In this document: positions 1 to 39,782 of the stretch, piece by piece | How the letters are laid out: each line of letters opens with the position of its first letter | How positions within the stretch are numbered: position 1 is the first letter of the stretch | Virus record (IMG/VR): IMGVR_UViG_2687453623_000005 | Strand: one strand, 5' to 3' | DNA length: 39,782 bases | Source: a virus | Taxonomy: Duplodnaviria; Heunggongvirae; Uroviricota; Caudoviricetes | Position numbers and translations under genes: made by a program | The notes under the pieces: model-generated | The model's input: only the letters and a program-made list of their open reading frames with translations | Databases searched by the model: none | Told to the model about the DNA's origin: nothing

Positions 1-8981: not shown

Positions 8982-9941
8982 ATGAAAATTTGTATCGACG
9001 ACGGCTCCACCAACATCAAGCTGGCATGGACTGAGAATGGCGAACGCCGCAACGCCATCAGCCCGAACAGCTTCAAGTCGGAATGGTCTGCGCCGTTCGG
9101 TGGCATGCAGCCCGCGAACTACATGCTTGATGGCGTGCGCTATGGTTTTGATCCGGTTAGCGATCGCTTTGTCCAGACGACCGACACGCAATACCAGTAC
9201 AGCGATGTGAATGTAATCGCCATTCATCACGCGCTGGTCAAATCAGGCATCACGCCACAGGAGGTGGATGTGGTTGTCACCCTGCCACTGAGCGAGTATT
9301 TCGACACAAACGCACAGCCGGACATGGCCAACATCAACCGCAAAAAAGCGAACGTTATGCGCCCGGTGGAATACCAGAACGGCGAAGCATTCACTATCCG
9401 TAACGTGCGGGTTATGCCTGAATCCATTCCGGCTGGCTTTAAAGCACTGGCTGACATGAGTCCGTTTGAATCCCTGCTGATTGTGGATTTAGGCGGAACC
9501 ACGCTGGATGTGGCAAAGGTTCAAGGGCAACTGGCAGGTATCAGCCAGGTGTTTTGCGATCCACACGTAGGCGTTTCCCTGATGGCCGATGCCGTACTGT
9601 CGGTGATGGCCACTAACGGTATGCGCACCAGTCACCACATCGCCAATACCATTATCGAACATCGCCATGATGAAGCCTGGCTGCGCCAGCACATCCACAA
9701 TGACGCGCATTACGCCAGCCTGATGGCGGTTATTCGTGAAAAGGAAGAAACACTGAAACAACGCGTGATCCGCGCGCTGGCGGTTTTTTCGGGTTACGGG
9801 CGGGTGATGGTTGTCGGTGGAGGGGCGGAGATTGTGGCACCCGCTATCCGCGAAGTCTGCGGAGTTAATGCGACTTTCATCGCGGACGGGGTGCCACAGT
9901 TTGCTCTGGTTAATGGGCTGTACGCAATGGACAAGGAGTAA
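8982..9941 (+). CDS. parM: ParM/StbA-like actin-type segregation ATPase, 319 aa
   Basis: N-terminus MKICIDDGSTNIKLAW and later IVDLGGTTLD and VVGGGAE motifs align with plasmid R1 ParM as I recall it. Confidence 0.8.
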   Translation: MKICIDDGSTNIKLAWTENGERRNAISPNSFKSEWSAPFGGMQPANYMLDGVRYGFDPVSDRFVQTTDTQYQYSDVNVIAIHHALVKSGITPQEVDVVVTLPLSEYFDTNAQPDMANINRKKANVMRPVEYQNGEAFTIRNVRVMPESIPAGFKALADMSPFESLLIVDLGGTTLDVAKVQGQLAGISQVFCDPHVGVSLMADAVLSVMATNGMRTSHHIANTIIEHRHDEAWLRQHIHNDAHYASLMAVIREKEETLKQRVIRALAVFSGYGRVMVVGGGAEIVAPAIREVCGVNATFIADGVPQFALVNGLYAMDKE

Positions 9942-9945
9942 ACCA

Positions 9946-10260
9946 ATGACGACACCAACCAGACGGATAAGTTTCTATCTGAAGCCCGCCGCCGTCAAGA
10001 GTGAACAGGAGGCGTGCAATTACCTCGATAGCCTGCCAGCCTCCGAACGCAGCCGCGCGCAACGCGCGGCCTTTCTGGCTGGGCTAGCGCTCATAAAGCG
10101 CAACCCAGCATTTGCCTACTGGATGGCCGAATGGCCAGAGGACAACCTCCCCTTCAATACCGTTAGCATCAAGGAAACATACCAGGATAATCAGCCTAGC
10201 GGAGTTGAATGCAATTTTTATAAAATAAAAAAGAATATTCAGACCTTATTCCCAGAATAA
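9946..10260 (+). CDS. parR: ParR-like centromere-binding adaptor, 104 aa
   Basis: N-terminal segment ISFYLKPAAV...LDSLPASERSRAQRAAFLAGLAL resembles R1 ParR. ATG at 9946 with AGGAG ribosome-binding site. Confidence 0.7.
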   Translation: MTTPTRRISFYLKPAAVKSEQEACNYLDSLPASERSRAQRAAFLAGLALIKRNPAFAYWMAEWPEDNLPFNTVSIKETYQDNQPSGVECNFYKIKKNIQTLFPE

Positions 10261-10343
10261 TCTGATAATTGTATGTGAACTAATAAAATACAGACCAACA
10301 CATCATTCTGGCACCCTTGCTAACAGGGTGCCAATGTTTCAAA

Positions 10344-11186
10344 TCATGATGAAATTGCCGAAGTTTTTTTATCGTGCTGAAGTACCGCAAATGCCATTAA
10401 AACCTCAAGAGAATAGCGGCGATAATACTTAACAAAACCATAATAAAATACTCGGGATGCAGCAATACAAAACAAGAGAAGAAAACAAAAAGGTAACAGT
10501 CTGATATTTATATCTATTAAAAAGGATAGAAGGAGCAGGAACATAAGCAACCAGACTGAAGCGAGAAAAACAAATGTAATGTTTCTACAAAAACCATACA
10601 AAGCAACATAGTTTTGCATTTTCACCTGATGATTTTTAGAATGTTCATACACATAATGATAAGCAAGGCGAAAAAGATCGCCCCTCAAGCCCTTACGTCG
10701 ATATAGCGTAGATACAGAAAAAACATTTATATAACCATCTCGTATTTGCGGCCAAAAGACTTTAATAAGTATAGAATGCAGTGTGGTTTTATGATGTTCT
10801 GCTTTATCAAAAGCTGATACAGGAAATAAAAAAACTCCACGAATAAAATTAACTATACTGAACTTAGTATTATGTCGTTTTATTTTCAGGGAGCTTCTTT
10901 TAGAAAACAGATAAATTGAAGGATACCCAAGTTTACTGTTCATGTATTTTTCAATTAAACAGGATGATAGAATAGATATGAAGTGACCTGAAATATATGA
11001 TAGAACGATTAATACCACATATATAAATACACTTATTATTTCTTTATATTTCAGGATATGGTTAAGAATACCTTCTATATAAACAGGGTTAATTTCAATA
11101 GAAAACAAAAAAAGGATAAACAGGAATAACCCACCTGGAATTAGATAGCCCAAAAAGTCATAAAATGAAAACGGATTCTGTGTCAC
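10344..11186 (-). CDS. Polytopic membrane protein, 280 aa, unknown function, very AT-rich
   Basis: Multiple hydrophobic segments. GTG start preceded by GGGGGA. Downstream gene of a two-gene minus-strand operon. Confidence 0.6.
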   Translation of the reverse strand: MTQNPFSFYDFLGYLIPGGLFLFILFLFSIEINPVYIEGILNHILKYKEIISVFIYVVLIVLSYISGHFISILSSCLIEKYMNSKLGYPSIYLFSKRSSLKIKRHNTKFSIVNFIRGVFLFPVSAFDKAEHHKTTLHSILIKVFWPQIRDGYINVFSVSTLYRRKGLRGDLFRLAYHYVYEHSKNHQVKMQNYVALYGFCRNITFVFLASVWLLMFLLLLSFLIDINIRLLPFCFLLLFCIAASRVFYYGFVKYYRRYSLEVLMAFAVLQHDKKTSAISS

Positions 11187-11225
11187 ACTTCCCCCTGTGT
11201 TACTTGTAAATTAAAGGGTAAAACA

Positions 11226-11723
11226 TTATTTGTTTTTCCGTAAAGGATTAGCTTTCCATCTTCTTACTAACCATTCGAATTCTTGATATGTAGTATCCGA
11301 ATTAATGCTTTCTCTGATTGCTTTAATTAATGGCTCGGCAATATCATATGTCTCTACAACTGTTGTGTAAGATGTTCTTTTTATCATTTTTTCATCATAA
11401 ATACCTTCACGAATACTTACAGCAACTCGCTCGTAAAAATTTAAAATATATTGAAATTTTCGACGCTCGGCCATTTCTTCATCTGTTATTATGCAACCAT
11501 CACAAGGAAAAACATAAGAACGAAATGATTTGCCTGAACGATGCACTTGTTTCAGGGTATGCAATGACTCTATATATTGCATATCTTGCCGACTCTCAAA
11601 AAGAAAGTTGGCCGTTTGAGTTTTTTTTGCGGTACGCACATTGTAGATAATGGTTCCAATGGCAACCAAAACGCCAAGCAGAACAATAGCATTGCTGATG
11701 ATTTGTAGTGTTATTGGGTTCAT
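11226..11723 (-). CDS. Single-pass membrane protein, 165 aa: N-terminal TM helix plus soluble domain, unknown function
   Basis: N-terminus ITLQIISNAIVLLGVLVAIGTIIY is hydrophobic. Upstream gene of the operon. Confidence 0.6.
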   Translation of the reverse strand: MNPITLQIISNAIVLLGVLVAIGTIIYNVRTAKKTQTANFLFESRQDMQYIESLHTLKQVHRSGKSFRSYVFPCDGCIITDEEMAERRKFQYILNFYERVAVSIREGIYDEKMIKRTSYTTVVETYDIAEPLIKAIRESINSDTTYQEFEWLVRRWKANPLRKNK

Positions 11724-11743
11724 CCTATTTCATCCATAAAAAA

Positions 11744-11764
11744 GGCGGGGAGCAAATCCCCGCC
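11744..11764 (-). terminator. Hairpin GGCGGGGA-N5-TCCCCGCC with T-run on the minus strand; alternatively part of the cos region
   Basis: Seen directly. Partial resemblance to the G-rich P2/186 cohesive-end sequence. Confidence 0.35.
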
Positions 11765-11920
11765 TCATTAGAGGTCAACGTAGCTTAGAAACCATCAAAT
11801 TCATCATACATTTTTTTCATATCAACCCCCTCATAGAAATCATAACCACGTTTTGTGGTTTTTGTGACGTATAAACTACATCAAAGGCAAGCCACGGTCA
11901 AATATATAGGCATGCTTACC

Positions 11921-12019
11921 TGCACAAAAGTGCACAAATTTGCACAATTTTTTTGAACGACTTTTTACCCTTCCGGCCCGCATGGCGGCTGGATCCGTCA
12001 AGGATCCGTGCGTGCACAA
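11921..12019. repeat. Phased TGCACAA repeats (11921, 11931, 11941, 12013) plus a GGATCCGT direct repeat (11991, 12002)
   Basis: Seen directly; three copies at exact 10-bp spacing in a 700 bp non-coding stretch. Confidence 0.5.
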
Positions 12020-12446
12020 AAAAACGCGCTTTTTCTGCGCGCAGGTGACGGGGGAACAGCCCGCGTTTCAGGGGGTAAATAGCATTCCCTGAACGATGTC
12101 GCAGAGACACAACAGAATGGCCATATTTCTCACGCTGAGCATGAAAAAGGCGTGAGGGCTTTTGATTTGATGGGGTGAAAGGTAAGGCCGTCAAAATCGC
12201 ACTGAGGCAGCGAGAACATGCAGTCAACGCGGTGGAATTGCGTAAGAGTCTGACCGTCGATGGTGGCGATAAACTGGAAGGCGTCGTGAAATTATCTGAT
12301 TGATACAGGAGCTGGAGAGCCGGGGCATAAATTTTTTATGCCCCGGCGAAGCAGCAGACAAGCGAAGCGCGTCAGCGATACGGCACCTTGCCGACCATAC
12401 TTCATAAGTGCAAAATACGAGCAAAGAAATCAATGGAGGCTGTCTT

Positions 12447-12971
12447 ATGGTCATTAATTACAAGCAGTTAAGAGAAAAACGGGAGCAGGTAAAGGAGAGC
12501 TTTCGCCGCAATGAAGATCTGACCCCGCTTGTACGCCTTGCCCAGGGCATTGTTGATGCTTATGAAATCTCGCTGGAGCTGCCATCACAGACCTGGACAG
12601 ATAGCGACGGTAATCGCCAGCATTACGTTTCATGCGGACTGGAAGCAGCCGAAGGATTTCGCAGAATGCCTTTATCCCAGATCCCTGCCGCTACCCCCAA
12701 AGCACGGGGCAGCAATGATGAGCGAAAACTGACTTTTAGTATTGAAACGGTGGTTGACGACACACCTGGCGAAGTCGCGTTCGTGCACACTCCTGTTTCG
12801 ATCGCAATGTATAACGATGAAATACAGGTTCGCGTTAATAATAATATCGTGCCACTTAAAGAAGGTAATTCACCCTACACCACCGTTTGTGAAGCCATTC
12901 AATATTACGTTCTCTCTGAAATTGATAATCTCAAGCCTGACGGCACCCAGAAAATGGTTCAACTCTGGTAA
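12447..12971 (+). CDS. Hypothetical protein, 174 aa, between cos-like region and portal gene
   Basis: ATG at 12447 with GGAGG ribosome-binding site; followed by a bidirectional terminator. Confidence 0.55.
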   Translation: MVINYKQLREKREQVKESFRRNEDLTPLVRLAQGIVDAYEISLELPSQTWTDSDGNRQHYVSCGLEAAEGFRRMPLSQIPAATPKARGSNDERKLTFSIETVVDDTPGEVAFVHTPVSIAMYNDEIQVRVNNNIVPLKEGNSPYTTVCEAIQYYVLSEIDNLKPDGTQKMVQLW

Positions 12972-13002
12972 AAAGGACAGCCCCATCACGGGGCTGTTTT
13001 TT
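12971..13002. terminator. Bidirectional intrinsic terminator between the 174-aa gene and Q
   Basis: Hairpin CAGCCCC-N5-GGGGCTG flanked by an A-run and a T-run. Confidence 0.6.
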
Positions 13003-14032
13003 CATCAAGAAGAGCATAAGAGTTAAAACGGATCACCTCTTCGCCAAGCCAGTCATTGATGTGCTTCATAGCCTCCATAACGGGCATCAGCTCGTTAATT
13101 GCGTAAACCCGCGCTGCCTTCTCCACATCGCCAAACGCACTTTTTTCGCCCGGCATCGCCCCCATCAGTTGCGGCGGAACGCGGTGCGCAGCCAGCACAT
13201 CATCACGGGATGCCGCCTTAACATTCATGAATTCATCTTTTGCGGTGATCTGCTGGAACGGCAAAATTTGCACCCCCTCTTTGCCCCCGTTGGGCGCATG
13301 AATGAGCACGTTTTTAAACGCACCACCACCACGTGCCCCCTGTAGCGTTTCTTTCAGGGAGTCCATGCTTTCGCGGTTTACCTGCGCTGCACCGATGTAG
13401 ATGATGCACCCGGCGTGGGATCCGTTGTCGTAGTACAGTTTTCTGAACATGTCCGCCGAATGAGAAAGGCTGGCCGAGAGTAATGCGCCAAGATATTCCG
13501 GCATGCCGTAGATTTCCTGGTTAATATCCGGATTCATCAGGTGGCACACTTTGCCAGGACGAAACTGAAACGCGTCCTTGCCATCCTGCACATACCACCA
13601 TGATTCAAGATCGCTTCCGCGTCGCATGTATTTCGCCAGGGCGTGCCGTAATTTAAGCGGTTCGCCGAGCATATTGCTTCGAAGCTCAAGGAATGCGTTA
13701 CCGAACACAAACCAGTCCAGCGCCAGCGCCGAGAAATCCTGCCGGGAAAGCAGCGGGTGCGGGATGTAGCAACCGAGTAATACATTGCGCTTAAAGTAAA
13801 GCGCAGACTGATGCCAGGACGTTTGCCGGGCTGCTCTTGCCAGACCGTACCAGTCCACCGGGGTTTCATACCACCGCCCGTTATCAGCACAGTACATATT
13901 GTCCAGCAGGTCATGCCCGGTCAGGCGATAAGGACCATCAAATGTGAATGCACTGAGCGATGATTCTTTCCTGAGCGCATCAGCGAGATCAATGCGTGAA
14001 CTCATGCGCACTTTTTTATTTTTTCTGCTCAT
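12986..14032 (-). CDS. Q: Portal protein, P2 gpQ-like, 348 aa
   Basis: Size and position next to terminase P, divergent from the O-N-M-L operon. Confidence 0.9.
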   Translation of the reverse strand: MSRKNKKVRMSSRIDLADALRKESSLSAFTFDGPYRLTGHDLLDNMYCADNGRWYETPVDWYGLARAARQTSWHQSALYFKRNVLLGCYIPHPLLSRQDFSALALDWFVFGNAFLELRSNMLGEPLKLRHALAKYMRRGSDLESWWYVQDGKDAFQFRPGKVCHLMNPDINQEIYGMPEYLGALLSASLSHSADMFRKLYYDNGSHAGCIIYIGAAQVNRESMDSLKETLQGARGGGAFKNVLIHAPNGGKEGVQILPFQQITAKDEFMNVKAASRDDVLAAHRVPPQLMGAMPGEKSAFGDVEKAARVYAINELMPVMEAMKHINDWLGEEVIRFNSYALLDEKTAP

Positions 14033-15783
14033 CAGAACTCCATAACCATGAAACGCTCGTTTTCTCCTTCGCCGCCAATTGGTTCGTTAATGACAGCAAG
14101 CATGGTTGCCCACGCAAGGTCGCCGTGGCTGATCCCCCTCGCGCGGTCCGTTTCGTAAGTGATAAAGCCGCCCGGTGTTTTCACCTTACGCACGGCGTTA
14201 AAGGCCGCGACCAGCTCGCGTTCGGCGCGATCGTATTCCCACCGCCCGGCACGCATTATTTGCAGCATTTTCAGTACCAGCGACCGTTTTGATGACAGCG
14301 TGAAGGTGTACGGAATAGCAGCAGGGAAAAACCGCTTCACTATCTGATAAACAGCCTCCCCGTTCCCGCCCGTCACATCAATGCCGATGTGTTCCACGTT
14401 GTAGCGACACGTGAACTCTTCAATGACTCTGGCCTGTTCTTCAAACTCCAGCCCCTGAACGCGTCGCGTCTCCACCGTTCGAAAACGGCCGCCAGGAACA
14501 GCCGGAGGAACCACCACGGACACAGCGCCGCTGTCGCCGTTGCCACTACTGCCGTTTGCGTCATACCCAATCCATACCGGACGATTCCCCATCGGGCGGG
14601 GAGCAAAAGGTTTCCAGTCTTTCCAGTCGTCGTATCCGTCAACACCGCAGCCAATCAGGATATTCAGGTTAAATGCCGATTCCCCTTCGCGGACAAACTC
14701 ACACATATAGAGATTGAGGAACTCGTCTTCGGTGTTTTCATCACGAATTTCGTCGATATCGGTGTGTTTCCAGCCGTGATTAACCACATCTTCCAGCGTG
14801 ACAATTTGCCGCCACGTCCGGTCAGGGCAGATAAGCCCATTATGCAGCGTTTTCCAGTCCACAGAAAAACGCTGGCGTTTATGCGAGGCCTTTTTCTCGT
14901 TCCAGCGGTCGCCGTTCCAGTAGGCGTATGCCTCGTGCGTTTCGGTGGATGGCGTGGAGAAGTAGGTGCGCCGCAGTCCGCTGAGGGTTGCCATAGCGCC
15001 AGCCACCTTGCGCAGTTCAGCAAAGCGACTGACCCAGAAAAATTCATCAAAATAAAAATTGCCCGTATAGGACTGTGCCGACGCAGCAGAAGTGCCGAGA
15101 AAATGCAGCTCTGCGCCGTTGGAGAGGATGATTTTATCGCCCCCTTTCAGCTCCACATCAACTTCAGCCGCGGCCTTCTGAATAATGCTTTTAAACTGGA
15201 ACGCCTGACGACGCGACGCAGACAAAAAAATCTGGTTACGCTGGTAAGGTTGCGCCACATCGTCACGCAGCGCCATCAGCAGTGCTTCCTGTGCAAAATA
15301 CCAGGTCGCCCCAATCTGTCGGGATTTCAGGATCATCCTGTTACGTATCCCGGCTTCCCTGCAAAGGGTCAGGGAGTCAAACCAGCCCCGCTGATGCCAC
15401 TCCAGCCTGCTGATGATTTTTTCCCGCAGTGCGGCAATCTGTTCCGGCGTGAAATGATTTTTGAGTTTTTTCGCCCGGCCTTTCTTTCCTGCGGCCATCA
15501 CATCCGGCTGGCCATCATGCAGCTTTTTAAGCTGCCGGGTCAGCAGGTCTATTTCCTTAAAGTCACCGCCTGTTTTATTCTGTTTTTCAGTAAGCTGGAT
15601 GAGGCGCGCATCGATGGACTGCGTGACACGCTGCACGGGTGGCGTTTCATCCCACTGGTCACGTTTTTTCCACGCATAAATCGTGTTCGGGTTTATTCCC
15701 ATCAGACGTGATATTTCTGCGGGCGGATAACCCTGCCAGTAAAGTTGCCGCGCACGCTGGCGCACAAAAGCGTCCTGAATCAT
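14032..15783 (-). CDS. P: Terminase large (ATPase) subunit, P2 gpP-like, 583 aa
   Basis: Size and synteny with Q; stop of P overlaps start of Q. Confidence 0.9.
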   Translation of the reverse strand: MIQDAFVRQRARQLYWQGYPPAEISRLMGINPNTIYAWKKRDQWDETPPVQRVTQSIDARLIQLTEKQNKTGGDFKEIDLLTRQLKKLHDGQPDVMAAGKKGRAKKLKNHFTPEQIAALREKIISRLEWHQRGWFDSLTLCREAGIRNRMILKSRQIGATWYFAQEALLMALRDDVAQPYQRNQIFLSASRRQAFQFKSIIQKAAAEVDVELKGGDKIILSNGAELHFLGTSAASAQSYTGNFYFDEFFWVSRFAELRKVAGAMATLSGLRRTYFSTPSTETHEAYAYWNGDRWNEKKASHKRQRFSVDWKTLHNGLICPDRTWRQIVTLEDVVNHGWKHTDIDEIRDENTEDEFLNLYMCEFVREGESAFNLNILIGCGVDGYDDWKDWKPFAPRPMGNRPVWIGYDANGSSGNGDSGAVSVVVPPAVPGGRFRTVETRRVQGLEFEEQARVIEEFTCRYNVEHIGIDVTGGNGEAVYQIVKRFFPAAIPYTFTLSSKRSLVLKMLQIMRAGRWEYDRAERELVAAFNAVRKVKTPGGFITYETDRARGISHGDLAWATMLAVINEPIGGEGENERFMVMEF

Positions 15784-15937
15784 TGCTCCCCCTGAGTAAT
15801 TACAGGAAGATTACCCGCGCGCGAAACTGTTCTCCTTAACCCTCTGTTCTGACTGTTTTCTTACAACAAAAGCCCTTTGTATCAGCCTGTTACGCTTTGC
15901 CATCATGACTGAAGAACCAGTCAGAGGGGCAAAAACT

Positions 15938-16774
15938 ATGGCTAATGAAAAAAAGACATCCCGCAAAAAGTTTCGCGTGGCTGTCTCCGGATCAACTGTT
16001 GATGGCCGTGAAATCAGTCCGGTGCATCTGCGTGAAGCCGCCGAGAACTTCAACCCGGATGTTTACGCTGCCCGCGTGAACGTTGAGCACTATCTCTCGC
16101 CATGTCCGTCAAGCGAATTTTCCGCAATGGGCGATGTCACCGCACTGAGTACGGAAGACATTACGGAAGGTCCGCTGGCCGGACGTACTGCGCTGTATGC
16201 AGAAATCGAACCGACCGAGCGCATGAAGCAGCTTGTCGCTGACGGCAAGAAAATCTATTCCAGTATCGAACTGCACCCGCAGTTCTCCGTTAACGGGCGC
16301 GCCTATCTGGTCGGGCTGGCGATGACCGACACCCCGGCAAGCCTGGGCACTGAGCGCCTGAAATTCACGGCACAGCAACGTCAGGCGGTGATGACGTTCA
16401 ACAGTATCCAGGGTGAAGCACCGCTTATCTCCGAAGCCATCGAGTCTGAAATCATCGAAATGGCAGAACAACGCCAGGAAGAAGGCACCCAGTGGTTTAA
16501 CCGCGTAATGGGGATTATTGGTCGTGGCCGCAAAGCGGATGACGCCAGTTTCTCCCGAATTCAGGAAGCGGTGGAAGGCGTTGCAACGTCACAGGCCGAC
16601 ATTATCGACCGTTTTAATGTGCTGGAAACCCGCCATCAGCAGGACCGCCAGAAAATCACGTCACTGACCACAGAGCTGACAGCATTGAAGGAAAAACTGC
16701 GCACGCAGGACGGCGATCCGCAGAACCGCTTCACCGCAACGGGCGCAGCCTCCGACCAGCTGGCTGACTTCTGA
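15938..16774 (+). CDS. O: Capsid scaffolding protein, P2 gpO-like
   Basis: N-terminus KKFRVAVSGSTVDGREIS parallels P2 gpO. ATG at 15938 after AGAGGGG. Confidence 0.85.
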   Translation: MANEKKTSRKKFRVAVSGSTVDGREISPVHLREAAENFNPDVYAARVNVEHYLSPCPSSEFSAMGDVTALSTEDITEGPLAGRTALYAEIEPTERMKQLVADGKKIYSSIELHPQFSVNGRAYLVGLAMTDTPASLGTERLKFTAQQRQAVMTFNSIQGEAPLISEAIESEIIEMAEQRQEEGTQWFNRVMGIIGRGRKADDASFSRIQEAVEGVATSQADIIDRFNVLETRHQQDRQKITSLTTELTALKEKLRTQDGDPQNRFTATGAASDQLADF

Positions 16775-16797
16775 TAAGACAAAGGAGCAAATTTTTT

Positions 16798-17850
16798 ATG
16801 AATCTGGTGATGTCAGATATTACCCGCAACAAGCTGGGTTGCTATATGGCGCAGCAGGCGTCGCTTAACAATATCCCGGTATCTGCACTGGTATCGCGAT
16901 TTACCGTGGAACCCGCGGTGCAGCAGCGTTTTGAAAACGCCTCAAAGGAAAGTACCGAATTTACGAAAAGAATTAACGTGATCGGCGTGACCGACCAGAA
17001 AGGCGAAAAAATCCTCCTGGACACCACCGGGCCAATTGCGCGCACGAATAGCAGTTATGACGGCATCAAACGCCGTAACCCGAATAACGTGATCGATATG
17101 AAGTCTCGTCAGTACCAGTGCGAACAGGTGAACTACGATACCTTTATTTCGTACCCACAGCTTGATACCTGGGCGGCCCACAGCGATTTTCAGTCCCGTA
17201 TCAGTACACAGATCGCCCGGCAGGTAGCGCTTGATCGCATCATGATTGGCTTTAACGGCACATCCCACGCCTACGAGTCTGATTTTCACACCAACAAGCT
17301 GCTTCAGGACGTTAACGTGGGCTGGCTGGAGCACATCAGAACCGATGCCAGCGAGCGCGTAATGAATGACGTGACGCTGACCTCCCGCAACATGGACAAC
17401 ACTGTGGCGCACGCGGGTAAGTATGCGAATGCCGATGCTCTGGTACAGGATGCGCGCTCATCCCTGCTGGATGAATGGCACAAGGAAGCTGACGACCTCG
17501 CGGTGATTATGGGGCGCAACCTGTTTAACTCGCTGCGTCTGCCCGTGCTGAACAGCATCAGCGGCCAGAATCCCAATGCGGAATTACTTGCCGGGCAGCT
17601 CATCCTGTCATCGCGCACCATTGGCGGGCTGGGCGTGTTCCTTGCGCCGTTCTTCCCGGATGCAACGATGCTTATCACCTCGTTCAACAACCTGTCGATT
17701 TACTGGCAGAAAGGTTCAATGCGTCGCCTGATGAAAGACGAGCCGGAATACAACCGCATCGCCACCTACCAGTCCATCAATGACGCTTATGTCGTTGAAG
17801 ACTATGGCAAGTGCGCGATGGTCACTGGCCTGAAGTTCGCCGACAGCTAA
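16798..17850 (+). CDS. N: Major capsid protein, P2 gpN-like, 350 aa
   Basis: FTVEP and NLSIY motifs match P2 gpN as recalled. Confidence 0.9.
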   Translation: MNLVMSDITRNKLGCYMAQQASLNNIPVSALVSRFTVEPAVQQRFENASKESTEFTKRINVIGVTDQKGEKILLDTTGPIARTNSSYDGIKRRNPNNVIDMKSRQYQCEQVNYDTFISYPQLDTWAAHSDFQSRISTQIARQVALDRIMIGFNGTSHAYESDFHTNKLLQDVNVGWLEHIRTDASERVMNDVTLTSRNMDNTVAHAGKYANADALVQDARSSLLDEWHKEADDLAVIMGRNLFNSLRLPVLNSISGQNPNAELLAGQLILSSRTIGGLGVFLAPFFPDATMLITSFNNLSIYWQKGSMRRLMKDEPEYNRIATYQSINDAYVVEDYGKCAMVTGLKFADS

Positions 17851-17895
17851 TCAACTCACGGCGGGCATCATGCCCGCCTGTAACGGAGAGAAAAA

Positions 17896-18696
17896 ATGAT
17901 TACTCCTGCACAACAACACTGGCAGAACGTGATGGCACAGCGCGCAGGCCGGGCGAATGAAGGTGTGGACCACGCCGCGTGTACCGCGCATGAAGAGGTG
18001 CTGTATCGTCTGCGTCTGGCACAGGCCAGGCTAAAGGCCATACAGGCCAGAAGCGCGAAAGCCGCCATCAAAAAAGAGTTGTTGCCGGACTTTTCCGGCT
18101 GGATTGAGGGAACGCTGGAGGCTGACGGCGGGCAACAGGACGAAGTAATTGCCACGCTGATGGTGTGGGCGATTGACTGCGGCGATCTTCCGCTGGCGCT
18201 GCGTATTGGTGCATATGTGGTCCGTCACAACCTCATCATGCCGGATAACTTTGGCCGTACTGCTGCCACGGTACTGACCGAAGAAATCTGCAACCCGGTA
18301 CTGACGCAGGCTGGGACGGATGCCGACGCGGATTTATCCGCCTTTATCGAACCACTGGACACACTTTGGGAAATTATCGCCAACCAGGACATGCCGGACG
18401 AAGTGCGCGCCAAATTATGCAAGGCGTGTGCCTTTGCCCGTCGTGGCCTGACCGATGCAGACAACATGGCCTCATCACTGAAGCTGCTGCGCGAAGCGAT
18501 GCACCTGAACCCGAACGCAGGTGTGAAACGCGAGATTGCAACCCTTTCCCGCGCCCTGAAAAAAGCCGATTCCGCAGCCGAACCAGAAGACGCCAGCGCA
18601 CAGCAGGCGCAGGACGAAAGCAGCAAAAGTAAAAAGACAACGCGGAAGCCTGCAACACGAAAAACCACCGCGACGCAGAAGGCAAAGCGCGGTTAA
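17896..18696 (+). CDS. M: Terminase small/endonuclease subunit, P2 gpM-like, 266 aa
   Basis: PDEVRAKL motif and basic C-terminal tail resemble P2 gpM. Confidence 0.85.
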   Translation: MITPAQQHWQNVMAQRAGRANEGVDHAACTAHEEVLYRLRLAQARLKAIQARSAKAAIKKELLPDFSGWIEGTLEADGGQQDEVIATLMVWAIDCGDLPLALRIGAYVVRHNLIMPDNFGRTAATVLTEEICNPVLTQAGTDADADLSAFIEPLDTLWEIIANQDMPDEVRAKLCKACAFARRGLTDADNMASSLKLLREAMHLNPNAGVKREIATLSRALKKADSAAEPEDASAQQAQDESSKSKKTTRKPATRKTTATQKAKRG

Positions 18697-18797
18697 CGAC
18701 TGACCCCGTCAGCGGGCGGCGTGCGCGGTGTTCCGGTTTGACTCCGTGACCGTTTACACCGCGCACCCACCGCCCGATTTTTTCAGGAGTGAACCCC

Positions 18798-19292
18798 ATG
18801 AGTATGGTTGCCAGAACTAACCCCGGCCCCGCAGAGGACGACATCACCGACACCGATGATGGCGATACCCGTATTTCAGCGGGTGCATTCTGGCCGGATA
18901 TTGTGCTGCGCGAGCTGCGTCTGGCGGTACGACTGCCGGGCCGCGTGACCACCTCCCGCCTGCTGCATACCGCCACCGGGGCCATAGCACACGTTACCCG
19001 CGAGCTGGAAGCATGGCAGCAGGAACAACAGGCGGCTGGCTATCAGACGCTGGCCGATGTTCCGGCCCCTGTAATTAACGGAGAAAGCGTCAATCTCTGG
19101 CACTGGCGCAATGCTGTTTATACCGCCACACGCGCCCTGATTCTGGAGCGTTACCGCGATGCGGACACAACGGACAAGGGCGACCGCCGGGCGGACGCAC
19201 TGGATATACAGACATCGGATTTGTGGCGCGATGTGAGCTGGGCCATCTCTGACATTCTGGGACGACCGCGAATGTTTGCGGAGCTGTGCTGA
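18798..19292 (+). CDS. L: Head completion protein, P2 gpL-like
   Basis: Position after M; ATG at 18798 after CAGGAG. Confidence 0.8.
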   Translation: MSMVARTNPGPAEDDITDTDDGDTRISAGAFWPDIVLRELRLAVRLPGRVTTSRLLHTATGAIAHVTRELEAWQQEQQAAGYQTLADVPAPVINGESVNLWHWRNAVYTATRALILERYRDADTTDKGDRRADALDIQTSDLWRDVSWAISDILGRPRMFAELC

Positions 19293-19546
19293 TGAAAGTG
19301 AAGGCACTGGAAGGCGACACCGTGGATTCGCTCTGTTTCCGGTACTACGGCACGACACAGGGCGTCACCGAAAAGGTGCTGGATGCCAACCCCGGACTCT
19401 GTCAGCAGGTATTTCTGGACGCCGGGCAGGAAGTGGAGATGCCGGAGCCGGAGAAGAAGAAACGAGAAATGATTCAGTTGTGGGGGAGTAGCAGTGAGCA
19501 CCATTCAAACAGGGATCACAGAGCAGGTTATTGCGTGGCTCTTTGA
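19292..19546 (+). CDS. X: Tail protein X-like (LysM-type), 84 aa, C-terminally extended and overlapping the holin start by 53 nt
   Basis: LEGDTVDSLCFRYYG resembles P2 gpX. Start ATGA overlaps L stop. Confidence 0.75.
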   Translation: MKVKALEGDTVDSLCFRYYGTTQGVTEKVLDANPGLCQQVFLDAGQEVEMPEPEKKKREMIQLWGSSSEHHSNRDHRAGYCVAL

Positions 19547-19817
19547 CCACCTGCCAACGGTGTATGCAGTAGGCGCGGCGGTCAGCATTTCCGCGCTGAT
19601 GAGTCTTTATGACGGACGAACACTGGTTCAGACCGTAACGGGATCGCTGGCGTGCGGCGTTCTTGCCATGGCCGTGGCCGGGTCGCTGCGCTTCTTCGGG
19701 ATCCCTGAGGATGCAGTGACGTTTTTTGGTGCCTCAATCGGTTTTATGGGCGCAGAGAAAGCACGCGACAAGGTTATTGCAATATTTGATCGCAGGGTGA
19801 AGGAGAGGAACGAATGA
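19494..19817 (+). CDS. Putative holin, 107 aa, GTG start
   Basis: Hydrophobic segments; sits directly upstream of the endolysin; GGGGGAG ribosome-binding site. Confidence 0.65.
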   Translation: MSTIQTGITEQVIAWLFDHLPTVYAVGAAVSISALMSLYDGRTLVQTVTGSLACGVLAMAVAGSLRFFGIPEDAVTFFGASIGFMGAEKARDKVIAIFDRRVKERNE

Positions 19818-20206
19818 GCAACACATTTAAATTCAGCAGCCGGAGCGAAAAGAATTTGCAGGGTGTAAATCCTGATCTGGTGAAAGTGACCCGACGGGCG
19901 CTGGAAATCTCGGAAGTGGATTTTGGTATCACCGAAGGATTGCGCAGTCGTTATCGTCAGAAGCAGCTCGTGACCACAGGCAAGAGCCAGACCATGAACA
20001 GTCGCCATCTCACAGGGCATGCCGTGGATGTTGTGGCTTATGTCGGCAACCAGGTGTCATGGGAATGGCCGCTGTACGAAAAAATCGCAGCAGCATTCAG
20101 ACAGGCCAGCCAGGAACTGAATATTCCGGTGGAATGGGGCGGCGACTGGAAGACCCTGAAAGACGGACCGCATTTTCAGTTACCACACGGAGCCTATCCG
20201 GCATGA
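19814..20206 (+). CDS. Endolysin, L-alanyl-D-glutamate peptidase (M15 family, T5-endolysin-like)
   Basis: FKFSSRSEKNLQGVNPDL and SRHLTGHAVDV align with the phage T5 endolysin; not the P2 K-type lysozyme. Confidence 0.8.
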   Translation: MSNTFKFSSRSEKNLQGVNPDLVKVTRRALEISEVDFGITEGLRSRYRQKQLVTTGKSQTMNSRHLTGHAVDVVAYVGNQVSWEWPLYEKIAAAFRQASQELNIPVEWGGDWKTLKDGPHFQLPHGAYPA

Positions 20207-20598
20207 AGCTCTGGCCCACGCTTGGCGTCGCTTTCCTTCTGATTACATCCATGCGTCTGTCGTGGTCGCTGGGCCGGGAGAACGCCAGAAACGAAGCGCA
20301 GGCCAGCACCCTGAAAAGTACCGTCGACACACTGAATATCATCAGCGCCGGGGTACAGGATATGCAGCAGGTGCTGGCTCAGCTCCGCGCGGAAAATCAG
20401 CAACGCAATCAGGACGGAGAGGTAAGACGTGAACAGCTACGCAACGATATTGCAAAAGATGAATGCGCCCACGCTTTGCCTGACGCTCGTTTTACTGACA
20501 GGTTGCGCAGGCACGCAGAACGCGCCAGGGCCAGCGCCGTCAGTCCGGCTTATACCGCAGACGCTGACCATGCCGGTAACGCCTCCCCCCTTCCCTGA
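20203..20598 (+). CDS. Inner-membrane spanin (LysB/Rz-like)
   Basis: N-terminal TM helix followed by a coiled-coil-like region; ATGA overlap with endolysin stop. Confidence 0.65.
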   Translation: MKLWPTLGVAFLLITSMRLSWSLGRENARNEAQASTLKSTVDTLNIISAGVQDMQQVLAQLRAENQQRNQDGEVRREQLRNDIAKDECAHALPDARFTDRLRRHAERARASAVSPAYTADADHAGNASPLP

Positions 20599-20740
20599 CC
20601 CACCCACATGGGGAAACCTCGGAATATGGGGCGACCGCCTTCTGGATGCACTGGAAACCTGTAACGCGGATAAACGGGCCATTGCTGAACTGGATAAGAG
20701 AATAGCCGAACTGACACACCAGACGGGAGTAACACAATGA
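20459..20740 (+). CDS. Outer-membrane lipoprotein spanin (LysC/Rz1-like), embedded in and extending past the i-spanin gene
   Basis: Lipobox LLTGC after a signal peptide; proline-rich segment PVTPPPFPDPP. Confidence 0.65.
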   Translation: MNAPTLCLTLVLLTGCAGTQNAPGPAPSVRLIPQTLTMPVTPPPFPDPPTWGNLGIWGDRLLDALETCNADKRAIAELDKRIAELTHQTGVTQ

Positions 20741-22614
20741 CCAGTAAGAACTTTGCACTGATTACAGCCATGACACAGGCTGAACTGACTCAAAAGGTGA
20801 ATGAACATCTTGCGAAAGGGTGGCATCTTCAGGGGGAGACGCGGGTTGCCTACGAACCCGGCACCCCGTGGTATCTAATGCAGGCAATGGTGGCCGATGG
20901 CACTACAGACATCTCACCTGATTCCCCCCAGCACGGCAGCGTGCCGGAGTGGTATTACGTGGTGGTACTTGCTGGTCAATCCAATGCCATGTCATATGGT
21001 GAGGGAATGCCGCTGCCGGATTCTTACGATGCGCCCCACCCACGCATTAAGCAACTGGCCCGTCGCAACACAGTGACTCCCGGTGGTAAAGCATGCGCAT
21101 TTAACGACATCATTCCGGCAGACCACTGCCTGCATGATGTTCAGGATATGAGCGCACTGAATCACCCGAATGCAGACCTGAGCAAAGGGCAGTATGGCTG
21201 TGTCGGACAGGGCTTGCATATTGCCAAACGCCTGTTGCCTTACATTCCACAGAATGCCGGGATTTTACTGGTTCCATGCTGTCGTGGTGGTTCGGCATTC
21301 ACCCAGGGCGCGGAGGGGACATTCAGCGAGTCCACAGGAGCCAGTCAGGATTCGGCTCGCTGGGGTGTGGGTAAACCTTTATATCAGGACCTGATTTTGC
21401 GCACGAAGGCCGCATTGCAGAAAAACCCAAAAAACATGCTGCTGGCCGTATGCTGGATGCAGGGCGAATTTGACATGAGCGCCGCTACGTACTCACAGCA
21501 ACCTCCGCTGTTTACGGCCATGCTGAAACAGTTTCGTGCGGACATTACCGAGTTTAACACGCAGTGTCATGGAGGCAGAGCGGCAAGTGTGCCATGGATT
21601 TGTGGTGACACGACGTATTACTGGAAAAACACCTACGGCACGCAGTACGACACCATTTACGGGGCGTACAAAAACAGGGAGAGCGACAACGTTTTCTTTG
21701 TGCCGTTCCTGACCGATGGTAGTGGCAACAATACCTCCACCAACGCACCAACGGAAGATCCGGATGCTGCAAGTGAGGGATATTACGGTTCGGCATCCCG
21801 AACGAACAAAAACTGGGTATCATCAAATCGCCAGACGCATTTCAGCTCATGGGCGCGTCGTGGCATTATTCCCGATCGTATGGCAACCGCTATTCTGAAC
21901 GTAGCCGGTCGCACCTTAGCCTTCATCAGTGGTAAGGCACCGGAAATCAAACCCTCGCCCGGCGGCGACACGCCATCGGGGCCGTCTGAAGATGCATCCG
22001 TACGCACAATCTCCCTGTTGCCGACAGCCGGAGATGCTGCTGCGCAGGGCTGGAGCATTAAGAATGGCGGAATTCAGTTGTCAGAGGGTGTATTTAAGAT
22101 CACCAAGCAGAGCAATAAAGCCTGGTCCCTGACGCGCCCGGTGGATGACGCAGTCTCCCTGCTGACACGGGGTGGCAGACTGAGCTGTAAGTTTCGACTG
22201 TCAGGCGCACTGACCAACAATCAGTTCGGTCTGGGAATTTATCTGTATACCGATGTAGCGTTACCTGACGTCGTGGCGATGACCGGGACTGGTAACCCGT
22301 TCCTGATGTCGTTCTTCACCCAGACCACAGACGGCAAACTGAATCTGATGCATCACAAGAAAGCAGGAAACACAAAGTTGGGCGAGTTCGGGAATTACAG
22401 TAACGACTGGCAGACGCTGGAGCTGGTGTTCACCGCCGGCAGTGCCACGGTTACTCCGAAACTGAATGGAGTGGCTGGCCCGGCATTCCAGGTCATAAAA
22501 GACAGTCTGACACTGGGGCTGAATGCGCTGACGTTAACTGATATCACTAAAAATGCCGCGTACGGCGTCGATATCGGCAGCCTGGTGCTGGAAATCAATA
22601 ATCCCGCAGCATAA
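20737..22614 (+). CDS. DUF1737 + SASA-domain sialate O-acetylesterase (NanS-p-like moron), 625 aa
   Basis: VVVLAGQSNAMSYGEG matches the GQSNM esterase motif. N-terminal 50 aa resemble DUF1737. Confidence 0.75.
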   Translation: MTSKNFALITAMTQAELTQKVNEHLAKGWHLQGETRVAYEPGTPWYLMQAMVADGTTDISPDSPQHGSVPEWYYVVVLAGQSNAMSYGEGMPLPDSYDAPHPRIKQLARRNTVTPGGKACAFNDIIPADHCLHDVQDMSALNHPNADLSKGQYGCVGQGLHIAKRLLPYIPQNAGILLVPCCRGGSAFTQGAEGTFSESTGASQDSARWGVGKPLYQDLILRTKAALQKNPKNMLLAVCWMQGEFDMSAATYSQQPPLFTAMLKQFRADITEFNTQCHGGRAASVPWICGDTTYYWKNTYGTQYDTIYGAYKNRESDNVFFVPFLTDGSGNNTSTNAPTEDPDAASEGYYGSASRTNKNWVSSNRQTHFSSWARRGIIPDRMATAILNVAGRTLAFISGKAPEIKPSPGGDTPSGPSEDASVRTISLLPTAGDAAAQGWSIKNGGIQLSEGVFKITKQSNKAWSLTRPVDDAVSLLTRGGRLSCKFRLSGALTNNQFGLGIYLYTDVALPDVVAMTGTGNPFLMSFFTQTTDGKLNLMHHKKAGNTKLGEFGNYSNDWQTLELVFTAGSATVTPKLNGVAGPAFQVIKDSLTLGLNALTLTDITKNAAYGVDIGSLVLEINNPAA

Positions 22615-22637
22615 GGAAGAGCAGGAGAGCAAAACAG

Positions 22638-23105
22638 ATGCTTAAGACAAACAGTCTGCGAGAGTCCATGCTTCATGGGTGTCGGTGGTGCCAGGCTAAT
22701 CCCGAGAAATTCACCATTTTCGTGGAGAGCGGCAACATTGAAACGACCGGAGAAGCGCCCTCGTTTGTTTACCGCTATCAGATGGTGATGTTTGTCATGG
22801 ATTACGCCGGAGAGCTGGACGACCTCACGCTGCCGCTGCTGGCGTGGTTATCCGAAAATCAGCCACAGTTGTTGCTCAATCCGGAGCGTAATCAGGACAT
22901 CAAATTTTCTGCCGTTATCAATGACGATGACAGCGCCGATCTCCTGTTTACGCTCCCCCTGCGGGAACGCGTTCGCATCACGCGCAACAGTCAGGGCACA
23001 CCGCAGGCAGAACACCTGCCGGAGCCAAAACCCCGTCTGCCTTCTTCCGAAGGCGACTGGTCGCATGTATTCCAGGATGTGACGTGGGGTGAAAGCGATG
23101 GATAA
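22638..23105 (+). CDS. R: Tail completion protein, P2 gpR-like
   Basis: MLK..SLR N-terminus and LAWL.ENQP motif resemble P2 gpR. Confidence 0.8.
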   Translation: MLKTNSLRESMLHGCRWCQANPEKFTIFVESGNIETTGEAPSFVYRYQMVMFVMDYAGELDDLTLPLLAWLSENQPQLLLNPERNQDIKFSAVINDDDSADLLFTLPLRERVRITRNSQGTPQAEHLPEPKPRLPSSEGDWSHVFQDVTWGESDG

Positions 23106-23733
23106 GGCATTCACCCGCGTGGATGAAACCTTTGAGGCTATCCGCGACAGCCTGAATCAGCAGGCCATCAATAACATCGCCAGAAAGCTGGCACAGGATT
23201 TACGTCGCGCCCAGCAGGCACGTATCCGGTCACAAAAAGCGCCGGACGGGACCGAATGGACACCACGCAGACGCCGCGTAACCCGGATACAGGAGCGCAT
23301 TCGCTTTATCTGGAATAACGAAGCACGCACGCTGAAAAACTGGCATCACGACACAGGGAAATACGGGCGAACCATTACCGGGTGGGATGAGGATAAAAAC
23401 AATATCCGCACGTTTTACCGGGATGACATCGACCGTTTTCTGGAAATACGCACCCGGCGCATCAACCAGGACAGCACAAAGCGCGTCCCCATGTTCGTAA
23501 AACTGCGCACCGCCCGCTACCTGAAAGCCCGTGCAGATGCCTCCGGTGTGACGGTGGGTTACAGCGGCGTGGCCGCACGTATTGCACGCGTTCATCAGTT
23601 CGGTGAGCGCGATCAGGTTGCGCCGGGCATTTTCACCGATTACCCGGTACGTGAGCTGTTGGGTATCAGCCAGGCAGATGAGCGCCTGATTTATAACACG
23701 GTGCTGGGCCGGATTGCGGAGGCTGTACGGTGA
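23098..23733 (+). CDS. S: Tail completion protein, gpS-like (longer than P2 gpS)
   Basis: Synteny between R and V; overlapping start. Confidence 0.65.
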   Translation: MDKAFTRVDETFEAIRDSLNQQAINNIARKLAQDLRRAQQARIRSQKAPDGTEWTPRRRRVTRIQERIRFIWNNEARTLKNWHHDTGKYGRTITGWDEDKNNIRTFYRDDIDRFLEIRTRRINQDSTKRVPMFVKLRTARYLKARADASGVTVGYSGVAARIARVHQFGERDQVAPGIFTDYPVRELLGISQADERLIYNTVLGRIAEAVR

Positions 23734-24311
23734 GCGCAGAACTCATGCGACTGCTGAGCAACATCATCCGCACCGGGATCATCTCTGAAGTTGATGAGAA
23801 GTCCTGGCGCGTGCGCGTTCGCAGCGGCGAACTGGAAACAGGCTGGTTGCGCTGGAACACCACGCGCGCGGGAGCCTTCAATGTGTGGCTGCCGCCATCA
23901 CCAGGCGAACAGGTGGTAATTGCCTGCATTGGCGGCAACCCGGAAACCGCCATGATAATTGGCAGCCTGTGGAGTGATGCCAGTCCGGCCCCCGGCAAAA
24001 GCCTGAAAGAAATCGTGGTCAGCGCGCCGGATGGCGCGGTGTTCCGCTACGACGCAGACGCTGGCGCACTGAGCGCCAGCGGCATGAAAACAGCCACCCT
24101 GCAGGCATCCGTCAGCGTGACACTGGATACGCCCGTCGTGGAATGCACAAACCTTCTGAGAACGGCGACGCTTGACGTCACAAAAGAGGGAAAGATGAGC
24201 GGCAATATCACGCACAGCGGCGGCAATTTCACCTCAAACGGCATTACCGTGCATACGCATAAGCACGGTGGCGTTAAAGGTGGCAGCGATTCGACAGGAG
24301 GCCCGCAGTGA
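23730..24311 (+). CDS. V: Baseplate spike/assembly protein, P2 gpV-like
   Basis: Synteny, size, glycine-rich C-terminus. Confidence 0.85.
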   Translation: MSAELMRLLSNIIRTGIISEVDEKSWRVRVRSGELETGWLRWNTTRAGAFNVWLPPSPGEQVVIACIGGNPETAMIIGSLWSDASPAPGKSLKEIVVSAPDGAVFRYDADAGALSASGMKTATLQASVSVTLDTPVVECTNLLRTATLDVTKEGKMSGNITHSGGNFTSNGITVHTHKHGGVKGGSDSTGGPQ

Positions 24312-24658
24312 CAACCCGCTACACAGGAATGAACCCGGACGGGACGGGAAACCTGAACGATATGGAGCACCTGAAACAGTCAGTCAGGGACATCCTGATC
24401 ACCCCGCTGGCAAGCCGGGTTATGCGACGGGAATATGGCAGCCTTGTGCCTGATTTGATTGACGAACCCATGAATAACACCACGCGTCTGCAATGCATGA
24501 GTGCTGCCGTGATTGCGCTGACACGATGGGAACCCCGCATTGCCCTGGACGCCATCGACGTTGTCTGGAAGGCAGGAGGCCGCGCCGGGGTGACGCTGTC
24601 GGGCACTGTCATGCAGACCATGCAGAATGTTGAATTAACCATCACGCTGAGAGAGTAA
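24308..24658 (+). CDS. W: Baseplate wedge protein, P2 gpW-like (gp25-like)
   Basis: Size and synteny. Confidence 0.85.
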   Translation: MTTRYTGMNPDGTGNLNDMEHLKQSVRDILITPLASRVMRREYGSLVPDLIDEPMNNTTRLQCMSAAVIALTRWEPRIALDAIDVVWKAGGRAGVTLSGTVMQTMQNVELTITLRE

Positions 24659-24661
24659 ATC

Positions 24662-25558
24662 ATGCCTGCTGTTGATCTTTCCCAGTTACCGGAACCCGCC
24701 ATCATCGCGGAGCCTGATTTTGAGGCAATTCTGGCTGACACAAAGGCCATGATGATTGCGTCCTATCCTGCCGAACAGCGTGAAGCCGTCTCCGCCGCGC
24801 TGGAGCTGGAATCAGAACCCCTGAACGTTATCGCTCAAACCATGTCGTTTCGTGAAATGCTGTTACGCCAGCGGGTTAACGAGGGCGCACGCGCCTGCAT
24901 GTTAAGCCACGGTTCAGGGACAAACCTGGACAACCTCGCGGGCAATATGAACACAAAGCGCCTGGTTATCACTCCGGCAACGGATACCACCGACGCGGTG
25001 ATGGAGAGCGACACCTCGCTGAGACTGCGGGCGCAGCGGGCGTATGACGGCCTGAGTGTTGCTGGCCCGTCAGGTGCATACGAGTATTTTGCACGCAGCG
25101 CCAGCGGTCTGGTGCGTGATGCGCGGGCCATCAGCCCGTCTCCGGCCTGTGTGACGGTTTCCATTCTGTCCACTGAAGGCGACGGCACAGCAACGGAGGC
25201 GTTGCTTAATACCGTTCGCGCCGTTCTGAATGCAGAGGATACCCGCCCGGTGGCCGACCGACTGACCGTACAGAGCGCCAGCATCGTGACATGGCGGCTG
25301 AATGCAAAACTGTACTTTTACCCCGGCCCGGAATCCGAACCTATTCTGGCTGCGGCTGAATCGTCGTTCAGGAAGTGGCTGGCTGAGCAGGGGCTTATTG
25401 GTCAGGACGTGGCGTTGTCAGCCATTGCTGCCGCACTTCATGTGCACGGCGTGCAACGCGTGGAGATAATCGAACCCACACAGAATATGGCCATCAGCGA
25501 CATACAGGCGGCGCGCTGTGAGTCATTCACCATCAGCGAAGGTGGGCGTAATGAGTAA
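24662..25558 (+). CDS. J: Baseplate protein, P2 gpJ-like
   Basis: Size and synteny. Confidence 0.85.
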   Translation: MPAVDLSQLPEPAIIAEPDFEAILADTKAMMIASYPAEQREAVSAALELESEPLNVIAQTMSFREMLLRQRVNEGARACMLSHGSGTNLDNLAGNMNTKRLVITPATDTTDAVMESDTSLRLRAQRAYDGLSVAGPSGAYEYFARSASGLVRDARAISPSPACVTVSILSTEGDGTATEALLNTVRAVLNAEDTRPVADRLTVQSASIVTWRLNAKLYFYPGPESEPILAAAESSFRKWLAEQGLIGQDVALSAIAAALHVHGVQRVEIIEPTQNMAISDIQAARCESFTISEGGRNE

Positions 25559-26081
25559 TTCACTGTTACCGCCATCAGCCAGCAATTTCATGCGTTGCGC
25601 CGAAGCTGTCGGAGCGCGCATTACAGACATCCCGGTAGACCTCAACACGCTGTGGTCACCGGACACCTGCCCGGTGCATCTGCTGCCTTATCTCGCCTGG
25701 GCATTTTCCGTTGACCGCTGGGATCGCAACTGGCCGGAAGAGACAAAGCGACAGGTGATTCGTGATGCATGGCTGATACACCGACACAAAGGGACCATCA
25801 GCGCACTGCGCCGGGCCATTGAGCCGCTGGGATACCTCATTCGCGTGTCTGAGTGGTGGGAGTTCGGCGGAGAACCGGGAACATTTACCGTTGAAGTCGG
25901 CACGCTGGACAGTGGCGTGACGGAGGAAATGTATCTGGAAATGGAGCGGTTGATTGCTGATGCCCGCCCGGTCAGCCGCCACATGACAGGGCTGAATATC
26001 ATTCAGGAGATTCAGGGAGATATTTTCGCGGCGGCAGCAACTTACGACGGCGAAGTCATTACCATTTATCCGGACGATTAA
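25551..26081 (+). CDS. I: Baseplate protein, P2 gpI-like
   Basis: ATG at 25551 overlapping J stop; size matches P2 gpI. Confidence 0.8.
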   Translation: MSNSLLPPSASNFMRCAEAVGARITDIPVDLNTLWSPDTCPVHLLPYLAWAFSVDRWDRNWPEETKRQVIRDAWLIHRHKGTISALRRAIEPLGYLIRVSEWWEFGGEPGTFTVEVGTLDSGVTEEMYLEMERLIADARPVSRHMTGLNIIQEIQGDIFAAAATYDGEVITIYPDD

Positions 26082-26083
26082 GC

Positions 26084-28069
26084 ATGAGTACCACAACACG
26101 TAAATTTAAAACCGTTATCACCGATACGGGTGCCAAAAAATTAGCTCAGGCAGCCGCGCCAGATGGTAAGCCTGTCCGCCTGACTCATATGGCCGTGGGC
26201 GACGGTGGCGGCACGTTGCCCACACCAGACAGTAAGCAGACCCGTCTGGTGCATGAGGTGTGGCGACATACTGTTAATCGCGTCATCCTGGACGCAACAC
26301 ATCAGAACCGCATTATTGCGGAGCTGGTTATTCCTCCTGAAACGGGCGGATTCTGGATCCGGGAAATTGGTGTATTTGATGAGCACGGCGATTTAATCGC
26401 GGTGGGCAATACTGCCGAAAGTTACAAGCCAGCCGTTGCCGAAGGGTCCGGTCGTGCACAAACATTTCGCACCATTCTGACCGTATCCAGCACTGCCACC
26501 GTGGTGCTTACCGTGGATAACACCATGGTGATGGCCACAGTGGATTACGTGGATGACAAACTGAAAGAGCATGAACAGTCACGACGTCACCCGGACGCCT
26601 CGCTGACCGCAAAAGGCTTTGTTCAACTCAGTAGCGCCACTAACAGCGTGTCTGAAACGCAGGCTGCAACGCCGAAAGCAGTAAAGGCCGCGTATGACCT
26701 TGCTAACGGTAAATATACTGCGCAGGATGCCAGCACGACGCGAAAAGGCCTTGTCCAGCTCAGTAGCGCCACCAACAGCACGTCTGAAACGCAGGCTGCA
26801 ACGCCGAAAGCAGTAAAGGCCGCGTATGACCTTGCTAACGCAAAATATACCGCTCAGGACGCCACGACGGCACAAAAAGGGATAGTCCAGCTCAGTAGTG
26901 CCACCAACAGCACGTCTGAAACACTGGCCGCGACATCGAAAGCTGTTAAGGCGGTAATGGATGAAACGAACAAGAAAGCGCCCTTAAATAGTCCTGCACT
27001 GACCGGAACGCCAACAACACCAACTGCGCGACAGGGAACGAATAATACCCAAATCGCAAGCACGGCTTTCGTTATGGCTGCGATTGCCGCCCTTGTAGAT
27101 TCGTCACCTGATGCACTGAACACGCTGAACGAGCTGGCTGCGGCGCTGGGCAACGACCCGAATTTTGCGACCACCATGACTAACGCGCTTGCGGGTAAGC
27201 AACCGAAAGATGCCACCCTGACGGCGCTGGCCGGACTTACTACTGCGGCAGGCAAGTTTCCGTATTTTACGGGGAATGATGTCGCCAGCCTGGCAACCCT
27301 GACAAAAGTCGGGCGGGATATTCTTGCGAAATCGACCGTTGCTGCCGTTATCGAATACCTCGGTTTACGAGAACTCGGCACAAGCGGGGAGAAAATACCG
27401 TTACTCAGTACAGCGAATACCTGGACCAATCGACAAACATTCAGCGGTGGCCTTTCTGGGGAACTGTCCGGCAATGCCGCTACTGCAACAAAGCTGAAAA
27501 CAGCACGAAAAATTGCTGGAGTTGGTTTTGATGGTTCTAGCGATATTTCAATTAGTGCCAAAAATGTCAATGCATTTGCACTCCGACAAACAGGTAATAC
27601 TGTTAATGGTGATACATCCGTTGGATGGAATTGGGATAGTGGTGCATATAACGCCATGATTGGTGGTGCATCTGCATTAATTCTTCACTTTAATATAAAT
27701 GCTGGTAGCTGTCCTGCCGTACAATTCCGTGTGAATTATAAAAATGGTGGCATTTCCTACAGGTCGGCTCGTGATGGTTATGGGTTTGAATTAGGTTGGT
27801 CAGATTTCTATACCACGACACGAAAACCTTCAGCGGGAGATGTTGGTGCATATACGCGGACAGAATGTAACTCAAGGTTTATTACAGGTATTCGCCTTGG
27901 CGGTCTGTCATCTGTTCAGACATGGAATGGTCCCGGCTGGTCTGACAGGTCAGGTTATGTCGTTACGGGTTCAGTTAACGGAAACCGTGATGAATTAATT
28001 GATACAACACAGGCAAGGCCAATTCAGTATTGCATTAATGGGACGTGGTATAACGCGGGGAGTATTTAA
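26084..28069 (+). CDS. H: Tail fibre protein, P2 gpH-like, 661 aa; the C-terminal variable part lies inside the invertible segment
   Basis: Conserved N-terminus, internal repeats, AT-rich variable C-terminus. Confidence 0.9.
26612..26970 (+). repeat. Three tandem 132-bp (44-aa) repeats inside the tail-fibre gene
   Basis: Repeat starts at 26612, 26744 and 26876; third copy diverges. Confidence 0.8.
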
Positions 28070-28071
28070 CG

Positions 28072-28604
28072 ATGATGCACTTAAAAAACATTACTGCTGG
28101 CAACCCTAAAACAAAAGAGCAATACCAGCTAACAAAGCAATTTAACATCAAATGGCTTTATTCAGCTGATGGAAAAAACTGGTATGAGGAACAAAAGAAT
28201 TTCCAGCCAGACACTTTGAAAATGGTCTATGACCATAACGGCGTTATTATTTGTATTGAAAAGGATGTTTCAGCAATTAATCCGGAAGGCGCAAGCGTCG
28301 TTGAATTACCTGATATTACAGCAAATCGCCGGGCTGATATTTCGGGGAAATGGATGTTCAAAGATGGCGTAGTGGTAAAGCGAACTTATACCGAGGAAGA
28401 GCAGAGCAACAAGCGGAAAATGAAAAGCAGAGCCTGTTGCAACTTGTCAGGGATAAAACTCAGCTATGGGACTCACAGCTACGGCTGGGCATCATTTCCG
28501 ACGAGAATAAACAAAAATTAACCGAGTGGATGCTCTATGCGCAGAAAGTCGAATCCACAGACACCTCCAGCCTGCCAGTAACATTTCCCGAACAACCTGA
28601 ATGA
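28072..28604 (+). CDS. G: Tail fibre assembly protein (Tfa/gpG-like), interrupted by an apparent -1 frameshift near 28395..28410
   Basis: Track ORFs 28072..28521 and 28350..28604 together reproduce a full Tfa, judged by comparison with the minus-strand copy. Confidence 0.7.
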
Positions 28605-28632
28605 GACAAGGCCCGATAACGGGCCTTAATTT

Positions 28633-29159
28633 TTATTCAGGCTTTTGTGGCCATTCAGGATTTGCCGTATCCACACGGTTGACCAGAACACTGTAGCGTT
28701 CCCATGCTTCCAGTCGTGTGCGTTCCTCGTCTGTTGCCATATTCAGCCTGACAGCGCGTTCCAGCGGCTGGATGACTGATTCAGCTTCGGAAAGCAATGC
28801 GGCCTTTTGTGATTCGGCCTGTTGTTGCTGTTCGTCAGCCGTATAAATCCGTTTAACCACAGCTCCGTCCTTAAACATCCACTTACCGGAATCATCGGTC
28901 CGACGATTGGCCGTTATATCGGGAACCTCGACGACGCTAAAACCTTCGGGATTAAGCGTGGAGGCATCTCTGGTGATGGCGACAATAATATTATTTTCAT
29001 CGTAAACAATCTTTATGGTGTCTGGCTGAAAGTTTTTCACTTCCTCATACCAGTTTTTTCCGTCCTCAGAGTAAAGCCAGATAACTCCGTGTTTCTTTGT
29101 TAACTCATACTGTTCAGTGTTTTAGCATTACCCGCTTTTATGTTCTTTAAGTGCATCAT
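28633..29159 (-). pseudogene. Alternative tail fibre assembly gene (tfa'), frameshifted near its 5' end
   Basis: Reverse strand begins [14 protein letters not shown], then a stop; the out-of-frame continuation matches the plus-strand Tfa. Confidence 0.6.
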
Positions 29160-29990
29160 ATTAATCGCTCTTTTACAGTGCATTATATACTTTGAACGGT
29201 CTGTAATAAACACCCGCTATATTATCGCAGAGTTAGACCCTGTATCCTGAACATTAATACCAGACAATACATGACTGAAGGCACTGGAAATTCCATGTTC
29301 GCCAGTTGTTCACTCCATAATATTGCTGTAACCAAGTCGAACATCTTTCACATAACGGAATCAAACCGTAATCGAGATTAACACGCCCGTAATATGTCTA
29401 TACGAATGCCGGGACAGCGCATTCCATGTACTGAACAGCATGAACAGTACCGCCAAGAGCGAATACCTGTAATACAACCTGAGTTCACCATTCATTGTAC
29501 CAGCAGATAACGCAGTGCACCAACATCTCCTGCTGAAGGTTTTCTGGTGGTGGTGTAAAATTCGGACCAGTCGCTTTCAAAACCATAACCATCACGGGCT
29601 GAACGATAAAAAATACCGCCATTTTTATAATTAATCCGAAACTGAGCTGCAGGACAACTTCCGTCTCCATATAAAAATGAATAATTAACGTTGATGCACC
29701 ACCAATATTTGCGTTATAGGCTCCGCTACTCCAGTTCCATCCAACTGCTTTATCACCATTAACGGTGCTTCCTGTTTTCCTAAGGCAAACGCACCAACAT
29801 GACTTGCTTTTAATGTGATATCGGAGGAACCATCAAAAGCCACATTGCTTATTTTCCTGGCAGTTTTTAATTTTGCAGCTGTAGAAGCATTGCCGGATAG
29901 TTCACCAGAAAGGCCACCGCTGAATGTTTGTCGATTAGTCCAGGTATTCGCTGTACTGAGTAACGGTATTTTCTCCCCGCTTGTGCCGAG
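29160..29990 (-). pseudogene. Alternative tail-fibre C-terminal variable region (H'), disrupted by at least two frameshifts
   Basis: Reverse-strand translation matches the plus-strand H C-terminus in three different frames. Only a 61-aa ORF (29485..29670) survives. Confidence 0.5.
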
Positions 29991-30070
29991 TTCTCGTAAA
30001 CCGAGGTTTTAAATAATGGCCGTTTCTGGCCTGCATGGCATGATTTGCGCTTTTGGACGGGAGATTCAGT

Positions 30071-30670
30071 GTGCTGATTGGCTATGTAAGGGTATCAACA
30101 AATGACCAGAATACAGACCTGCAACGAAACGCTCTTGTTTGTGCAGGATGTGAACAAATATTTGAAGATAAATTAAGCGGGACAAAGACAGACCGACCGG
30201 GATTAAAACGCGCTTTAAAGCGCCTTCAAAAAGGTGACACGCTGGTTGTCTGGAAACTGGATCGCCTCGGGCGAAGCATGAAACATCTGATTTCTCTCGT
30301 CGGGGAACTACGGGAGCGAGGGATTAATTTTCGCAGTCTGACCGACAGCATAGACACATCTTCTCCAATGGGGCGTTTTTTCTTCCACGTGATGGGTGCC
30401 CTGGCTGAAATGGAACGTGAATTAATTGTTGAACGTACACTGGCCGGGCTGGCGGCAGCGCGCGCAAGGGGGCGCACAGGCGGACGTCGACCGAAGCTGA
30501 CAAAAGAACAGCATGAGCAAATAGCAAGGCTAATCAAAAACGGGCACGACAGAAAACAACTGGCAATAATTTACGGCATTGGCACATCGACGATTTATCG
30601 TTATCACCCTGTAGGCGATATACAGACTGAAGAAACAACCGGGCAGACTCAGGAAAATGAAAACCGCTAA
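30071..30670 (+). CDS. Serine recombinase, DNA invertase of the Gin/Pin/Cin/Hin family (GTG at 30071; track ORF starts at TTG 30053)
   Basis: LIGYVRVSTNDQNTDLQRNAL...LVVWKLDRLGRSMKHL is near-identical to Mu Gin and e14 Pin as recalled. Confidence 0.95.
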   Translation: MLIGYVRVSTNDQNTDLQRNALVCAGCEQIFEDKLSGTKTDRPGLKRALKRLQKGDTLVVWKLDRLGRSMKHLISLVGELRERGINFRSLTDSIDTSSPMGRFFFHVMGALAEMERELIVERTLAGLAAARARGRTGGRRPKLTKEQHEQIARLIKNGHDRKQLAIIYGIGTSTIYRYHPVGDIQTEETTGQTQENENR

Positions 30671-30690
30671 TCTGACCATTAGCGGTTTTT
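30662..30690 (+). terminator. Intrinsic terminator after the invertase
   Basis: Hairpin AACCGCTAAT-N6-ATTAGCGGTT followed by a T-run. Confidence 0.55.
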
Positions 30691-30698
30691 GTGTTAAA

Positions 30699-31193
30699 TC
30701 AGAACAGCCCTTTAACTGAACTGGCCGCGCTGTTAAGAGATGATGTCACCTTATCTTTGAAGCCGGACAGCATATCACTGAACGATGAGGATTGCAGGCG
30801 CTCCCGCAAATCCTCATCACAGCGTTCAAGAGTCAGTGAAAATTCTATCTTTTTCGCCTTACCGTAGCGATCAAACTCGGAGCGGGTCGTATTCGTTTCA
30901 GTCAGGACATACATGCCGTAAATCTGCCCGACGCCATCAATCAAAGGCCAGGGTCGTCCTGTATACGCCTGCGTGGTCAGCAGCGACAGCGACACTTCGC
31001 CACCTGTAATTTCAGGATAAAGCACACCAGAAAGAACGATGCGATCATCACCTGCACCGATATACTGCCAGCTTGCTGAACGGTTAACGCGTTCATTTTT
31101 CACATGCCGCCAGCTTTTGTTTTGCTGTAACTGCTGATGCGGCAGCGTGCGCAGCTCAAAAACAAACATGCCGTAGATCATCATCATGGCCAT
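30699..31193 (-). CDS. U: Tail protein, P2 gpU-like
   Basis: Size and position downstream of the tape measure gene. Confidence 0.8.
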   Translation of the reverse strand: MAMMMIYGMFVFELRTLPHQQLQQNKSWRHVKNERVNRSASWQYIGAGDDRIVLSGVLYPEITGGEVSLSLLTTQAYTGRPWPLIDGVGQIYGMYVLTETNTTRSEFDRYGKAKKIEFSLTLERCDEDLRERLQSSSFSDMLSGFKDKVTSSLNSAASSVKGLF

Positions 31194-31199
31194 GACTCC

Positions 31200-34043
31200 T
31201 CAATCTTTATCGTAAAAACTGCCACGCCCGGCACGGGCGCGCCGTTCCATTTCTGCCCTGACCATTTCACCGACCAGTTTCGCCAGTTCGCGGGGATTCT
31301 GCGTAACAACGTTATGCAGATGAACATGAATTTCACCACCAAATCCGGAGGCAACAGGCTCCCGGTTACGGGAAGTTACAGGAACTGATGCCACTGGAGA
31401 TCGTATAGCCTCCGCCACCGGGCGGGAGCTGGCCGCAACAACAGGGACCAGCGCCGGAGGCAGCGGAGCCGGGACCACGGGTGTGATATTAATTGCGGGG
31501 GCAGGCTTACTGACCTGCGCAATCTTCCGCTCCTGCCACTCCCCACGAACAGCAAGTGCTCGGGGCAGGTTTTTAAAGACAATATCGCCGGGGCCAATGC
31601 GTTTTTTCGTCTCCTCAACCAGCTTACCTGTGTTATCAGCAATTTTGCTGAGTCTGCGCAGCGTACCGGTATTGCTGTCTGTGAGCGGTTTATTGTCTTT
31701 GGGGTTATCACCTCCGGTGCCATTGCCATTTTCCACAGGCTTCGGCGGATTGATTTTCGCCAGGTCCCCCTGAAGCAAGGCAACCTTGTCCTGAAGAATG
31801 GCCGCACGCTGTGCGTCTTCGATTTTCTTGCGCGCCCTTTCCGCTTCATCCGGAAGCACACCAAGCTTTTCAAGTATCCACGCCAGCGTATCCAGCAACA
31901 TTTTTGCAGGTGTCAGAACAAGTTGTAACGCACCGCCAAGAACGTTACCGAATATCTCGCCAGCACTGGTACATTTATCCAGAGTTTCCTTGCTGGACTC
32001 CATCGGAGACAGCAGCGATTTAAACCAGTTAAACACCTGGCTGATCCCACTCCCGATTGCGTCAAAAACAGGACCAAACCGTTCAAAGGTTTCGCGCAAC
32101 GGGGTCAGCCTTTCCATAATCCCGCTGAACACCCCGGCAAAAAATGCCCTGATGGGATCCCAGTATTTCCAGATGAGAACGGCAGCTCCGGCAAGCGCAG
32201 CCACGATAAGGCCGACCGGACTGAACAACGCCCCGATAGCGCCCCCCAGTAACGAAACGGAACCCGTCACCATTCCCCATAGTGCTGGCAGGAGTCTGAC
32301 AGCATTCATTGAACCGGTCAGGAGGGAAAAGCCAAGACGCAGTTTTGCCAGCGGGCCAGCAAGCACACCAATAGCCAGCGACAACGAGCCAACCGTTGCA
32401 GTCATTGCCAGCAACGCACCGCCTGCTATCAGTAGCTGGCGCGTCAGTACCGGATGGGCCTGCGCCAGCGAGGTGATTTTTTCAAGCACCCGCGTGAGCC
32501 ACTGCGTGACAGAACGCAGCGGACCGTCAACCAGATCACTGATGCGAATACGAAGACCTTCCCATGCGCTGTCGAGATTTTTCAGGTCCCCATCAAGATT
32601 ATCGGCCATTACTTTTGCAACGCGATCGGCCTCTCCCCTTGCCCCCTGCAATTCTCTGGTCAGTTTTTGCAGCTCTCCTGAACCAGCCGCCGCAACAAGC
32701 GTCTGCAAACCAACGAACGCCTCTTCTCCGGCGATGTCCTTGAAGAAGGAAACCTGGTCCACCTGTCCGTATTTTTGTGTCGCCTTATAGAGATCAAGCA
32801 GCACATCCTCCATCGGGCGCATTTTGCCTCTGGCGTCAGCAACTGACACCCCCAGCTCTTTCAGCGCATCAGCCGCAGCTTTTGGCGGTGATGCAAGGCG
32901 GGACAGACTTGCGCGCATGGCCGTACCAGCATCGCTTCCACGAAGACCATTATTGGCAAGCATCCCGGCCATGGCTGCCGCTTCTTCAAGACTGATACCA
33001 AGTTTTGCGGCAACCGGACCGGTATACTTCATGGTTTCGCCCAGCGCGCGTAAATCAGTATTGGTCCGGGTGAATGCCGCTGTCAGCGTATCGCCAACCC
33101 GGTCCATTTGATCGGCTGTCAGGTTGAACTGTGTGAGGATATTGGAGCCTATATCAGCCGTCTCGCCGAGTTCGACGCCACCTGCCAGCGCCATATTAAG
33201 AACACCGGGCAATGCGGCCTGAATGGCCTGCGGAGTAAAACCAGCCATTGCCAGAAAGCTCTGCCCACTGGCGGCATCACTCGCAGTAAACTGTGTTTCA
33301 GAGCCAAGTTTTAACGCCTGCTCACGCAGCGCCTTAAACTGCGGGCTGTTTTTGTCGATTCGCGTCAGCGCCTGAACGCGGGACATCTCTTTGCCGAACC
33401 CGATCGCGGGCTGCAAAAAACGCCCGGCAGCATAGCCGCCCGCCGCTGCCGCACCAATTGCCAGCGCACCACCTGTTTTCAGTTTTCCCGCGGTTTCCTG
33501 CGCGCGCGAATACCGCTCACGAGCCTGCGTTACACGCGCAAGCGCCTGCCGTTCGCGTTCAAGCTGGTTGTTGTATTGTTCGGTGCGTCTGATGGCCTGC
33601 TGGATGGTGTTATCGCTGCCTGTCAGGGAAATGCCGTGGCGTTTCAGTTCTCCGCCAAGCTCCCGCATTTTCTGAATTTCCCGTGTGCGCGATTCATTCA
33701 GGCGTTCAAGCCGGGTGCTTAACTGCTGCATCAGCTTTTGTTGTTTTTCGCTGAGCACTGTACCCGTGCGTTGTAACTGATTAAGGGCGTTAAGCTGGCG
33801 TCGTGCTTTCACGATACCCGCATCCGCTTTACTGACAGCGTCGCGGGCGCGCTCAAATGAACGCGCCTGACGCTCGAGATTTTTGATCGCCCCCTGCGTT
33901 CGCTGAATGGAGTCACCAAACTGCCCCATCAGGCGGCGGGCGTTTTCGGCAGGCCGGGTCAGCCTGTCAACGGCGCTGAAAGCGACCCGGATGTCAAGAG
34001 TCTTCATTATCTGCATTCCCGCTGCGAAGTGCCGCCCGCTCAC
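31200..34043 (-). CDS. T: Tail tape measure protein, P2 gpT-like, 947 aa
   Basis: Length, coiled-coil N-terminal region, Gly/Ala-rich hydrophobic middle. Confidence 0.9.
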   Translation of the reverse strand: MSGRHFAAGMQIMKTLDIRVAFSAVDRLTRPAENARRLMGQFGDSIQRTQGAIKNLERQARSFERARDAVSKADAGIVKARRQLNALNQLQRTGTVLSEKQQKLMQQLSTRLERLNESRTREIQKMRELGGELKRHGISLTGSDNTIQQAIRRTEQYNNQLERERQALARVTQARERYSRAQETAGKLKTGGALAIGAAAAGGYAAGRFLQPAIGFGKEMSRVQALTRIDKNSPQFKALREQALKLGSETQFTASDAASGQSFLAMAGFTPQAIQAALPGVLNMALAGGVELGETADIGSNILTQFNLTADQMDRVGDTLTAAFTRTNTDLRALGETMKYTGPVAAKLGISLEEAAAMAGMLANNGLRGSDAGTAMRASLSRLASPPKAAADALKELGVSVADARGKMRPMEDVLLDLYKATQKYGQVDQVSFFKDIAGEEAFVGLQTLVAAAGSGELQKLTRELQGARGEADRVAKVMADNLDGDLKNLDSAWEGLRIRISDLVDGPLRSVTQWLTRVLEKITSLAQAHPVLTRQLLIAGGALLAMTATVGSLSLAIGVLAGPLAKLRLGFSLLTGSMNAVRLLPALWGMVTGSVSLLGGAIGALFSPVGLIVAALAGAAVLIWKYWDPIRAFFAGVFSGIMERLTPLRETFERFGPVFDAIGSGISQVFNWFKSLLSPMESSKETLDKCTSAGEIFGNVLGGALQLVLTPAKMLLDTLAWILEKLGVLPDEAERARKKIEDAQRAAILQDKVALLQGDLAKINPPKPVENGNGTGGDNPKDNKPLTDSNTGTLRRLSKIADNTGKLVEETKKRIGPGDIVFKNLPRALAVRGEWQERKIAQVSKPAPAINITPVVPAPLPPALVPVVAASSRPVAEAIRSPVASVPVTSRNREPVASGFGGEIHVHLHNVVTQNPRELAKLVGEMVRAEMERRARAGRGSFYDKD

Positions 34044-34532
34044 GCCAGCTAACCACTTCGCCGGGCGTCATCATGAAGATTTCGGCGGGCGACCAGTTGA
34101 AAATGGCGGCAATATCCGCCACCAGATCTTCGATGTGCTCAAAGCACACCAGGGTGATTACGCTGCCGTCTCCTGCACGCTCTTCGCGCCAGAGTCTGGC
34201 TCGCTCATAAAATTTACAGCCACAGCGCACAACTGAATAAAATCGCGTGACGACATTTTTTTAATCATCACTTCATCCAGTCGTGGCGAGGTCACGCGAG
34301 GCAACAGCGTGAACATGGTATCCGCTTTCAGATTCAGCACATCAGACAGCGACAGACCACGCAGGGATCCCGCCTGCTCAATAGCCCCGGTGATCTCCAC
34401 ATATGTGATTTTTTCGGCACCACGCTCAATTGGCCGGGAAAGTTTTACACCACGTTCGACAGCCATATCCTCACCTGACGTCACATCATCCGCTACGGTG
34501 TTATTCCGGGTTTCAGTATCGATATCTTTCAT
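33994..34532 (-). CDS. Tail assembly chaperone fusion E+E' produced by programmed -1 frameshift at the A7 run (plus-strand T7 at 34256..34262)
   Basis: The -1 frame is open from the slippery run to the stop at 33994; same architecture as P2 E/E' and lambda G/GT. Confidence 0.6.
34158..34532 (-). CDS. E: Tail assembly chaperone, gpE-like
   Basis: Position between FII and T; AAGGAG ribosome-binding site. Confidence 0.8.
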   Translation of the reverse strand: MKDIDTETRNNTVADDVTSGEDMAVERGVKLSRPIERGAEKITYVEITGAIEQAGSLRGLSLSDVLNLKADTMFTLLPRVTSPRLDEVMIKKMSSRDFIQLCAVAVNFMSEPDSGAKSVQETAA

Positions 34533-34587
34533 CAGTTGTCTCCTTTTCAGTCAGAGGCGACGCACTGCGCCGCCTGCATATTACTTA

Positions 34588-35100
34588 TCAGCCAAGCCCA
34601 AGCGCGGAACGAATGCGGTCAGGCACAATGTCCTTGCCGTCCTTCCGGTAGATGTGGTTCAACAGGTCGATTTCCCACAGCGGGCGATCGTTAACGCTCA
34701 GCTTGTAGTAGGTGTTTTTGACAGCGTAAGTGTGTGATGTGGCTTCGCCCTGTTTGGCCTCCCCCATATCAATTTCCGTCACACGCCCGCGCATCTCGAT
34801 TTCATACAGATCGCTTTCTGCATCGGTGTAATATTCACCCGCAAAACGCAGCAGCGTGCCGTCAATCGTGCCGCCATACTTAAGGAACAGTGCACGAACA
34901 GCTCCCCCCATGACAAAGCTCGCATCAAGCGCGGAGTCGTCCAGACCGAGATCAATACTTACTGCTCCCATCATGCCACCACCACGATAGCTGTCGGTTT
35001 TGCGCGTCAGTTTGGGCGGCGTGACGGATGTCACTTTACCCACTTCGTTTTCACCATCCACAAACAACGTAAAAAAGCGAAGATGTTTTGGTACAGCCAT
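34588..35100 (-). CDS. FII: Tail tube protein, P2 gpFII-like
   Basis: Size and synteny. Confidence 0.9.
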   Translation of the reverse strand: MAVPKHLRFFTLFVDGENEVGKVTSVTPPKLTRKTDSYRGGGMMGAVSIDLGLDDSALDASFVMGGAVRALFLKYGGTIDGTLLRFAGEYYTDAESDLYEIEMRGRVTEIDMGEAKQGEATSHTYAVKNTYYKLSVNDRPLWEIDLLNHIYRKDGKDIVPDRIRSALGLG

Positions 35101-36284
35101 CAGGCACCTCCCAGCACCGCAAATGCGGGACCAAAGAATTCATCAGTAAACGTCTGGTAAAGCTCCATGTCTTCCAGCGGGGGAACGGGCGTATATTTGT
35201 AGCGAATACGCACACGCCCCTGACGTAAATCCGTGGTGCCGTTATCCACCACGTCATACCAGCACTCCGCGCCAATCAGTTTCCCGGCAGTAACCAGCGA
35301 ATCCAATTTTGCCCTGATGGCACTGATAACATCCTTCACGTTCGCAGGCGTCAGTGGACTGTCGATGGTTTCAAACTGCGCTTCCGCAATTGAATCAGCC
35401 AGCACCTGTGCGGTTCGGGTATACACCTCAAAGATGTAGGCGTTCGTTTCCGGTGTGCGGTTGCCCCAGAAGCGGAACCCGTTACGACGAATAATGGTCG
35501 TGATTTCTTTGTTGTTGAGGCTGTTGGCATCACTGTCTTCGGCCTGTAACGACCAGAACACATGCCTCGACATCCCCAGCACATTTTTAACCGGAACGTT
35601 GGACAGCGATTTGTGCCAGCCCTGCTCATGGTCAATGTACGCACGAAGGCCGCACGCATAAGCAGGCGCGGGGAACGTTTCGTTTTTGCCACTTTTCGGG
35701 TTGTAGGCGATGAAGTCAGGCCATAAGAGCATCACCTCACGTTCGTTGAATTTCTGGCGGTAGGTAATCGCCTCAGCCATCGTGTTACAACCATGACATG
35801 TGGCATACACAAACGCGCGCAGTTTACCCGCAATCACGCACAGGGATTTTGTCACCGCCTCCGTGTCCAGCTCCGGCGCGGCCAGAATACGCGGACGGTA
35901 TCCGATGCTTTCATCCTGCTCTGCAACAAGCAGCGCATACATCCCCGTATAGCTGCCGTCAGATTCAGAACCACCGATAACCAGTTGATCCTGCGTCCTA
36001 CCGCCTTCTTCTTTGTGTTCAGCCACGCGAACGACGATCACTTTTGTGCTCACCTGGTCTGCGATAGCCTTAAGCGCACGATAAAGCGTCCCCGTAGTCC
36101 CGCATTTTCCCAGCACGTCATTGACGCGGGTCAGCAGTGTGGGCTTGTTCAGCGGGAACAGCTCCGCATCCGCATCATCCGCCGTTGCCACGATACCGAT
36201 AACGCTGGAATCAACATCATTAATCGCTGTTACCAGGTCGGTACTTTCCGTGACACGGGCACCATGAAAACGAGTTTCACTCAT
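35100..36284 (-). CDS. FI: Contractile tail sheath protein, P2 gpFI-like, 394 aa
   Basis: Motifs DADAE.FPLNKP, KLRAF, GWHK.LSNV and LIRR.GFRFWGNRT match P2 FI as recalled. Confidence 0.95.
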   Translation of the reverse strand: MSETRFHGARVTESTDLVTAINDVDSSVIGIVATADDADAELFPLNKPTLLTRVNDVLGKCGTTGTLYRALKAIADQVSTKVIVVRVAEHKEEGGRTQDQLVIGGSESDGSYTGMYALLVAEQDESIGYRPRILAAPELDTEAVTKSLCVIAGKLRAFVYATCHGCNTMAEAITYRQKFNEREVMLLWPDFIAYNPKSGKNETFPAPAYACGLRAYIDHEQGWHKSLSNVPVKNVLGMSRHVFWSLQAEDSDANSLNNKEITTIIRRNGFRFWGNRTPETNAYIFEVYTRTAQVLADSIAEAQFETIDSPLTPANVKDVISAIRAKLDSLVTAGKLIGAECWYDVVDNGTTDLRQGRVRIRYKYTPVPPLEDMELYQTFTDEFFGPAFAVLGGA

Positions 36285-36441
36285 AGCTTCAGCCCCTTGT
36301 ATCCGTTAAATGATTCGGCAACAATCATCACCCACCACGCGCGTAATCTCACCCCTGCGCCGTTCTCCCGCCACGGCGACAACAAAAAGCAGTAACCCCC
36401 TCCGCACGCACATGCGACCATGCCGCACAGGGAGGGAGCAG

Positions 36442-37551
36442 ATGACCGACACCACCATGCAATTGCTCAGTCAGGGCACAGACCCCGTGAAAATGCCGGA
36501 TTTTGATATTCTCGCGGAGGGTAAAACGCTGTCAGGCGTGGCAGAGCGCCTGATGAGCCTGTCACTGACCGACAACCGGGGATTTGAGGCGGACCAGCTC
36601 ACCATCACGCTGGATGATGCGGATGGTCAGTTGCAGCTACCGCCACGGGGCGCGCGCCTGACGGTTCTCATTGGCTGGAAAGGAGAACCGCTGACAGAAA
36701 AAGGCACTTACATTGTTGATGAAATCGCTCACGAAGGACCGCCGGACAGGCTGACTGTTTCAGCCAGAAGCGCAGATTTTCGGGATGAATTTAACGTTAA
36801 ACGTGAGGTGTCCTGGCATGATGTGACCGTTGAGCGTGTGGTATCCGCCATCGCTCATCGGTATGGTCTGAAACCGCAAATCAGCGAAATGCTGATGGAT
36901 ATCGAAATCGACCACGCCGACCAGACCGAAGAAAGCGACATGTCCTTCCTTACGCGCATGGCGGAAATGCTGGGCGCAATCACCACGGTAAAAAGCGGTA
37001 ATCTGTTATTCATCATGCCCGGCGGTGGCGTGAACGCACAGGGCCAGCCGTTGCCATCGTTTGCCATCACACGCAGCAGCGGCGATCGCCATCAGTTCCG
37101 CATTGCTGACCGCGAAGCGTATACGGGGGTACGCGCTTACTGGCTTGATCTTAATTACGGGAAAAAGAAAAAAGTCAGCGTGAAACGCCGTAAACCGCCA
37201 AAACCCAAAAAGGAGAAAAGCAGCAGCCGCGAAGGTGATTATATGGAAGGCGCGGAAGGCAATGTGTTTGTGTTACGCAAGACTTATCAGAACGAGCAGG
37301 CAGCAAGACGCGCAGCGGCGGCAAAGTGGCAGCAACTACAACGCGGAGCCGCATCATTCTCCATCACGCTGGCGCGTGGACGTGCAGAACTCTACCCCGA
37401 AATGCATGGCACGGTAACAGGATTTAAAAGCGAGATTGATAATCAGGACTGGATCATTGCAAAAGCCGAGCACACCATTGATAACAGCGGTTTTACCACG
37501 CAGCTTGAGCTTGAGGCAAAAATCCCGGAATGGATAGCGGAAACAGAGTGA
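36442..37551 (+). CDS. D: Tail protein/late control protein, P2 gpD-like
   Basis: ATG at 36442 after GGAGGGA; size and position next to ogr. Confidence 0.85.
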   Translation: MTDTTMQLLSQGTDPVKMPDFDILAEGKTLSGVAERLMSLSLTDNRGFEADQLTITLDDADGQLQLPPRGARLTVLIGWKGEPLTEKGTYIVDEIAHEGPPDRLTVSARSADFRDEFNVKREVSWHDVTVERVVSAIAHRYGLKPQISEMLMDIEIDHADQTEESDMSFLTRMAEMLGAITTVKSGNLLFIMPGGGVNAQGQPLPSFAITRSSGDRHQFRIADREAYTGVRAYWLDLNYGKKKKVSVKRRKPPKPKKEKSSSREGDYMEGAEGNVFVLRKTYQNEQAARRAAAAKWQQLQRGAASFSITLARGRAELYPEMHGTVTGFKSEIDNQDWIIAKAEHTIDNSGFTTQLELEAKIPEWIAETE

Positions 37552-37591
37552 GCAACTTAGAATAGGCAGCACCACGTTAAGGGAGGTCGCT

Positions 37592-37852
37592 ATGTTCCGT
37601 TGTCCGCTTTGTGGCGCATCTGCCCGTATCCGCACCAGTCGTCCGGAAAATGATTCAAACACCGTGCGGCAAAAGTATTACCAGTGTAACAATCTGGAAT
37701 GCGGCGTATGCTTCTCAACACTGGAAGCTTTCCATAAATTCACATCAAAACACGCCTCCGGCGTTCACTCTTCAGAAGGTATCCCGTGGCATGATCTGCC
37801 AGCTTCACACAGGGGAAACAATCAGATGAGTTTGCCTTTATCTCAGAATTAA
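37592..37852 (+). CDS. ogr: Ogr/Delta-type zinc-finger late transcription activator
   Basis: MFRCPLCGASARIRTSR...YYQCNNLECGVCF matches the Cys4 motif of P2 Ogr. Confidence 0.9.
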   Translation: MFRCPLCGASARIRTSRPENDSNTVRQKYYQCNNLECGVCFSTLEAFHKFTSKHASGVHSSEGIPWHDLPASHRGNNQMSLPLSQN

Positions 37853-37940
37853 CAGGCAGAATTGCCGGAGTAACAAAAAAGCGATAGATTACGTGCGGGT
37901 GCCTTTCGGCTGATGGTCGGAGGGAATACCCGAAGGCCAG

Positions 37941-38126
37941 ATGTGGAAAGGCCCCGAGTCAACTTTAACGTTAACCCGAGGCCCTAACCATCTACCCTCA
38001 GCAAGTGATAGGTTAGCGCCTCCCCGAAAAAGGAGCAAGCGCTATGTCGCAAAAATCGCTTACGGCCATCACATTCTGCGTGACGGCAATCCTCATCATC
38101 TGGATGCTGCACGGTTCGCTGTGTGA
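37941..38126 (+). CDS. mok-like overlapping leader reading frame
   Basis: Track ORF begins upstream of the hok-like gene and overlaps it in another frame, as in hok/mok/sok loci. Confidence 0.35.
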   Translation: MWKGPESTLTLTRGPNHLPSASDRLAPPRKRSKRYVAKIAYGHHILRDGNPHHLDAARFAV

Positions 38127-38184
38127 AATACGGATGAGTTTCTGGGGAGCGGAGTTTGCGGCGTTCTTACAGTGTAAGCAGTAA
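38044..38184 (+). CDS. Hok/Gef-family type I toxin, 46 aa (MSQKSLTAITFCVTAILIIWMLHGSLCEIRMSFWGAEFAAFLQCKQ)
   Basis: N-terminal TM helix followed by SLCEIR and EFAAF, the conserved Hok core. AGGAG ribosome-binding site 8 nt upstream. Confidence 0.7.
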   Translation: MSQKSLTAITFCVTAILIIWMLHGSLCEIRMSFWGAEFAAFLQCKQ

Positions 38185-38277
38185 GGAAACCGCGACGGGG
38201 AAGGCAACTTCCCCGTCAATCGGTTGCCAGGGTAAAGGTCGAAAAGGCACCCTATTTCCAGTTGACGTGAACAACAA

Positions 38278-38310
38278 GCCCGCAGCGTAAAAACTGCGGG
38301 TTTTCTTTTT
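38278..38310 (+). terminator. Intrinsic terminator downstream of the hok-like gene
   Basis: Hairpin CCCGCAG-N8-CTGCGGG followed by TTTTCTTTTT. Confidence 0.6.
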
Positions 38311-38344
38311 GGTTCCCTCACTCATGAGGACACCAAAAAACAAA

Positions 38345-38373
38345 GCCCACAGCATAGAAGCTGTGGGCTTTTT
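38345..38373. terminator. Bidirectional hairpin terminator; probable serS terminator on the minus strand
   Basis: Hairpin GCCCACAGC-N6-GCTGTGGGC with an A-run before and a T-run after. Confidence 0.5.
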
Positions 38374-38489
38374 GCATTCAAAGATGGACGTTATATGGAC
38401 ACTTAAAAATAAAATCCATTTATTTTCAAATGATTAAACCTCTACTTAAAGCGCCCGCAGGCGCTTTTTAGATTCAGAAAAATTGGGTA

Positions 38490-39782: not shown

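Follow-up and report, generated by a model that had tools for sequence, protein, structure and literature searches.

A ParMRC-type partition cassette fixed in P88-like, P2-family prophages of Escherichia coli and its candidate role in the excised phase

In type II partition systems (ParMRC), the centromere-bound adaptor ParR caps filaments of the actin-like ATPase ParM, and filament growth drives the plasmid copies apart. In plasmid R1 (StbA/StbB of NR1) the machinery serves a theta-replicating, low-copy plasmid, and its centromere, parC, consists of ten 11-bp direct iterons. P2-type phages replicate by a gpA-initiated rolling circle that yields monomeric circles, and in P2 gene A belongs to the early operon, which the immunity repressor silences in lysogens. 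Partition has, on the other hand, been described for elements that are integrated most of the time. The srpMRC system stabilises the transient, excised form of the SXT/R391 integrative and conjugative elements (ICEs), which replicates by rolling circle, and is needed in that state only (PMC4489591). Similarly, AlpAC, encoded by the integrated prophage CGP3 of C. glutamicum, is induced early and connects the circular phage DNA with filaments of an actin-like protein; without it, replication is not efficient (PMC4446434). A further group is that of the phage-plasmids (P1, N15, D6), for which extrachromosomal residence is the rule: D6 is an obligate plasmid prophage with a ParM-type partition system, and paNv_UK11 of Arsenophonus combines a P2-type virion module with plasmid maintenance genes.

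Concerning the P2-like phages of E. coli themselves, Rousset et al. (2022) found such a partition system in a fourth of them, speculated about plasmid maintenance, and described the gpA-to-portal interval as the P2 defence hotspot. In the NCBI annotation the two products are called ParM and partitioning/stability protein; hence, both the sequence observation and the speculation about an episome are already known. A literature search, which also covered protein accessions and was directed at expression data too, returned no study of the function of the cassette. Work on P88, on phiSM and on the diversity of P2-like phages contains no analysis of it, and in the paper on C. rodentium prophages the partitioning ORF of phiSM appears among possible 'fitness' factors.

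The DNA analysed here, referred to as the window (39.8 kb, from the integrase stop codon to the start of serS), harbors a prophage of the P2 family that shares 99.9% identity, over 29.4 kb, with the copy present in E. coli ST131 strain EC958, and which is located, as in EC958, between dmsA and serS. It belongs to the P88-like group, i.e. the genus Xuanwuvirus of the family Peduoviridae, and shows the gene set of an integrating P2-like phage: integrase, Cox, gpA, portal, terminase and a P2-family capsid. According to the EC958 annotation of the identical prophage (where gpA is given as replication endonuclease), gpA is the sole replication initiator of the element, and neither a plasmid-type replicon nor a theta-type or other plasmid Rep gene is annotated. 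A Hok/Mok-type toxin gene near the right end belongs to the P88 genome. The features discussed below are collected in Table 1. Screening of the window against Rfam with gathering thresholds yielded only isrK and C4 as RNA elements, both outside the cassette, and none within it.

Table 1. Positions of the partition cassette and associated features in the window.
Feature	Position	Strand	Evidence and remarks
gpA replication endonuclease, 940 aa	6083..8905	+	Pfam Phage_GPA 4.9e-131
Distal 42-nt repeat	8839-8880	.	palindromic core ACGGGACTTACGAATCCCGT at 8855-8874 (GGG-N10-CCC); within gpA 3' end; candidate parC-like site 1
Proximal 42-nt repeat	8912-8953	.	palindromic core ACGGGATTTCAGAATCCCGT at 8928-8947; candidate parC-like site 2
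parM, actin-fold partition ATPase, 319 aa	8982-9941	+	Pfam StbA_N 2.7e-82; ParM C-terminal domain 1.1e-68
parR, ribbon-helix-helix adaptor, 104 aa	9946-10260	+	Pfam Plasmid_stab_B (StbB/ParR) 7.7e-29
Perfect 9-bp inverted repeat	10309..10333	.	TGGCACCCT-N7-AGGGTGCCA; between convergent parR and first cargo gene
Hok/Mok-type toxin gene	38044-38184		

The preliminary description, made by eye, had placed a ParM/ParR-like pair at 8982-10260 inside an integrating P2-like prophage. These limits proved to be exact, and the assignment to the family was upheld by alignment. The parM product is 46.7% identical to R1 ParM over the alignment and matches the R1 ParM structures (1mwk and others) with E=1.1e-92, and its nucleotide-binding segments, both phosphate-binding and catalytic (DDGSTNIK, MPESIPAG and DLGGTTLD), align with those of the R1 protein. 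The parR ATG lies 5 nt past the parM stop, and the ParR product, a Plasmid_stab_B member, weakly matches the structure of pB171 ParR (2jd3, E=0.012). With a ParM/StbA-family ATPase whose nucleotide-binding motifs are intact and a ParR/StbB adaptor gene directly 3' of it, the two proteins are, as judged from their sequences, clear members of the true type II (ParMRC-type) partition family. The cassette shares with R1 the order repeats-parM-parR, the nucleotide-binding motifs and the Pfam family of ParR; it differs in being carried by an integrating, rolling-circle phage instead of a theta-replicating plasmid, in its candidate centromere, where a pair of 42-nt repeats, 73 bp apart and each with a palindromic core, takes the place of the iterons, and in a ParR that is shorter than the R1 type and contains a hypervariable linker.

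Conservation within ParR is concentrated at both ends, with conserved residues 1-18 and an N-terminal strand (RRISFYLKP) on one side of that linker and a C-terminal tail (KKNIQTLFPE) on the other. The N-terminal strand and the tail motif N-x-x-x-[LMF]-F are kept in the 39 P88-like variants as well as in the 8 divergent phage, plasmid and ICE homologues listed, so that the motif is common to the window ParR and to the plasmid and ICE proteins examined. The length is 103-104 aa across the 39 variants, compared with 116-147 aa in the relatives examined. Two allele families of ParR exist, the window and P88 proteins being 52% identical, and DNA alignment reveals a recombination breakpoint after approximately codon 19 of parR, where the identity between window and P88 falls sharply. 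Beyond parR, the inverted repeat given in Table 1 may act as terminator and mark the right edge of the cassette; it does not have the T-run that the terminator scan looks for.

At the opposite side of the cassette, the repeats that the preliminary description had mentioned upstream of parM are indeed present, as two direct repeats which are 83% identical to each other. Each contains the palindrome ACGGGA-N8-TCCCGT, and the end of the proximal core is 35 nt from the parM ATG. The spaced pattern GGG-N10-CCC matches the window at three places in all, two of which are the cores of these repeats, at -125 and -52 from the parM ATG. Equivalent core pairs are found in the Plesiomonas (-131/-59) and Hafnia (-128/-55) relatives, with the same spacing of 72-73 bp in an otherwise divergent sequence. 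Among plasmid relatives, one (L015) has three repeats upstream of parM, also spaced 72-73 bp, and a second one (L013) carries iterons of the R1 kind at 11-bp spacing, while the Serratia and Enterobacter relatives are differently organised, with an inverted repeat of 14-20 nt split by 26-28 nt. It should be noted that a scan listed the upstream palindromes as intrinsic terminators on the - strand. This is unlikely, as what is conserved is the GGG-N10-CCC spacing and not the hairpin stability: the Plesiomonas and Hafnia hairpins are predicted to be weak while the two-site layout is kept, which favours protein sites over RNA terminators. Within the 73 E. coli-type copies no extra conservation of the palindromes is observed (variable positions amount to 0.30-0.40 in the cores versus ~0.33 in the flanks), and 19 of these copies carry a CCC-to-CCT variant in one arm. 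We regard the two repeats as a candidate parC-like centromere/operator, to which ParR would bind. Concerning expression, parMR lies 3' of gpA in the same orientation, after a gap of 76 nt for which a consensus scan predicts no + strand terminator up to parM; the promoter scan found no strong sigma-70 promoter upstream of parM, and the proximal repeat possibly overlaps a weak one.

Type II partition had been regarded in the preliminary description as atypical for an integrating P2-like phage, and the cassette as potential cargo with another role. The taxonomic and genomic distribution does not agree with either statement. The cassette region is present in 1370 of 5426 complete E. coli genomes, including ST131, O157:H7 and O104:H4 strains, and occupies 1533 places, 1531 of which are chromosomal. 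The corresponding gpA lineage occurs in 1381 genomes and 1546 places, which yields a linkage of ~99% between parM and this gpA. When 80 IMG/VR loci belonging to this phage group were examined, the reading frame was intact in every complete copy, i.e. in 79 of 79 parM and 76 of 76 parR genes, and in 15 pairwise comparisons the dN/dS of parM is 0.01-0.14, showing that the gene is under strong purifying selection. The DNA next to it displays the opposite behaviour: in the stretch from the end of parR to the portal gene, 66 P88-like loci (mostly the IMG/VR loci, plus other P88-like loci and the window) contain 26 unrelated sequence types of 0.9-4.2 kb. The boundary of this variable hotspot falls inside parR, the variable segment beginning within or after the gene. 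Since the cassette remains constant while the adjacent cargo changes, a core function is the appropriate reading, and the cassette is a fixed part of the P88-like/Xuanwuvirus core gene set and not swappable cargo. Neither the ~99% linkage to gpA nor the absence of a PADLOC match is what characterises the cargo of the gpA-to-gpQ hotspot.

The same data bear on two further interpretations. If the cassette were an inert relic, i.e. a non-functional remnant of past recombination with a plasmid, a short ParR (103-104 aa, versus 116-147 aa in relatives) and a candidate centromere of only two repeat units would be understandable; however, the low dN/dS, the complete set of intact frames, the conserved catalytic motifs and a position that is constant across divergent phage lineages make this extremely improbable. 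A second possibility is that the cassette is directed at the host or at competitors, providing incompatibility with, or exclusion of, ParMRC plasmids and phage-plasmids, or some other benefit to the host, as could be suggested by its location in the defence hotspot of Rousset et al. and by the 'fitness' role proposed for the phiSM ORF. Such a function fits poorly with the constancy of the cassette beside 26 types of neighbouring cargo, and PADLOC gave no match for ParM or ParR. In addition, the putative binding sites of ParR are located in cis, immediately 5' of parM, and the nearest plasmid ParMs are ~50% identical, so that cross-reaction with plasmid centromeres is not expected. We consider it very unlikely.

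To place the cassette among its relatives, plasmid and phage databases were searched, as proposed in the preliminary description. In the protein search, the P88-like ParMs form a group with 92-100% identity, followed by a gap, with all other proteins at 62% or below. The next relatives come from Plesiomonas and Hafnia (62%), Serratia (57-59%) and Enterobacter ludwigii (54%), and all those examined from these genera occupy the gpA-to-portal slot of P2-like prophages; three relatives checked at ~49-52% (BLASTP) belong to an ICE, an integrated plasmid and a plasmid-like contig. A search of the genome collection with a single ParM recovered only three close relatives, and the more distant ones were obtained from the protein search and from contig look-ups. 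The best genuine plasmid ParM in PLSDB shows 52.9% identity, which rules out a recent acquisition from a plasmid; the six PLSDB matches of at least 95% correspond to the same prophage, either on large replicons or on phage-sized circles. Among deposited phages, 14 records, all from the P88-like group, and the P1-like phage-plasmid D6 (47.8% identity) are the only ones with a ParM of the same family. In the neighbour-joining tree the E. coli, Plesiomonas and Hafnia proteins are grouped in 200 of 200 bootstrap replicates, whereas the 16-member clade that hosts all the ParMs of P2-like phages reaches only 106 of 200. Between these phages ParM is 54-62% identical, compared with 29-56% for gpA, 30-47% for the portal and 36-43% for the large terminase subunit. 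Hence, either the constraint on the cassette is strong or P2-like phages exchange it with one another.

The presence of a plasmid-type partition system leads directly to the question of whether the element can live as a plasmid. The possibility, raised by Rousset et al. (2022), would be that of a facultative plasmid prophage, in which integration is one of two lysogenic states and the other is a long-lived, low-copy episome that gpA replicates, ParMRC partitions and Hok protects by killing the cells that lose it. Several observations are in line with it. A complete P88-like genome of 34.5 kb has been deposited as a circular E. coli 'plasmid' (NZ_CP148288.1), the Plesiomonas relative sits on a phage-sized contig of 32 kb, the Hok/Mok-type toxin is a classic plasmid-stabilisation module, and P2-like phage-plasmids do exist, in Arsenophonus. 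The circular records, though, were dismissed as specific evidence of a par-dependent episome, because the P2-like pENTAS02 of Enterobacter soli, which has no par genes, was also deposited as a circular plasmid. Homologues of hok are common in integrating Stx phages as well. With 1531 of the 1533 copies in complete E. coli genomes in the chromosome, and that of the window between dmsA and serS, these prophages do not show the extrachromosomal residence typical of phage-plasmids. They also have, besides gpA, no dedicated plasmid-type initiator that could be active during lysogeny, a state in which gene A of P2 is silenced by the repressor. The actual P2-like phage-plasmid, paNv_UK11, is an obligate plasmid prophage that has exchanged its integrase (none is annotated) for RepA together with a ParA-type ATPase and a ribbon-helix-helix protein; D6, alike in its ParM-type partition, is again an obligate plasmid prophage. 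In contrast to both, the element in the window has kept its integrase, is chromosomal and is devoid of a plasmid replicon. Taken together, a facultative plasmid state appears rather unlikely, and the part of the preliminary description that envisaged an episome has to be divided: action of the cassette on an episomal form is reasonable, while stable maintenance of such a form fits poorly with the chromosomal location of nearly all copies and with an annotation that contains no plasmid replicon.

A frameshifted integrase had also been put forward in connection with an episomal lifestyle. The frameshift is present in the window, at position 935, where one base is deleted and a run of five C becomes one of four; it is confined to a single assembly. 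Out of 285 near-identical copies, only one (strain CD306) has exactly the window int sequence and the rest carry the extra C, the integrase thus being intact in all assemblies but one. Moreover, the main 29.4-kb block differs from EC958 at 30 positions, and all but one of them are bases missing in the window. Other single-base losses occur in structural genes, at 19481, 28405 and 29114, and a dense cluster of deletions is located at 29165-29390, in the tail-fibre region beside a gene for an invertase-type recombinase. This pattern is that of assembly error, and the frameshift is probably an artefact of long-read consensus at a homopolymer, which should not be counted in favour of an episomal lifestyle.

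The reading that we favour, with a probability of roughly 0.55, is that the cassette is a functional type II partition module, fixed in P88-like phages, which most likely acts while the phage is transiently replicating or excised. We place its action there because the prophage is normally integrated, and because the srpMRC and AlpAC precedents fit. Mechanistically, the N-terminal strand of the ribbon-helix-helix protein ParR would bind the two palindrome-containing repeats upstream of parM, its conserved C-terminal tail would capture the ends of ATP-driven ParM filaments, and the growth of the filaments would push apart, or position, circular copies of the phage genome. The substrate would be a transient extrachromosomal circle, which may arise after infection and before integration, or after excision, while gpA-driven rolling-circle replication gives rise to monomeric circles. 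It is here the sole DNA whose movement would be of use. In this way the circles might be kept from loss or clumping and efficient replication might be supported. In this scheme we infer that ParR binds its sites and that filaments form, as well as when the genes are expressed and what the phage gains from them. It is not evident what partition would bring to a phage whose lytic cycle ends with lysis of the cell.

The parallel with SrpMRC is extensive. Both systems belong to integrative elements with an excised circle, which replicates by rolling circle through a HUH-type nuclease (TraI in SXT/R391, gpA here); both combine an ATPase of the ParM kind with a small adaptor and with repeats 5' of the genes, strictly conserved in the respective family, and both have a toxin module alongside, hipAB in one case and hok in the other. 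Partition, which SXT/R391 requires solely as an excised circle, would be required by the phage in that state only, too. There are also differences. SrpM and R1 ParM are no more than distant relatives, and no ParR domain can be recognised in SrpR, whereas here both proteins are near the R1 type; SXT/R391 is a conjugative element and not a phage; and srpMR is co-transcribed with int, while parMR follows gpA. Activity has been demonstrated for SrpMRC, and the cassette of the window is known from sequence. AlpAC (PMC4446434, PMC5539076) resembles the cassette in consisting of an actin-like filament protein and an adaptor that binds DNA 5' of the operon encoding it, in being encoded by an integrated prophage, and in acting on the circular phage DNA after induction, which for the cassette would be the putative substrate. 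It differs in that its filament protein represents another, distant actin-like family, in its actinobacterial host and in that its role in replication efficiency was shown experimentally.

Concerning the wider implications, a broader proposal is that P88-like phages have a dual lifestyle, with integration on the one hand and an actively partitioned low-copy episome on the other, gpA, ParMRC and Hok being a plasmid-like maintenance kit. We hold this to be unlikely; if true, they would be the first integrative phage-plasmids of the P2 family, and the spontaneous activity reported for the related phage phiSM could be explained in this way. P88 and phiSM can be induced or show spontaneous activity, which makes the system readily accessible to experiment. 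An actin-type segregation machine is under strong purifying selection in a prophage of about one fourth of the sequenced E. coli strains, and if it partitions or positions the phage circles, the idea that partition is needed only while an element is excised, so far shown for the SXT/R391 elements and prophage CGP3, would extend to a major family of enterobacterial phages.

A second plasmid-type stabilisation module is present in the P88-like element in addition to parMR, namely a gene encoding a Hok-type toxin. P88, Chuche and P884B11 have the gene as part of their own genomes, and Stx phages carry homologues. No Sok RNA was called in the window using Rfam at gathering thresholds.

As regards integration, the 20-bp palindrome AAAGCGCCCGCAGGCGCTTT is found at each prophage end, with the left copy lying just beyond the window edge, and is likely the att core. 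The preliminary description had noted that the integrase appears frameshifted. The frameshift is indeed present in the window, being one of its single-base deletions relative to the near-identical prophage of the E. coli ST131 strain EC958, which are located at positions 935, 19481, 28405 and 29114 and across 29165-29390, this last stretch being a dense cluster in the tail-fibre region where about 25 bases are missing. The pattern of these deletions points to assembly errors, and strain CD306 is the only source of the exact integrase sequence of the window.

Features of the window outside the parMR cassette.
Feature	Position	Strand	Remarks
isrK sRNA	5154-5228	+	Rfam, gathering level, 65 bits
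C4 antisense RNA	5264-5351	+	Rfam, gathering level, 83 bits
Homologue of P88 'derepression protein'	about 5408-5638		directly downstream of the isrK and C4 matches
Cargo gene, 280-aa hydrophobic protein	10344-11186	-	weak PADLOC Csx27 match, 1.1e-5
Cargo gene, DUF4760 protein	11226-11723	-	DUF4760 match, 1.8e-34
Invertase-type recombinase gene	30053-30670		adjoins the tail-fibre deletion cluster
ogr	37592-37852		upstream neighbour of the Hok/Gef gene
Hok/Gef (MokW-like) toxin gene, 46 aa	38044-38184	+	between ogr and the att site
20-bp palindrome AAAGCGCCCGCAGGCGCTTT	about 38448-38467		just downstream of serS; 11198-11217 in locus L001

Beyond parR, the hotspot between gpA and the portal gene has a variable part, filled here by two cargo genes of low GC (about 0.36). 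Across 66 P88-like loci there are 26 types of such cargo, of which this is one. The hydrophobic product is probably a membrane protein, and the two genes could constitute an uncharacterised defence pair. Upstream of the cassette, the isrK and C4 RNAs together with the derepression-protein homologue look like an antisense-RNA/antirepressor module in the style of P1 immI, within a P2-like phage.

A parM 97% identical to that of the window lies on a 226-kb contig labelled Vagococcus sp. WN89Y (NZ_JBQPOM010000071.1). It is preceded by matching repeats, just as the gene is in P88-like prophages of E. coli, and its presence there is probably due to contamination or mislabelling of the assembly.

Finally, P2-family capsid genes also occur on phage-sized circular plasmids, namely those of Zymomonas mobilis (~36.5-41 kb) and paNv_UK11 of Arsenophonus nasoniae (33.6 kb). 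On paNv_UK11 the P2-like structural gene set is complete and no integrase is annotated; in its place the plasmid encodes RepA, a ParA-like ATPase and a ribbon-helix-helix protein. It therefore appears to be a true phage-plasmid of the P2-like type.

Follow-up and report, generated by a model that had tools for sequence, protein, structure and literature searches.

A pair of membrane-protein genes at the old/tin hotspot of a P2-like E. coli prophage

Two AT-rich genes in a P2-family prophage of E. coli, encoding a DUF4760 protein and a Csx27-like membrane protein, stand together in one E. coli lineage behind a short leader that contains a conserved 11-codon micro-ORF and a terminator-like hairpin. 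We propose, at a probability of about 0.5, that they form a self-contained accessory ("moron") unit built from two separable single-gene modules, which is gated by the leader and serves defence or exclusion. Most probably the two genes serve, under tight gating and in association with the membrane, in a predicted defence or exclusion, and the odds that at least one of the two genes gives an anti-phage phenotype appear slightly better than even.

The window, i.e. the whole 39,782-nucleotide stretch of DNA analysed, belongs to a P88-like prophage, in which the cassette is flanked by parMR and the portal gene; it contains no copy of the P2 cos 19-mer. Both co-oriented minus-strand ORFs noted in the preliminary description exist as given, one of 165 residues with an ATG start and one of 280 residues with a GTG start preceded by the Shine-Dalgarno (SD) sequence AGGGGGAAG. 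They are spaced by 39 nt, in which a terminator scan predicted no terminator. The locus indeed corresponds to the gpA-gpQ (old/tin) hotspot, but neither gene A nor the portal gene adjoins the cassette directly: parM and parR separate gene A from the cassette, and a further ORF (12408-12971) separates the cassette from the portal gene. The foreign base composition also stands, with a GC content of 0.349 for the 165-residue gene and 0.317 for the 280-residue gene; the window as a whole has 0.519, and the flanking gpA, parM, parR and portal genes range over 0.50-0.58. By contrast, the unit had been placed too short with an end at 11770, as it continues upstream to ~11901 with a promoter, a micro-ORF and a terminator. 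The features of the unit, in the direction of transcription, are as follows.

11873..11901 (-), putative sigma-70-type promoter read from the sequence: -35 TTGACC (11901-11896), 17-nt spacer, -10 TAGTTT (11878-11873)
11844..11860 (-), 5'-UTR stem-loop AACCACAAAACGTGGTT, found by hairpin scan
11785..11832 (-), SD GAGGGGG (11832-11826) and 11-codon micro-ORF MKKMYDEFDGF (ATG at 11820, TAA at 11787-11785)
11770..11778 (-), anti-SD-like box TTGACCTCT, situated after the micro-ORF stop codon and before the terminator-like hairpin
11736..11766 (-), intrinsic-terminator-like hairpin GAGGCGGGGATTTGCTCCCCGCCTT followed by T6: 10-bp stem with 7 GC pairs, ending 13-18 nt 5' of the DUF4760 start
11226..11723 (-), DUF4760 gene: 165 residues, a single N-terminal TM helix, then an all-helical domain predicted to lie in the cytoplasm
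10344..11186 (-), Csx27-like gene (phrog_12528): 280 residues, GTG start, ~4 TM helices and a conserved cytoplasmic domain of ~125 residues
10309..10333 (-), inverted repeat TGGCACCCT-GTTAGCA-AGGGTGCCA, read from the sequence

The inverted repeat lies just past the stop codon, where the parR and csx27-like genes converge, and possibly marks the 3' end of the unit; as it lacks a T-run and was missed by the terminator scan, its role is uncertain. Both genes are real rather than chance ORFs, given their family matches, hundreds of homologs and dN/dS values. Comparison of two E. coli alleles yielded dN/dS values of 0.07 and 0.26 for the two genes, which are both intact and under purifying selection. 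Their dS values are very unequal (0.285 vs 0.039), indicating a mosaic history, separate for the two genes.

Occurrence and separability of the two genes

The pair had been taken for undescribed; however, both proteins are identical to "System #3: DUF4760" in Table S5B of Rousset et al. 2022 (Cell Host Microbe, PMC9122126), which, at 1,102 occurrences, is the third most common P2-hotspot cargo in that survey. StbA and Plasmid_stab_B usually accompany the entry, as they do here, and its Phobius annotation reads "1 TM in protein 1, 4 TM in protein 2". It is a catalogue entry that gives neither function nor regulation nor family relationship. The part of the tested-systems table available from the same study (PMC9122126) does not list these sequences, so the pair has apparently never been tested there; the supplements of Vassallo 2022 contain no match to it either. 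Much of the cargo carried at P2 and P4 hotspots serves defence: activity was reported for three of eight extra P2 systems plus old-tin (PMC9122126), and six of eight unknown P4 loci were protective (PMC13586616). The same hotspot also holds non-defence cargo such as parMR.

Each gene matches 289 of 5,426 complete E. coli genomes (~5%) at 292 places, with the full 2.4-kb region covered to at least 80% in 289 genomes; the prophage hosts include the pandemic lineage ST131. The query region is partly matched in 1,440 genomes, 289 of which have the cassette. Wherever checked in E. coli the two genes adjoin each other, and the pair also persists with a divergent Csx27-like allele, of 79-92% nucleotide identity. 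Outside this clade the partners are mostly missing: DUF4760 stands without the Csx27-like gene in all 30 of the species-representative loci and in 51 of 60 viral ones, and the Csx27-like gene lacks DUF4760 in 65/74 viral loci. The pairing is thus confined to one E. coli lineage and the two genes are separable modules, which makes it doubtful that the two-gene operon works as a system. Solo DUF4760 units have their own leader and, in the loci read, their own promoter, whereas solo Csx27-like genes are morons of lambdoid prophages with their own AT-rich upstream regions.

Structure and relatives of the DUF4760 protein

Contrary to the earlier statement that no family could be recognised, the first protein is a member of Pfam DUF4760 (PF15956), with a score of 119.3 bits, where 25 is the cut-off, and aligning residues 12-156 with positions 2-141 of the 141-position model. 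PHROG matches of the two proteins reached 7.7e-74 and 1.1e-71. Hydropathy analysis placed a single TM helix at residues 8-26 of the DUF4760 protein and stretches fitting four TM helices in the second protein, matching the Phobius annotation of Table S5B; the label "membrane-only" is nevertheless inappropriate, since both proteins have sizeable predicted cytoplasmic domains. The invariant basic residues of the DUF4760 family are K34, R45, R68, K115 and R137. A profile-based homolog search returned only close relatives among the best 120 matches listed.

Structural similarity search by two methods revealed that the best matches of the DUF4760 protein are the EP domains of plant EDS1, PAD4 and SAG101, at Foldseek E-values of at least 0.18, which are not significant, and a sequence identity of 6-10%. 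Sequence-profile searches of the PDB gave no matches, and hence none that would back this likeness. We therefore regard the protein, with moderate confidence, as a predicted single-pass membrane-anchored helical domain of EP-like fold. The EP domain is a known module that acts in EDS1, PAD4 and SAG101 as receptor for TIR-produced pRib-AMP/ADP and ADPr-ATP. Compared to the EP proteins, which possess an N-terminal lipase-like domain, DUF4760 has a TM anchor in that place. In the loci inspected, no TIR gene was noticed in passing next to DUF4760. A fold search against BFVD was uninformative, its rank 2 being a "holin family" protein with an insignificant score. When DUF4760 was aligned by hhalign with the 1-TM components of two systems validated by Rousset, "2TM+1TM+TIR" (AC1) and "RT-nitrilase+1TM", both comparisons were negative. 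A DUF4760-PF06541 fusion (P0109) was discarded as a likely chimeric metagenome assembly, because its tail is a close match to the E. coli sequence and lies behind an unrelated protein.

Outside prophages, DUF4760 is also found in small chromosomal islands or as a tiny island amid housekeeping genes. A literature search with the family name, WP accessions and the micro-ORF peptide motif found no functional study and no match to the motif; the sole mention found is that of DUF4760 in a genomic island of disinfectant-resistant Serratia.

The second protein is a remote relative of Csx27

The second protein matches the PADLOC model of Csx27 with an E-value of 1.1e-5 over positions 4-179 of 206, and the same model is matched by 52 of 71 diverse family members, at best with 1.3e-8; 16 of these members also match the "tm_4" model. 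This pattern indicates a remote homology to Csx27 at the level of the family, as judged by profile matches. The family, of 1,114 representatives, consists of proteins of ~280 residues with four TM helices and lacks a Pfam match. Its invariant polar residues are D10, E79, R201 and K253, its near-invariant ones H68, H177, E181 and H186. In the prophage protein, the central loop predicted by hydropathy is rich in Lys and Arg and ~125 residues long. An AlphaFold2 model built on an alignment of 14 sequences had a pLDDT of 57, too poor to be used. As negative controls, hhalign comparisons of the family with the membrane proteins of Rousset's "HP+4TM" and "Hydrolase+3TM" yielded nothing.

Csx27 is the accessory membrane protein that accompanies Cas13b in type VI-B1 CRISPR systems (Smargon et al. 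2017). Both proteins have several hydrophobic helices, whereas the protein described here is ~280 residues long with a large conserved cytoplasmic insert and is carried as a prophage moron. Csx27 is reported to repress Cas13b, an activity for which no target is evident in this prophage. According to the literature, the localisation of Csx27 itself to the membrane went unconfirmed in E. coli. Within 42 kb of RefSeq annotation around the cassette there is neither cas13b nor a CRISPR array, only prophage and chromosomal genes. Given the missing cas13b neighbour and the solo homologs in lambdoid prophages, we use the name "Csx27-like" rather than Csx27.

A scan against PADLOC-DB v2, which includes old, tin and the Rst systems, returned only Csx27 and a weak match to PDC-S35 (E 0.014). 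Scans of NCBIfam, Pfam, PADLOC and PHROGs assigned no characterised function, in line with the preliminary description, which could name no defence system for the pair. The cassette occupies the same niche as P2 old/tin and, as a cytoplasmic-domain protein combined with a 4-TM protein in a prophage, would be a functional analogue of lambda RexAB and other abortive-infection pairs of a sensor and a 4-TM protein. However, it shows no homology to old, tin or the PADLOC models of RexAB-type pairs, and it is not conserved as a pair.

A conserved micro-ORF and hairpin precede DUF4760

The leader starts with the putative promoter, whose pattern TTGACy-17-TAnTTT recurs before micro-ORFs of several species in different contexts; these occurrences were seen by eye and not counted systematically, and the promoter was missed by a generic scan, so that its activity is inferred. 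At the position of the 5'-UTR stem-loop, several upstream sequences have a stem-loop of other sequence, again judged by eye.

A micro-ORF ending in D-E-[FY]-[DE]-[GW]-x-stop precedes DUF4760 in 21/21 genome loci and 52/57 viral loci, and the leader is kept down to ~39% protein identity, also outside phages. Third codon positions vary freely and the amino acids are constant, which argues for selection on the peptide itself. The window contains no second micro-ORF of this kind, and the combination of an 11-codon micro-gene and a hairpin before DUF4760 seems to be undescribed. All 52 motif-bearing viral loci have a GC-rich hairpin after the micro-ORF (stem of at least 7, at most one mismatch); its stems differ in sequence yet remain complementary, and the tails are mostly T-rich. 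Among closer relatives (alignment A4) the base pairs of the stem show almost no variation, and some strains, such as NZ_OX637964 (LS4), carry IS421 inside this hairpin; the covariation term of RNAalifold is only -0.79 and the z-score of the fold -1.99. The same alignment has a conserved "AACCTC" block in the anti-SD-like box, which pairs with the SD region of the micro-ORF in the single-sequence MFE fold and may have a regulatory role. No convincing antiterminator emerged from the alignment and fold analysis of the leader, and an Rfam search of it gave nothing above noise.

The leader resembles the attenuators tnaC, ermCL, speFL and mgtL in its short ORF behind a strong SD, its conserved peptide and its terminator-like hairpin before the gene. 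It differs from them in the long spacing between stop codon and hairpin (15-46 nt); given the footprint of a ribosome, one that terminates at the stop codon would hardly seem able to occlude the hairpin directly over such a distance. Moreover, the same micro-ORF and hairpin also stand before unrelated genes, among them terS and the gene of an SbcD-like nuclease, and can be translationally coupled to a preceding gene; they might therefore represent an independent micro-gene rather than a sensor specific to DUF4760. The chance that the leader acts as a conditional attenuator falls somewhat short of even. The peptide core DEFDGF-COOH is acidic with an aromatic C-terminus, similar to the T7 tails that we checked, gp2.5 (...DEDGDF) and gp4 (...NDTDF), and the likeness to tails of ssDNA-binding and replication proteins is that of a six-residue motif only. 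The tail of E. coli SSB reads ...DDDIPF.

Proposed mechanism and alternative interpretations

In the proposed model, module 1 would consist of the promoter with the 5' hairpin, the micro-ORF, the terminator-like hairpin and DUF4760 (N-out, C-in; EP-like), and module 2 would be the 4-TM Csx27-like protein, whose gene lies in this lineage 39 nt behind DUF4760 and so would share its leader. The promoter would fire in the lysogen and most transcripts would stop at the terminator, leaving the micro-peptide as the sole product and the levels of the two membrane proteins very low. An altered behaviour of the ribosome on the micro-ORF, either arrest on DEFDGF-stop or a change in SD/anti-SD pairing, might then permit read-through, upon which the membrane proteins, working at the inner membrane, would stop the superinfecting phage by abortive infection or exclusion. 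The defence or exclusion role is a reasonable prediction; against it speak the lack of a match to any characterised defence model, the DUF4760 islands amid housekeeping genes and the non-defence cargo of the hotspot.

Several other readings were weighed against this model. An obligate two-component system, in which a DUF4760 sensor or adaptor and a Csx27-like effector work only together in the manner of RexA/RexB, would account for the shared presence in 289 of 5,426 genomes, for the SD-bearing, terminator-free gap and for the retention of the pair under purifying selection despite the divergence of the Csx27-like gene. It is unlikely in view of the missing partners outside the E. coli clade, the solo units with their own leaders or AT-rich upstream regions, and the different dS values. 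Alternatively, the cassette might be a lysogenic-conversion or stress module, induced through its leader by translational stress (ribosome-targeting antibiotics or toxins, or ion limitation, for instance) as erm, cat or mgtL are, which alters envelope physiology or tolerance. A peptide-plus-terminator layout is usual in stress- or antibiotic-responsive attenuators, and the small islands outside prophages and the genomic island of disinfectant-resistant Serratia fit such a role. We consider it rather unlikely, as both families are strongly enriched in prophage accessory positions and the P2 hotspot, the relation to Csx27 points to immunity-linked proteins, and no transporter or enzyme family was recognised.

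An addiction module, in which the micro-peptide or DUF4760 neutralises a toxic membrane protein and complements ParMR, has in its favor that a peptide-selected micro-ORF before a terminator would give an excess of peptide over the downstream protein, that the invariant basic residues of DUF4760 could conceivably bind an acidic, Phe-ended peptide, and that parMR adjoins the cassette. The same micro-ORF, however, precedes genes for non-toxins (terS and the SbcD-like nuclease gene), parMR is mostly absent beside DUF4760 in other P2 hotspots, and no toxin-antitoxin family was recognised by Pfam or PADLOC; this reading is quite improbable. An ordinary phage function (lysis, structure or replication accessory) or decaying junk is extremely improbable. 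Small phage membrane proteins are often holins or spanins, and the insignificant BFVD hit belonged to a "holin family", but a full set of P2-type lysis genes (holin, M15 endolysin, LysB/LysC) is present at another site of the prophage, most P2-like phages do without the genes, as seen from the 289 of 1,440 partly matching genomes, and both genes are intact and selected. A lysis or structural role, named beforehand as what would speak against defence, was therefore rejected, with no match to such families in Pfam or PHROGs.

Within the proposed leader-gated cassette, a more far-reaching version deserves mention as a long shot. DUF4760 might be a true relative of the plant EDS1/PAD4 EP domain, tethered to the membrane and receiving either a small immune signal or an acidic peptide tail; the micro-ORF, as a new class of ribosome-sensing leader or of SSB-tail-like micro-peptide, would gate or antagonise it. 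The two would make up a minimal immune sensor-effector of one gene, and the Csx27-like effector would have been added by E. coli P2-like phages. The EP-like fold, if true, links a prokaryotic and viral family to the plant module that receives TIR signals; likewise, the Csx27-like relation, if true, offers a far larger family for studying Csx27. Beyond the catalogue entry, the lineage-specific pairing, the Csx27-like family, the EP-like fold and the conserved micro-ORF with its hairpin are new, and the separability of the genes means that guilt-by-association has to be applied per gene. The micro-ORF and hairpin provide a concrete, mutable regulatory handle and constitute an unannotated element of many phage genomes.

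An AT-rich gene pair in the gpA-gpQ hotspot of a P88-like prophage

The window represents a P88-like prophage (Xuanwuvirus, P2-family) integrated beside dmsA in E. coli, for example in ST131 strain JJ1887. Its genes run in the order gpA, parM, parR (all on the plus strand), the cassette (minus strand), ~650 nt of non-coding DNA, an ORF at 12408-12971 (plus strand), and the portal and terminase genes (minus strand). ORF checks located two genes in the cassette:

11226-11723, minus strand: DUF4760 gene, encoding protein 1 (165 aa, ATG start)
10344-11186, minus strand: Csx27-like gene, encoding protein 2 (280 aa, GTG start)

The intergenic gap of 39 nt contains an SD sequence ahead of the GTG, and a terminator scan of this gap predicted none. 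The GC contents of the DUF4760 and Csx27-like genes are 0.349 and 0.317, respectively. The window as a whole is at 0.519, and the values of gpA, parM, parR and portal fall within 0.50-0.58. Hydropathy and charge distribution gave protein 1 a single TM helix at the N-terminus with a K/R-rich stretch behind it, and hence a predicted N-out, C-in orientation; protein 2 has ~4 TM helices and a central loop of ~125 residues, predicted to be cytoplasmic because it is K/R-rich. The preliminary description, which had proposed these two ORFs between replication gene A and the portal, AT-rich relative to the flanking phage genes, the first with one N-terminal TM helix and the second polytopic, was thus correct on all these points. 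Protein 1 matches Pfam DUF4760 with 119 bits, both proteins have PHROG matches at about 1e-72 to 1e-74 and numerous homologs, and the dN/dS values of the two genes between two E. coli alleles are 0.07 and 0.26. By these measures, both ORFs are real genes. A search of 5,426 complete E. coli genomes found the whole 2.4-kb region in 289 of them and a match to some part of the query region in 1,440.

The pair had been regarded as undescribed, but it is already on record. The gpA-gpQ hotspot was analysed by Rousset et al. 2022 (PMC9122126), whose Table S5B lists “System #3, DUF4760, 1102 occurrences” with the remark “1 TM in protein 1, 4 TM in protein 2”; both window proteins are identical to the System #3 sequences. 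Neither sequence was found in the accessible part of the table in which they list the systems they cloned and tested, the sole paper naming DUF4760 in our literature search is unrelated, and the protein accessions appeared in no main text. Being listed in Table S5B and unmatched in that part of the tested-systems table and in the literature, the cassette is a “known unknown”: catalogued, common and, as it seems, experimentally untried.

Directly after replication gene A lies a ParM/ParR (StbA/Plasmid_stab_B) partition pair (8982-10260, plus strand). About a quarter of P2-like phages carry such a pair, possibly permitting episomal maintenance, and parM/parR accompanies the DUF4760 cassette in the available table rows of the same study (Rousset et al. 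2022, PMC9122126). The ORF at 12408-12971, a further gene of the hotspot that separates the portal gene from the non-coding stretch, encodes 187 aa from a GTG or 174 aa as annotated (phrog_5091); it has no Pfam, PADLOC or NCBIfam match and is missing from the O111:H8 hotspot variant (locus L293).

The two genes mostly occur apart outside one E. coli lineage

In E. coli, either gene matches 289 genomes at 292 places. The divergent O111:H8 allele keeps the pair, its second gene being 79-92% identical and its DUF4760 gene with leader 97-100%; dS between E. coli alleles is 0.285 for one gene versus 0.039 for the other. In lambdoid prophages (loci L002-L005), the 280-aa protein has a homolog of 44% identity that stands alone and that the assembly collection indexes in more than 2,000 blocks; another homolog adjoins xis/int (L007-L009), and a DUF4760 homolog is solo in a Providencia prophage. 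None of 30 species-representative DUF4760 loci has a 280-aa-protein homolog within 5 kb; at these loci DUF4760 stands as a single gene of low GC, placed in the P2 hotspot of another genus, elsewhere in a prophage or between housekeeping genes. Among viral contigs, the partner is present in just 9 of 60 DUF4760 loci, all at ≥99% identity (the E. coli clade), and ~20 of the partnerless loci are P2 hotspots; conversely, when the 280-aa protein served as the seed, 65 of the 74 loci had no DUF4760. The proposed two-gene unit therefore holds as linkage within E. coli, but not as a conserved pair. The simplest reading of these distributions is that two independently mobile modules were joined as one operon in one lineage.

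DUF4760 with its leader also forms low-GC islands of <1 kb among ordinary chromosomal genes (L012, L015 and L023 in Enterobacter; L028, L033; L018, L020), such as behind the gene of a 12-TM transporter or behind nrdB-yfaE-like genes. The promoter is also present in the loci read, and no mobility gene is obvious nearby.

Protein 2 belongs to a Csx27-like family

Profile search gathered 1,114 cluster representatives of protein 2, nearly all full length at 270-300 aa, for which Pfam has no family. Of 71 diverse members, 52 match the Csx27 model of PADLOC, the strongest at 1.3e-8; “tm_4”, a further model linked to type VI-B, is matched by 16. Beyond these two, no TM model turns up repeatedly among the 71, and comparison with other hotspot TM proteins gave nothing. 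Csx27 is an accessory protein of Cas13b systems that represses Cas13b in heterologous assays; as no cas gene is annotated around the cassette, we term protein 2 Csx27-like rather than Csx27. Across the family, the positions that never or hardly ever change hold polar or aromatic residues (F6, D10, Y14, Y64, G67, H68, S74, E79, P89, H177, E181, H186, K189, N192, R201 and K253), which looks more like a site for catalysis or for binding a ligand or partner than like a simple pore. The AF2 model of protein 2 is of low confidence (pLDDT 57).

The predicted fold of protein 1 resembles the EP domain

The AF2 model of protein 1 is all-helical, with a pLDDT of 92. Structural similarity search using Foldseek independently ranked EDS1-family chains top by both probability (0.99, 0.94) and TM-score (0.5-0.6), with non-significant E-values of at least 0.18, and a sequence-profile search of the PDB gave no match. 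The resemblance of the model to the EP domain, the helical domain of plant EDS1/PAD4/SAG101, is reproducible, and we assign it moderate confidence.

A conserved micro-ORF and hairpin precede DUF4760

The DUF4760 gene is preceded by a leader:

11901-11873, minus strand: putative promoter TTGACC-17-TAGTTT, read from the sequence
11860-11844, minus strand: 5' hairpin, from a hairpin scan
11832-11826, minus strand: strong SD sequence of the micro-ORF
11820-11785, minus strand: micro-ORF MKKMYDEFDGF
11778-11770, minus strand: conserved ACCTC box
11766-11736, minus strand: terminator-like hairpin, GC-rich 10-bp stem with T6 tail
11723, minus strand: ATG of DUF4760, 13 nt beyond the terminator-like hairpin

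A micro-ORF ending D-E-[FY]-[DE]-[GW]-x-stop and followed by a hairpin is found in 21 of 21 genome loci. Among viral loci, 52 of 57 have it, even where protein identity falls to ~39% and where the context is non-phage; the promoter and 5' hairpin were noted by eye, uncounted, in several printed upstream sequences. In 30 unique core sequences the third positions are free (GAC 11/GAT 17; GAG 17/GAA 12; GGT 11/GGC 12; TTT 7/TTC 17) and the amino acids are kept, so the micro-peptide is translated and selected. The stems in viral loci vary by clade (GGCGGGG, GGCGGAG, CGGGGCC, CGGAGGC, TGGAGGC) with complementarity retained. With only 13-18 nt from the end of the terminator-like hairpin to the start codon, expression of DUF4760, and here of the Csx27-like gene as well, must depend on read-through. 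In the predicted fold, for which covariation support is weak, the SD sequence pairs with the ACCUC box, and the stop-to-hairpin distance of 15-46 nt counts against simple ribosome occlusion. The leader might act as a conditional attenuator, which we put at somewhat under even odds. Rfam has no family for the leader, and a literature search for the micro-peptide gave no match.

Some loci carry IS421 (IS4-like) inside the terminator hairpin (L295, NZ_OX637964.1, ~2025-3300; L046, 3700-3960; H17/H18, strain LS4), which deletes the 5' arm of the hairpin and splits the promoter and micro-ORF from DUF4760. These naturally mutated regulatory leaders come from an isolate of ST131, from strain LS4 and from a single viral contig.

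When viral contigs were scanned with a degenerate DNA pattern for DEFDGF-stop, at least 120 stretches matched, compared to ~10 estimated by chance; among the matches listed, DUF4760 lies downstream in just 13 of 81 analysed. In phiV10/TL-2011b-like phages of E. coli, terS has “MHDEFDGF” with a GCCGCC hairpin immediately before it. In other contexts, “MKKKRMNDEFDGF” precedes the gene of a 174-aa protein, a 21-aa version lies ahead of an SbcD-like nuclease gene in phages >100 kb, and “MKDEFDGF” overlaps (ATGA) the stop of the preceding gene. Since it precedes unrelated genes, the micro-ORF with its hairpin is an element in its own right, and almost every DUF4760 gene has one. Its role could be that of a regulatory leader or of a functional micro-peptide. 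As a lead only, the micro-peptide has an acidic core ending in Phe, similar to the C-termini of T7 gp2.5 (...DEDGDF) and gp4 (...NDTDF); the E. coli SSB tail is likewise similar. Micro-ORFs of this kind with a hairpin are widespread in phage contigs (L176, L193, L202, L207, L221 and other loci), and the phage records checked contain no separate small-gene annotation for the micro-ORF.

Functional interpretation

The best-supported reading is an accessory cassette under tight gating, composed of two membrane-associated modules that are separable and lying in a hotspot with largely defensive cargo (PMC9122126; PMC13586616 on P4 loci). At least one of the genes probably confers an anti-phage phenotype (probability roughly 0.55). 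A module for stress or conversion rather than defence seems unlikely. Linkage in E. coli is what an obligate sensor-effector pair would show, but the loci with one gene alone speak against a conserved pair, and we consider this reading unlikely as well. An addiction or TA-like module is improbable. Ordinary phage function or junk is very improbable.

The cassette itself has been observed before and belongs with the prophage-hotspot membrane modules, as a candidate defence system. Going by the searched literature, what appears new is the separability of the two genes, the assignment of protein 2 as Csx27-like, the EP-like fold of protein 1 and the conserved leader of micro-ORF and hairpin. A reading in which a prokaryotic receptor of the EP-domain type is gated by a phage micro-peptide or leader of a new class is a long shot.

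Other features of the prophage

Just upstream of the cassette promoter, TTGTGCA occurs three times at exact 10-bp spacing (11921-11947, minus strand). Similar repeats are found in P2-hotspot copies of Xenorhabdus, Kluyvera and Dryocola (L010, L011, L013), and none in the non-P2 contexts looked at; they probably belong to the P2-type backbone, perhaps to a cos-proximal or terminase-binding region, rather than to the cassette. The canonical P2 cos 19-mer has no match anywhere in the window at up to 3 mismatches, so the cos of this phage group differs or was not located. Also upstream of the cassette, a terminator-like hairpin, GCGCGC...GCGCGT with a T-run (12024-12042, minus strand), points in the same direction as the P-Q late operon.

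Between the lysis and tail genes, the annotation has a “DUF6645 domain-containing protein” of 625 aa (30739-32616 in L001, the annotated copy of this prophage; ~20738-22615 in the window). P2 itself is not known to have a gene there, and the position may be another cargo site. The tail-fibre region (L001 38636-41554; ~28635-31553 in the window) is rearranged, with an IS1A insertion, truncated tail-fibre pseudogenes and an invertase-type recombinase gene.

Follow-up and report, generated by a model that had tools for sequence, protein, structure and literature searches.

The closest described systems are the cos sites of P2-family phages, which are reported to mature monomeric circles (work of Pruss and Calendar and of Bowden and Modrich). 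The cos of phage lambda is organized as cosQ-cosN-cosB, with R sites for gpNu1 together with IHF. In P2 and 186, the cohesive ends fall between the end of Q and the accessory genes that follow A, and the gpA-cos-gpQ interval has been described as a defense-gene hotspot adjoining cos (Rousset et al. 2022, PMC9122126). The cos-Q interval is also a known insertion site (PMC5694545), with ctx carried there in phiCTX, and ORF1-4 in phiRSA1 and phiRSY1. A 55-bp cos core is needed for P2/P4 packaging (PMC3931495 and PMC5694545, both citing Ziermann and Calendar 1990), and cos sites are routinely inferred by analogy (PMC3931495, PMC5694545).

The records of P2, 186, PsP3, P4, phiRSA1, and phiCTX start at the measured cohesive ends, and the right and left ends of each were joined and the repeats marked. 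Relative to the nick, TGCAT starts at -123, -111, -101, and -29 in P2, at -124, -111, -101, and -29 in both 186 and P4, and at -120, -111, -101, and -29 in PsP3. The phiRSA1 repeats start at -129, -110, -100, -35, and -29, and those of phiCTX, which are of a GCAG type (YGCAGRR), at -109, -99, -83, -37, and -28. The arrangement points to YGCA repeat architecture as a defining feature of P2-family cos sites; no statement to this effect was found in accessible papers.

The window analyzed here, a stretch of DNA of 39,782 nucleotides, is a P2-family prophage of the P88-like (P88/Xuanwuvirus) type. An initial annotation had read 723 bp of it (11724-12446) as a noncoding region and a probable cos/packaging site of the P2/186 kind. 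Escherichia phages vB_EcoM-569R5 and 705R2 match these 723 bp at 100% identity, and P88, 520873, 500465-2, and P88_4B11 match parts of them at 93 to 95%. The neighboring genes are as follows.

6083-8905: gpA, left of the module
8982-10260: genes for ParM (StbA_N/ParM_N) and a ParR-like protein (Plasmid_stab_B), identified by Pfam
10344-11723, minus strand: variable cargo genes of the gpA-cos hotspot, coding for a 280-aa protein and a DUF4760 protein
12447-12971, plus strand: 174-aa gene (phrog_5091), function not assigned
12986-14032, minus strand: portal gpQ, identified by Pfam
14032-15783, minus strand: large terminase gpP (Terminase_6N/6C with an N-terminal helix-turn-helix [HTH], Terminase_5), identified by Pfam
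17896-18696, plus strand: small terminase gpM (Phage_term_smal), identified by Pfam

The cargo region to the left spans 8982-11723, and its 280-aa protein corresponds to phrog_12528 with a weak match to Csx27. To the right the gene order is the 174-aa gene, Q, P, O, N, and M (head genes Q-P and O-N-M-L). The module lies between the gpA-side cargo and portal Q, the same order as in P2 and 186, and the cognate terminase, gpP plus gpM, is encoded by the same element. We consider it likely, with a probability of roughly 0.85, that positions 11921-12086 are the cos (cohesive-end packaging) site of this prophage. Synteny, homology to defined cos sites, the hotspot boundary, and an island that shares only this module all argue for a P2/186-type packaging region, as had been proposed.

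The left boundary was located by a sensitive homology search with 11900-12130 as the query, in which relatives with different cargo all start matching at query position 22, which corresponds to 11921, where the first TGCACAA begins. The module was found in 1,130 of 5,426 complete E. coli genomes (~21%); 288 of the 5,426 share the window's cargo too, and ~840 match only from 11920/11921 onward. On the other side, a 12.5-kb satellite-like island between hpt and gcd shares with the window essentially only 11920-12086 (167 bp, 81% nucleotide identity). The homology breakpoint on the left and the limit shared with the island on the right therefore delimit a functional unit of about 11921-12086 and not one of 723 bp; the packaging assignment holds for this part, and the flanks 11724-11920 and 12087-12446 drop out of it. 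The parts of the module are listed below.

11921-12086: whole conserved putative cos module, ~166 bp, bounded by the homology breakpoint on the left and by the satellite-like island on the right
11921-11947, plus strand: three distal TGCACAA copies phased at 10 bp (-123/-113/-103 relative to the predicted nick); candidate terminase recognition subsites
11948-11954, plus strand: T7 tract after the triple repeat, kept in the 29-module consensus
11955-12012: spacer of conserved length and variable sequence
12013-12025, plus strand: proximal TGCACAA with an A-run, at -31 from the predicted nick
12037-12043, plus strand: GCGCGCA, conserved left flank of the cut site
12044-12062, plus strand: predicted 19-nt cohesive end (cosN), GGTGACGGGGGAACAGCCC, placed by homology
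12063-12086, plus strand: right flank, GCGTTTCAGGGGGTAAAT..., with a conserved run of G residues ~28 nt beyond the nick

That the 723 bp are noncoding was essentially borne out, and the next real gene begins at 12447, in agreement with the end coordinate given for the stretch. The open reading frames listed across it (11916-12227 on the minus strand and 11940-12092 on the plus strand) overlie DNA that is conserved in blocks, and 12087-12318, to the right of the module, is noncoding. A further 42-codon frame, 12175-12303, is annotated in some phage records; it gives no codon-position signal, with no third-position excess among 62 homologues (variable sites 23, 18, and 16 by codon position), some of which carry internal stops.

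Copies of TGCACAA can be read in the window at 11921-11927, 11931-11937, 11941-11947, and 12013-12019. The heptamer is present at a chance level overall in the 39.8 kb (10 seen versus 10.1 expected) but its clustering is not, with four of the ten copies falling inside one 99-bp stretch. It is the sole 7-mer of the window that occurs three times at exact 10-bp spacing; a triple of any 7-mer at this spacing arose in 1 of 300 dinucleotide-preserving shuffles, and any 7-mer with at least four copies per 100 bp in 0 of 100 dinucleotide shuffles. Positions and shuffle statistics alike confirm the phased triple and the additional copy at 12013 that had been noticed by eye. The A/T runs between the repeats and the T7 tract form helically phased A/T tracts, which probably confer intrinsically bent DNA.

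With the nick placed before G12044, the TGCACAA repeats start at -123, -113, -103, and -31, matching the architecture of the measured P2-family sites. The predicted end GGTGACGGGGGAACAGCCC (12044-12062) is identical to the P2 end GGCGAGGCGGGGAAAGCAC at 13 of 19 positions and has GC-rich flanks; the conserved GCGCGCA on its left has its counterparts in gtgggca/GG of 186 and gcgggcg/GG of P2, where the slash marks the cut. The proximal TGCACAA corresponds to TGCATTAAAA at -29 in P2, 186, and P4. The same predicted end begins like the measured phiRSA1 end GGTGAGGCGGGG..., with GGTGA in common (PMC5694545). The TGCACAA repeats are retained in relatives from Klebsiella, Yokenella, Brenneria, Pectobacterium, and Xenorhabdus, which have GGCGAGGCGGGGGAGCAAG, with GCGCGC on either side, where the window has 12044-12062. 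A first alternative alignment, which pairs TGCGCGC of the window (12036-12042) with the TGCGCGC that follows the P2 end and would make an A/T-rich 19-mer the cohesive end, is excluded because the GGCGAGGCGGGGGAGCAAG relatives bridge the window to P2. By homology, then, the cut site can be placed at 12044-12062 as a prediction. Aligning the locus with P2 and 186, the check that the initial annotation had proposed, bears out the resemblance; of the two G-rich elements it had likened to the P2/186 end, the second stands, although best delimited as 12044-12062 rather than 12047-12065, and the first does not, since it is a terminator in the cargo.

Among phage-collection records, none was found that begins or ends at the predicted site or coincides with the module, and a full-text search of papers gave no match to GGTGACGGGGGAACAGCCC. 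One virion-derived record, P88_4B11, is opened where the T tract meets the spacer, 78 bp before the predicted nick, probably at an arbitrary assembly break.

The likeness to P2, 186, PsP3, and P4 extends over the whole arrangement: a G-rich 19-mer with GC-rich motifs between the gpA-side hotspot and portal Q, a single YGCA repeat plus A-run near -30, a further three YGCA repeats in the stretch from about -100 to -124, and a module that adjoins a cargo hotspot and is shared with a satellite or satellite-like element. The differences are that those phages use TGCAT with 12- to 13- and 10-bp spacing, whereas here TGCACAA is spaced strictly at 10 and 10 bp, and that their 19-nt 5' ends are measured, whereas here the cosN is GGTGACGGGGGAACAGCCC and the ends are predicted; the window's terminase proteins, moreover, are only 37 to 45% identical to those of P2. 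In phiRSA1 the measured end, 5'-GGTGAGGCGGGGTCC(C)AAC, starts with the same GGTGA and repeats stand at -110, -100, and -29, but the host is Ralstonia and the heptamer TGCAT. Similarly, the repeats of phiCTX are phased at -109/-99 and -37/-28, with R3-R6 annotated around cos in the deposited record; phiCTX differs from the window in its Pseudomonas host, YGCAGRR motif, 21-nt end, and annotated IHF site. With lambda the locus has in common the general logic of a nicking site, adjacent small-terminase recognition repeats, and bent DNA; sequence homology is absent, the IHF consensus is absent from the module, and the window's array lies on the side that would become the right end of the mature genome.

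For conservation analysis, 120 viral contigs and 44 loci from species-representative genomes yielded 113 distinct modules. The spacing is exactly -123/-113/-103/-31 in 96 of these 113 and within 2 bp of it in the rest. An alignment of 29 modules that are mutually <85% identical shows four conserved blocks: the triple repeat with its T tract, TGCACAAAAA, GCGCGCA together with the 19-mer, and the G-run ~28 nt past the nick. The GGGG is kept throughout these 29 diverse modules, and the right flank 12063-12086 is identical in the satellite-like island. Between the blocks, the distance from distal to proximal repeats is kept within ~2 bp, and the sequence of the ~58-bp spacer differs across lineages and in the island.

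The spacer holds the GGATCCGT direct repeat that had been pointed out, which is present at 11991-11998 and 12002-12009 (three copies in the window versus 0.87 expected), and a GC-rich imperfect dyad at ~11973-11992. Neither was retained as a functional element, as they are conserved neither across lineages nor in the satellite-like copy and the fold is unexceptional (z, -0.7). The GGATCCGT repeat is unlikely to be required and would be lineage-specific filler, because it is restricted to an E. coli/Salmonella/Citrobacter sublineage and missing from the satellite-like copy; the dyad cannot be general because P2 itself lacks it. Pattern matches in Bryobacterales and other nonenterobacterial genomes were set aside: the repeats there are TGCACAA-rich but unrelated, and neither cosN nor a portal is close by.

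All loci with TGCACAA encode a gpM that is 55 to 100% identical to that of the window and ~36 to 38% identical to that of P2, whatever their cosN, which varies and in some is the P2-like GGCGAGGCGGGGGAGCAAG. The window's gpM is 37 to 39% identical to the gpM of P2, 186, phiRSA1, and phiCTX. As far as can be judged from comparing sequences, it is the heptamer type, and not cosN, that goes with the terminase clade and with the pairing of helpers and satellites. On this ground the repeats may be read as terminase recognition subsites that function like cosB; the correlation is suggestive and not proof, as there are no more than two or three classes of motif to compare and shared ancestry confounds it. 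In identity matrices for six phages, gpM and the N-terminal HTH of gpP diverge in parallel, being equally diverged from their P2 counterparts, so that the comparison does not discriminate between them as the part that reads the repeats.

Phased repeats had also been suggested to be terminase or IHF binding arrays, and of these the terminase part is favored by the architecture and the clade covariation and the IHF part goes unsupported for want of a consensus site. We regard it as quite unlikely that the array is an IHF/Fis-type host protein site that aids bending, with specificity residing wholly in cosN and its flanks (the 55-bp core). Lambda cosB does use IHF, a site for IHF is annotated close to cos in the phiCTX record, and the literature emphasizes the 55-bp core. 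However, the IHF consensus WATCAANNNNTTR with at most one mismatch is absent from 11921-12086, and its window-wide count is at chance (31 seen, 31.5 expected). A host factor, moreover, would not require the heptamer to differ between phage lineages in one host, as TGCAT and TGCACAA do in E. coli, and it is the heptamer, not cosN, that tracks the terminase clade.

On the reading of the repeats as terminase subsites, a terminase composed of the small subunit gpM and the large subunit gpP, which carries the N-terminal HTH, would bind the four YGCA-type heptamers, i.e., the phased TGCACAA at -123/-113/-103 and the single copy at -31. The fixed-length spacer and the phased A/T tracts could let the DNA bend or wrap and so bring the gpP nuclease over the G-rich cosN, where gpP would make nicks staggered by 19 nt at 12044-12062 and generate 5'-GGTGACGGGGGAACAGCCC cohesive ends with a 5' overhang. 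The heptamer type would set packaging specificity, for terminase clade and for satellites, and cosN would be a more generic cutting site. The position of the module, its conservation and boundaries, the architecture in common with measured cos sites, and the covariation with terminase clade are observed; in this scheme we infer which subunit binds, that the DNA bends, where exactly the nicks fall, and in which direction packaging runs.

The satellite-like island codes for an integrase, AlpA, an Icd-like protein, an 889-aa Toprim primase, and a second integrase, and further for Ogr/Delta, a P2-family capsid gene, and MazEF; one example lies in E. coli STEC379 (NZ_CP091024, 4151224-4163738). Portal and terminase genes are absent from it, and no small-terminase homologue was detected. 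Its other nucleotide matches to the window are short and weak (69 to 79%): two in the integrase region, one around 5150-5350, and one in the capsid gene. The sharing of only the 167-bp module is suggestive of packaging piracy; we found no description of the hpt-gcd island in the literature. Among 80 Psu-encoding P4-like satellites, the TGCAT class is present in 75, with TGCAT at -124/-111/-101/-29 and several cosN variants, and the TGCACAA class in none. The TGCAT class comprises P2, 186, PsP3, and the P4-like satellites, and the TGCACAA class the P88-like phages. We suggest tentatively, at somewhat less than even odds, that the four YGCA heptamers could be a lineage-specific terminase address code defining at least two packaging classes in E. 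coli, and that the island may have adopted TGCACAA to parasitize P88-like phages.

The element is ordinary for a P2-family phage, and what is new is a lineage-specific sequence variant of a well-known cos. The accepted picture of P2-family packaging is unchanged and is extended to a common E. coli prophage lineage. The placement fixes, as predicted by homology, where the virion genome starts and ends in P88-like prophages (Xuanwuvirus and related), for which the deposited records that we inspected leave cos unannotated or cover it with spurious "hypothetical protein" frames. It also makes 11921 the right-hand boundary, to the base pair, of the antiphage defense hotspot described for P2-like phages. 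As a candidate minimal packaging signal, the ~166 bp can be tested in transduction studies and in vectors of the cosmid or phagemid type, and the comparisons suggest that the distal repeats, not the cohesive-end sequence, decide which terminases and which helper-satellite pairs are compatible.

Three further elements lie in the flanks outside the module.

11742-11766, minus strand: intrinsic terminator with a stem and T-run, the first of the two G-rich dyads
11785-11905, minus strand: cargo-side leader, upstream of the terminator and the DUF4760 gene
12319-12347, both strands: tQ-like bidirectional terminator, a perfect 13-bp hairpin

The first G-rich dyad is a perfect 9-bp dyad at 11743-11765 within a 10-bp stem (seven GC pairs) that has a 5-nt loop and is followed by TTTTTTAT on the minus strand. 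Its fold has a dG of -21.6 kcal/mol (z, -4.4), and none of 200 shuffles was as stable. It stands 14 nt upstream of the DUF4760 start codon, within variable cargo and left of the breakpoint at 11921. We considered whether it could be a second or ancestral cos and rejected this, as the flanking repeat architecture is absent, the surroundings are variable cargo, and the element is terminator-like. An Rfam scan of 11000-13200 returned only a subthreshold SorX match on this hairpin (19.3 bits versus a gathering score of 46.6). The leader contains an 11-codon open reading frame (MKKMYDEFDGF; 11785-11820, minus strand) with a strong GAGGGGG Shine-Dalgarno sequence, and a promoter scan finds promoter-like hexamers at 11839-11868 on the same strand. 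Positions 11724-11920 look like the promoter/leader and terminator end of the variable cargo operon.

These features bear on whether the TGCACAA array might control transcription of the leftward cargo operon, as operators, an UP element, or its promoter, and not be a packaging signal, which we think unlikely. The window's array is A/T-rich and probably bent, with the minus-strand promoter-like site at 11839-11868 close by, and in P2 the old-tin promoter adjoins the equivalent repeats, with starts at 33424/33426, ~150 bp left of the nick, such that the TGCAT triple falls in its upstream/-35 region. Yet next to hundreds of cargos that are unrelated and run in either direction, the repeats keep a constant distance to cosN, and they are kept in satellites too. 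In 186 the gene beside the repeats is codirectional and ends in a terminator, and the homology breakpoint leaves the cargo promoter outside the conserved module.

The presence of ParM and a Plasmid_stab_B protein encoded 1.7 kb left of the repeats raises another reading, that the array is a parC-like partition centromere or a set of replication iterons serving the ParM/ParR-like genes at 8982-10260, type II centromeres being arrays of short phased repeats. We find this hardly credible, as the repeats occur in relatives without partition genes, such as phiT5282H, whose module borders directly on a 2.2-kb CDS, and in the satellite-like island, likewise devoid of parMR. In the window itself two opposite-strand cargo genes separate the repeats from parMR, and the position of the repeats is fixed relative to cosN, not to parM.

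A point against the cos reading comes from two rare contigs, L131 and L067, in which a truncated module, with only two adjacent repeats plus cosN, stands beside a terminase that differs strongly (22% identity in gpM); the one relative of these contigs among complete genomes has a frameshifted TerL.

To the right of the module, 12087-12446 is a spacer with the tQ-like terminator and the upstream region of the inserted gene. The hairpin at 12319-12347 folds with dG values of -31.6 and -29.3 kcal/mol (z, about -7); its counterpart stands directly downstream of portal Q in relatives, and tQ is annotated in P2. The 174-aa gene at 12447-12971, which is absent from P88, 520873, and P88_4B11, is inserted between this hairpin and the stop of Q and marks a second cargo site, between cos and Q.

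The P4-like satellites that encode Psu, 80 of which were retrieved from viral contigs (L187-L266), differ in their cohesive ends, but nearly all share one class of repeat. TGCAT repeats lie at -124, -111, -101, and -29 relative to the nick in 75 of the 80, and TGCACAA repeats are present in none of them. The TGCAT-bearing satellites have at least six cosN variants (e.g., GGCGTGGCGGGGAGAGCAT); what stays constant in this group is the class of repeat rather than the sequence of the cohesive end.

A TGCACAA-class cos is carried by an integrative island that looks like a satellite bringing its own capsid gene, and for which we found no description in the literature searched:

L179 (E. coli STEC379) 6413-18927, NZ_CP091024 4151224-4163738: integrative island of ~12.5 kb between hpt and gcd

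The island codes for an integrase, an AlpA-like regulator, an Icd-like protein, a second, P2-Int-like integrase, and Ogr/Delta, together with an 889-aa Toprim primase, a 236-aa protein of unknown function, and MazEF; neither a portal nor a terminase is present among its genes. The P2-family major capsid protein (423 aa) is 35% identical to gpN of the window and has an N-terminal extension of ~120 aa. The island is present at ≥80% coverage in 56 of 5,426 complete E. coli genomes, and a second retrieved locus, L172, also carries it.

Rearranged cos modules are seen in other retrieved loci. In L131 (5550-5620) and L067 (3250-3320) the module is truncated to TGCACAATAGTGCACAAAAAA plus cosN, equivalent to an 82-bp deletion between repeat 2 and the proximal repeat. 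The upstream gpA/ParM region resembles that of the window, and the head module that follows is very divergent (22% identity to the window for gpM and 28% for the portal); recombination at cos may have given rise to this arrangement. E. coli A2 is the sole related complete genome, and in it the cos segment is absent and TerL is frameshifted. L079 (IMGVR_UViG_2681813261_000011) is an otherwise P88-like prophage in which an IS1 insertion separates the proximal repeat from cosN, the IS1 end …GGAGTCATTACC adjoining CAGGTGACGGGGG at about 12836-12900, and this insertion should result in loss of packaging.

TGCACAA-rich repeats are also dispersed through many Acidobacteria contigs (L135-L175, Bryobacterales/Bryobacteraceae metagenome-assembled genomes), e.g., TGCACAAnnnTGCACAA…TGCACAAAATTGCACAA. 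These are unconnected with portals or cos-like sequences and probably represent a repeat family specific to that lineage.

Several genes of the window lie to either side of its cos module:

8982-10260: ParM actin-like ATPase (StbA_N and ParM_N) and Plasmid_stab_B (ParR-like) gene
10344-11723, - strand: hotspot cargo, a 280-aa protein (phrog_12528) and a DUF4760 protein
11785-11820, - strand: 11-codon ORF encoding MKKMYDEFDGF; its Shine-Dalgarno sequence, GAGGGGG, is strong
12447-12971, + strand: 174-aa gene of unknown function (phrog_5091)

The ParM/ParR-like pair is directly downstream of gpA and is a type II partition cassette within an integrated P2-like prophage. The cos-Q side is a second cargo slot, where the tQ-like hairpin (12319-12347) and the Q stop codon flank the inserted 174-aa gene; the product of this gene has no Pfam match, and P88, 520873, and P88_4B11 lack the gene. 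An intrinsic terminator (11742-11766, - strand) follows the 11-codon ORF, 14 nt ahead of the DUF4760 gene start, an arrangement resembling leader-peptide attenuation of the cargo operon. The 280-aa protein weakly matches the type VI-B CRISPR-associated Csx27 in PADLOC (E = 1e-5), and with the DUF4760 protein forms a candidate defense pair of unknown function; 288 of 5,426 complete E. coli genomes have the same cargo.

Follow-up and report, generated by a model that had tools for sequence, protein, structure and literature searches.

A moron-like phrog_5091 gene between the probable cos site and the portal gene of P88-like prophages, and its possible role in phage exclusion

The open reading frame of 174 codons that lies beside the portal gene in a P2-like prophage is a true gene, far beyond chance and under purifying selection. 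It was found in a 39,782-nucleotide stretch of viral DNA (IMG/VR record IMGVR_UViG_2687453623_000005), all of which is called the window here. We propose that it would form a non-essential, self-contained transcription unit, or 'moron', at the left end of the phage chromosome, in the interval between the probable cos site and the portal gene. Its most probable role, which we put forward tentatively and by analogy, would be the exclusion of other phages as P2 Tin or Fun do it, a reading that we place somewhat short of an even chance. The gene is an uncharacterised representative of a known class of phage morons and hotspot accessory genes, and had been catalogued before as hypothetical.

The encoded protein is identical to RefSeq WP_000236495, annotated as 'hypothetical protein', and matches the phrog_5091 HMM with an E-value of 1.4e-67 (227.5 bits, residues 1–168 on profile positions 1–164 of 164). 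Pairwise comparison with E. coli variants gave a dN/dS of 0.08–0.14 for the gene. The N-terminus M-[VT]-I-[NT]-Y is shared family-wide and marks the ATG at 12447 as the start; since this ATG is the conserved start of the family, the longer in-frame GTG open reading frame from 12408 is unnecessary. An earlier, sequence-only reading of the window had proposed a 174-aa gene here, and the open reading frame, the phrog_5091 match, the dN/dS values and a confident AlphaFold2 model all bear it out. That reading had recognised no motif in the protein, and Pfam, NCBIfam and PADLOC agree with it: none of them returned a family for the protein or for 63 relatives (with PADLOC, none that was significant in the relatives). 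No functional data turned up in the literature and supplements under WP_000236495, FIG00643476 or PhiR44.

The region is 100% identical to P88-like phage records (Peduoviridae, genus Xuanwuvirus) and also to the prophage adjoining dmsA in E. coli ST131 strain JJ1887. The records vB_EcoM-569R5 and -705R2 come from a study of phages located in the genomes of clinical isolates. BLAST against P88 placed the gene in a presence/absence cassette, where 635 bp of the window stand in place of 21 bp of P88 (L001 3456–3476); the flanks, 11921–12375 and 13011 onward, align with P88 at 93–96% identity (Table 1). The left breakpoint falls after GCGCGTCAG, 28 bp past a 13-bp palindrome, and is the same in a 56%-identical allele (L017). 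The right breakpoint falls eight codons from the end of Q, which the JJ1887 annotation calls a phage portal protein. Because the portal stop and last five codons lie within the terminator hairpin, gain or loss of the cassette alters five C-terminal portal residues, which read EKTAP here versus TQPTS in P88. The GC content of the gene (47.4%) differs modestly from that of the portal (52.9%) and terminase (54.1%) genes, with the neighbouring DUF4760/membrane cargo at 32–35%.

Table 1. Features in and around the cassette, in window coordinates.
Feature	Position	Strand	Details
Non-coding block	11921..12375	.	~93% identical to P88 and other Xuanwuvirus phages (BLAST: L001 3001–3455)
Perfect 13-bp inverted repeat	12319..12347	.	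GCCGGGGCATAAA ttt TTTATGCCCCGGC; no adjacent T-run
Presence/absence cassette, 635 bp	12376..13010	+	promoter-like site, RBS, gene, terminator, last Q codons
Putative sigma-70 promoter	12388..12416	+	TTGCCG-17 nt-CAAAAT; sequence reading, 8/12 consensus positions
Shine-Dalgarno sequence	12435..12439	+	GGAGG, 7 nt before ATG; conserved in variants
CDS, 174 codons + TAA	12447..12971	+	ATG start; 19.8 kDa, pI 5.0, soluble
Bidirectional intrinsic terminator	12972..13002	both	arms 12972–12984 and 12990–13002
Portal gene Q	12986..14032	-	stop 12986–12988 in terminator loop; last five codons in right arm

Counting matches of at least 90% identity as present, we found the cassette in 396 of 5426 complete E. 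coli genomes; every copy was chromosomal and adjoined a portal gene. The left flank occurs in 1179 genomes. A 141-bp probe across the empty P88 junction showed an uninterrupted junction in 780 of those 1179, and about 3 of the 1179 had other content; with 780 sites empty, 396 occupied and about three otherwise filled, the sub-site is therefore almost biallelic and about one third occupied. Just one further allele was seen, L017, which encodes a 56%-identical member of this family. The exact protein was present on at least 1000 contigs, and the gene is common in successful pathogenic lineages, ST131 and O111 among them. P88 and P2 lack it, as do about two thirds of P88-type junctions, and it is dispensable.

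On the A side, across the conserved block, the gene is combined with at least four cargos: a membrane protein plus DUF4760 (here), a longer DUF4760 gene alone (in other prophages), small P88-type genes, or almost nothing. The A-side cargo of the window is a two-gene unit of very low GC content (32–35%) at 10344–11723 on the minus strand. One of its genes encodes a 280-aa protein (phrog_12528) with a weak PADLOC match to Csx27 (E 1.1e-5) and a hydrophobic sequence that suggests several membrane spans; the product of the second gene is a 165-aa DUF4760 protein (Pfam E 1.8e-34). A terminator at 11742–11766 belongs to the unit, which, judged by its sequence, looks like a candidate defence cassette.

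Comparison with related prophages, proposed when the gene was first noticed, showed that closer homologs (23–96% identity) in P2-like prophages of E. coli, Salmonella and Morganella occupy the same cos–portal place, convergent with Q, and that their identity follows that of the portal. Where portals are 99–100% identical the gene is 87–96% identical, and portal identities of 76%, 69% and 47% go with gene identities of 61%, 56% and 23%, respectively. Since its divergence tracks the portal across Escherichia, Salmonella and Morganella, the gene looks like a long-standing resident of the cos–portal position that has often been lost, rather than freshly shuffled cargo.

To its left the cassette is flanked by the 455-bp non-coding block, which is common to all P88-like phages and probably contains cos. 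In other P88-like records the match begins at about query base 222. A linear Xuanwuvirus record, LR595891, has both its ends at window position 11965/11966, in a GC-rich stretch of this conserved block, and cos of P88-like phages may be cleaved at this point; the record ends fit a cos about 480 bp upstream of the gene, short of proof. The P2 cos 19-mer is absent from the window even at 3 mismatches, and a BLAST comparison of the window with the P2 cos junction returned no significant match. Because both searches were null, we only infer cos here. The 'cos-like region' of the sequence-only reading thus stands in part: the LR595891 ends give it a positional clue, while the P2 19-mer is missing and cos itself is putative. 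The same reading held that the interval between cos and Q is empty in P2, and the coordinates of NC_001895 bear this out: cosL spans 1–19, tQ 160–181 and Q 187–1221, with nothing between.

All P88-like phages keep the 13-bp palindrome within the block, P88 itself and each variant with the cassette among them. In P88 it follows the portal stop codon at a distance of 24 nt; in the window it is found upstream of the gene. It may serve for protein binding, for non-canonical termination or as a landmark in recombination.

The hexamers of the putative promoter, TTGCCG at 12388–12393 and CAAAAT at 12411–12416, are conserved in E. coli variants. In the Salmonella copy (61% identical), TTGTCT-17-CAAAAT is kept upstream although the surrounding DNA has diverged. 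The score of 8/12 is under the 9/12 scan threshold, and the site is missing from the L017 allele (56% identical). A transcript from this conserved sigma-70-like site would have a leader of only about 25 nt, and the long upstream leader claimed earlier lacks support. The good ribosome-binding site that had also been noted is the GGAGG of Table 1. The gene's own bidirectional terminator was confirmed as a hairpin of -22.5 kcal/mol (z -4.9 versus shuffles) that begins directly after the stop codon. It is flanked by an A-run on the 5' side and a T-run on the 3' side and can therefore terminate from both directions, serving the gene on the plus strand and the convergent late P–Q operon on the minus strand. 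Non-homologous hairpins occur at the equivalent place in the Salmonella and Morganella loci and in the E. coli locus with the 56% allele. An Rfam scan of 11700–13100 gave a single sub-threshold chance match, to SorX (19 bits versus a gathering score of 46.6).

Phage morons, as described by Hendrix and colleagues, are promoter–gene–terminator units inserted between conserved phage genes. The gene is moron-like in being present or absent between near-identical flanks, in its own terminator, and in the insertion of family relatives at several different module junctions; its promoter-like site and slightly lower GC content may be further likenesses. Unlike a recently inserted moron, it co-diverges with the neighbouring portal gene across genera.

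An exhaustive profile search for the wider family returned 89 proteins at E ≤1e-3, most of them full-length representatives of 155–185 residues with 22–32% identity. All 63 aligned relatives (63/63) match phrog_5091, a family that lacks an assigned function and is covered by no Pfam domain, NCBIfam model or solved structure. Where the source is named, it is Escherichia, Salmonella, Trabulsiella, Lelliottia, Morganella, Yersinia or Xenorhabdus; a profile scan of the genome collection returned three loci. We saw no domain fusions in the family, and P0013, P0054 and P0100 carry no extra domains. Two long matches, P0049 (a cadherin/RTX adhesin) and P0094 (Ig-like repeats), were rejected as spurious, matching in a beta-hairpin motif only.

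The homologs of this family sit at varied places. In a Trabulsiella P2-like prophage with Cox- and 186 Fil-family genes, the homolog follows gpA, beside HicB and Phd/Fic genes, and in Lelliottia HK97-like prophages it lies between methyltransferase and HNH/small-terminase genes. Elsewhere it was found between antiterminator Q and holin (L022), between the tail chaperone and tape-measure genes (L023 and, likewise, Xenorhabdus L027), where the baseplate hub gene adjoins a gpW-like wedge gene (L021), and following an anti-repressor gene (L024). These contexts share no conserved neighbour. In all three distant loci checked for it (L021, L022 and L023), the homolog has its own intrinsic terminator, even in the middle of a tail operon. 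By the sequence, an own terminator at several module junctions is the classic moron signature.

In one of the Lelliottia prophages (L004), the small terminase gene is followed directly, at 10385–15784, by genes for an integrase, a pair of AlpA-type regulators and a D5-type primase. The sister Lelliottia prophage L003 has large terminase and portal genes at this place, and the L004 segment looks like a satellite-like element integrated in the packaging module.

With the 63 diverse relatives as alignment, AlphaFold2 gave a confident model of the protein (pLDDT 90.6, pTM 0.81); the structure prediction that had been suggested earlier thus yielded a fold, and no solved relative of it was found, with no match in PDB or BFVD by fold or profile search. 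The predicted alpha+beta fold has helices at residues 5–22 and 26–42, an antiparallel sheet at 49–135 and a C-terminal helix at 145–159 that packs on the sheet in the model. The protein has a net charge of -6 and neither a signal peptide nor a membrane segment. Conservation falls mainly on core aromatic and aliphatic residues (Y39, S42, L43, L45, W50, Y60, F97, T101), along with a beta-hairpin tip, TV-x-DD-x-P-x-GG, and a V-C-x-x-I-K motif in the last helix; no catalytic constellation is evident among the conserved residues.

Searching with the single sequence gave matches to designed helical-repeat PDB entries (E 2.7e-7, residues 125–168). These vanish with the 63-sequence profile and clash with the sheet-plus-helix predicted at 125–168, and we regard them as an artefact. 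The weak structural neighbours that were listed are FP domains, actin-capping-protein subunits, the C-terminal domains of Mediator Med17 and TnsE, P1 DarA, Imm52, a type III secretion chaperone and AcrIIA11, all of them non-enzymatic scaffolds; the likeness to the FP dimerisation domain of PI31/Fbxo7, the actin-capping-protein subunits and the Med17 C-terminal domain is weak only. In the model, these neighbours are compatible with a binding or dimerising protein and are no evidence of homology.

The gpA–gpQ region of P2-like phages is a published hotspot that houses old, tin and many validated defence systems (PMC9122126, PMC9519451, PMC13586616), and the gene lies inside it. In JJ1887 the order is gpA, ParM, a partition/stability protein, a membrane protein, DUF4760, the gene and the portal. 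Rousset et al. list exactly this arrangement in a supplementary table, WP_000236495 included; they describe cloning eight further P2-hotspot systems plus old-tin, which may or may not have included this arrangement, and the three additional systems that they report as protective are different ones (PMC9122126).

In the window, the ParM/StbA actin-like ATPase and a Plasmid_stab_B protein are encoded directly after gpA (8982–10260, plus strand) and make up a plasmid-type partition system in a P2-like prophage. According to Rousset et al., about a quarter of P2-like phages have a partition system (PMC9122126).

Like old, tin and fun(Z) of P2, the gene is single and non-essential, is found near cos in the gpA–gpQ interval and has transcription signals of its own, the promoter among them putative. 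Unlike that cargo, it occupies the Q side of the probable cos, which is empty in P2, and unlike the hypervariable hotspot cargo, its sub-site is almost biallelic and does not hold many unrelated cassettes. The suggestion that the gene is additional cargo of the same hotspot therefore needs qualification: it is dispensable and within gpA–gpQ, but it co-diverges with the portal at a nearly biallelic site and is not freely shuffled. Homology to a packaging or structural protein, named in advance as what would speak against dispensable cargo, was sought in Pfam, PHROG functions, NCBIfam, PDB and BFVD; none was found, and the dispensable-cargo reading stands.

In the exclusion reading, a weak constitutive-type sigma-70 promoter (putative), a strong RBS, one open reading frame and a terminator that also ends the late P–Q operon would make its transcription probably independent of the Ogr-controlled late genes, and through that independence it would be transcribed from the repressed prophage as well. 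The insulated promoter–gene–terminator build favours such prophage expression, we infer from its layout. The soluble, mildly acidic alpha+beta product, with no catalytic motif or conserved partner gene, would most likely act stoichiometrically by binding another protein and, much as P2 Tin or Fun do, would protect the lysogen from other phages or mobile elements. The protein has no sequence relation to P2 Tin (probability 0.4% in a profile comparison). No homology to a known or candidate defence protein was found, PADLOC being null for the protein and giving nothing significant for the 63 relatives, and the protein is absent from the DefensePredictor supplements searched. Comparison with Ocr/ArdA-type DNA mimics, Acr and Dar proteins likewise turned up neither sequence or fold homology nor a strong negative charge. 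These null results from PADLOC and DefensePredictor count against exclusion, as does a promoter that scores 8/12 only and is absent from L017. The near-biallelic site and the co-divergence with the portal are also unlike the rapidly swapped defence cargo of the A side, and this pattern fits a function that benefits the phage equally well.

Such a benefit could be counter-defence, in which the protein, made from its own promoter at DNA entry or induction, would bind an immune protein of the host or of a prophage and block it, allowing the phage to establish itself or replicate. This would be suited by a constitutive (putative) promoter at the genome end and by inheritance together with the head module; we judge it unlikely, while giving it real weight.

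We consider it distinctly unlikely that the gene acts on the host, modulating a regulator, a stress response or a surface structure to the benefit of the lysogen. The moron architecture speaks for lysogenic conversion of this kind, and so does the frequency of the gene in successful pathogenic lineages (ST131, O111), but the enrichment in ST131 may be clonal sampling only. The protein also has no signal peptide, membrane segment, DNA-binding motif or match to a toxin or virulence family. A further point in favour comes from a prophage in which an IS3 element interrupts gpA and the gene nevertheless stays intact and under purifying selection; this prophage keeps its morphogenetic genes intact too, so the decay of gpA is recent and uninformative.

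The prophage in question, in E. coli 2013C-4081 (L012 1145–3522), has gpA truncated by an IS3-family transposase, with the 174-aa gene and the head genes intact.

A place beside cos and the portal or terminase genes would reflect function if the protein were a cos- or portal-associated packaging factor or an internal head protein, which we hold to be very unlikely. P88, P2 and about two thirds of P88-type prophages do without the gene, and because phages with 99%-identical portals are among those that lack it, a packaging or virion role is hard to sustain. Nor is there homology to any structural or packaging family, and other homologs lie after gpA, before lysis genes or inside tail modules. 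The gene is also convergent to the late operon and insulated from it, and our reading of the sequence upstream saw no P2 late-promoter or Ogr-type element (TGT-N12-ACA).

Least credible, and hardly probable at all, is that a P2-family helper uses the gene near cos to hinder P4-like satellites that share or exploit its packaging machinery: position only suggests it, the cos-proximal region being the one region functionally common to P2-like helpers and P4-like satellites (PMC9122126), and homologs occur in non-P2 phages too.

Returning to exclusion and its counterpart together, we regard it as slightly less likely than not that phrog_5091 is a new single-protein immunity or counter-immunity factor. 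Its alpha+beta fold would be unlike solved ones; it would have been kept for a long time at the cos–portal junction of Enterobacterales P2-family phages, been copied as a moron into other temperate phages, and bind a conserved phage or host protein. If so, about 7% of complete E. coli genomes, including pandemic ST131, hold an unrecognised phage-conflict gene. The gene lies in the best-documented defence hotspot of P2-like prophages, and we found no report of a functional test; a plating screen of it would be sensible, given how common it is and that no solved structure is related to its predicted fold. It also means that the Q side of cos, empty in P2, can house a stable accessory gene. On present evidence it is one among many hypothetical hotspot genes and mechanistically unsurprising so far.

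Farther along the window, at about 20738–22615 (placed from the JJ1887 annotation, L008 23363–25240), a 625-aa DUF6645 gene lies between lysC and the tail completion genes. To our knowledge, P2 has no gene between its lysis and tail completion genes at this position, and the DUF6645 gene may be another accessory insertion.

Follow-up and report, generated by a model that had tools for sequence, protein, structure and literature searches.

The window, a 39,782-nt stretch of DNA from a Caudoviricetes record (IMG/VR IMGVR_UViG_2687453623_000005), encodes what is by sequence a member of the NanS-p family with conserved SGNH blocks (positions 20737-22614, + strand; 625 aa plus the stop codon; three Pfam domains and matches to PDB entries 3PT5 and 6YP6). 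Our best explanation, to which we assign a probability of about 0.8 as a whole, is that this NanS-p-family sialate O-acetylesterase is a cargo of the phage late operon, is released by lysis, and probably docks on the capsid. The ORF is intact; it begins on the + strand with the ATG at 20737 and ends with the stop codon at 22612-22614, with the GQSNAM motif at residues 80-85. PHROG 143 is matched along the full length of the 625-aa protein, whose accession is WP_000202148, and a scan of the same protein against NCBIfam gave no match.

Pfam places DUF1737 (PF08410) at residues 4-53 (28.8 bits against a cut-off of 24), SASA (PF03629) at residues 75-271 (44.3 bits against a cut-off of 24.8), and DUF6645 (PF20350) at residues 476-586 (70.2 bits, over its curated cut-off). 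The protein begins with a DUF1737 domain of the P2-type class (aa 1-58; 20737-20910, + strand), delimited by Pfam and the structure model, which is a candidate capsid-docking module. A Ser/Pro-rich linker that is predicted to be disordered (aa 59-69; 20911-20943, + strand; pLDDT below 50 at residues 56-68) leads into the SGNH/SASA esterase core (aa 70-390; 20944-21906, + strand), which carries S82 (in GQSN), G184, Q242-G243-E244, and R365-x-x-H368. A second linker, Pro/Ser/Gly-rich and also predicted to be disordered (aa 391-429; 21907-22023, + strand; pLDDT below 50 at residues 399-421), connects the core to a C-terminal lectin-like beta-sandwich (DUF6645; aa 430-625; 22024-22611, + strand), which is assigned from the 6YP6 match and an all-beta model. 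The sequence at aa 69-388 matches the NanS structure 3PT5 with E=1.7e-125; 6YP6, the C-terminal lectin domain of NanS-p, is matched with E=1.7e-29. The structure model has a mean pLDDT of 72.9, with low confidence in parts of the catalytic core and a pLDDT of about 82-91 in the C-terminal domain; in this model, the DUF1737 domain is predicted to fold as strand-helix-strand-strand, with strands at residues 5-11, 30-38, and 46-53 and the helix at residues 14-26.

In an alignment with K-12 NanS and four NanS-p proteins, S82, N83, G184, Q242, G243, E244, R365, and H368 are invariant. The last SGNH block of the window protein is RQTH, and throughout the NanS/NanS-p family, active enzymes included, this block is R-x-x-H and not D-x-x-H, with RSSH, RASH, and RPTH as the comparison blocks (PMC10462455). 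An earlier note on this DNA, made from the letters alone, had described a 625-aa ORF with a DUF1737-like N-terminus and a GQSNAM motif, had called the product NanS-p-like, and had proposed a domain search together with a check for a catalytic Ser-His-Asp arrangement. The intact ORF, the SASA and DUF1737 scores over their Pfam cut-offs, the DUF1737-SASA-DUF6645 order, the 3PT5 and 6YP6 matches, and the conserved SGNH blocks all agree with that description. Ser82 and His368 are likewise conserved, but the Asp was mis-specified for a family with an R-x-x-H block.

K-12 NanS (YjhS, 3PT5) is a 326-aa single-domain protein of the nanCMS operon that lacks DUF1737 and the lectin domain; its SGNH core is 57% identical to that of the window protein over about 320 residues, with all block residues conserved. 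NanS-p homologues are proven esterases of Neu5,9Ac2 and mucin (PMC8065619, PMC5923452), and, by analogy with homologues whose cores share 57% (NanS) to 86% (lambdoid NanS-p) identity with its own, the window protein may act on these substrates too. In the lectin domain, three of the four aromatic positions of the proposed sugar-binding site are kept (F497, Y502, and F527) and the fourth is L593; two of the site's positions are Tyr-to-Phe changes. Together with the Leu in place of one aromatic residue, these changes suggest that the sugar-binding specificity may differ. An alternative idea, proposed for NanS-p (PMC8065619), is that a free or virion-bound esterase de-O-acetylates O-antigen, capsule, or other host polysaccharides for receptor access, with mucin sialic acid not as its main target. 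In P0084, the esterase is joined to the N-terminal part of a prophage tail fibre, and in P0115, a Mu-like prophage, it sits at the tail-fibre end; these cases and the location of the window gene among virion genes are in line with such an infection aid. However, NanS, the nearest relative of the core, is a dedicated sialate esterase, the tested homologues act on sialic acids, and the phage works without the gene, as P88 shows; we therefore consider this explanation quite unlikely.

The esterase gene is preceded by genes for a holin, an M15 endolysin, an Rz-like spanin, and LysC, and is followed by those for gpR (PF06891) and gpS. The lysC gene (o-spanin, Rz1-like; PF23793) is embedded in the Rz-like gene at 20429-20740 on the + strand (start at ~20480 in the RefSeq annotation of an identical genome), and the tail completion gene R occupies 22638-23105 on the + strand (PF06891, E=1.4e-38). 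Signals of translational coupling lie at 20725-20740 (+ strand): a GGGAG Shine-Dalgarno sequence at 20725-20729, 7 nt 5' of the esterase ATG, and the ATGA at 20737-20740, read directly from the sequence, in which the start codon (20737-20739) overlaps the lysC stop codon TGA (20738-20740). The gap between the esterase gene and gpR is 23 nt. A consensus-based scan found 3 promoter-like sites, where chance alone would give 4.7; the site near the esterase gene ends 3' of its start codon. The same kind of scan found no + strand terminator 3' of the gene, and terminator-like sites were not above chance. The lysC overlap, the Shine-Dalgarno sequence, the 23-nt gap, and the lack of promoter or terminator signals above chance thus make the esterase gene read as a member of the late O-type operon. 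In P2, the equivalent operon is annotated from O to S, with a terminator 3' of S. The GC content of the esterase gene equals that of its flanking genes (0.54-0.57), and a composition check revealed no anomaly pointing to a recent foreign insertion. The earlier note had placed the gene between the spanin genes and tail gene R, which is confirmed by lysC on its 5' side and gpR on its 3' side, and at a position with no counterpart in P2, which also holds, as P2 lysC (8202-8492) overlaps R (8455-8922) with no gene between them. Its term "moron" does not fit in the strict sense, given the start codon overlapping the lysC stop, the short distance to gpR, and promoter and terminator signals not above chance.

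According to our best explanation, the esterase would be a cargo of a late operon with the order O-N-M-L-X-holin-endolysin-spanins-esterase-R-S and would be made only once the late genes switch on. As the protein lacks an obvious signal peptide, we infer that it accumulates in the cytoplasm until phage lysis sets it free. The SGNH core would then de-O-acetylate sialic acids of the Neu5,9Ac2 type on extracellular mucin glycans, the C-terminal lectin-like domain would guide the core to these glycans, and the freed sialic acid could be used by surviving sibling lysogens. By analogy with phi24B gp84, DUF1737 probably docks the enzyme on the exterior of the P2-type capsid, in which case at least part of the enzyme would travel with the virion. 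P2-family prophages are classically poorly inducible, so the benefit of lysis to the lysogen population could be small.

A different explanation is that the gene is a pure lysogenic-conversion moron, autonomous and devoted solely to making O-acetylated sialic acids available to the lysogen, with no virion role for DUF1737 here. It agrees with the findings that nanS-p alleles support EHEC growth on Neu5,9Ac2 and that the recombinant enzymes de-acetylate mucin (PMC8065619, PMC5923452), and with the optional nature of the gene, its site being empty in 689 genomes and filled in 372, and isolated phages such as P88 being without it. We hold this explanation to be possible but rather doubtful. A gene coupled to lysC, with promoter and terminator signals of its own not above chance, should be silent in a repressed prophage, and the N-terminal domain goes with the phage type even as the catalytic part moves between types, which is unexpected for a domain without a phage-specific role. 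In addition, the presence of the esterase is tied to the capsid-gene allele, and the phi24B homologue is a virion protein (bioRxiv 10.64898/2026.04.10.717836).

The Pfam matches show a P2-family (Peduoviridae) backbone with the P2-type order of head, lysis, and tail genes, including gpN, gpL, gpX, gpR, and gpS, and the prophage is a structurally intact P88-like one (Xuanwuvirus, P2-family). The window counterparts of the morphogenesis proteins of P88, itself classified as Xuanwuvirus, are full length with 93-100% amino-acid identity, and no stop codons interrupt the corresponding genes, with the exception of the alternative tail-fibre-assembly copy. A defective prophage was suspected from the annotation of strain 4/1-1, in which gpD and gpM are flagged; this was rejected, both ORFs being intact and full length in the window. 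The lysC-R site is empty in P2 and P88. Alignments with the empty site of CREC_5 and with a second filled site define a mosaic segment at 20684-22700 (+ strand) that differs between filled and empty P88-like phages and comprises a divergent lysC 3' end, the esterase gene, and a divergent gpR 5' end; on its two sides, the esterase gene is bordered by 30 and 26 differences that are fixed between the two groups.

The NanS-p proteins of lambdoid Stx and non-Stx prophages (933W L0105/Z1466; phi24B vb_24B_21, which is gp84) share with the window protein the domain order DUF1737, SASA/SGNH, DUF6645, the catalytic blocks together with the family-specific R-x-x-H, a phage late-gene context, and the lack of an obvious signal peptide. 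Their genes lie between the antiterminator Q (or stx) and holin S in lambdoid phages, whereas the window gene has spanins on its 5' side and gpR on its 3' side in a P2-family myovirus, and it lacks a DUF1378 or DUF826 ORF 3' of it. The P2-like prophages P0072, P0039, P0058, and P0088 carry an esterase of the same architecture and N-terminal class at the same position (lysis cassette, esterase, gpR). They differ from the window in having a lysozyme-type endolysin, a capsid protein of 364-370 aa that shares only about 60% identity with that of the window, and usually a DUF1378 ORF 3' of the esterase gene, and their esterases are 67-71% identical to the window protein in the core and 37-65% in the C-terminus.

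The esterase and lectin parts of the window protein are 85-90% identical to the lambdoid alleles of the 434, H-19B, and JLK-2012 type (85-86% to the 434 and JLK-2012 alleles for the core alone) and 38-67% identical to the 933W/VT2-Sakai type. The DUF1737 domain shows 47-62% identity to other P2-like lineages versus 21-36% to the lambdoid versions, and its P2-type class, with the motif ITAM...SEPGxPWYLMQ, is found only in P2-like records. As judged by these identities, the gene is a chimera in which a P2-type DUF1737 is joined to an esterase and lectin part of the lambdoid 434/JLK-2012 type. With the N-terminal 71 aa as the query, a search of a large protein database yielded solely fragments of the same gene and was uninformative on distant relatives. 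A one-to-one relation between DUF1737 class and capsid family among lambdoid phages was also considered and rejected, since the AITPYTLMQ class occurs both with lambda gpE/gpD and with S78-HK97 fusion heads.

Filled and empty phages also differ in the major capsid gene N, in a patch covering residues 40-164 (16915-17289, + strand) whose allele co-occurs with the esterase. The patch contains 12 listed fixed amino-acid differences and 48 fixed nucleotide differences, and the gpN domain map places it in the N-arm, E-loop, and spine-helix region and not at the A-domain pore (PMC7552001). The filled-type patch is present at ≥99% identity in 371 records, versus about 703 at 80-95%. Patch allele and esterase presence are concordant in 16 of 16 phage records, and esterase presence tracks the patch over about 3 kb of recombining DNA. 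The DUF1737 domain of phi24B gp84, described as strand-helix-strand-strand, docks on capsid hexons according to a 2026 preprint (bioRxiv 10.64898/2026.04.10.717836), and the homologous domain of the window protein is predicted to fold in the same way. Its anchor-loop sequence differs, with Thr43 aligned to the phi24B anchor Tyr42. In addition, phi24B is a podovirus with a T=9 capsid that bears gp84 only on flat facet-centre hexons, which the T=7 P2-type capsid lacks; the capsid of the window phage belongs to the T=7 type. Psu of P4 decorates the exterior of P2-type gpN hexamers (PMC7552001), although its fold is unrelated to DUF1737. The P2-like capsids of lineages B and C have the filled-type residue at 4 of the 12 positions, and their patch identity is 65% versus 66% to the two types. 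We tentatively suggest that DUF1737 could be an anchor matched to the P2-type gpN capsid and co-adapted, in P88-like phages, with the capsid-protein surface patch 40-164; recombination would swap the enzyme and lectin payload between phage families, and the anchor would remain with its capsid. If so, the NanS-p proteins of E. coli prophages, whether podo-, sipho-, or myovirus, would form a modular family of enzymes that are displayed on virions and act on mucus glycans, more than metabolic morons, and the role of the window protein would move from lysogen feeding to a mucus-modifying enzyme on the phage particle. Filled and empty P88-like phages would then form a natural, genetically tractable pair for the co-evolution of a decoration protein and its capsid.

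Among 5,426 complete E. coli genomes, the lysC-esterase-R site is filled in 372 (about 7%) and the junction is empty in 689, so that roughly one third of the P88-type junctions are filled. The gene is maintained: a sequence identical to that of the window is present on at least 999 contigs, and a 91%-identical allele lies in the same context in the O104:H4 outbreak strain C227-11. Five nanS-p alleles of O104:H4 C227-11 were reportedly studied by Saile et al. in 2018. Of 375 carrier genomes, 366 have N-terminal DNA that is ≥99% identical, and the carriers span distant E. coli lineages, including ST131 (EC958), O104:H4, O26, and O103. The arrangement, which the earlier note had called unusual in a P2-like backbone, is thus found in many genomes. 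Of that note's overall interpretation, the NanS-p type and the locus being empty in P2 and P88 stand, the moron character and the rarity do not, and the chimera and the possible virion anchor had been missed. In extra-intestinal and commensal lineages (ST131, O104:H4, O26, and O103), too, the enzyme is commonly borne by P2-family prophages, and gene counts restricted to lambdoid prophages therefore miss copies. Short-read assemblies break within the esterase gene, which leaves phage databases without a complete example. Frameshifted esterase copies occur and look exceptional.

The capsid-patch association and the N-terminal class could instead reflect the shared ancestry of one successful lineage, with the esterase as a neutral hitch-hiker of no benefit. 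One ancestor could have acquired both patches, a double-crossover replacement of an internal segment leaves flanking markers together, the capsid patch lies away from the hexon pore, and the capsids of lineages B and C are of the filled type at so few of the positions. Such neutrality nevertheless appears improbable to us: the reading frame is uninterrupted, alleles differing by 9-47% preserve the catalytic residues, four diverged P2-like lineages retain an esterase at the same locus, and the near-identical N-terminal DNA, the spread of carriers over distant lineages, and the apparently exceptional status of frameshifted copies point in the same direction. In a pattern-limited scan of one genome per species, Escherichia was the only genus with all three domains together (in E. 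albertii and an Escherichia sp.), and Proteus, Edwardsiella, E. ruysiae, and Shigella had single-domain NanS-like genes.

The gene at 20737-22614 (+ strand) runs from an ATG at 20737 to a stop codon at 22612-22614 and encodes a 625-aa protein with the GQSNAM motif at residues 80-85. Three Pfam domains score over their curated cut-offs, DUF1737 (residues 4-53), SASA (75-271), and DUF6645 (476-586), and a PHROG 143 match spans the full length; an NCBIfam scan of the protein gave no matching model. A search of solved structures pairs residues 69-388 with E. coli NanS/YjhS (3PT5, E=1.7e-125) and residues 430-622 with the crystallised NanS-p C-terminal domain (6YP6, E=1.7e-29). The results bear out the open reading frame and the NanS-p-like identity proposed in the earlier note, and they place the protein in the known NanS-p family, of which heavily studied strains carry close alleles. 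When aligned with K-12 NanS and four lambdoid NanS-p proteins, the residues of the SGNH blocks are invariant: S82 and N83 (GQSN), G184, Q242-G243-E244, and R365-x-x-H368. A catalytic Ser-His-Asp arrangement had been suggested as a test, and its Ser and His are present, but its Asp was mis-specified. The last SGNH block reads R-x-x-H across the whole NanS/NanS-p family, including proven enzymes (PMC10462455), so the test should be read as the presence of Ser and His. Three of the four proposed carbohydrate-binding aromatics of the phi24B C-terminal domain are also retained (F497, Y502, and F527), the fourth being L593 here. An AlphaFold2 model built from 76 homologues (mean pLDDT 72.9) predicts an N-terminal strand-helix-strand-strand domain (5-53), an alpha/beta core, and a C-terminal beta-sandwich, joined by two disordered linkers (56-68 and 399-421).

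The gene is embedded in P2-family late genes, with gpL, gpX, holin, M15 endolysin, Rz-like spanin, and LysC upstream and gpR, gpS, V, W, and J downstream, and its GC content is not distinguishable from that of its neighbours. As noted earlier, it has no counterpart in P2, where lysC overlaps R with nothing in between. The esterase ATG shares bases with the lysC stop codon (ATGA), a GGGAG is found 7 nt before this ATG, and 23 nt separate the esterase from the start codon of R. Promoter- and terminator-like matches around the esterase are not above shuffled expectation, and the single promoter-like site nearby ends past the start codon. The lysC overlap, the 23-nt spacing, and the lack of promoter or terminator excess indicate that the gene is best read as lying within the late operon rather than as an autonomous moron. 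Transcription of the late operon in lytic growth would yield the esterase, which has no obvious signal peptide and would leave the cell at lysis. Outside the cell, it would remove O-acetyl groups from the sialic acids of mucin glycans, presumably helped by the lectin-like domain. For NanS-p homologues, removal of acetyl groups from Neu5,9Ac2 and from mucin-bound sialic acids has been demonstrated, and so has their support of growth on Neu5,9Ac2 (reviewed in PMC8065619 and PMC5923452). We put the probability of the esterase identity and of this logic of expression at about 80%.

Essentially the whole window is one prophage, with the dmsABC region on one side of the insertion and serS on the other. 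With the tail-fibre genes set aside, the morphogenesis genes of P88 (Xuanwuvirus, family Peduoviridae) have full-length counterparts without stop codons in the window at 71-100% amino acid identity, and the identity is at least 93% with the sole exception of a short gene downstream of E. The tail fibre aligns with that of P88 only over its first 453 residues. The immunity region (28-1969) differs, with integrase 49%, repressor C 38%, and Cox 29% identical, indicating, against the near-identical morphogenesis genes, that the window prophage is heteroimmune to P88. In P88 and seven other sequenced relatives the site is empty, lysC running directly into R. When filled and empty sites (with and without the esterase) are aligned, homology is lost at ~20684 in the 3' end of lysC and regained at ~22700 in the 5' end of R.

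The arrangement lysC-esterase-R, previously considered unusual in a P2-like backbone, is common. A junction-spanning query (at least 80% coverage) finds the filled site in 372 of 5,426 complete E. coli genomes. The empty P88-type junction was found in 689 of these genomes and the N-terminal DNA of the esterase gene in 375, of which 366 match at 99% identity or more. At least 999 contigs encode a protein with exactly the sequence of that in the window. Among the carriers are EC958 with other O25b:H4-ST131 strains, as well as O26, O103:H2, and members of the O104:H4 outbreak lineage. The gene arrangement in O104:H4 is identical, and its esterase is 91% identical to that of the window, residues 1-88 and 480-625 being the same and all differences lying in the middle. 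Among P88-like alleles (L032:3997-5877 compared with 20737-22614), the ends (aa 1-88 and 480-625) are identical and the middle is ~11-13% different. Identical ends and a divergent middle would fit gene conversion of the centre, with lambdoid nanS-p paralogues of the same genome as donors. In C227-11 and further outbreak genomes there are five nanS-like places each; five nanS-p alleles, the same number, were reportedly described in C227-11 by Saile and colleagues in 2018. Inactivated copies also exist, as the filled-site allele of strain 2015C-4498 (L003:3438-5317) is annotated as frameshifted.

In the phage collection, 350 of the 353 records with an esterase homologue are lambdoid or Stx phages, and no complete esterase-carrying P88-like example is found. 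The remaining three P2-like records (PV468777.1, ON470599.1, and ON470623.1; loci L001 and L055) all stop inside the esterase gene, ON470599 being a partial contig-derived genome with a chromosomal flank and the left half of the prophage. The P2-like version is probably missed in phage databases owing to short-read assemblies breaking in this multi-copy gene. Our literature search found no paper naming the P2-family context of NanS-p.

Sequence comparison identifies the esterase gene as a chimera. DNA similarity to lambdoid alleles begins only at nt 207 of the gene, and the matches of the N-terminal 71 aa in a tblastn search of the phage collection are the three P2-like records only. The lambdoid proteins of JLK-2012 and 434 are 31-33% identical to the window protein over aa 1-58, 85-86% over aa 70-390, 90% over the second linker, and 87% over aa 430-625. 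The corresponding values for four other P2-like prophage lineages (P0072, P0039, P0058, and P0088) are 47-62%, 67-71%, 31-49%, and 37-65%. These domain-by-domain identities indicate that the N-terminus is tied to the phage type, whereas the catalytic and lectin parts are exchanged among phage types. The four lineages also carry the esterase between the lysis cassette and gpR, but they usually have a DUF1378 ORF between the esterase and gpR, and their backbones differ from that of the window in having a lysozyme-type endolysin and a 364-370-aa P2-family capsid protein. This DUF1378 ORF (50-60 aa), in some cases with a DUF826 ORF behind it, stands after the esterase in most of the sampled lambdoid, Mu-like, and other P2-like contexts (L034-L041 and L049-L051), and is missing from the window and from one further P2-like locus (L037). 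The esterase and lectin module was also seen with other partners: a ~110-aa non-DUF1737 N-terminus beside tail-fibre and invertase genes in a Mu-like prophage (P0115; L040/L041), a prophage tail-fibre N-terminus (PF08400) in a 917-aa fusion (P0084; L042/L043), and a tail Collar domain in a 752-aa form (P0002).

We compared four filled with six empty P88-like phages over ~6.5 kb and found the fixed nucleotide differences confined almost wholly to two patches, capsid gene N (48 differences) and the esterase flanks (30 in the 3' end of lysC and 26 in the 5' end of R). M has 6 and the Rz-like gene 2; O, L, X, holin, endolysin, S, V, W, and J have none. Twelve listed fixed positions, all within residues 40-164 (16915-17289, + strand), separate the filled from the empty capsid proteins, which are ~100% identical elsewhere. 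Identity to the filled-type patch is sharply bimodal, with 371 records at 99% or more, 5 at 95-99%, and ~703 at 80-95%, in agreement with the 372 filled and 689 empty sites; at this scale the link consists of matching counts, not of a complete per-genome table. As a control, gene L between the patches shows a continuous spectrum (319, 576, and 155 records in the same bands), and in this gene the filled 1070/13 (95.2%) is farther from the window than the empty UTI89 (95.8%). The cross-tabulation in the phage collection is perfect, with the patch at 100% in 3/3 filled and at 88-89% in 13/13 empty records. Esterase presence is thus associated with the capsid-gene patch. This association could be a remnant of shared ancestry, a reading that stands because internal double crossovers leave flanking markers together. 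The patch is itself a sharply bounded mosaic with ~11% amino acid divergence and two allele classes among ~1,060 P88-like prophages, which could be a sign of diversifying selection acting on the surface of the capsid, such as that from capsid-sensing defence systems.

The lambdoid NanS-p gp84 of phi24B has been reported as a virion protein whose DUF1737 domain, composed of a helix and three antiparallel strands and anchored by Tyr42, forms a hexamer in the central pore of the facet-centre hexons of a T=9 capsid, the remainder being cleaved off after release (bioRxiv April 2026, 10.64898/2026.04.10.717836). The same fold is predicted for the DUF1737 domain of the window by AlphaFold2, and this likeness suggests that the N-terminus could be a capsid anchor of a P2-type class. 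A further role in attaching the protein to the P2-type capsid is plausible by analogy, although we consider the odds to be somewhat against it. The facet-centre hexon is absent from a T=7 capsid, and Tyr42 of phi24B aligns with Thr43 in the window protein, with Y39, W45, and Y46 nearby. Residues 40-164 of gpN form the N-arm, E-loop, and spine helix, not the A-domain apex or pore (PMC7552001), so the co-occurring patch lies elsewhere than the gp84 binding site in phi24B. The capsid proteins of P2-like lineages B and C have the filled-type state at only 4/12 positions. The plain finding of the esterase is of modest interest; the putative chimeric anchor and the capsid-gene link add to it, since they allow a structural result of very recent date to be tested in another phage family that is amenable to genetics.

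A further caveat to the anchor reading is that, among the lambdoids, a one-to-one relation between DUF1737 class and capsid family is ruled out by the AITPYTLMQ class, which occurs with lambda gpE/gpD heads (434 and PhiR12_2) and with S78-HK97 fusion heads (JLK-2012 and P0101). The 933W class was seen with one capsid family (P22-type portal and capsid_3), as was the SYDDNGMKF class (ClpP-capsid fusion).

Elsewhere in the window, 8982-10257 encodes a ParM-type segregation ATPase, 99% identical to that of P88, and its partner partition protein, only 52% identical. A low-GC island (~10300-12000, GC 0.31-0.41) between the partition genes and the portal gene holds two minus-strand ORFs, one hypothetical and one DUF4760, at a position that is a typical cargo/defence hotspot of P2-family phages. 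An invertible tail-fibre segment (~28300-30620) encodes a DNA invertase, and its alternative fibre and fibre-assembly genes lie on the other strand. Of these, the tail-fibre-assembly copy has two stop codons in its tblastn match.

Follow-up and report, generated by a model that had tools for sequence, protein, structure and literature searches.

The window analysed here, a stretch of 39,782 nucleotides (IMG/VR record IMGVR_UViG_2687453623_000005), is by its sequence prophage Phi1 of Escherichia coli ST131, a P2-like prophage of the Xuanwuvirus/P88-like Peduoviridae. Positions 1-25000 match many ST131 genomes at 100.0% identity with two 1-nt indels, and the insertion site is that seen in EC958, with int beside dmsA and the far end beside serS. 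The tail-fibre gene H (26084-28069, plus strand; 661 aa in the orientation shown) consists of a constant part that extends to 27348 and a variable tip, Hv (27374-28069). Its product contains a Phage_tail_fib domain and three Phage_fiber_2 repeats (Pfam), is identical to WP_021538277 of EC958 and was found as the exact protein on at least 1000 contigs; its C-terminal 165 aa share 88% identity with the Mu S' (G(-)) tip. The following gene, tfa (28072-28604, plus strand), encodes a tail-fibre assembly chaperone of the Mu U' type and is split into two frames, 28072-28521 and 28350-28604, with one G missing after 28405 (GG to G) compared to EC958. The intact EC958 product comprises 177 aa, matches Caudo_TAP and is 97% identical to Mu U'; intact tfa is present on 997 contigs, and the 149-aa truncated product is absent from a collection of 15 billion proteins and from the gene-position index.

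The minus strand carries the alternative set. The chaperone gene tfa' (28633-29159), of the Mu U/P2 G type, is out of frame, with one C missing at 29114 (CC to C), around codon 16; the intact EC958 counterpart encodes 175 aa, matches Caudo_TAP and is 90% identical to Mu U. The alternative tip, H'v (29161-29990), is of the P2 H type and has no open frame: it contains Hv-like patches and about 15 small deletions, mostly a G or C dropped from G/C runs, with a net loss of about 100 nt. The EC958 copy of H'v is intact, and its tip is 84% identical to the C-terminus of phage P2 H. The two gene sets are thus disposed as an earlier note on this DNA had placed them, Hv and tfa on the plus strand and tfa' and H'v on the minus strand, and the frameshifts that it reported in the expressed tfa, in tfa' and, at least twice, in H' are all seen in the sequence, those in H'v far exceeding two in the comparison with EC958.

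The two sets are enclosed by two 26-bp gix sites that are inverted to each other, have two 12-bp half-sites on either side of a shared central TC/GA and delimit a segment of 2.67 kb. The left site, gixL (27348-27373, plus strand; TTATCGAATACCTCGGTTTACGAGAA, that is TTATCGAATACC TC GGTTTACGAGAA), lies within the H reading frame, and the right site, gixR (29991-30016, minus strand; TTATTTAAAACCTCGGTTTACGAGAA, the minus strand reading TTATTTAAAACC TC GGTTTACGAGAA), shows 4 differences from Mu gixR in the alignment. They are identical to the published Phi1_5prime and Phi1_3prime, respectively, the Phi1 crossover sites of EC958 (PMC4134206, Table 3). A search of the whole window with up to three mismatches allowed returned only these two matches (0 expected from 100 shuffles), so that the gix-like sites proposed earlier stand, with the left one shifted by a single base from 27349. 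Around them, the inverted-repeat arms 27344-27513 and 29851-30020 (170 nt) are 89% complementary; from the core inward they are near-identical over ~95-115 nt, with 1-3 mismatches, and homology of 77-80% continues to about 27850/29516. By repeat search and alignment, the left arm is therefore an imperfect inverted repeat spanning 27344-27850, near-identical over ~115 nt, with its partner at 29516-30020; a 508-bp imperfect inverted repeat with 77% identity has been described in Phi1 (PMC4134206). In view of these values, an earlier description of the repeats as near-identical over 130 bp is roughly right.

A serine DNA invertase gene of the Gin/Cin/Pin/Hin family (30071-30670, plus strand; 199 aa) lies directly downstream, as had been noticed before, and is intact. 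The protein contains the Resolvase (E=1.4e-50) and HTH_7 (E=4e-13) domains of Pfam, starts with the GTG at 30071, as annotated in EC958, and not with the TTG at 30053, and was found in exact form on at least 1000 contigs. It is 85% identical to Mu Gin, from which residues 1-120 differ at 2 positions, and the catalytic-serine motif GYVRVSTNDQ is the same in both. The first ~240 nt of the gene show about 99% nucleotide identity to the 5' end of Mu gin, inside which the recombinational enhancer sis reportedly lies, which makes the presence of the Mu sis sequence here almost certain. The 5' part of the gene (30071-30310, plus strand) would contain a putative Fis-dependent enhancer, a function predicted by homology.

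Among the P2-type late genes, the tail module from sheath to U is on the strand opposite to V-W-J-I-H, with the invertase gene in between, in the same order and on the same strands as in phage 503458. We considered whether this module (30699-36284, minus strand) could be a larger invertase-mediated inversion relative to P2 and rejected this, because EC958 and phage 503458 are arranged identically, so that this is the normal Xuanwuvirus order. Over the ~37 kb outside the segment, the window differs from EC958 at three sites only (935, 19481 and 31928-31), and all other differences fall within 28405-29778. The three sites are variants common to many other assemblies, which leaves these ~37 kb without a private difference. 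At 935, a C5 to C4 frameshift in int (289 aa), absent from EC958 and not found in any complete RefSeq genome, occurs on 24 contigs, including independent Illumina assemblies; the form of gpX with a 1-nt deletion at 19481 occurs on 289 contigs, and the tape-measure form with an A-shift at 31928 on at least 1000. A genome-wide homopolymer-deletion error profile was rejected on these counts, which speak for an accurate assembly outside the segment.

The closest known system, Phi1 of the O25b:H4-ST131 strain EC958 (Forde et al., 2014; PMC4134206), is the same prophage, with the same insertion site, crossover sites, invertase, H and Hv, but has intact tfa, tfa' and H' and lacks the int frameshift variant. 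As in the Mu G segment (S/U versus S'/U'), the constant part of the fibre lies outside the segment, two sets of tip and chaperone stand head to head between 26-bp gix sites, and the invertase gene follows directly. Unlike Mu, the phage in the window is a P2-like member of Peduoviridae whose constant part is a P2-type H with Phage_fiber_2 repeats; its inverted repeat reaches about 510 bp at 77% identity, and its second tip (P2 H-like, 84%) gave no megablast match to Mu Sv. The C segment of P1/P7 (Cin), the P segment of e14 (Pin) and the G segment of SfMu belong to the same family of invertible tail-fibre modules, with 90-93% nucleotide identity over tfa/tfa' and the adjacent tip, but reside in other phage backbones with other constant fibre parts, the P1 fibre being longer and having a separate cin/cix nomenclature. 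Shigella phage SfMu is 90.5% identical from the Hv tip to within the invertase gene, over query positions 1619-4427 (query coverage 41%). Escherichia phage 503458 (Xuanwuvirus xv503458) shares the gene order of the window, including the invertase and the opposite-strand tail module, and is 97.7% identical over 83% of 26000-31300, but its H' tip is unrelated, with divergence setting in immediately past the crossover site.

None of the four reading frames is broken in EC958 or in more than 100 ST131 genomes, and flipping the EC958 segment in silico yields an intact H of 740 aa followed by tfa'. The earlier prediction that inversion would fuse H to a non-functional tip thus holds for the window as written, the flipped product of which is out of frame, but not for EC958. 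Both the native and the synthetic flipped junction (1400 nt each) were found at 100% identity and full length, with identical flanks, in multiple ST131 genomes; 423 records cover at least 80% of the native and 381 of the flipped junction. For the Phi1 segment of EC958, PacBio reads have been reported to support each orientation at about 50% (Forde et al., 2014; PMC4134206). The proposal of a Gin/Pin-type invertible tail-fibre switch is borne out: the locus matches the published Phi1 switch (PMC4134206), with gixL in the H frame and paired tips and chaperones. The region is the G-segment-type host-range switch of ST131 Phi1, already published in 2014 as functional and operating by the classical Gin/gix mechanism. 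Judging from unchanged crossover sites, invertase gene and enhancer region, the switch itself is intact in the window. The Gin-family invertase would recombine the two inverted 26-bp sites, one of them inside gene H, and homology predicts that Fis would assist it from an enhancer in the 5' end of its gene. As the segment stands in the window, H joins its constant part to the Mu S'-type tip and is accompanied by the U'-type chaperone; inversion would exchange these for the P2 H-type tip and the U/G-type chaperone.

The lesions follow a distinct pattern. The segment is 2669 bp long in the window versus 2774 bp in EC958, a net loss of 105 nt, and contains ~21 deleted or inserted columns versus 4 substitutions. 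In the H' half, an alignment that was allowed to jump between H' and Hv/tfa assigned 799 matches, 20 deletions, 1 insertion and 4 substitutions to H' and a further 91 matched columns to Hv/tfa. Both this spectrum, with ~21 indel columns against 4 substitutions, and the local rate, with the rest free of private differences, are unlike neutral decay, in which substitutions would be no rarer than indels and the flanks would have diverged in proportion; the lesions cease exactly where the invertible DNA does. Within H', a noisy tract of 63 nt (29423-29485, minus strand) matches Hv, and not H', at 57 of 64 aligned columns; it replaces about 123 nt of H' and is colinear with the end of the homologous arm. 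A second patch of Hv type comprises 8 nt at 29756-29763. With the real Hv as second parent, the jumping alignment of H' scored 801, the best of 30 shuffled controls reaching 786, which is modest support because jumps let the aligner pass large deletions cheaply.

A search of 5,426 complete E. coli genomes did not turn up these lesions, the best match to 29050-29850 being 94.7%. A 46-mer from the garbled tract had no exact match in the genome and metagenome collections; a control 46-mer of the intact sequence from the same place was found on 19 metagenome contigs. Exact look-ups of the 135-aa tfa' fragment and the 289-aa int variant led to other assemblies, none of which carries the H' of the window. 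Inherited lesions would be shared by independently sequenced relatives, and no such relative was found in the collections searched. No natural source of the odd tract (29396-29485) came to light either, be it another prophage, Phi4 or a plasmid: its best match among the 5,426 genomes, at 84.6%, is Hv of the same prophage, and there is a single matching place per ST131 genome.

The same arms are disturbed in other public assemblies, where 109 diagnostic arm sites form interleaved Hv/H' hybrids with broken open reading frames, differently in each assembly. For example, assembly L005 has 64 sites of Hv type and 29 of H' type, assembly L013 has 20 and 69, respectively, and L008 and L011 are hybrid in both arms; IS1 is inserted at the locus in JJ1887 and in L008/L011. 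A comparison of PacBio and 454 assemblies of one strain revealed '2 substitutions/20 indels' in the segment (PMC4134206).

These data do not support the earlier conclusion of decay in the alternative set and in the expressed tfa, because the lesions all lie within the invertible DNA, with the rest differing from EC958 at three shared sites only; because they are almost all indels; because they include a noisy hybrid of both arms; because no other genome searched has them; and because the same arms are garbled differently in other public assemblies. Assembly indels, which the earlier note itself had wished to see excluded, are the likelier explanation: with high probability, what breaks the frames of tfa, tfa' and H' is an artefact of assembly or consensus calling and not gene loss. 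The mechanism that we infer for the artefact starts from a sequenced culture holding both orientations: reads of the flipped form would stack on the 77%-similar opposite arm and cause errors in the consensus or in polishing, which would appear as frameshifts. The garbling is asymmetric, the H'/tfa' half being heavily hit, Hv perfect and tfa affected by one deletion, and this counts against an artefact because both arms should suffer if the two orientations were simply mixed 50:50. The decay of bacterial pseudogenes is also biased towards deletions, another point against the artefact, as are the real int frameshift and the IS1 disruption in relatives.

Genuine decay, the reading of the earlier note, would mean that tfa, tfa' and H' are truly frameshifted and that the switch still flips, but between non-functional fibres. 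The frameshifts are present in the sequence, the IS1 insertions in JJ1887 and other strains show that the locus can be lost, and the int frameshift, with its 24 contigs that include Illumina assemblies, is real in a sublineage and fits a prophage nearing immobilisation; the prophage may therefore be immobilised already, and decay of its tail fibres is not an absurd notion. Nevertheless, we regard it as very unlikely, in view of ~21 indel columns and 105 nt of net loss crowded into 1.4 kb when the remaining ~37 kb are free of private differences, an indel to substitution ratio of about 5:1, the reverse of neutral decay, the absence of the lesions from complete genomes, the protein collection and the DNA scans, and the like cluster of indels documented between two assemblies of a single strain (PMC4134206). 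A variant that takes the lesions as real in a different way, namely that in the int-defective ST131 sublineage only the DNA between the gix sites gained contractions of G/C runs and imprecise patches templated by the opposite arm, appears very unlikely. If it were true, repeated cleavage and religation by the invertase, or pairing of the imperfect arms, would create a local mutational hotspot that could ruin the two receptor-binding sets even as inversion continued.

Patchy gene conversion or illegitimate recombination from Hv to H' across the 77%-similar arms, resulting in a true chimeric H' that was then inactivated, would account for the 8-nt patch and for the 63-nt tract with its colinearity to the arm end, and Hv/H' mosaics occur in other assemblies as well. 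However, conversion should copy exactly, and the tract shares only ~89% identity with Hv on its own molecule, an Hv that agrees with that of EC958 at 100%; re-entry into H' 123 nt further on would require an illegitimate junction; the other mosaics all differ and all break the frame, which in-frame conversion between homologues should usually keep; and the single-base deletions in G/C runs are left unexplained. We consider this scenario highly improbable. Cross-mapping of reads from paralogous tail-fibre segments of ST131, or locally low coverage, could also produce an artefact: an ST131 genome contains about 5 places similar to this region, and Phi4 has near-identical gix sites and an invertible segment of its own (PMC4134206). 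Yet the foreign tract best matches Hv of the same prophage, at the one matching place in ST131 genomes, and the lesions stop exactly where the invertible DNA ends, so that such a cause appears extremely improbable.

A consensus garbled by the mixture of orientations thus remains the preferred reading, and it implies little new biology, the switch, its sites and the high-frequency inversion in Phi1 having been published in 2014. Its import is one of caution: segments that are mixed in orientation within a sequenced culture would yield a locally garbled consensus and, with it, false pseudogenes in the tail-fibre and chaperone genes of otherwise accurate assemblies. Several public assemblies have a like problem at the Phi1 locus, and such regions should be scored as decayed only on the strength of orientation-sorted reads.

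This tail-fibre region of the ST131 prophage Phi1 constitutes a functional host-range switch of the Gin/gix type that has been described before. In a megablast search of 5,426 complete E. coli genomes, positions 1-25000 have 100.0% identity with a prophage that many ST131 strains carry, and the tail-fibre region matches the ST131 comparison strain EC958, JJ1887 and others at 99.2%. The prophage goes by the name Phi1 in Forde et al. (2014; PMC4134206), who list both crossover sites exactly and describe a 2773-bp invertible segment within a 508-bp imperfect inverted repeat of 77% identity. The switch belongs to the Mu G/P1 C/e14 P family and is carried on a P2-like backbone.

The window comprises a complete P2-like prophage, bounded by its integrase gene (1-993, minus) on one side and host serS on the other. 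The tail-fibre gene H (26084-28069, plus strand; 661 aa, Pfam Phage_tail_fib and three Phage_fiber_2 repeats) is followed by the chaperone gene tfa (28072-28604, plus), the second chaperone gene tfa' (28633-29159, minus), the 3' part of the second fibre, H'v (29161-29990, minus), and the serine recombinase gene (30071-30670, plus; Pfam Resolvase and HTH_7); the intact EC958 forms of both chaperones match Pfam Caudo_TAP. EC958 is annotated with an intact H of 661 aa, tfa of 177 aa, tfa' of 175 aa and recombinase of 199 aa, along with an H' fragment of 894 nt. The constant part of H contains three tandem 132-nt repeats (26593-26952, 75-88% identity) that encode the Phage_fiber_2 repeats. Adjoining the invertase gene is a sheath-tube-E-T-U module (30699-36284, minus) that is inverted relative to the P2 order; a rearrangement of the window was ruled out as its source, given that EC958 and Escherichia phage 503458 (genus Xuanwuvirus, family Peduoviridae), which has the same gene order, share this arrangement, which is thus normal.

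Several other genes of the prophage deserve mention. A cargo or accessory gene between the lysis and tail-completion genes (20737-22614, plus) encodes a 625-aa protein whose domains are DUF1737, SASA (a carbohydrate esterase of the sialic-acid-specific acetylesterase type) and DUF6645 and for which we know of no P2 counterpart. ParM/StbA-type plasmid segregation genes (8982-10260, plus) adjoin the replication endonuclease gene; the EC958 annotation names them ParM and a partitioning/stability protein, and their presence hints at a plasmid-like maintenance option for the prophage. At the prophage end, between ogr and serS, lies a Hok/Gef-family toxin gene according to the EC958 annotation (~38151-38291, plus). 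A 413-aa ORF (36310-37551, plus) spans gpD, with the Phage_GPD match limited to residues 135-393; for identical DNA, the RefSeq annotation has only a 266-aa protein and a fragment labelled a pseudogene, and the L015 metagenome copy is called at 369 aa, so that the gpD N-terminus at the sheath/D divergent junction looks unsettled.

The anatomy proposed in the earlier note, namely inverted crossover sites, an inverted repeat, two tip/chaperone sets and a downstream invertase, was borne out in the sequence, with the left site starting one base earlier and the invertase start corrected to a GTG at 30071. The 26-bp site TTATCGAATACCTCGGTTTACGAGAA is found at 27348-27373 on the plus strand (gixL) and again, with three mismatches, at 29991-30016 on the minus strand (gixR); the window contains no further matches, and none is expected by chance. 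The sites lie outermost in an imperfect inverted repeat, with arms of 170 nt at 89% complementarity and 77-80% homology onward to ~27850/29516 (repeat search and alignment).

The recombinase and Mu Gin share 85% identity, with only two differences within the first 120 residues, and the first ~240 nt of the gene, together with the adjacent gix site, are near-identical to those of Mu; this stretch of the invertase gene is where the Fis-dependent enhancer presumably resides. Intact tfa matches Mu U' at 97% identity and tfa' matches Mu U at 90%. Among the tips, the C-terminal 165 residues of Hv (the variable tip of H) share 88% identity with the tip of Mu S', and intact H' shares 84% with the C-terminal end of the P2 H fibre. 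Given these tip and chaperone homologies, the window orientation expresses the Mu G(-)-type set, and inversion would switch expression to a set of P2 H/G type.

The switch undergoes inversion in nature. When the EC958 segment is inverted in silico about the centres of both crossover sites, the outcome is an intact 740-aa H followed by tfa'. The native 1400-nt junction is found at full length and 100% identity in AR_0086, AR_0058, JJ1887 and other strains, and the synthetic flipped junction, likewise at full length and 100% identity, in 4/1-1, 4/4, AR_0055, Ecol_656 and others; records covering at least 80% of the query number 423 for the native junction and 381 for the flipped one. Strand relations in the genome-wide megablast matches are consistent with both orientations, and ~50% of PacBio reads had the alternative orientation of the Phi1 segment (Forde et al., 2014; PMC4134206).

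The window was compared with EC958 base by base, initially over 23001-34300 and then in full. All differences are confined to 28405-29778, within the invertible DNA, except for single-base deletions at 935 and 19481 upstream and a four-base register shift at 31928-31931 downstream. In the integrase gene, a C5 to C4 contraction (930-940) causes a frameshift near codon 20 and leaves a 289-aa GTG-start ORF, which is found on 24 contigs, with Illumina (Logan) and metagenome assemblies among their sources, and in 0 of the 348 complete RefSeq genomes that carry the Phi1 prophage; in this sublineage, the prophage may have lost the ability to excise. In an ENA metagenome scaffold (L015, 7451-10870), the H' end lies ~250 bp from the frameshifted integrase and the remaining prophage is absent; the scaffold is either a derivative with a large deletion or the result of a mis-join in the metagenome assembly. 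In gpX (19292-19546, plus), a G6/G5 run (~19476-19481) separates the 66-aa form of EC958 from the 84-aa form of the window, which runs into the holin gene start; being present on 289 contigs, the latter is a common real variant and not an error. In the tape-measure gene (minus), the window reads AACGCACC versus ACGCAACC in EC958, which is the odd one out because the protein variant of the window occurs on at least 1000 contigs. All three differences are real polymorphisms and, given that they are common to other contigs, the assembly looks accurate outside the segment.

Inside it, a single G is missing from tfa (GG to G after 28405) and a single C from tfa' (CC to C at 29114), and H', to which the earlier note ascribed at least two frameshifts, is indeed damaged but to a far greater extent, with ~15 small deletions, mostly of a single G or C from a G/C run, and Hv-like patches; GAAGAGCAGAGCAACAAGCG versus GAAGAGCAGAGGCAACAAGCG is an example of a k-mer pair across a putative deletion. 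One 8-nt patch (29756-29763) is identical to Hv, and a 63-nt tract (29423-29485) that stands in place of ~123 nt of H' matches Hv in 57 of 64 aligned columns and is colinear with the homologous arm at its end. The segment is 2669 bp long versus 2774 bp in EC958. A jumping alignment with the real Hv as second parent scored 801, versus at most 786 in 30 shuffled controls, and its H'-assigned columns comprise 799 matches, 20 deletions, 1 insertion and 4 substitutions.

The earlier note read these lesions as decay of the receptor-binding sets, an interpretation that the evidence does not favour; most likely, the decay is not biological. We infer that the lesions are, very probably, an artefact linked to inversion, which would arise from a culture mixed in segment orientation. 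Genuine lesions, produced by decay or by arm-to-arm recombination, appear improbable, and artefacts via other routes take up the small remainder. The integrase frameshift of the sublineage, which is real and possibly immobilises the prophage, leaves some room for genuine decay, as does disruption of the locus in relatives: an IS1 lies within the alternative fibre part of the invertible segment in JJ1887 and in two public assemblies (L008 and L011, 1990-2686 in each), and such insertion is a bona fide way for one receptor-binding set to be lost. The lesions of the window, however, are common to no other sequence searched. None of the 5,426 complete E. coli genomes shares the lesion-bearing 29050-29850 (best match 94.7%); the 149-aa cut-short tfa is absent from a 15-billion-protein collection and the gene-position index, with the intact protein on 997 contigs; and a 46-mer of the odd tract has 0 matches in the genome and metagenome collections, versus 19 for the intact 46-mer at the same place. 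Indels exceed substitutions ~5:1 and all of them fall within 1.4 kb, with the rest of the 39.8-kb element free of private changes; this spectrum is wrong for neutral decay and fits consensus error. No better donor for the odd tract than Hv of the same prophage (84.6%) was found, and the tract is only ~89% identical to a perfect Hv copy 1.5 kb away, a degree of mismatch that would not result from gene conversion.

The locus is also garbled, differently each time, in other public assemblies. Several recent ones among those denoted L004-L013 (GCA_0532916xx, GCA_0396151xx, GCA_0455xxxxx) have interleaved Hv/H' hybrid arms and fragmented H, tfa and invertase ORFs. Scored at the 109 sites that distinguish Hv from H', an arm of L005 is made up of interleaved blocks with 64 bases of Hv type and 29 of H' type, an arm of L013 has 20 and 69, respectively, and both arms are hybrid in L008 and L011, with reading frames broken in all four; EC958 and phage 503458 are pure at 109 of 109 sites in the arms compared. 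Some of the L004-L013 assemblies are fragmented far beyond the locus, in keeping with uncorrected long-read assembly. A cluster of "2 substitutions/20 indels" in the Phi1 segment, between PacBio and 454 assemblies of one strain, has been attributed to mixed segment orientation in culture (Forde et al., 2014; PMC4134206). The damage in the window is asymmetric, heavy in H' and tfa', absent from Hv and single in tfa, which a simple symmetric mixture model does not predict. The main value of these observations is the warning that invertible segments give false pseudogenes in assemblies.

Follow-up and report, generated by a model that had tools for sequence, protein, structure and literature searches.

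In bacteriophage P2, the Ogr protein activates four late promoters through a dyad of the form TGT-N12-ACA (PMC3931495). In the P2 record, the mapped starts of the divergent promoters pP (3016) and pO (3127) are separated by 111 bp and flank a single annotated activator site, the dyad TGT-N12-CCA centred at 3071.5. The tail genes of P2 and of phage 186 are arranged as FI-FII-E-T-U-D-ogr/B on one strand, as the first-pass annotation stated and as both records show. The genes from FI to D form a single-strand operon read from pF/pJ, and D, the last gene of the pF operon in the P2 record, has no promoter of its own.

The DNA described here, a stretch of 39,782 nucleotides referred to as the window, shares with P2 and 186 the tail gene set, the E/E' frameshift, the order of D followed by an activator gene (ogr/B) and the late-promoter dyad at about −55. 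It differs from them in the order of the tail genes, since its segment from FI to U runs on the minus strand, opposite to D-ogr, which is on the plus strand. The reading favoured with high confidence is that this layout reflects an ancestral inversion of FI-U together with its late promoter, which is now the normal state, and that the gap between FI and D carries divergent promoters predicted to depend on Ogr.

The prophage and its tail gene block

The window is a complete P88-like (Xuanwuvirus-type, Peduoviridae) prophage flanked by dmsA and serS. Over the first 22 kb it shows 100% identity to PV468777, the record of a prophage from ST131, and several further complete Escherichia coli genomes contain identical stretches of the prophage. 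The structural gene set of the Peduoviridae is present: Q/P divergent from O-N-M-L-X, then V-W-J-I, H-G, FI, FII, E/E', T, U, D and an Ogr-type activator. This gene set is backed by Pfam hits, by the PGAP annotation of identical prophage copies and by tblastn against P2, which gives 33–61% identity for J, I, H, FI, FII, E, T, U, D and ogr.

By ICTV convention, members of a phage genus share about 70% whole-genome nucleotide identity with the type phage. The window matches P88 at 95.9% identity over 69% of positions 1–25000 and at 93.1% over 79% of positions 28000–38500; the product of identity and coverage is roughly 66–73% for these two segments, at the genus threshold. The Xuanwuvirus members compared were P88, P884B11, Citrobacter phiSM, 520873 and 500465-2, together with the prophage in PV468777. 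The window has in common with this group the reversed U-T-E-FII-FI block, the 157-bp gap between FI and D, the D-ogr pair and a hok-like gene at the right end. It differs from the P88 group in its tail-fibre tip and invertible segment, which are P1/Mu-like, and in having one gene more, a 625-aa DUF6645 gene placed between the lysis genes and R. At its left end, the immunity and early region is also unlike that of P88, which matches only from about 2.8 kb onwards. A PADLOC run on the cargo ORFs returned nothing convincing.

The first-pass annotation described U, T, E/E', FII and FI as a minus-strand block with flanking genes on the plus strand. Both the ORFs and the Pfam hits uphold this description and place the block at 30699–36284, with a plus-strand invertase on the left and plus-strand D-ogr on the right (Table 1). 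The left end of the block adjoins the invertase and a hairpin, and the right end is formed by the gap between the start codons of FI and D, which measures 157 bp (36285–36441) as had been claimed. Some of the gene boundaries are read more narrowly than the listed ORFs. The annotated T start of P88-type phages corresponds to the ATG at 34007, the start of D is the ATG at 36442, the listed ORF start at 36310 being an in-frame upstream extension, and the true start of the invertase is likely to lie near 30071.

Table 1. Features of the tail gene block, its neighbours and the predicted regulatory sites (positions in the window)
Feature	Position	Strand	Basis and remarks
Gin/Pin-family serine DNA invertase of the tail-fibre invertible segment	30053–30670	plus	PF00239 Resolvase, HTH_7
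Hairpin between the convergent invertase and U stops	30660–30689	both	terminator scan
gpU tail protein	30699–31193	minus	PF06995, E 5.5e-39; 46% identical to P2 U
gpT tape measure	31200–34043 (ORF as listed)	minus	PF10145
gpE + E' extension	33994–34532	minus	−1 frameshift
gpE	34158–34532	minus	sequence, ORFs
gpFII tail tube	34588–35100	minus	PF04985, E 2.1e-45
gpFI tail sheath	35100–36284	minus	PF04984, PF22671, PF17482
−10 hexamer of the leftward FI promoter, GATGAT	36324–36329	minus	predicted
Ogr/Delta-type activator dyad, TCT-N12-ACA	36364–36381 (centre 36372.5)		alignment; predicted
Extended −10 of the rightward D promoter, TGcGACCAT	36412–36421	plus	predicted
gpD (baseplate hub / late control D)	36442–37551	plus	PF05954
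ogr, Ogr/Delta-like late activator	37592–37852	plus	PF04606
Activator box GTTCT-N12-ACAAC in the divergent terminase (P)/scaffold (O) gap	15846–15867		exact match

The E/E' cassette is intact, with the slippery sequence AAATTTT at 34215–34209 and an E' frame open to 33994. The −1 frame of E codes for the conserved C-terminus of GpE type, and a GpE-family ORF is annotated at the equivalent place in P88 and E. coli 4/1-1. The gpD protein is 99% identical to D of P88 and 49% identical to D of P2. The Ogr translation contains a C4 zinc finger, CX2C-X24-CX4C. The hairpin at the left end folds with −17.1 and −15.7 kcal/mol on the two strands (z about −4.9), none of 200 shuffles folds as well, and an A-run and a T-run lie on its two sides. 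It is predicted to be a bidirectional intrinsic terminator that ends the FI-U operon.

Distribution of the reversed layout

A megablast search with the 10.5 kb across the region (28000–38500) recovered P88, Xuanwuvirus P884B11, Citrobacter phiSM and others, in which positions 29.4–38.3 kb of the window align at 93–96% identity in a single collinear piece that spans both junctions. The annotated strands of these relatives agree with the window, the pattern being that of P88. The layout is also common in E. coli: of 5426 complete genomes, 1356, about a quarter, contain the FI/D junction, as judged by a 901-bp probe (35900–36800) matched at a coverage of at least 80%, and 620 match a probe of the invertase/U junction. 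The flipped-back junction, a synthetic sequence in which the 3' end of the invertase gene is joined to the 5' end of FI, occurred in none of the 5426. The idea, raised in the first-pass annotation, that an assembler placed the FI-U segment in the wrong orientation has nothing in its favour beyond the departure from the P2 order, and it has practically no probability left, as phage isolates and closed genomes that were sequenced independently show both junctions again and the "corrected" junction is present in none of the 5426 genomes.

Beyond E. coli, a scan for the D protein with one genome per bacterial species (GTDB) gave 47 loci in which D is 65–99% identical. Every fetched locus that keeps FI and D, about 43 of the 47, has the order U, T, E, FII and FI on the minus strand followed by D and ogr on the plus strand; the remaining loci are truncated at D-ogr. 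The hosts include Salmonella, Edwardsiella, Serratia, Erwinia, Pantoea, Klebsiella, Kosakonia, Brenneria, Pectobacterium, Symbiopectobacterium and Rouxiella. Wherever the flank reaches, J, I and H are found on the plus strand upstream of the reversed block, with the exception of one locus (L049).

The reversed order is also present in SEN5 (Senquatrovirus, D 63% identical) and Kp4871-3 (Reginaelenavirus, D 70%). SEN4, SEN5 and the Klebsiella Reginaelenavirus phages resemble the window in the reversed FI-U block facing D-ogr and in a dyad in the gap, which reads TGT-N12-ACA. They differ from it in that D is only 63–70% identical and no invertase stands beside U; in SEN5 the FI/D gap is also shorter, 136 bp compared with 157 bp. 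The collinear order was found in the checked phages with D at most 54% identical: P2, 186, Fels-2, Cartapus (Elveevirus), ST11-OXA48phi15.3 (Kapieceevirus) and YenM_42.18 (Firavirus). Fels-2 had been considered as a carrier of the reversed block and was ruled out by its record.

The close relatives carry the reversed order as their normal state, so that the lineage-specific arrangement, one of the readings offered in the first-pass annotation, is the correct one. The proposal that a rearrangement had separated D from its operon stands in the evolutionary sense, as D is no longer co-transcribed with FI-U, and falls as an event in this strain. Because D no longer lies downstream of U, one could suspect that the order arose recently and in this strain only, with D left orphaned and the prophage perhaps crippled. 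This has next to no probability, given that the order is kept down to 63–65% identity of D across many genera, that the tail genes are all intact, the E/E' frameshift cassette among them, and that phages with this order are viable: P88 and phiSM, both with the reversed layout, form plaques (PMC5285337, PMC6456863), and contractile tails of SEN4 and SEN5 were seen by electron microscopy (PMC5261728). The span of the layout over many relatives therefore speaks against both an assembly error and a recent rearrangement. J-I-H-G, the reversed U-T-E-FII-FI and D-ogr constitute the normal, functional genome plan of the lineage.

Such a plan was already known, in so far as it can be read directly from the annotated genomes deposited for three ICTV genera; a literature search found no paper that explicitly discusses the FI-U inversion. 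For annotation, a reversed sheath-to-U block beside D in a P2-like prophage is not to be taken for mis-assembly or decay. The block marks a large clade that includes Xuanwuvirus, Senquatrovirus, Reginaelenavirus and many unclassified prophages of Enterobacterales, and it could be used as a quick classifier.

Origin of the inversion and the neighbouring invertase

The reversed FI-U segment is an old inversion fixed in one clade of the Peduoviridae that spans at least three ICTV genera. Among the phages tested, the identity of D is bimodal, with the reversed order at 63% and above and the collinear order at 54% and below. A single origin is inferred from this bimodality rather than from a phylogeny. 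The simplest history would be an inversion in situ in the common ancestor, which is favoured because the FI-U proteins resemble their P2 counterparts about as closely as D and J-I-H on either side do: identity to P2 is 46% for FI, 42% for FII, 34% for E, 33% for T and 46% for U, compared with 49% for D and 51–61% for J, I and H. Alternatively, the FI-U module could have been gained from another myovirus by mosaic recombination and inserted in reverse by chance. Mosaicism is usual in phages, and the tail-fibre region next to the block has clearly been exchanged with P1/Mu-type phages; since FI-U is no more foreign than its neighbours (33–46% against 49–61% to P2), such a gain is considered rather improbable. 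Both histories lead to the same end result and the same present function.

The block begins directly after the invertase gene, which invites the explanation that the Gin/Pin-type enzyme flips FI-U and that the genome was caught in one of two states. The segments inverted by Gin, Hin and Pin lie between inverted crossover sites of the gix/hix type and exist in populations in two orientations, whereas for FI-U no flanking sites were found and the second orientation is seen in no genome. The first-pass annotation had reported the absence of flanking inverted repeats, and this is borne out: none of the 42 pairs detected within 28000–38500, of which the 25 longest were listed, brackets the block, and a search for gix-like sites at the ends of the block found none. 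The sole gix-like pair, at 27354–27367 and 29997–30010, brackets the tail-fibre segment 27354–30010. The distribution of the gene points the same way, as most relatives with the reversed block have no invertase in this place, while Fels-2 and Cartapus carry an invertase directly upstream of FI and are collinear nonetheless. A switchable FI-U block is therefore scarcely credible. The invertase is the left neighbour of the block and lies outside it; it is annotated as a DNA invertase in P88 and E. coli 4/1-1. Its position beside the block is incidental and unrelated to the reversal, as follows from the reversed relatives that lack it and the collinear phages that possess it.

The gap between FI and D

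The first-pass annotation proposed to look for a late promoter upstream of FI on the minus strand, and a conserved candidate is found in the FI/D gap. When the gaps of 40 distinct relatives are aligned, the untranslated leaders differ in length, but a core of some 105 bp contains hardly any indels. The pattern T(G/C)T-N12-ACA occupies the position of the predicted activator dyad in 37 of the 40, and GACAACAA is nearly invariant in the dyad region. In the window, the dyad is enclosed by a larger conserved box, GTTCT-N12-ACAAC (36362–36383), and its left half-site, TCT, has one mismatch from the TGT consensus. Because of this one-base deviation, an exact search of the gap for TGT-N12-ACA gave no match. 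A generic sigma-70 scan of the gap also gave no site, as is expected if the promoters are activator-dependent; this blank counts as no positive evidence.

Conserved −10-like elements are located about 45 bp to each side of the dyad. On the FI side, GAnnAT stands at a fixed offset in 37/37 relatives, with A2, A5 and T6 invariant. On the D side, TGn followed by (A/G)AnnnT is at a fixed offset in 34/37, and the three exceptions are due to a 1-nt insertion. When the starts are placed 7 nt beyond the −10-like hexamers, which were chosen after the alignment had been viewed, the predicted positions are about 36317 (minus) and 36428 (plus), 111 bp apart and with the dyad centre 55.5 bp from either one. 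Late promoters that depend on Ogr, Delta or B have their dyad centred about 55 bp upstream of the start and possess a −10 element while lacking a good −35. The gap has this form on both of its sides, with a dyad with one mismatch, conserved −10 elements at fixed offsets and predicted starts.

The same geometry is displayed by pP and pO of P2, where a single dyad lies midway between divergent starts that are likewise 111 bp apart, and the −10 of pP has the same offset as the −10 on the FI side. In P2 this arrangement was mapped experimentally and exists between P and O only, whereas the second copy between FI and D of the window is predicted. The window's own P/O gap contains the activator box as well, conserved across relatives and accompanied by −10 elements whose offsets equal or nearly equal those in the FI/D gap.

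From this comparison, a mechanism can be proposed in which the FI/D gap would comprise divergent Ogr-dependent late promoters with a single dyad-symmetric activator site in common, its centre about 55 bp away from either predicted start. From this site, bound Ogr would recruit RNA polymerase leftward for the transcription of FI-FII-E/E'-T-U, ending at the hairpin at 30660–30689, and rightward for the transcription of D and, by read-through, of ogr. Such a scheme would copy that of P2, where one site serves pP and pO. As D is parted from FI-U in the P88-type layout, it needs a promoter of its own. The inversion would have moved pF to a position just upstream of D, and D could have kept its late control through the event because the activator site is symmetric, once a −10 element had arisen at the right distance. 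The specific proposal that the gap is a second bidirectional Ogr-dependent promoter, that its symmetry allowed the inversion to become fixed and that D-ogr now forms a late unit of its own is given somewhat better than even chances on the grounds of conserved sequence and spacing.

A different account of D has a small but real share of the probability. In this account the layout is equally normal, the dyad serves FI only, and D is not under Ogr control, being read from an extended −10 that is constitutive or otherwise regulated. An extended −10 with its TGn motif can act without a −35 element or an activator, and the D side of the gap also carries a conserved CGCGCGCG block. However, the D-side −10 keeps a constant distance from the dyad across relatives, and this distance equals that of pO both in P2 and in the phage of the window, and the GC-rich block of the D side recurs on the P side of the P/O gap. 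These points argue for the shared activator site. If it operates as proposed, D-ogr would form an activator feedback loop freed from the transcription of the sheath and tube genes, and the lineage would represent a natural experiment in which one Ogr site was co-opted to drive a formerly promoter-less gene. The predicted divergent promoter with its shared activator site would be a small point on how late regulation of P2 type tolerates rearrangement.

The box GTTCT-N12-ACAAC has three exact matches in the window against 0.08 expected, an excess that is overstated, as two of them, those in the P/O and FI/D gaps, had supplied the pattern. The third match, inside T (31922–31943, minus strand), was taken as a chance occurrence, as no −10-like element is present at either offset. 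A near-copy of the box is located at 20262–20283, inside a lysB-like gene.

Invertible tail-fibre segment

The true invertible segment of the window is 27354-30010, delimited by two gix-like sites in inverted orientation relative to each other (see the table). The sites enclose the H tip and G and, on the minus strand, a second gene for fibre assembly and a fibre tip. The stretch 28000-29170 is 91-95% identical to the S-U-U′ region of phages P1, Mu and D108. The alternative fibre cassette on the minus strand looks decayed: the reading frame of G′ is broken between 29041 and 29159, and the alternative fibre tip (~29160-29990) is without a long ORF, carrying 1-nt deletions in comparison with its intact counterpart in E. 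coli 4/1-1.

Coordinates of the additional features of the prophage
Feature	Position	Strand	Remark
IsrK	5154-5228	+	Rfam match
C4 antisense RNA	5264-5351	+	Rfam match, in tandem with IsrK
ParM-type plasmid segregation pair	8982-10260		
625-aa ORF	20737-22614		DUF6645 by annotation of identical genomes
gix-like site	27354-27367	-	left end of invertible segment, inverted relative to right site
gix-like site	29997-30010	+	right end of invertible segment, inverted relative to left site
Hok/Gef-type toxin gene	~38100-38250		between ogr and right prophage end

Antisense RNA pair and copies of the predicted activator box

The pair of small RNAs, IsrK and C4, overlaps the 5′ start of an ORF at 5097-5714, in a region whose counterpart in the related phage P88 has the gene annotation 'derepression protein'. 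This tandem arrangement at the start of the ORF, together with the P88 annotation at the corresponding place, suggests an antisense-controlled antirepressor module of the P1/P7 type (5154-5351) within a P2-like prophage.

The sequence GTTCT-N12-ACAAC, the box that contains the predicted Ogr-type activator dyad of the FI/D gap, has a third exact copy within the tape measure gene (31922-31943, minus strand), and no -10-like element was found at the expected offsets from this copy. A near-copy closely resembling the FI/D box, GTTCTCCCGGCCCAGCGACCAC, is located at 20262-20283 inside the lysB-like gene, and might serve the tail genes as an internal late promoter. At the scaffold gene O, the first ATG of the ORF (15905) sits within the predicted pO -10 element; the ATG at 15938 is the conserved start of O with a ribosome-binding site, and it is the start annotated in P88 too.

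Cargo genes and prophage ends

The DUF6645 ORF is placed inside the late operon, with the lysis genes on one side and the tail gene R on the other, whereas P88 has only a 137-bp gap at this position. PADLOC gave no match for this ORF. The ParM-type pair is followed by a low-GC stretch within 8982-12971 (36-38% GC versus ~55% elsewhere), with the portal gene directly after it. In this stretch lie a DUF4760 ORF, an ORF of 187 aa and one of 280 aa that PADLOC matches weakly to Csx27 (E 1.1e-5). In P2, the matching position before the portal gene is occupied by old and tin.

The left end of the window coincides exactly with the integrase stop codon (minus-strand gene; region 1-993), and the right end falls within serS (38490-39782, minus strand). 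In the identical genomes, the prophage site is bordered by dmsA on one side and serS on the other.

Annotation of the identical copy and the phiSM record

In an identical prophage copy, that of E. coli 4/1-1, PGAP starts D (20543-21652 in the coordinates of that copy) internally, giving 266 aa, calls a spurious antisense pseudogene across the 5′ end of D, and flags M, the gene of the small terminase (1891-2691, same coordinates), as interrupted by a stop codon. The window has both ORFs at full length, 369 aa for D and 266 aa for M.

The published morphology and the deposited genome of Citrobacter phage phiSM do not agree: the paper describes a long non-contractile tail of siphovirus morphology (PMC6456863), while the genome (OR565851) has the full P2-type set of sheath, tube and baseplate genes, at 98-100% identity to those of the window.

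Follow-up and report, generated by a model that had tools for sequence, protein, structure and literature searches.

The stretch between ogr and serS near the right end of the window (the whole DNA analysed, 39,782 nucleotides) very probably holds a type I toxin-antitoxin module of the hok/sok family, located as phage cargo at the right-hand end of a P2-like (P88/Xuanwuvirus-type) prophage and closely related to hokW-sokW. It is an ordinary, already annotated hok/sok-type module and a known system, and its only mildly new point is an apparent independence from mok. The homology, phage origin, sequence elements, predicted structures and conservation behind this assignment are direct results of the analysis. 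The interval 37853-38310, described in the initial annotation as a hok/mok-like toxin locus, fits the functional unit well, running from the hok -35 box (37862) to the end of the terminator T-run (38310).

The toxin gene is the following feature.

38044-38184, + strand: hok toxin gene, 46 aa (RefSeq WP_000078916.1; Pfam and PHROG matches)

Its product is MSQKSLTAITFCVTAILIIWMLHGSLCEIRMSFWGAEFAAFLQCKQ. The protein has the Hok/Gef layout (about 50 aa, an N-terminal transmembrane helix, and L-C-E-x-R and E-x-A-A-F motifs), with a Kyte-Doolittle hydropathy maximum of 2.44 at residues 6-22, SLCEIR at residues 25-30 and EFAAF at residues 37-41. Pfam HOK_GEF (PF01848) matched it with 29.9 bits (gathering score 22, E 4e-7), residues 7-44 being aligned to profile positions 5-42 of 42, and PHROG 251 matched it with 80.6 bits (E 1e-22). 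When the protein is aligned with K-12 HokB and HokC, L26, E28, E37 and A39 are the same in all three. Judged from sequence, the match to the Hok family is not a product of chance. The initial annotation had reported a 46-aa ORF with a SLCEIR...EFAAF core after a transmembrane helix; this ORF is where it was placed, and the Hok-family type I toxin locus proposed around it is borne out by the matches to Pfam HOK_GEF, PHROG 251 and Rfam RF01794. RefSeq already labels the gene as a Hok/Gef family protein, and the identical 46-aa protein occurs on at least 1000 contigs. One source names it 'protein HokA', but HokA orthology was rejected at 34 bits against the cut-off of 89 for the NCBIfam HokA equivalog NF007290. 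The NCBIfam Hok subfamily NF007279 was likewise not reached (21.6 bits against 73), and a PDB sequence search gave no match.

At the nucleotide level, the locus is 91-94% identical to loci of phages P88, Chuche, P884B11, 500465-2 and Shae_phiSM and 83% identical to those of Stx phages, the hok locus of VT2-Sakai (Sp5) being identical to that of 933W. The Hok protein shares 74% of its amino acids with the ORF of the hokW locus of 933W and 24% with K-12 HokB and HokC. By sequence, the locus belongs to the hokW-sokW clade of Stx phages. [quoted passage not shown] 2021, PMC8621323).

The predicted hok transcript and its elements are arranged as follows.

37862-37890, + strand: predicted hok promoter, read from the sequence, with -35 TTGCCG at 37862-37867, a 17-bp spacer and -10 TAGATT at 37885-37890
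37897-38308, + strand: predicted full-length hok mRNA, about 412 nt (RF01794 match start, K-12 leader alignment and terminator)
37897-37911, + strand: tac, the 5' end, partner of fbi in full-length RNA and of ucb in truncated RNA (MFE and RNAalifold)
37943-37955, + strand: ucb equivalent, the tac partner after removal of fbi (folds of 3'-truncated RNAs)
37978-38022, + strand: antisense-target hairpin of the truncated mRNA (truncated folds; third hairpin of the Rfam model)
38030-38035, + strand: hok Shine-Dalgarno AAGGAG, 8 nt ahead of the ATG (read from the sequence)
38193-38218, + strand: stable 3' stem-loop, likely the protective 3' end of the truncated mRNA (MFE and consensus folds)
38219-38234, + strand: 3'-UTR segment pairing with the Sok-target region 37993-38009 in full-length RNA (MFE and consensus folds)
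38237-38252, + strand: fbi, the tac partner (MFE, consensus fold and conservation)
38276-38310, + strand: intrinsic terminator of the hok mRNA, with a 10-bp stem at 38276-38303 followed by TTTTCTTTTT (terminator scan)

Both promoters of the locus, that of hok and that of the antisense RNA described below, were placed by homology and conservation; a consensus promoter scan found nothing at its threshold, the hok promoter having 8 and the sok promoter 6 of the 12 consensus positions. Whatever the upstream context among the relatives, a TA(G/A)A(T/A)T box stands 6 nt ahead of a conserved GGGTGCC, and K-12 hokC has the corresponding box, TATAAT, at the same distance. The 5' end of the mRNA was set by the start of the RF01794 match at 37897 together with the alignment to the K-12 hokB and hokC leaders, and the 3' end by the terminator. 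The initial annotation had noticed this terminator just downstream of hok, and its stem and T-run were recovered; it is kept in most P2-like relatives, and homology between relatives stops a few nucleotides past fbi.

The full-length mRNA has a minimum free energy of -172.6 kcal/mol (z = -6.5 against shuffles), and in this fold nucleotides 1-15 (tac) pair with fbi. The tac-fbi pairing also closes the consensus structure that RNAalifold gives for 30 distinct relatives, where its 15 pairs are formed in 93.5% of cells and every change is wobble-compatible. Over both long-range helices, the paired cells amount to 88.5%, whereas slid controls reach 60% at most, and none of 500 shuffles attained the covariation score of these helices. 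In the helix of 38219-38234, four pairs are changed on both sides, including GA/TC to AG/CT in 933W, and in the stem-loop 38193-38218 two pairs carry compensatory double changes (GC to AU in 4 sequences; AU to CG or GC). This evidence is modest, as the relatives are close (mean column identity 91%) and the window sequence itself was the source of the structure tested. By analogy with R1, on which the role is based (PMC9841398), the stem-loop 38193-38218 likely protects the 3' end of the truncated mRNA.

In RNAs truncated at the 3' end (ends 38190-38238), nucleotides 1-14 paired with the ucb segment in all truncations tested, and the target hairpin appeared only in these truncated folds. At the base of this hairpin, GAGGC 37978-37982, the homologue of the mok Shine-Dalgarno, pairs with GCCUC 38018-38022 (dcb/anti-SD), and its loop, 37993-38006, carries the YUNR motif CUCA at 37997-38000, a motif that 39 of 40 distinct leaders retain. 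In the full-length and consensus folds, CUCC 38020-38023 pairs with the hok Shine-Dalgarno, which is mostly unpaired in the truncated folds. The helices of the truncated form (tac/ucb and target hairpin) are paired in 95.7% of cells, in columns that barely vary and give no covariation support; the ucb columns are nearly invariant (99.7% of cells paired). These elements of the R1 paradigm, tac/fbi end pairing and, after loss of fbi, the tac/ucb alternative with the target hairpin, are found in silico. R1 hok/sok (parB) shares the tac/fbi pairing, the tac/ucb alternative and the GAGG/dcb stem, as well as a cis-antisense RNA of about 60 nt, a protective 3' stem-loop and a small membrane toxin (PMC9841398).

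The initial annotation had identified no antisense RNA by eye. A candidate can nevertheless be located on the minus strand, with an invariant -10 box and ends aligned with those of sokB and sokC.

38010-38038, - strand: predicted sok promoter, with -35 TTGCTC at 38038-38033, a 17-bp spacer and -10 TAACCT at 38015-38010 (minus-strand reading)
37941-38002, - strand: predicted Sok-like antisense RNA, about 62 nt, 38002 to 37941 (calibrated on K-12 sokB and sokC)

The ends were calibrated by alignment with the annotated K-12 sokB and sokC. In the comparison with chromosomal hok loci that the initial annotation suggested, the leader aligns with those of hokB/mokB/sokB and hokC/mokC/sokC from the -10 box to the hok ATG, with the 5' ends of the Sok RNAs at the same alignment position. 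All 25 distinct leaders compared have the sok -10 box TAACCT unchanged, in contrast to its variable flanks, and the promoter aligns with the promoter region of annotated sokB (TAAGAT). The predicted Sok consists of a single-stranded 5' tail of about 10 nt, a 16-bp hairpin and UUUCC. The interval folds with -32.7 kcal/mol (z -5.1) on the minus strand against -17.3 on the plus strand, the hairpin being perfect on the minus strand only, by means of G-U pairs, and each of the 25 variants compared folds more stably on the minus strand. Per-sequence folds of both strands were used in place of column-wise covariation because the two hairpin types differ by indels. The hairpin is followed by UUUCC alone and no long U-run. 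The antisense part of the R1 paradigm (about 60 nt, its own promoter in the leader, a 5' tail and a terminal hairpin) is found in silico as well.

The mechanism outlined here is deduced by homology with R1 hok/sok and supported in silico; the transcript ends, the processing, the toxicity and the biological role are inferred. A hok mRNA of about 412 nt would start at 37897 and be closed and inert when nascent, its 5' tac being paired with fbi near the 3' end; in this form, the 3' UTR would mask the Sok-target region and the upstream CUCC would pair with the hok Shine-Dalgarno. Slow 3' trimming would remove fbi, whereupon tac would pair with ucb, and the freed GAGGC would capture GCCUC, forming the target hairpin and opening the hok ribosome-binding site. 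A short-lived antisense RNA of about 62 nt, transcribed from a constitutive promoter inside the leader, would bind the YUNR loop of the target hairpin through its single-stranded 5' tail, blocking expression and leading to cleavage of the duplex. When the supply of Sok ends, which may result from loss of the element, shut-off of host transcription by an infecting phage or prophage induction, the stable mRNA pool would be translated into a 46-aa inner-membrane toxin.

By analogy with hokW-sokW, the most likely role of the module is to aid lysis and phage release on induction, and an addiction or exclusion effect is possible. In the only experiment on the clade, hokW-sokW promoted the release of progeny of its own phage after induction (PMC8621323). 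A competing explanation keeps the same mechanism but makes defence of the lysogen (abortive infection) or prophage addiction the main role; it is a real alternative, though a doubtful one. Defence genes are common among the morons at prophage ends. On plasmids, hok/sok classically serves in post-segregational killing (PMC9841398), and a passage of PMC8621323, citing earlier work, relates that R1 hok/sok on a high-copy plasmid lowers T4 plating. Besides the progeny-release experiment, this explanation has against it that PADLOC models gave no match and that a single-copy integrated prophage is seldom lost by segregation.

The initial annotation also pointed to an overlapping upstream reading frame in the mok position. 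The frame exists, but its reading as mok did not hold.

37941-38126, + strand: 61-codon ORF overlapping the hok start, the 'mok' of the initial annotation (ORF list)

In R1, translation of mok up to the hok Shine-Dalgarno is mandatory (PMC9841398). If the locus worked exactly as R1, translation of Hok would need the ORF 37941-38126 as mok and Sok would block that ORF. This ORF runs through the hok Shine-Dalgarno and start, its relative frame being that of K-12 mokB; some ORF crosses the hok Shine-Dalgarno in that frame in 63 of 88 related loci, and the predicted Sok, extending to about 37941, would cover its ATG. However, the canonical mok start of hokB and hokC, an ATG 7-8 nt past GAGG, is absent here and in all relatives, with no ATG, GTG or TTG at the homologous place, so the mok part of the R1 paradigm (a frame starting just after GAGG and crossing the hok start) is missing. 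Since this start is essential in R1, the R1 mechanism cannot apply unchanged. The starts of the upstream ORF differ among relatives (-130 ATG, -103 ATG, -100 GTG and -28 GTG), and ATG 37941 lies within stems in both the full-length and the truncated folds (the tac/ucb stem), with only a weak GAAGG upstream. A TAA or TAG interrupts the frame in 25 of 88 loci (15 of 30 distinct leaders), and no start codon follows the stop in that frame; among these loci are phage P88 and the functional hokW of 933W/Sp5, where the native prophage produces HokW (PMC8621323). The stops arise at a polymorphic codon, TCA at 37998-38000 in the present locus with TAA as a natural allele in relatives, which is the UNR of the conserved YUNR loop; this indicates that selection acts on the RNA and not on the frame. 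The 61-aa product has no family match in Pfam, NCBIfam or PHROG. The ORF was therefore rejected as a conserved mok and is probably not a conserved gene, and a strictly R1-like working of the locus is unlikely.

It is tentatively suggested, with a chance approaching even, that the whole hokW-like clade of P2-like and Stx phages does without mok and that Hok translation is gated directly by partner exchange. In such a switch, CUCC 38020-38023 would mask the hok Shine-Dalgarno as long as the mRNA is closed; once the 3' end is trimmed, GAGGC, the former mok Shine-Dalgarno, would capture CUCC; and Sok would undo this capture and promote cleavage. The upstream ORFs would then be incidental, since whether their frame is open or closed depends on a codon that is the free 'UNR' of the U-turn loop determining Sok specificity. 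Neither 'mokW' nor hok in P2-like phages is discussed in the literature searched.

Whether the locus is a decaying, non-functional hok remnant was also considered. Several K-12 hok loci are inactivated, and the protein is short, with 46 aa compared to 50 in K-12 HokC and 49 in HokB. However, the 46-aa length is common to the functional hokW locus, and the ORF, both -10 boxes, tac, ucb, fbi and the Shine-Dalgarno are intact and near-invariant over 30-40 distinct relatives from different phages, which makes decay very improbable.

The position of the module relative to phage and host DNA is defined by three features.

37592-37852: ogr, flanking the hok locus (Pfam Ogr_Delta match)
38448-38467, no strand: attachment core (attR copy), which is the serS terminator hairpin (20-bp direct repeat)
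38490-39782, - strand: serS, flanking the hok locus

The locus lies at the prophage/host junction between ogr and serS, as had been noted. The 20-bp direct repeat of the attachment core sits at the int-dmsA side of the prophage in the EC958 record; the window itself begins inside int, which is why no direct repeat matching the right junction was found in it. The initial annotation had left two origins open, phage cargo or a host locus beside the attachment site, to be decided against E. coli genomes lacking the prophage. The empty serS-dmsA site, rebuilt by joining the flanks, is uninterrupted and without hok in 5077 of 5426 complete E. coli genomes, with 100% identity in several of them, and hok adjoins ogr in isolated P2-like phage genomes (P88, Chuche and others). 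The chance that hok, although the last gene ahead of serS and with chromosomal counterparts in E. coli K-12, is a host gene just beside the attachment site is negligible, and a host origin was rejected: the attachment core lies 260 bp past the hok stop, the empty site lacks hok, isolated phages carry it next to ogr, and the locus is found at many places in chromosomes as well as in Stx phages. Matches to it amount to about 2000 copies in 1574 E. coli genomes. Everything to the left of the attachment core, including hok, is phage DNA. The hok locus lies between the attachment repeats, is missing at the empty site and recurs in the genomes of free phages; it is cargo of a P2-like (Peduoviridae, P88/Xuanwuvirus-type) prophage of E. 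coli ST131 and not a host gene.

Among known systems, hokW-sokW (Sp5/933W) is similar in identity (83% over the mRNA), in its 46-codon ORF and in being prophage-borne; tac, ucb, GAGGCCCTAAC, the sok -10 box, the Shine-Dalgarno and fbi are all the same, and neither locus has a canonical mok start. In contrast, hokW-sokW follows lom in a lambdoid Stx phage, whereas the present locus follows ogr in a P2-like phage, and 933W has no terminator after fbi. The Sok 5' tail and the target loop differ between the two, and cross-repression is therefore unlikely. hokW is the experimentally tested member, whereas the present allele is known from sequence and predicted structures. R1 hok/sok differs in requiring mok, whose start codon just past GAGG has no equivalent here, and in being plasmid-borne with a role in post-segregational killing. 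A tblastn search of 72,556 plasmids with this Hok matched 34 records only, so R1-type hok genes fall below E 1e-3 in such a search. K-12 hokB and hokC differ in the low identity of their proteins and in their annotated mok genes, which start 7-8 nt past GAGG. The P88 product gp52 (NC_026014), annotated as 'MokW-like host killing / hok/gef family protein', is the same gene, placed after ogr at the genome end, with 91% nucleotide identity and one amino-acid difference; P88 has a TAA in the mok frame and another type of Sok hairpin and tail. Its annotation gives the CDS only, with no RNA features.

The importance of the locus beyond annotation is small, as the toxin is already named in RefSeq and the toxin-antitoxin function of the clade is published. 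Coordinates are gained for a predicted, unannotated Sok-like RNA and for candidate mRNA switch elements in the prophage of the pandemic ST131 lineage, and the phage-borne status of the module is settled. A phage clade with no canonical mok start suggests a simpler translational switch.

A scan of contigs gave 7 loci only, some of them labelled Planococcaceae, Vagococcus or Xanthomonas, with 72-98% identity. The oddly labelled loci are most likely contamination and served as sequence variants only. The Rfam RF01794 'sok' model really describes the hok-sense leader and misses the hokW-like clade at its gathering threshold. The present leader matches over the full length of the model (positions 1-157) with 42.8 bits (E 9e-8), below the gathering score of 59; P88 scores 47.9 and 933W 35.6 bits, whereas K-12 hokB and hokC reach 110-118 bits, likewise on the hok-sense strand.

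The locus at 37853-38310 is a known system: it is annotated here by RefSeq, and its clade (the hokW-like loci of P2-like, P88-type, and Stx phages) has a functional paper. [quoted passage not shown] From left to right, the last 2 kb of the window contain the end of a gpD-like P2-type gene, ogr, a 640-bp stretch without a long gene, and serS. The features are as follows.

37592-37852: ogr (Pfam Ogr_Delta, E 5e-14)
17 bp upstream of TAGATT, plus strand: predicted hok -35 box, TTGCCG
37885-37890, plus strand: predicted hok -10 box, TAGATT, six bases upstream of +1
37941-38126, plus strand: upstream overlapping ORF
38038-38033, minus strand: predicted sok -35 box, TTGCTC
38015-38010, minus strand: predicted sok -10 box, TAACCT, 17 bp after TTGCTC
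38044-38184, plus strand: hok toxin ORF, 46-aa peptide MSQKSLTAITFCVTAILIIWMLHGSLCEIRMSFWGAEFAAFLQCKQ
38193-38218: strong 3' stem-loop with compensatory changes among relatives
38276-38303: hok downstream terminator, followed by a T-run
38490-39782, minus strand: serS

The initial annotation had read a Hok-family ORF with a hydrophobic helix, an overlapping upstream ORF and a downstream terminator here. All were recovered, and the interval it gave suits the functional unit well. The Hok product scores 29.9 bits against Pfam HOK_GEF (gathering score 22), is covered in full by a PHROG 251 match (80.6 bits), and carries the helix at residues 6-22. The exact protein occurs on at least 1000 contigs as 'Hok/Gef family protein'. 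The Sok-like RNA, the switch elements, and the clade's lack of a canonical mok are missing from annotations.

Whether the locus is phage cargo or a host gene is settled for phage cargo. Many E. coli ST131 chromosomes, EC958 and JJ1886 among them, match the 941 bases around it at 100% identity; there the RefSeq order is 'ogr/Delta-like zinc finger family protein', 'Hok/Gef family protein', serS. The EC958 region is a P2-like prophage of about 38 kb between serS and dmsA; its integrase adjoins dmsA, and the first base of the window falls inside that integrase. The prophage is bounded by a 20-bp direct repeat, AAAGCGCCTGCGGGCGCTTT (window copy at 38448-38467), which is the serS terminator hairpin. 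The locus directly follows ogr in the isolated Escherichia phages P88, Chuche, 500465-2 and PhiR44_2, and in Xuanwuvirus P884B11 and Citrobacter phage Shae_phiSM, at 91-94% nucleotide identity to the window. About 180 Stx-converting phage records match it at about 83%. Of 5426 complete E. coli genomes, 1239 have it at 80% coverage or more; its positions are many, and a single genome can have as many as 8 matches. The initial annotation had also allowed a host locus and proposed a comparison with genomes lacking the prophage; the reconstructed empty site (the two outer prophage flanks joined, 493 bp) is without hok and is unbroken in 5077 of the 5426 genomes, several at 100% identity, which together with the ogr-adjoining copies in isolated phages makes the locus phage cargo.

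The P88 match to the window stops at 38310, with different sequence beyond. The segment between the hok terminator and the att core (38311-38447) holds a hairpin resembling a bidirectional terminator (38342-38371) and then A/T-rich DNA (38372-38447); together these probably form the attP arm of the phage. The window and EC958 are not identical across the whole window length. The gpD-like ORF (36310-37551) has 413 codons from its first ATG, and its RefSeq counterpart in the EC958 record (L001, 2139-2992) amounts to no more than a 'VgrG/Pvc8 family' CDS of 801 bp and a pseudogene fragment of 93 bp.

Rfam RF01794 matches the window over the whole model at 37897-38057 on the plus strand (42.8 bits, E 9e-8; gathering score 59). 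On K-12 records (L092, 502-654, minus; L093, 567-718, minus), it matches hokC (118 bits) and hokB (110 bits) on the strand of hok, opposite the annotated sokC and sokB. Though named 'sok antitoxin', the model therefore represents the hok leader, from +1 as far as the AUG of hok, which places the predicted hok +1 at 37897. Clade scores (window 42.8, P88 47.9, 933W 35.6 bits) are all below the gathering score, so standard annotation finds no RNA here. A TA(G/A)A(T/A)T box lies at the same distance from +1 in relatives from five different upstream contexts, and the K-12 hokC equivalent is TATAAT.

The predicted mRNA (37897-38308) folds at -172.6 kcal/mol (z -6.5), with nucleotides 1-15 (tac) paired to 38237-38252 (fbi). 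In R1, such tac/fbi pairing of the two ends is what marks the full-length hok mRNA as the inactive form (PMC9841398, the source of the tac, fbi, ucb, dcb and mok definitions). The RNAalifold consensus of 30 distinct full-length relatives is closed by the same helix, in which the only substitutions are C-to-U opposite G. A second long-range helix joins the Sok-target region (37993-38009) to the 3' UTR (38219-38234); in four of its pairs both partners have changed, among them those that turn GA/TC into AG/CT in 933W. The two helices together have 88.5% of cells paired versus at most 60% with slid partners, and none of 500 shuffles attained their covariation score. As evidence these controls are weak, given how close the sequences are and that the structure was taken from the window sequence; a mean column identity of 91% makes the covariation evidence modest. 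The open form was modelled by in silico deletion of fbi, with 3' ends at 38190-38238. Every truncated fold differs from the full-length one: 37943-37955 (the ucb equivalent) becomes the partner of the 5' end, a stem of GAGGC (37978-37982) and GCCUC (38018-38022) closes a hairpin with a 14-nt loop, and the hok Shine-Dalgarno (SD) AAGGAG (38030-38035) is freed from its partner CUCC, as in the R1 'open' form. The open-form helices are almost invariant among relatives and thus untestable by covariation. The 38193-38218 stem-loop is placed like the one that protects truncated R1 hok mRNA (PMC9841398). The hok RNA ends and the processing step are putative. Forty-nine of 80 IMG/VR proviral contigs (L016, L018, L022 and 46 others) end exactly 3 nt past the stop codon of hok; trimming proviruses back to their last called gene cuts off the 3' UTR with fbi and the terminator.

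No antisense RNA had been identified by eye. This is superseded by a good candidate, a Sok-like RNA predicted from its -10 box, the sokB and sokC ends, and a strand-specific fold. The -10 box is invariant in 25 of 25 distinct leader variants, even though the bases that follow it vary more than any others in the locus. In the K-12 alignment, the annotated 5' ends of sokB and sokC both fall on 38002 and the sokC 3' end on about 37941; the predicted RNA is therefore about 62 nt. In it, a free 5' tail of about 10 nt, GCUGAGGGUA, precedes a hairpin of 16 bp (-32.7 kcal/mol, z -5.1). Folded as plus strand, this interval reaches only -17.3 kcal/mol, because three G-U pairs turn into C-A mismatches. 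The minus strand is more stable in all 25 variants (mean -26.3 versus -19.7 kcal/mol), and the hairpin exists in two different versions with a common architecture. The tail is complementary to the target hairpin loop, which carries the YUNR motif CUCA at 37997-38000; YUNR is present in 39 of 40 distinct leaders. For R1 hok/sok, it has been described that the 5' tail of Sok recognises a U-turn loop. Mean column entropy puts the tail/target loop (37989-38009; 0.54) and its 3'-UTR partner (38219-38239; 0.42) among the segments of the locus that vary most; tac, ucb, GAGGCCCTAAC and the sok -10 box hardly vary (0-0.08). With this variable tail/loop and up to 8 matching places per genome, the antisense specificity of co-resident copies looks to be diversifying.

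The proposed reading of the upstream frame as mok is not supported. The ORF at 37941-38126 is real and has the same relative frame as K-12 mokB, but it is probably not a conserved mok. In K-12 hokB and hokC, GAGG(CC) is followed at 7-8 nt by an ATG, whereas no ATG, GTG or TTG follows GAGGCCCTAAC in any clade member aligned with the hokB/hokC leaders. Among 88 related loci (30 distinct leaders), an ORF crossing the hok SD begins with ATG at -130 in 49, with ATG at -103 (the window's type) in 11, and with GTG at -100 or -28 in 3; it is absent in any frame in the other 25, including P88 and 933W/Sp5. The window's ATG at 37941 lies within stems in both conformers. The codon at 37998-38000 (TCA, TTA, TTG, TTC, TAA or TAG) opens or closes the frame and coincides precisely with U-N-R in the YUNR motif of the loop, so what is visibly constrained is the RNA motif rather than the reading frame. 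R1 hok/sok loses its toxicity when stop codons are placed in mok upstream of hok (PMC9841398); Sp5 makes HokW (PMC8621323) from a locus without an ORF crossing the hok SD. Hok translation in the clade would likely be gated directly by SD/anti-SD exchange. No mention of the missing canonical mok was found in the literature searched, which is not proof of newness.

The Stx-phage copy is hokW-sokW, and VT2-Sakai (Sp5) is identical to 933W across the 431 bases compared. The 933W ORF, likewise 46 codons from its first ATG, is 74% identical in amino acids to the window's Hok, whereas K-12 HokB and HokC show only 24%. The P88 copy is annotated 'MokW-like host killing'. HokW arrests growth (Takada et al., PMC8621323), and sokW from its own promoter neutralises it with partial RNase III and Hfq dependence. 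After mitomycin C, sokW is lost and HokW appears in a RecA-dependent manner, and deletion of the hokW-sokW locus halves Sp5 release (PMC8621323). HokW is given as 51 aa in that paper versus 46 aa from the first ATG in 933W (L003, 1670-1810) and VT2-Sakai (L094); a TAA lies five codons upstream of this ORF, so a 51-aa HokW would need a non-canonical start.

Toxicity and role are presumed for the window's locus. By analogy with hokW-sokW, the best-supported of three roles would be membrane damage on prophage induction as the Sok supply falls, improving release. The terminator scan found none separating the stop codon of ogr (37852) from the hok promoter, so lytic read-through from ogr could add hok mRNA. 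Exclusion of other phages or an addiction effect is possible; PADLOC has no model for the locus.

Other features of the prophage were observed. At about 8876-10154 (plus strand), a ParM-type segregation ATPase and a 'plasmid partitioning/stability family protein' (EC958 annotation) are unusual cargo for an integrating phage. A 1.9-kb DUF6645 gene at about 20632-22509 (plus strand), between lysis and tail genes where P2 has no gene, may be a moron or defence gene. The layout at about 28500-30700 suggests an invertible segment for host range: a partial tail-fibre gene and two tail-fibre assembly genes in opposite orientations flank a recombinase-family (invertase-like) gene. Assemblies labelled Planococcaceae, Vagococcus and Xanthomonas pisi (L005, L006, L009) contain hok loci with 72-98% identity to the E. 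coli phage gene, most likely through enterobacterial contamination; two of these contigs are short (4.2 kb and 857 bp), and the Vagococcus contig is 226 kb.
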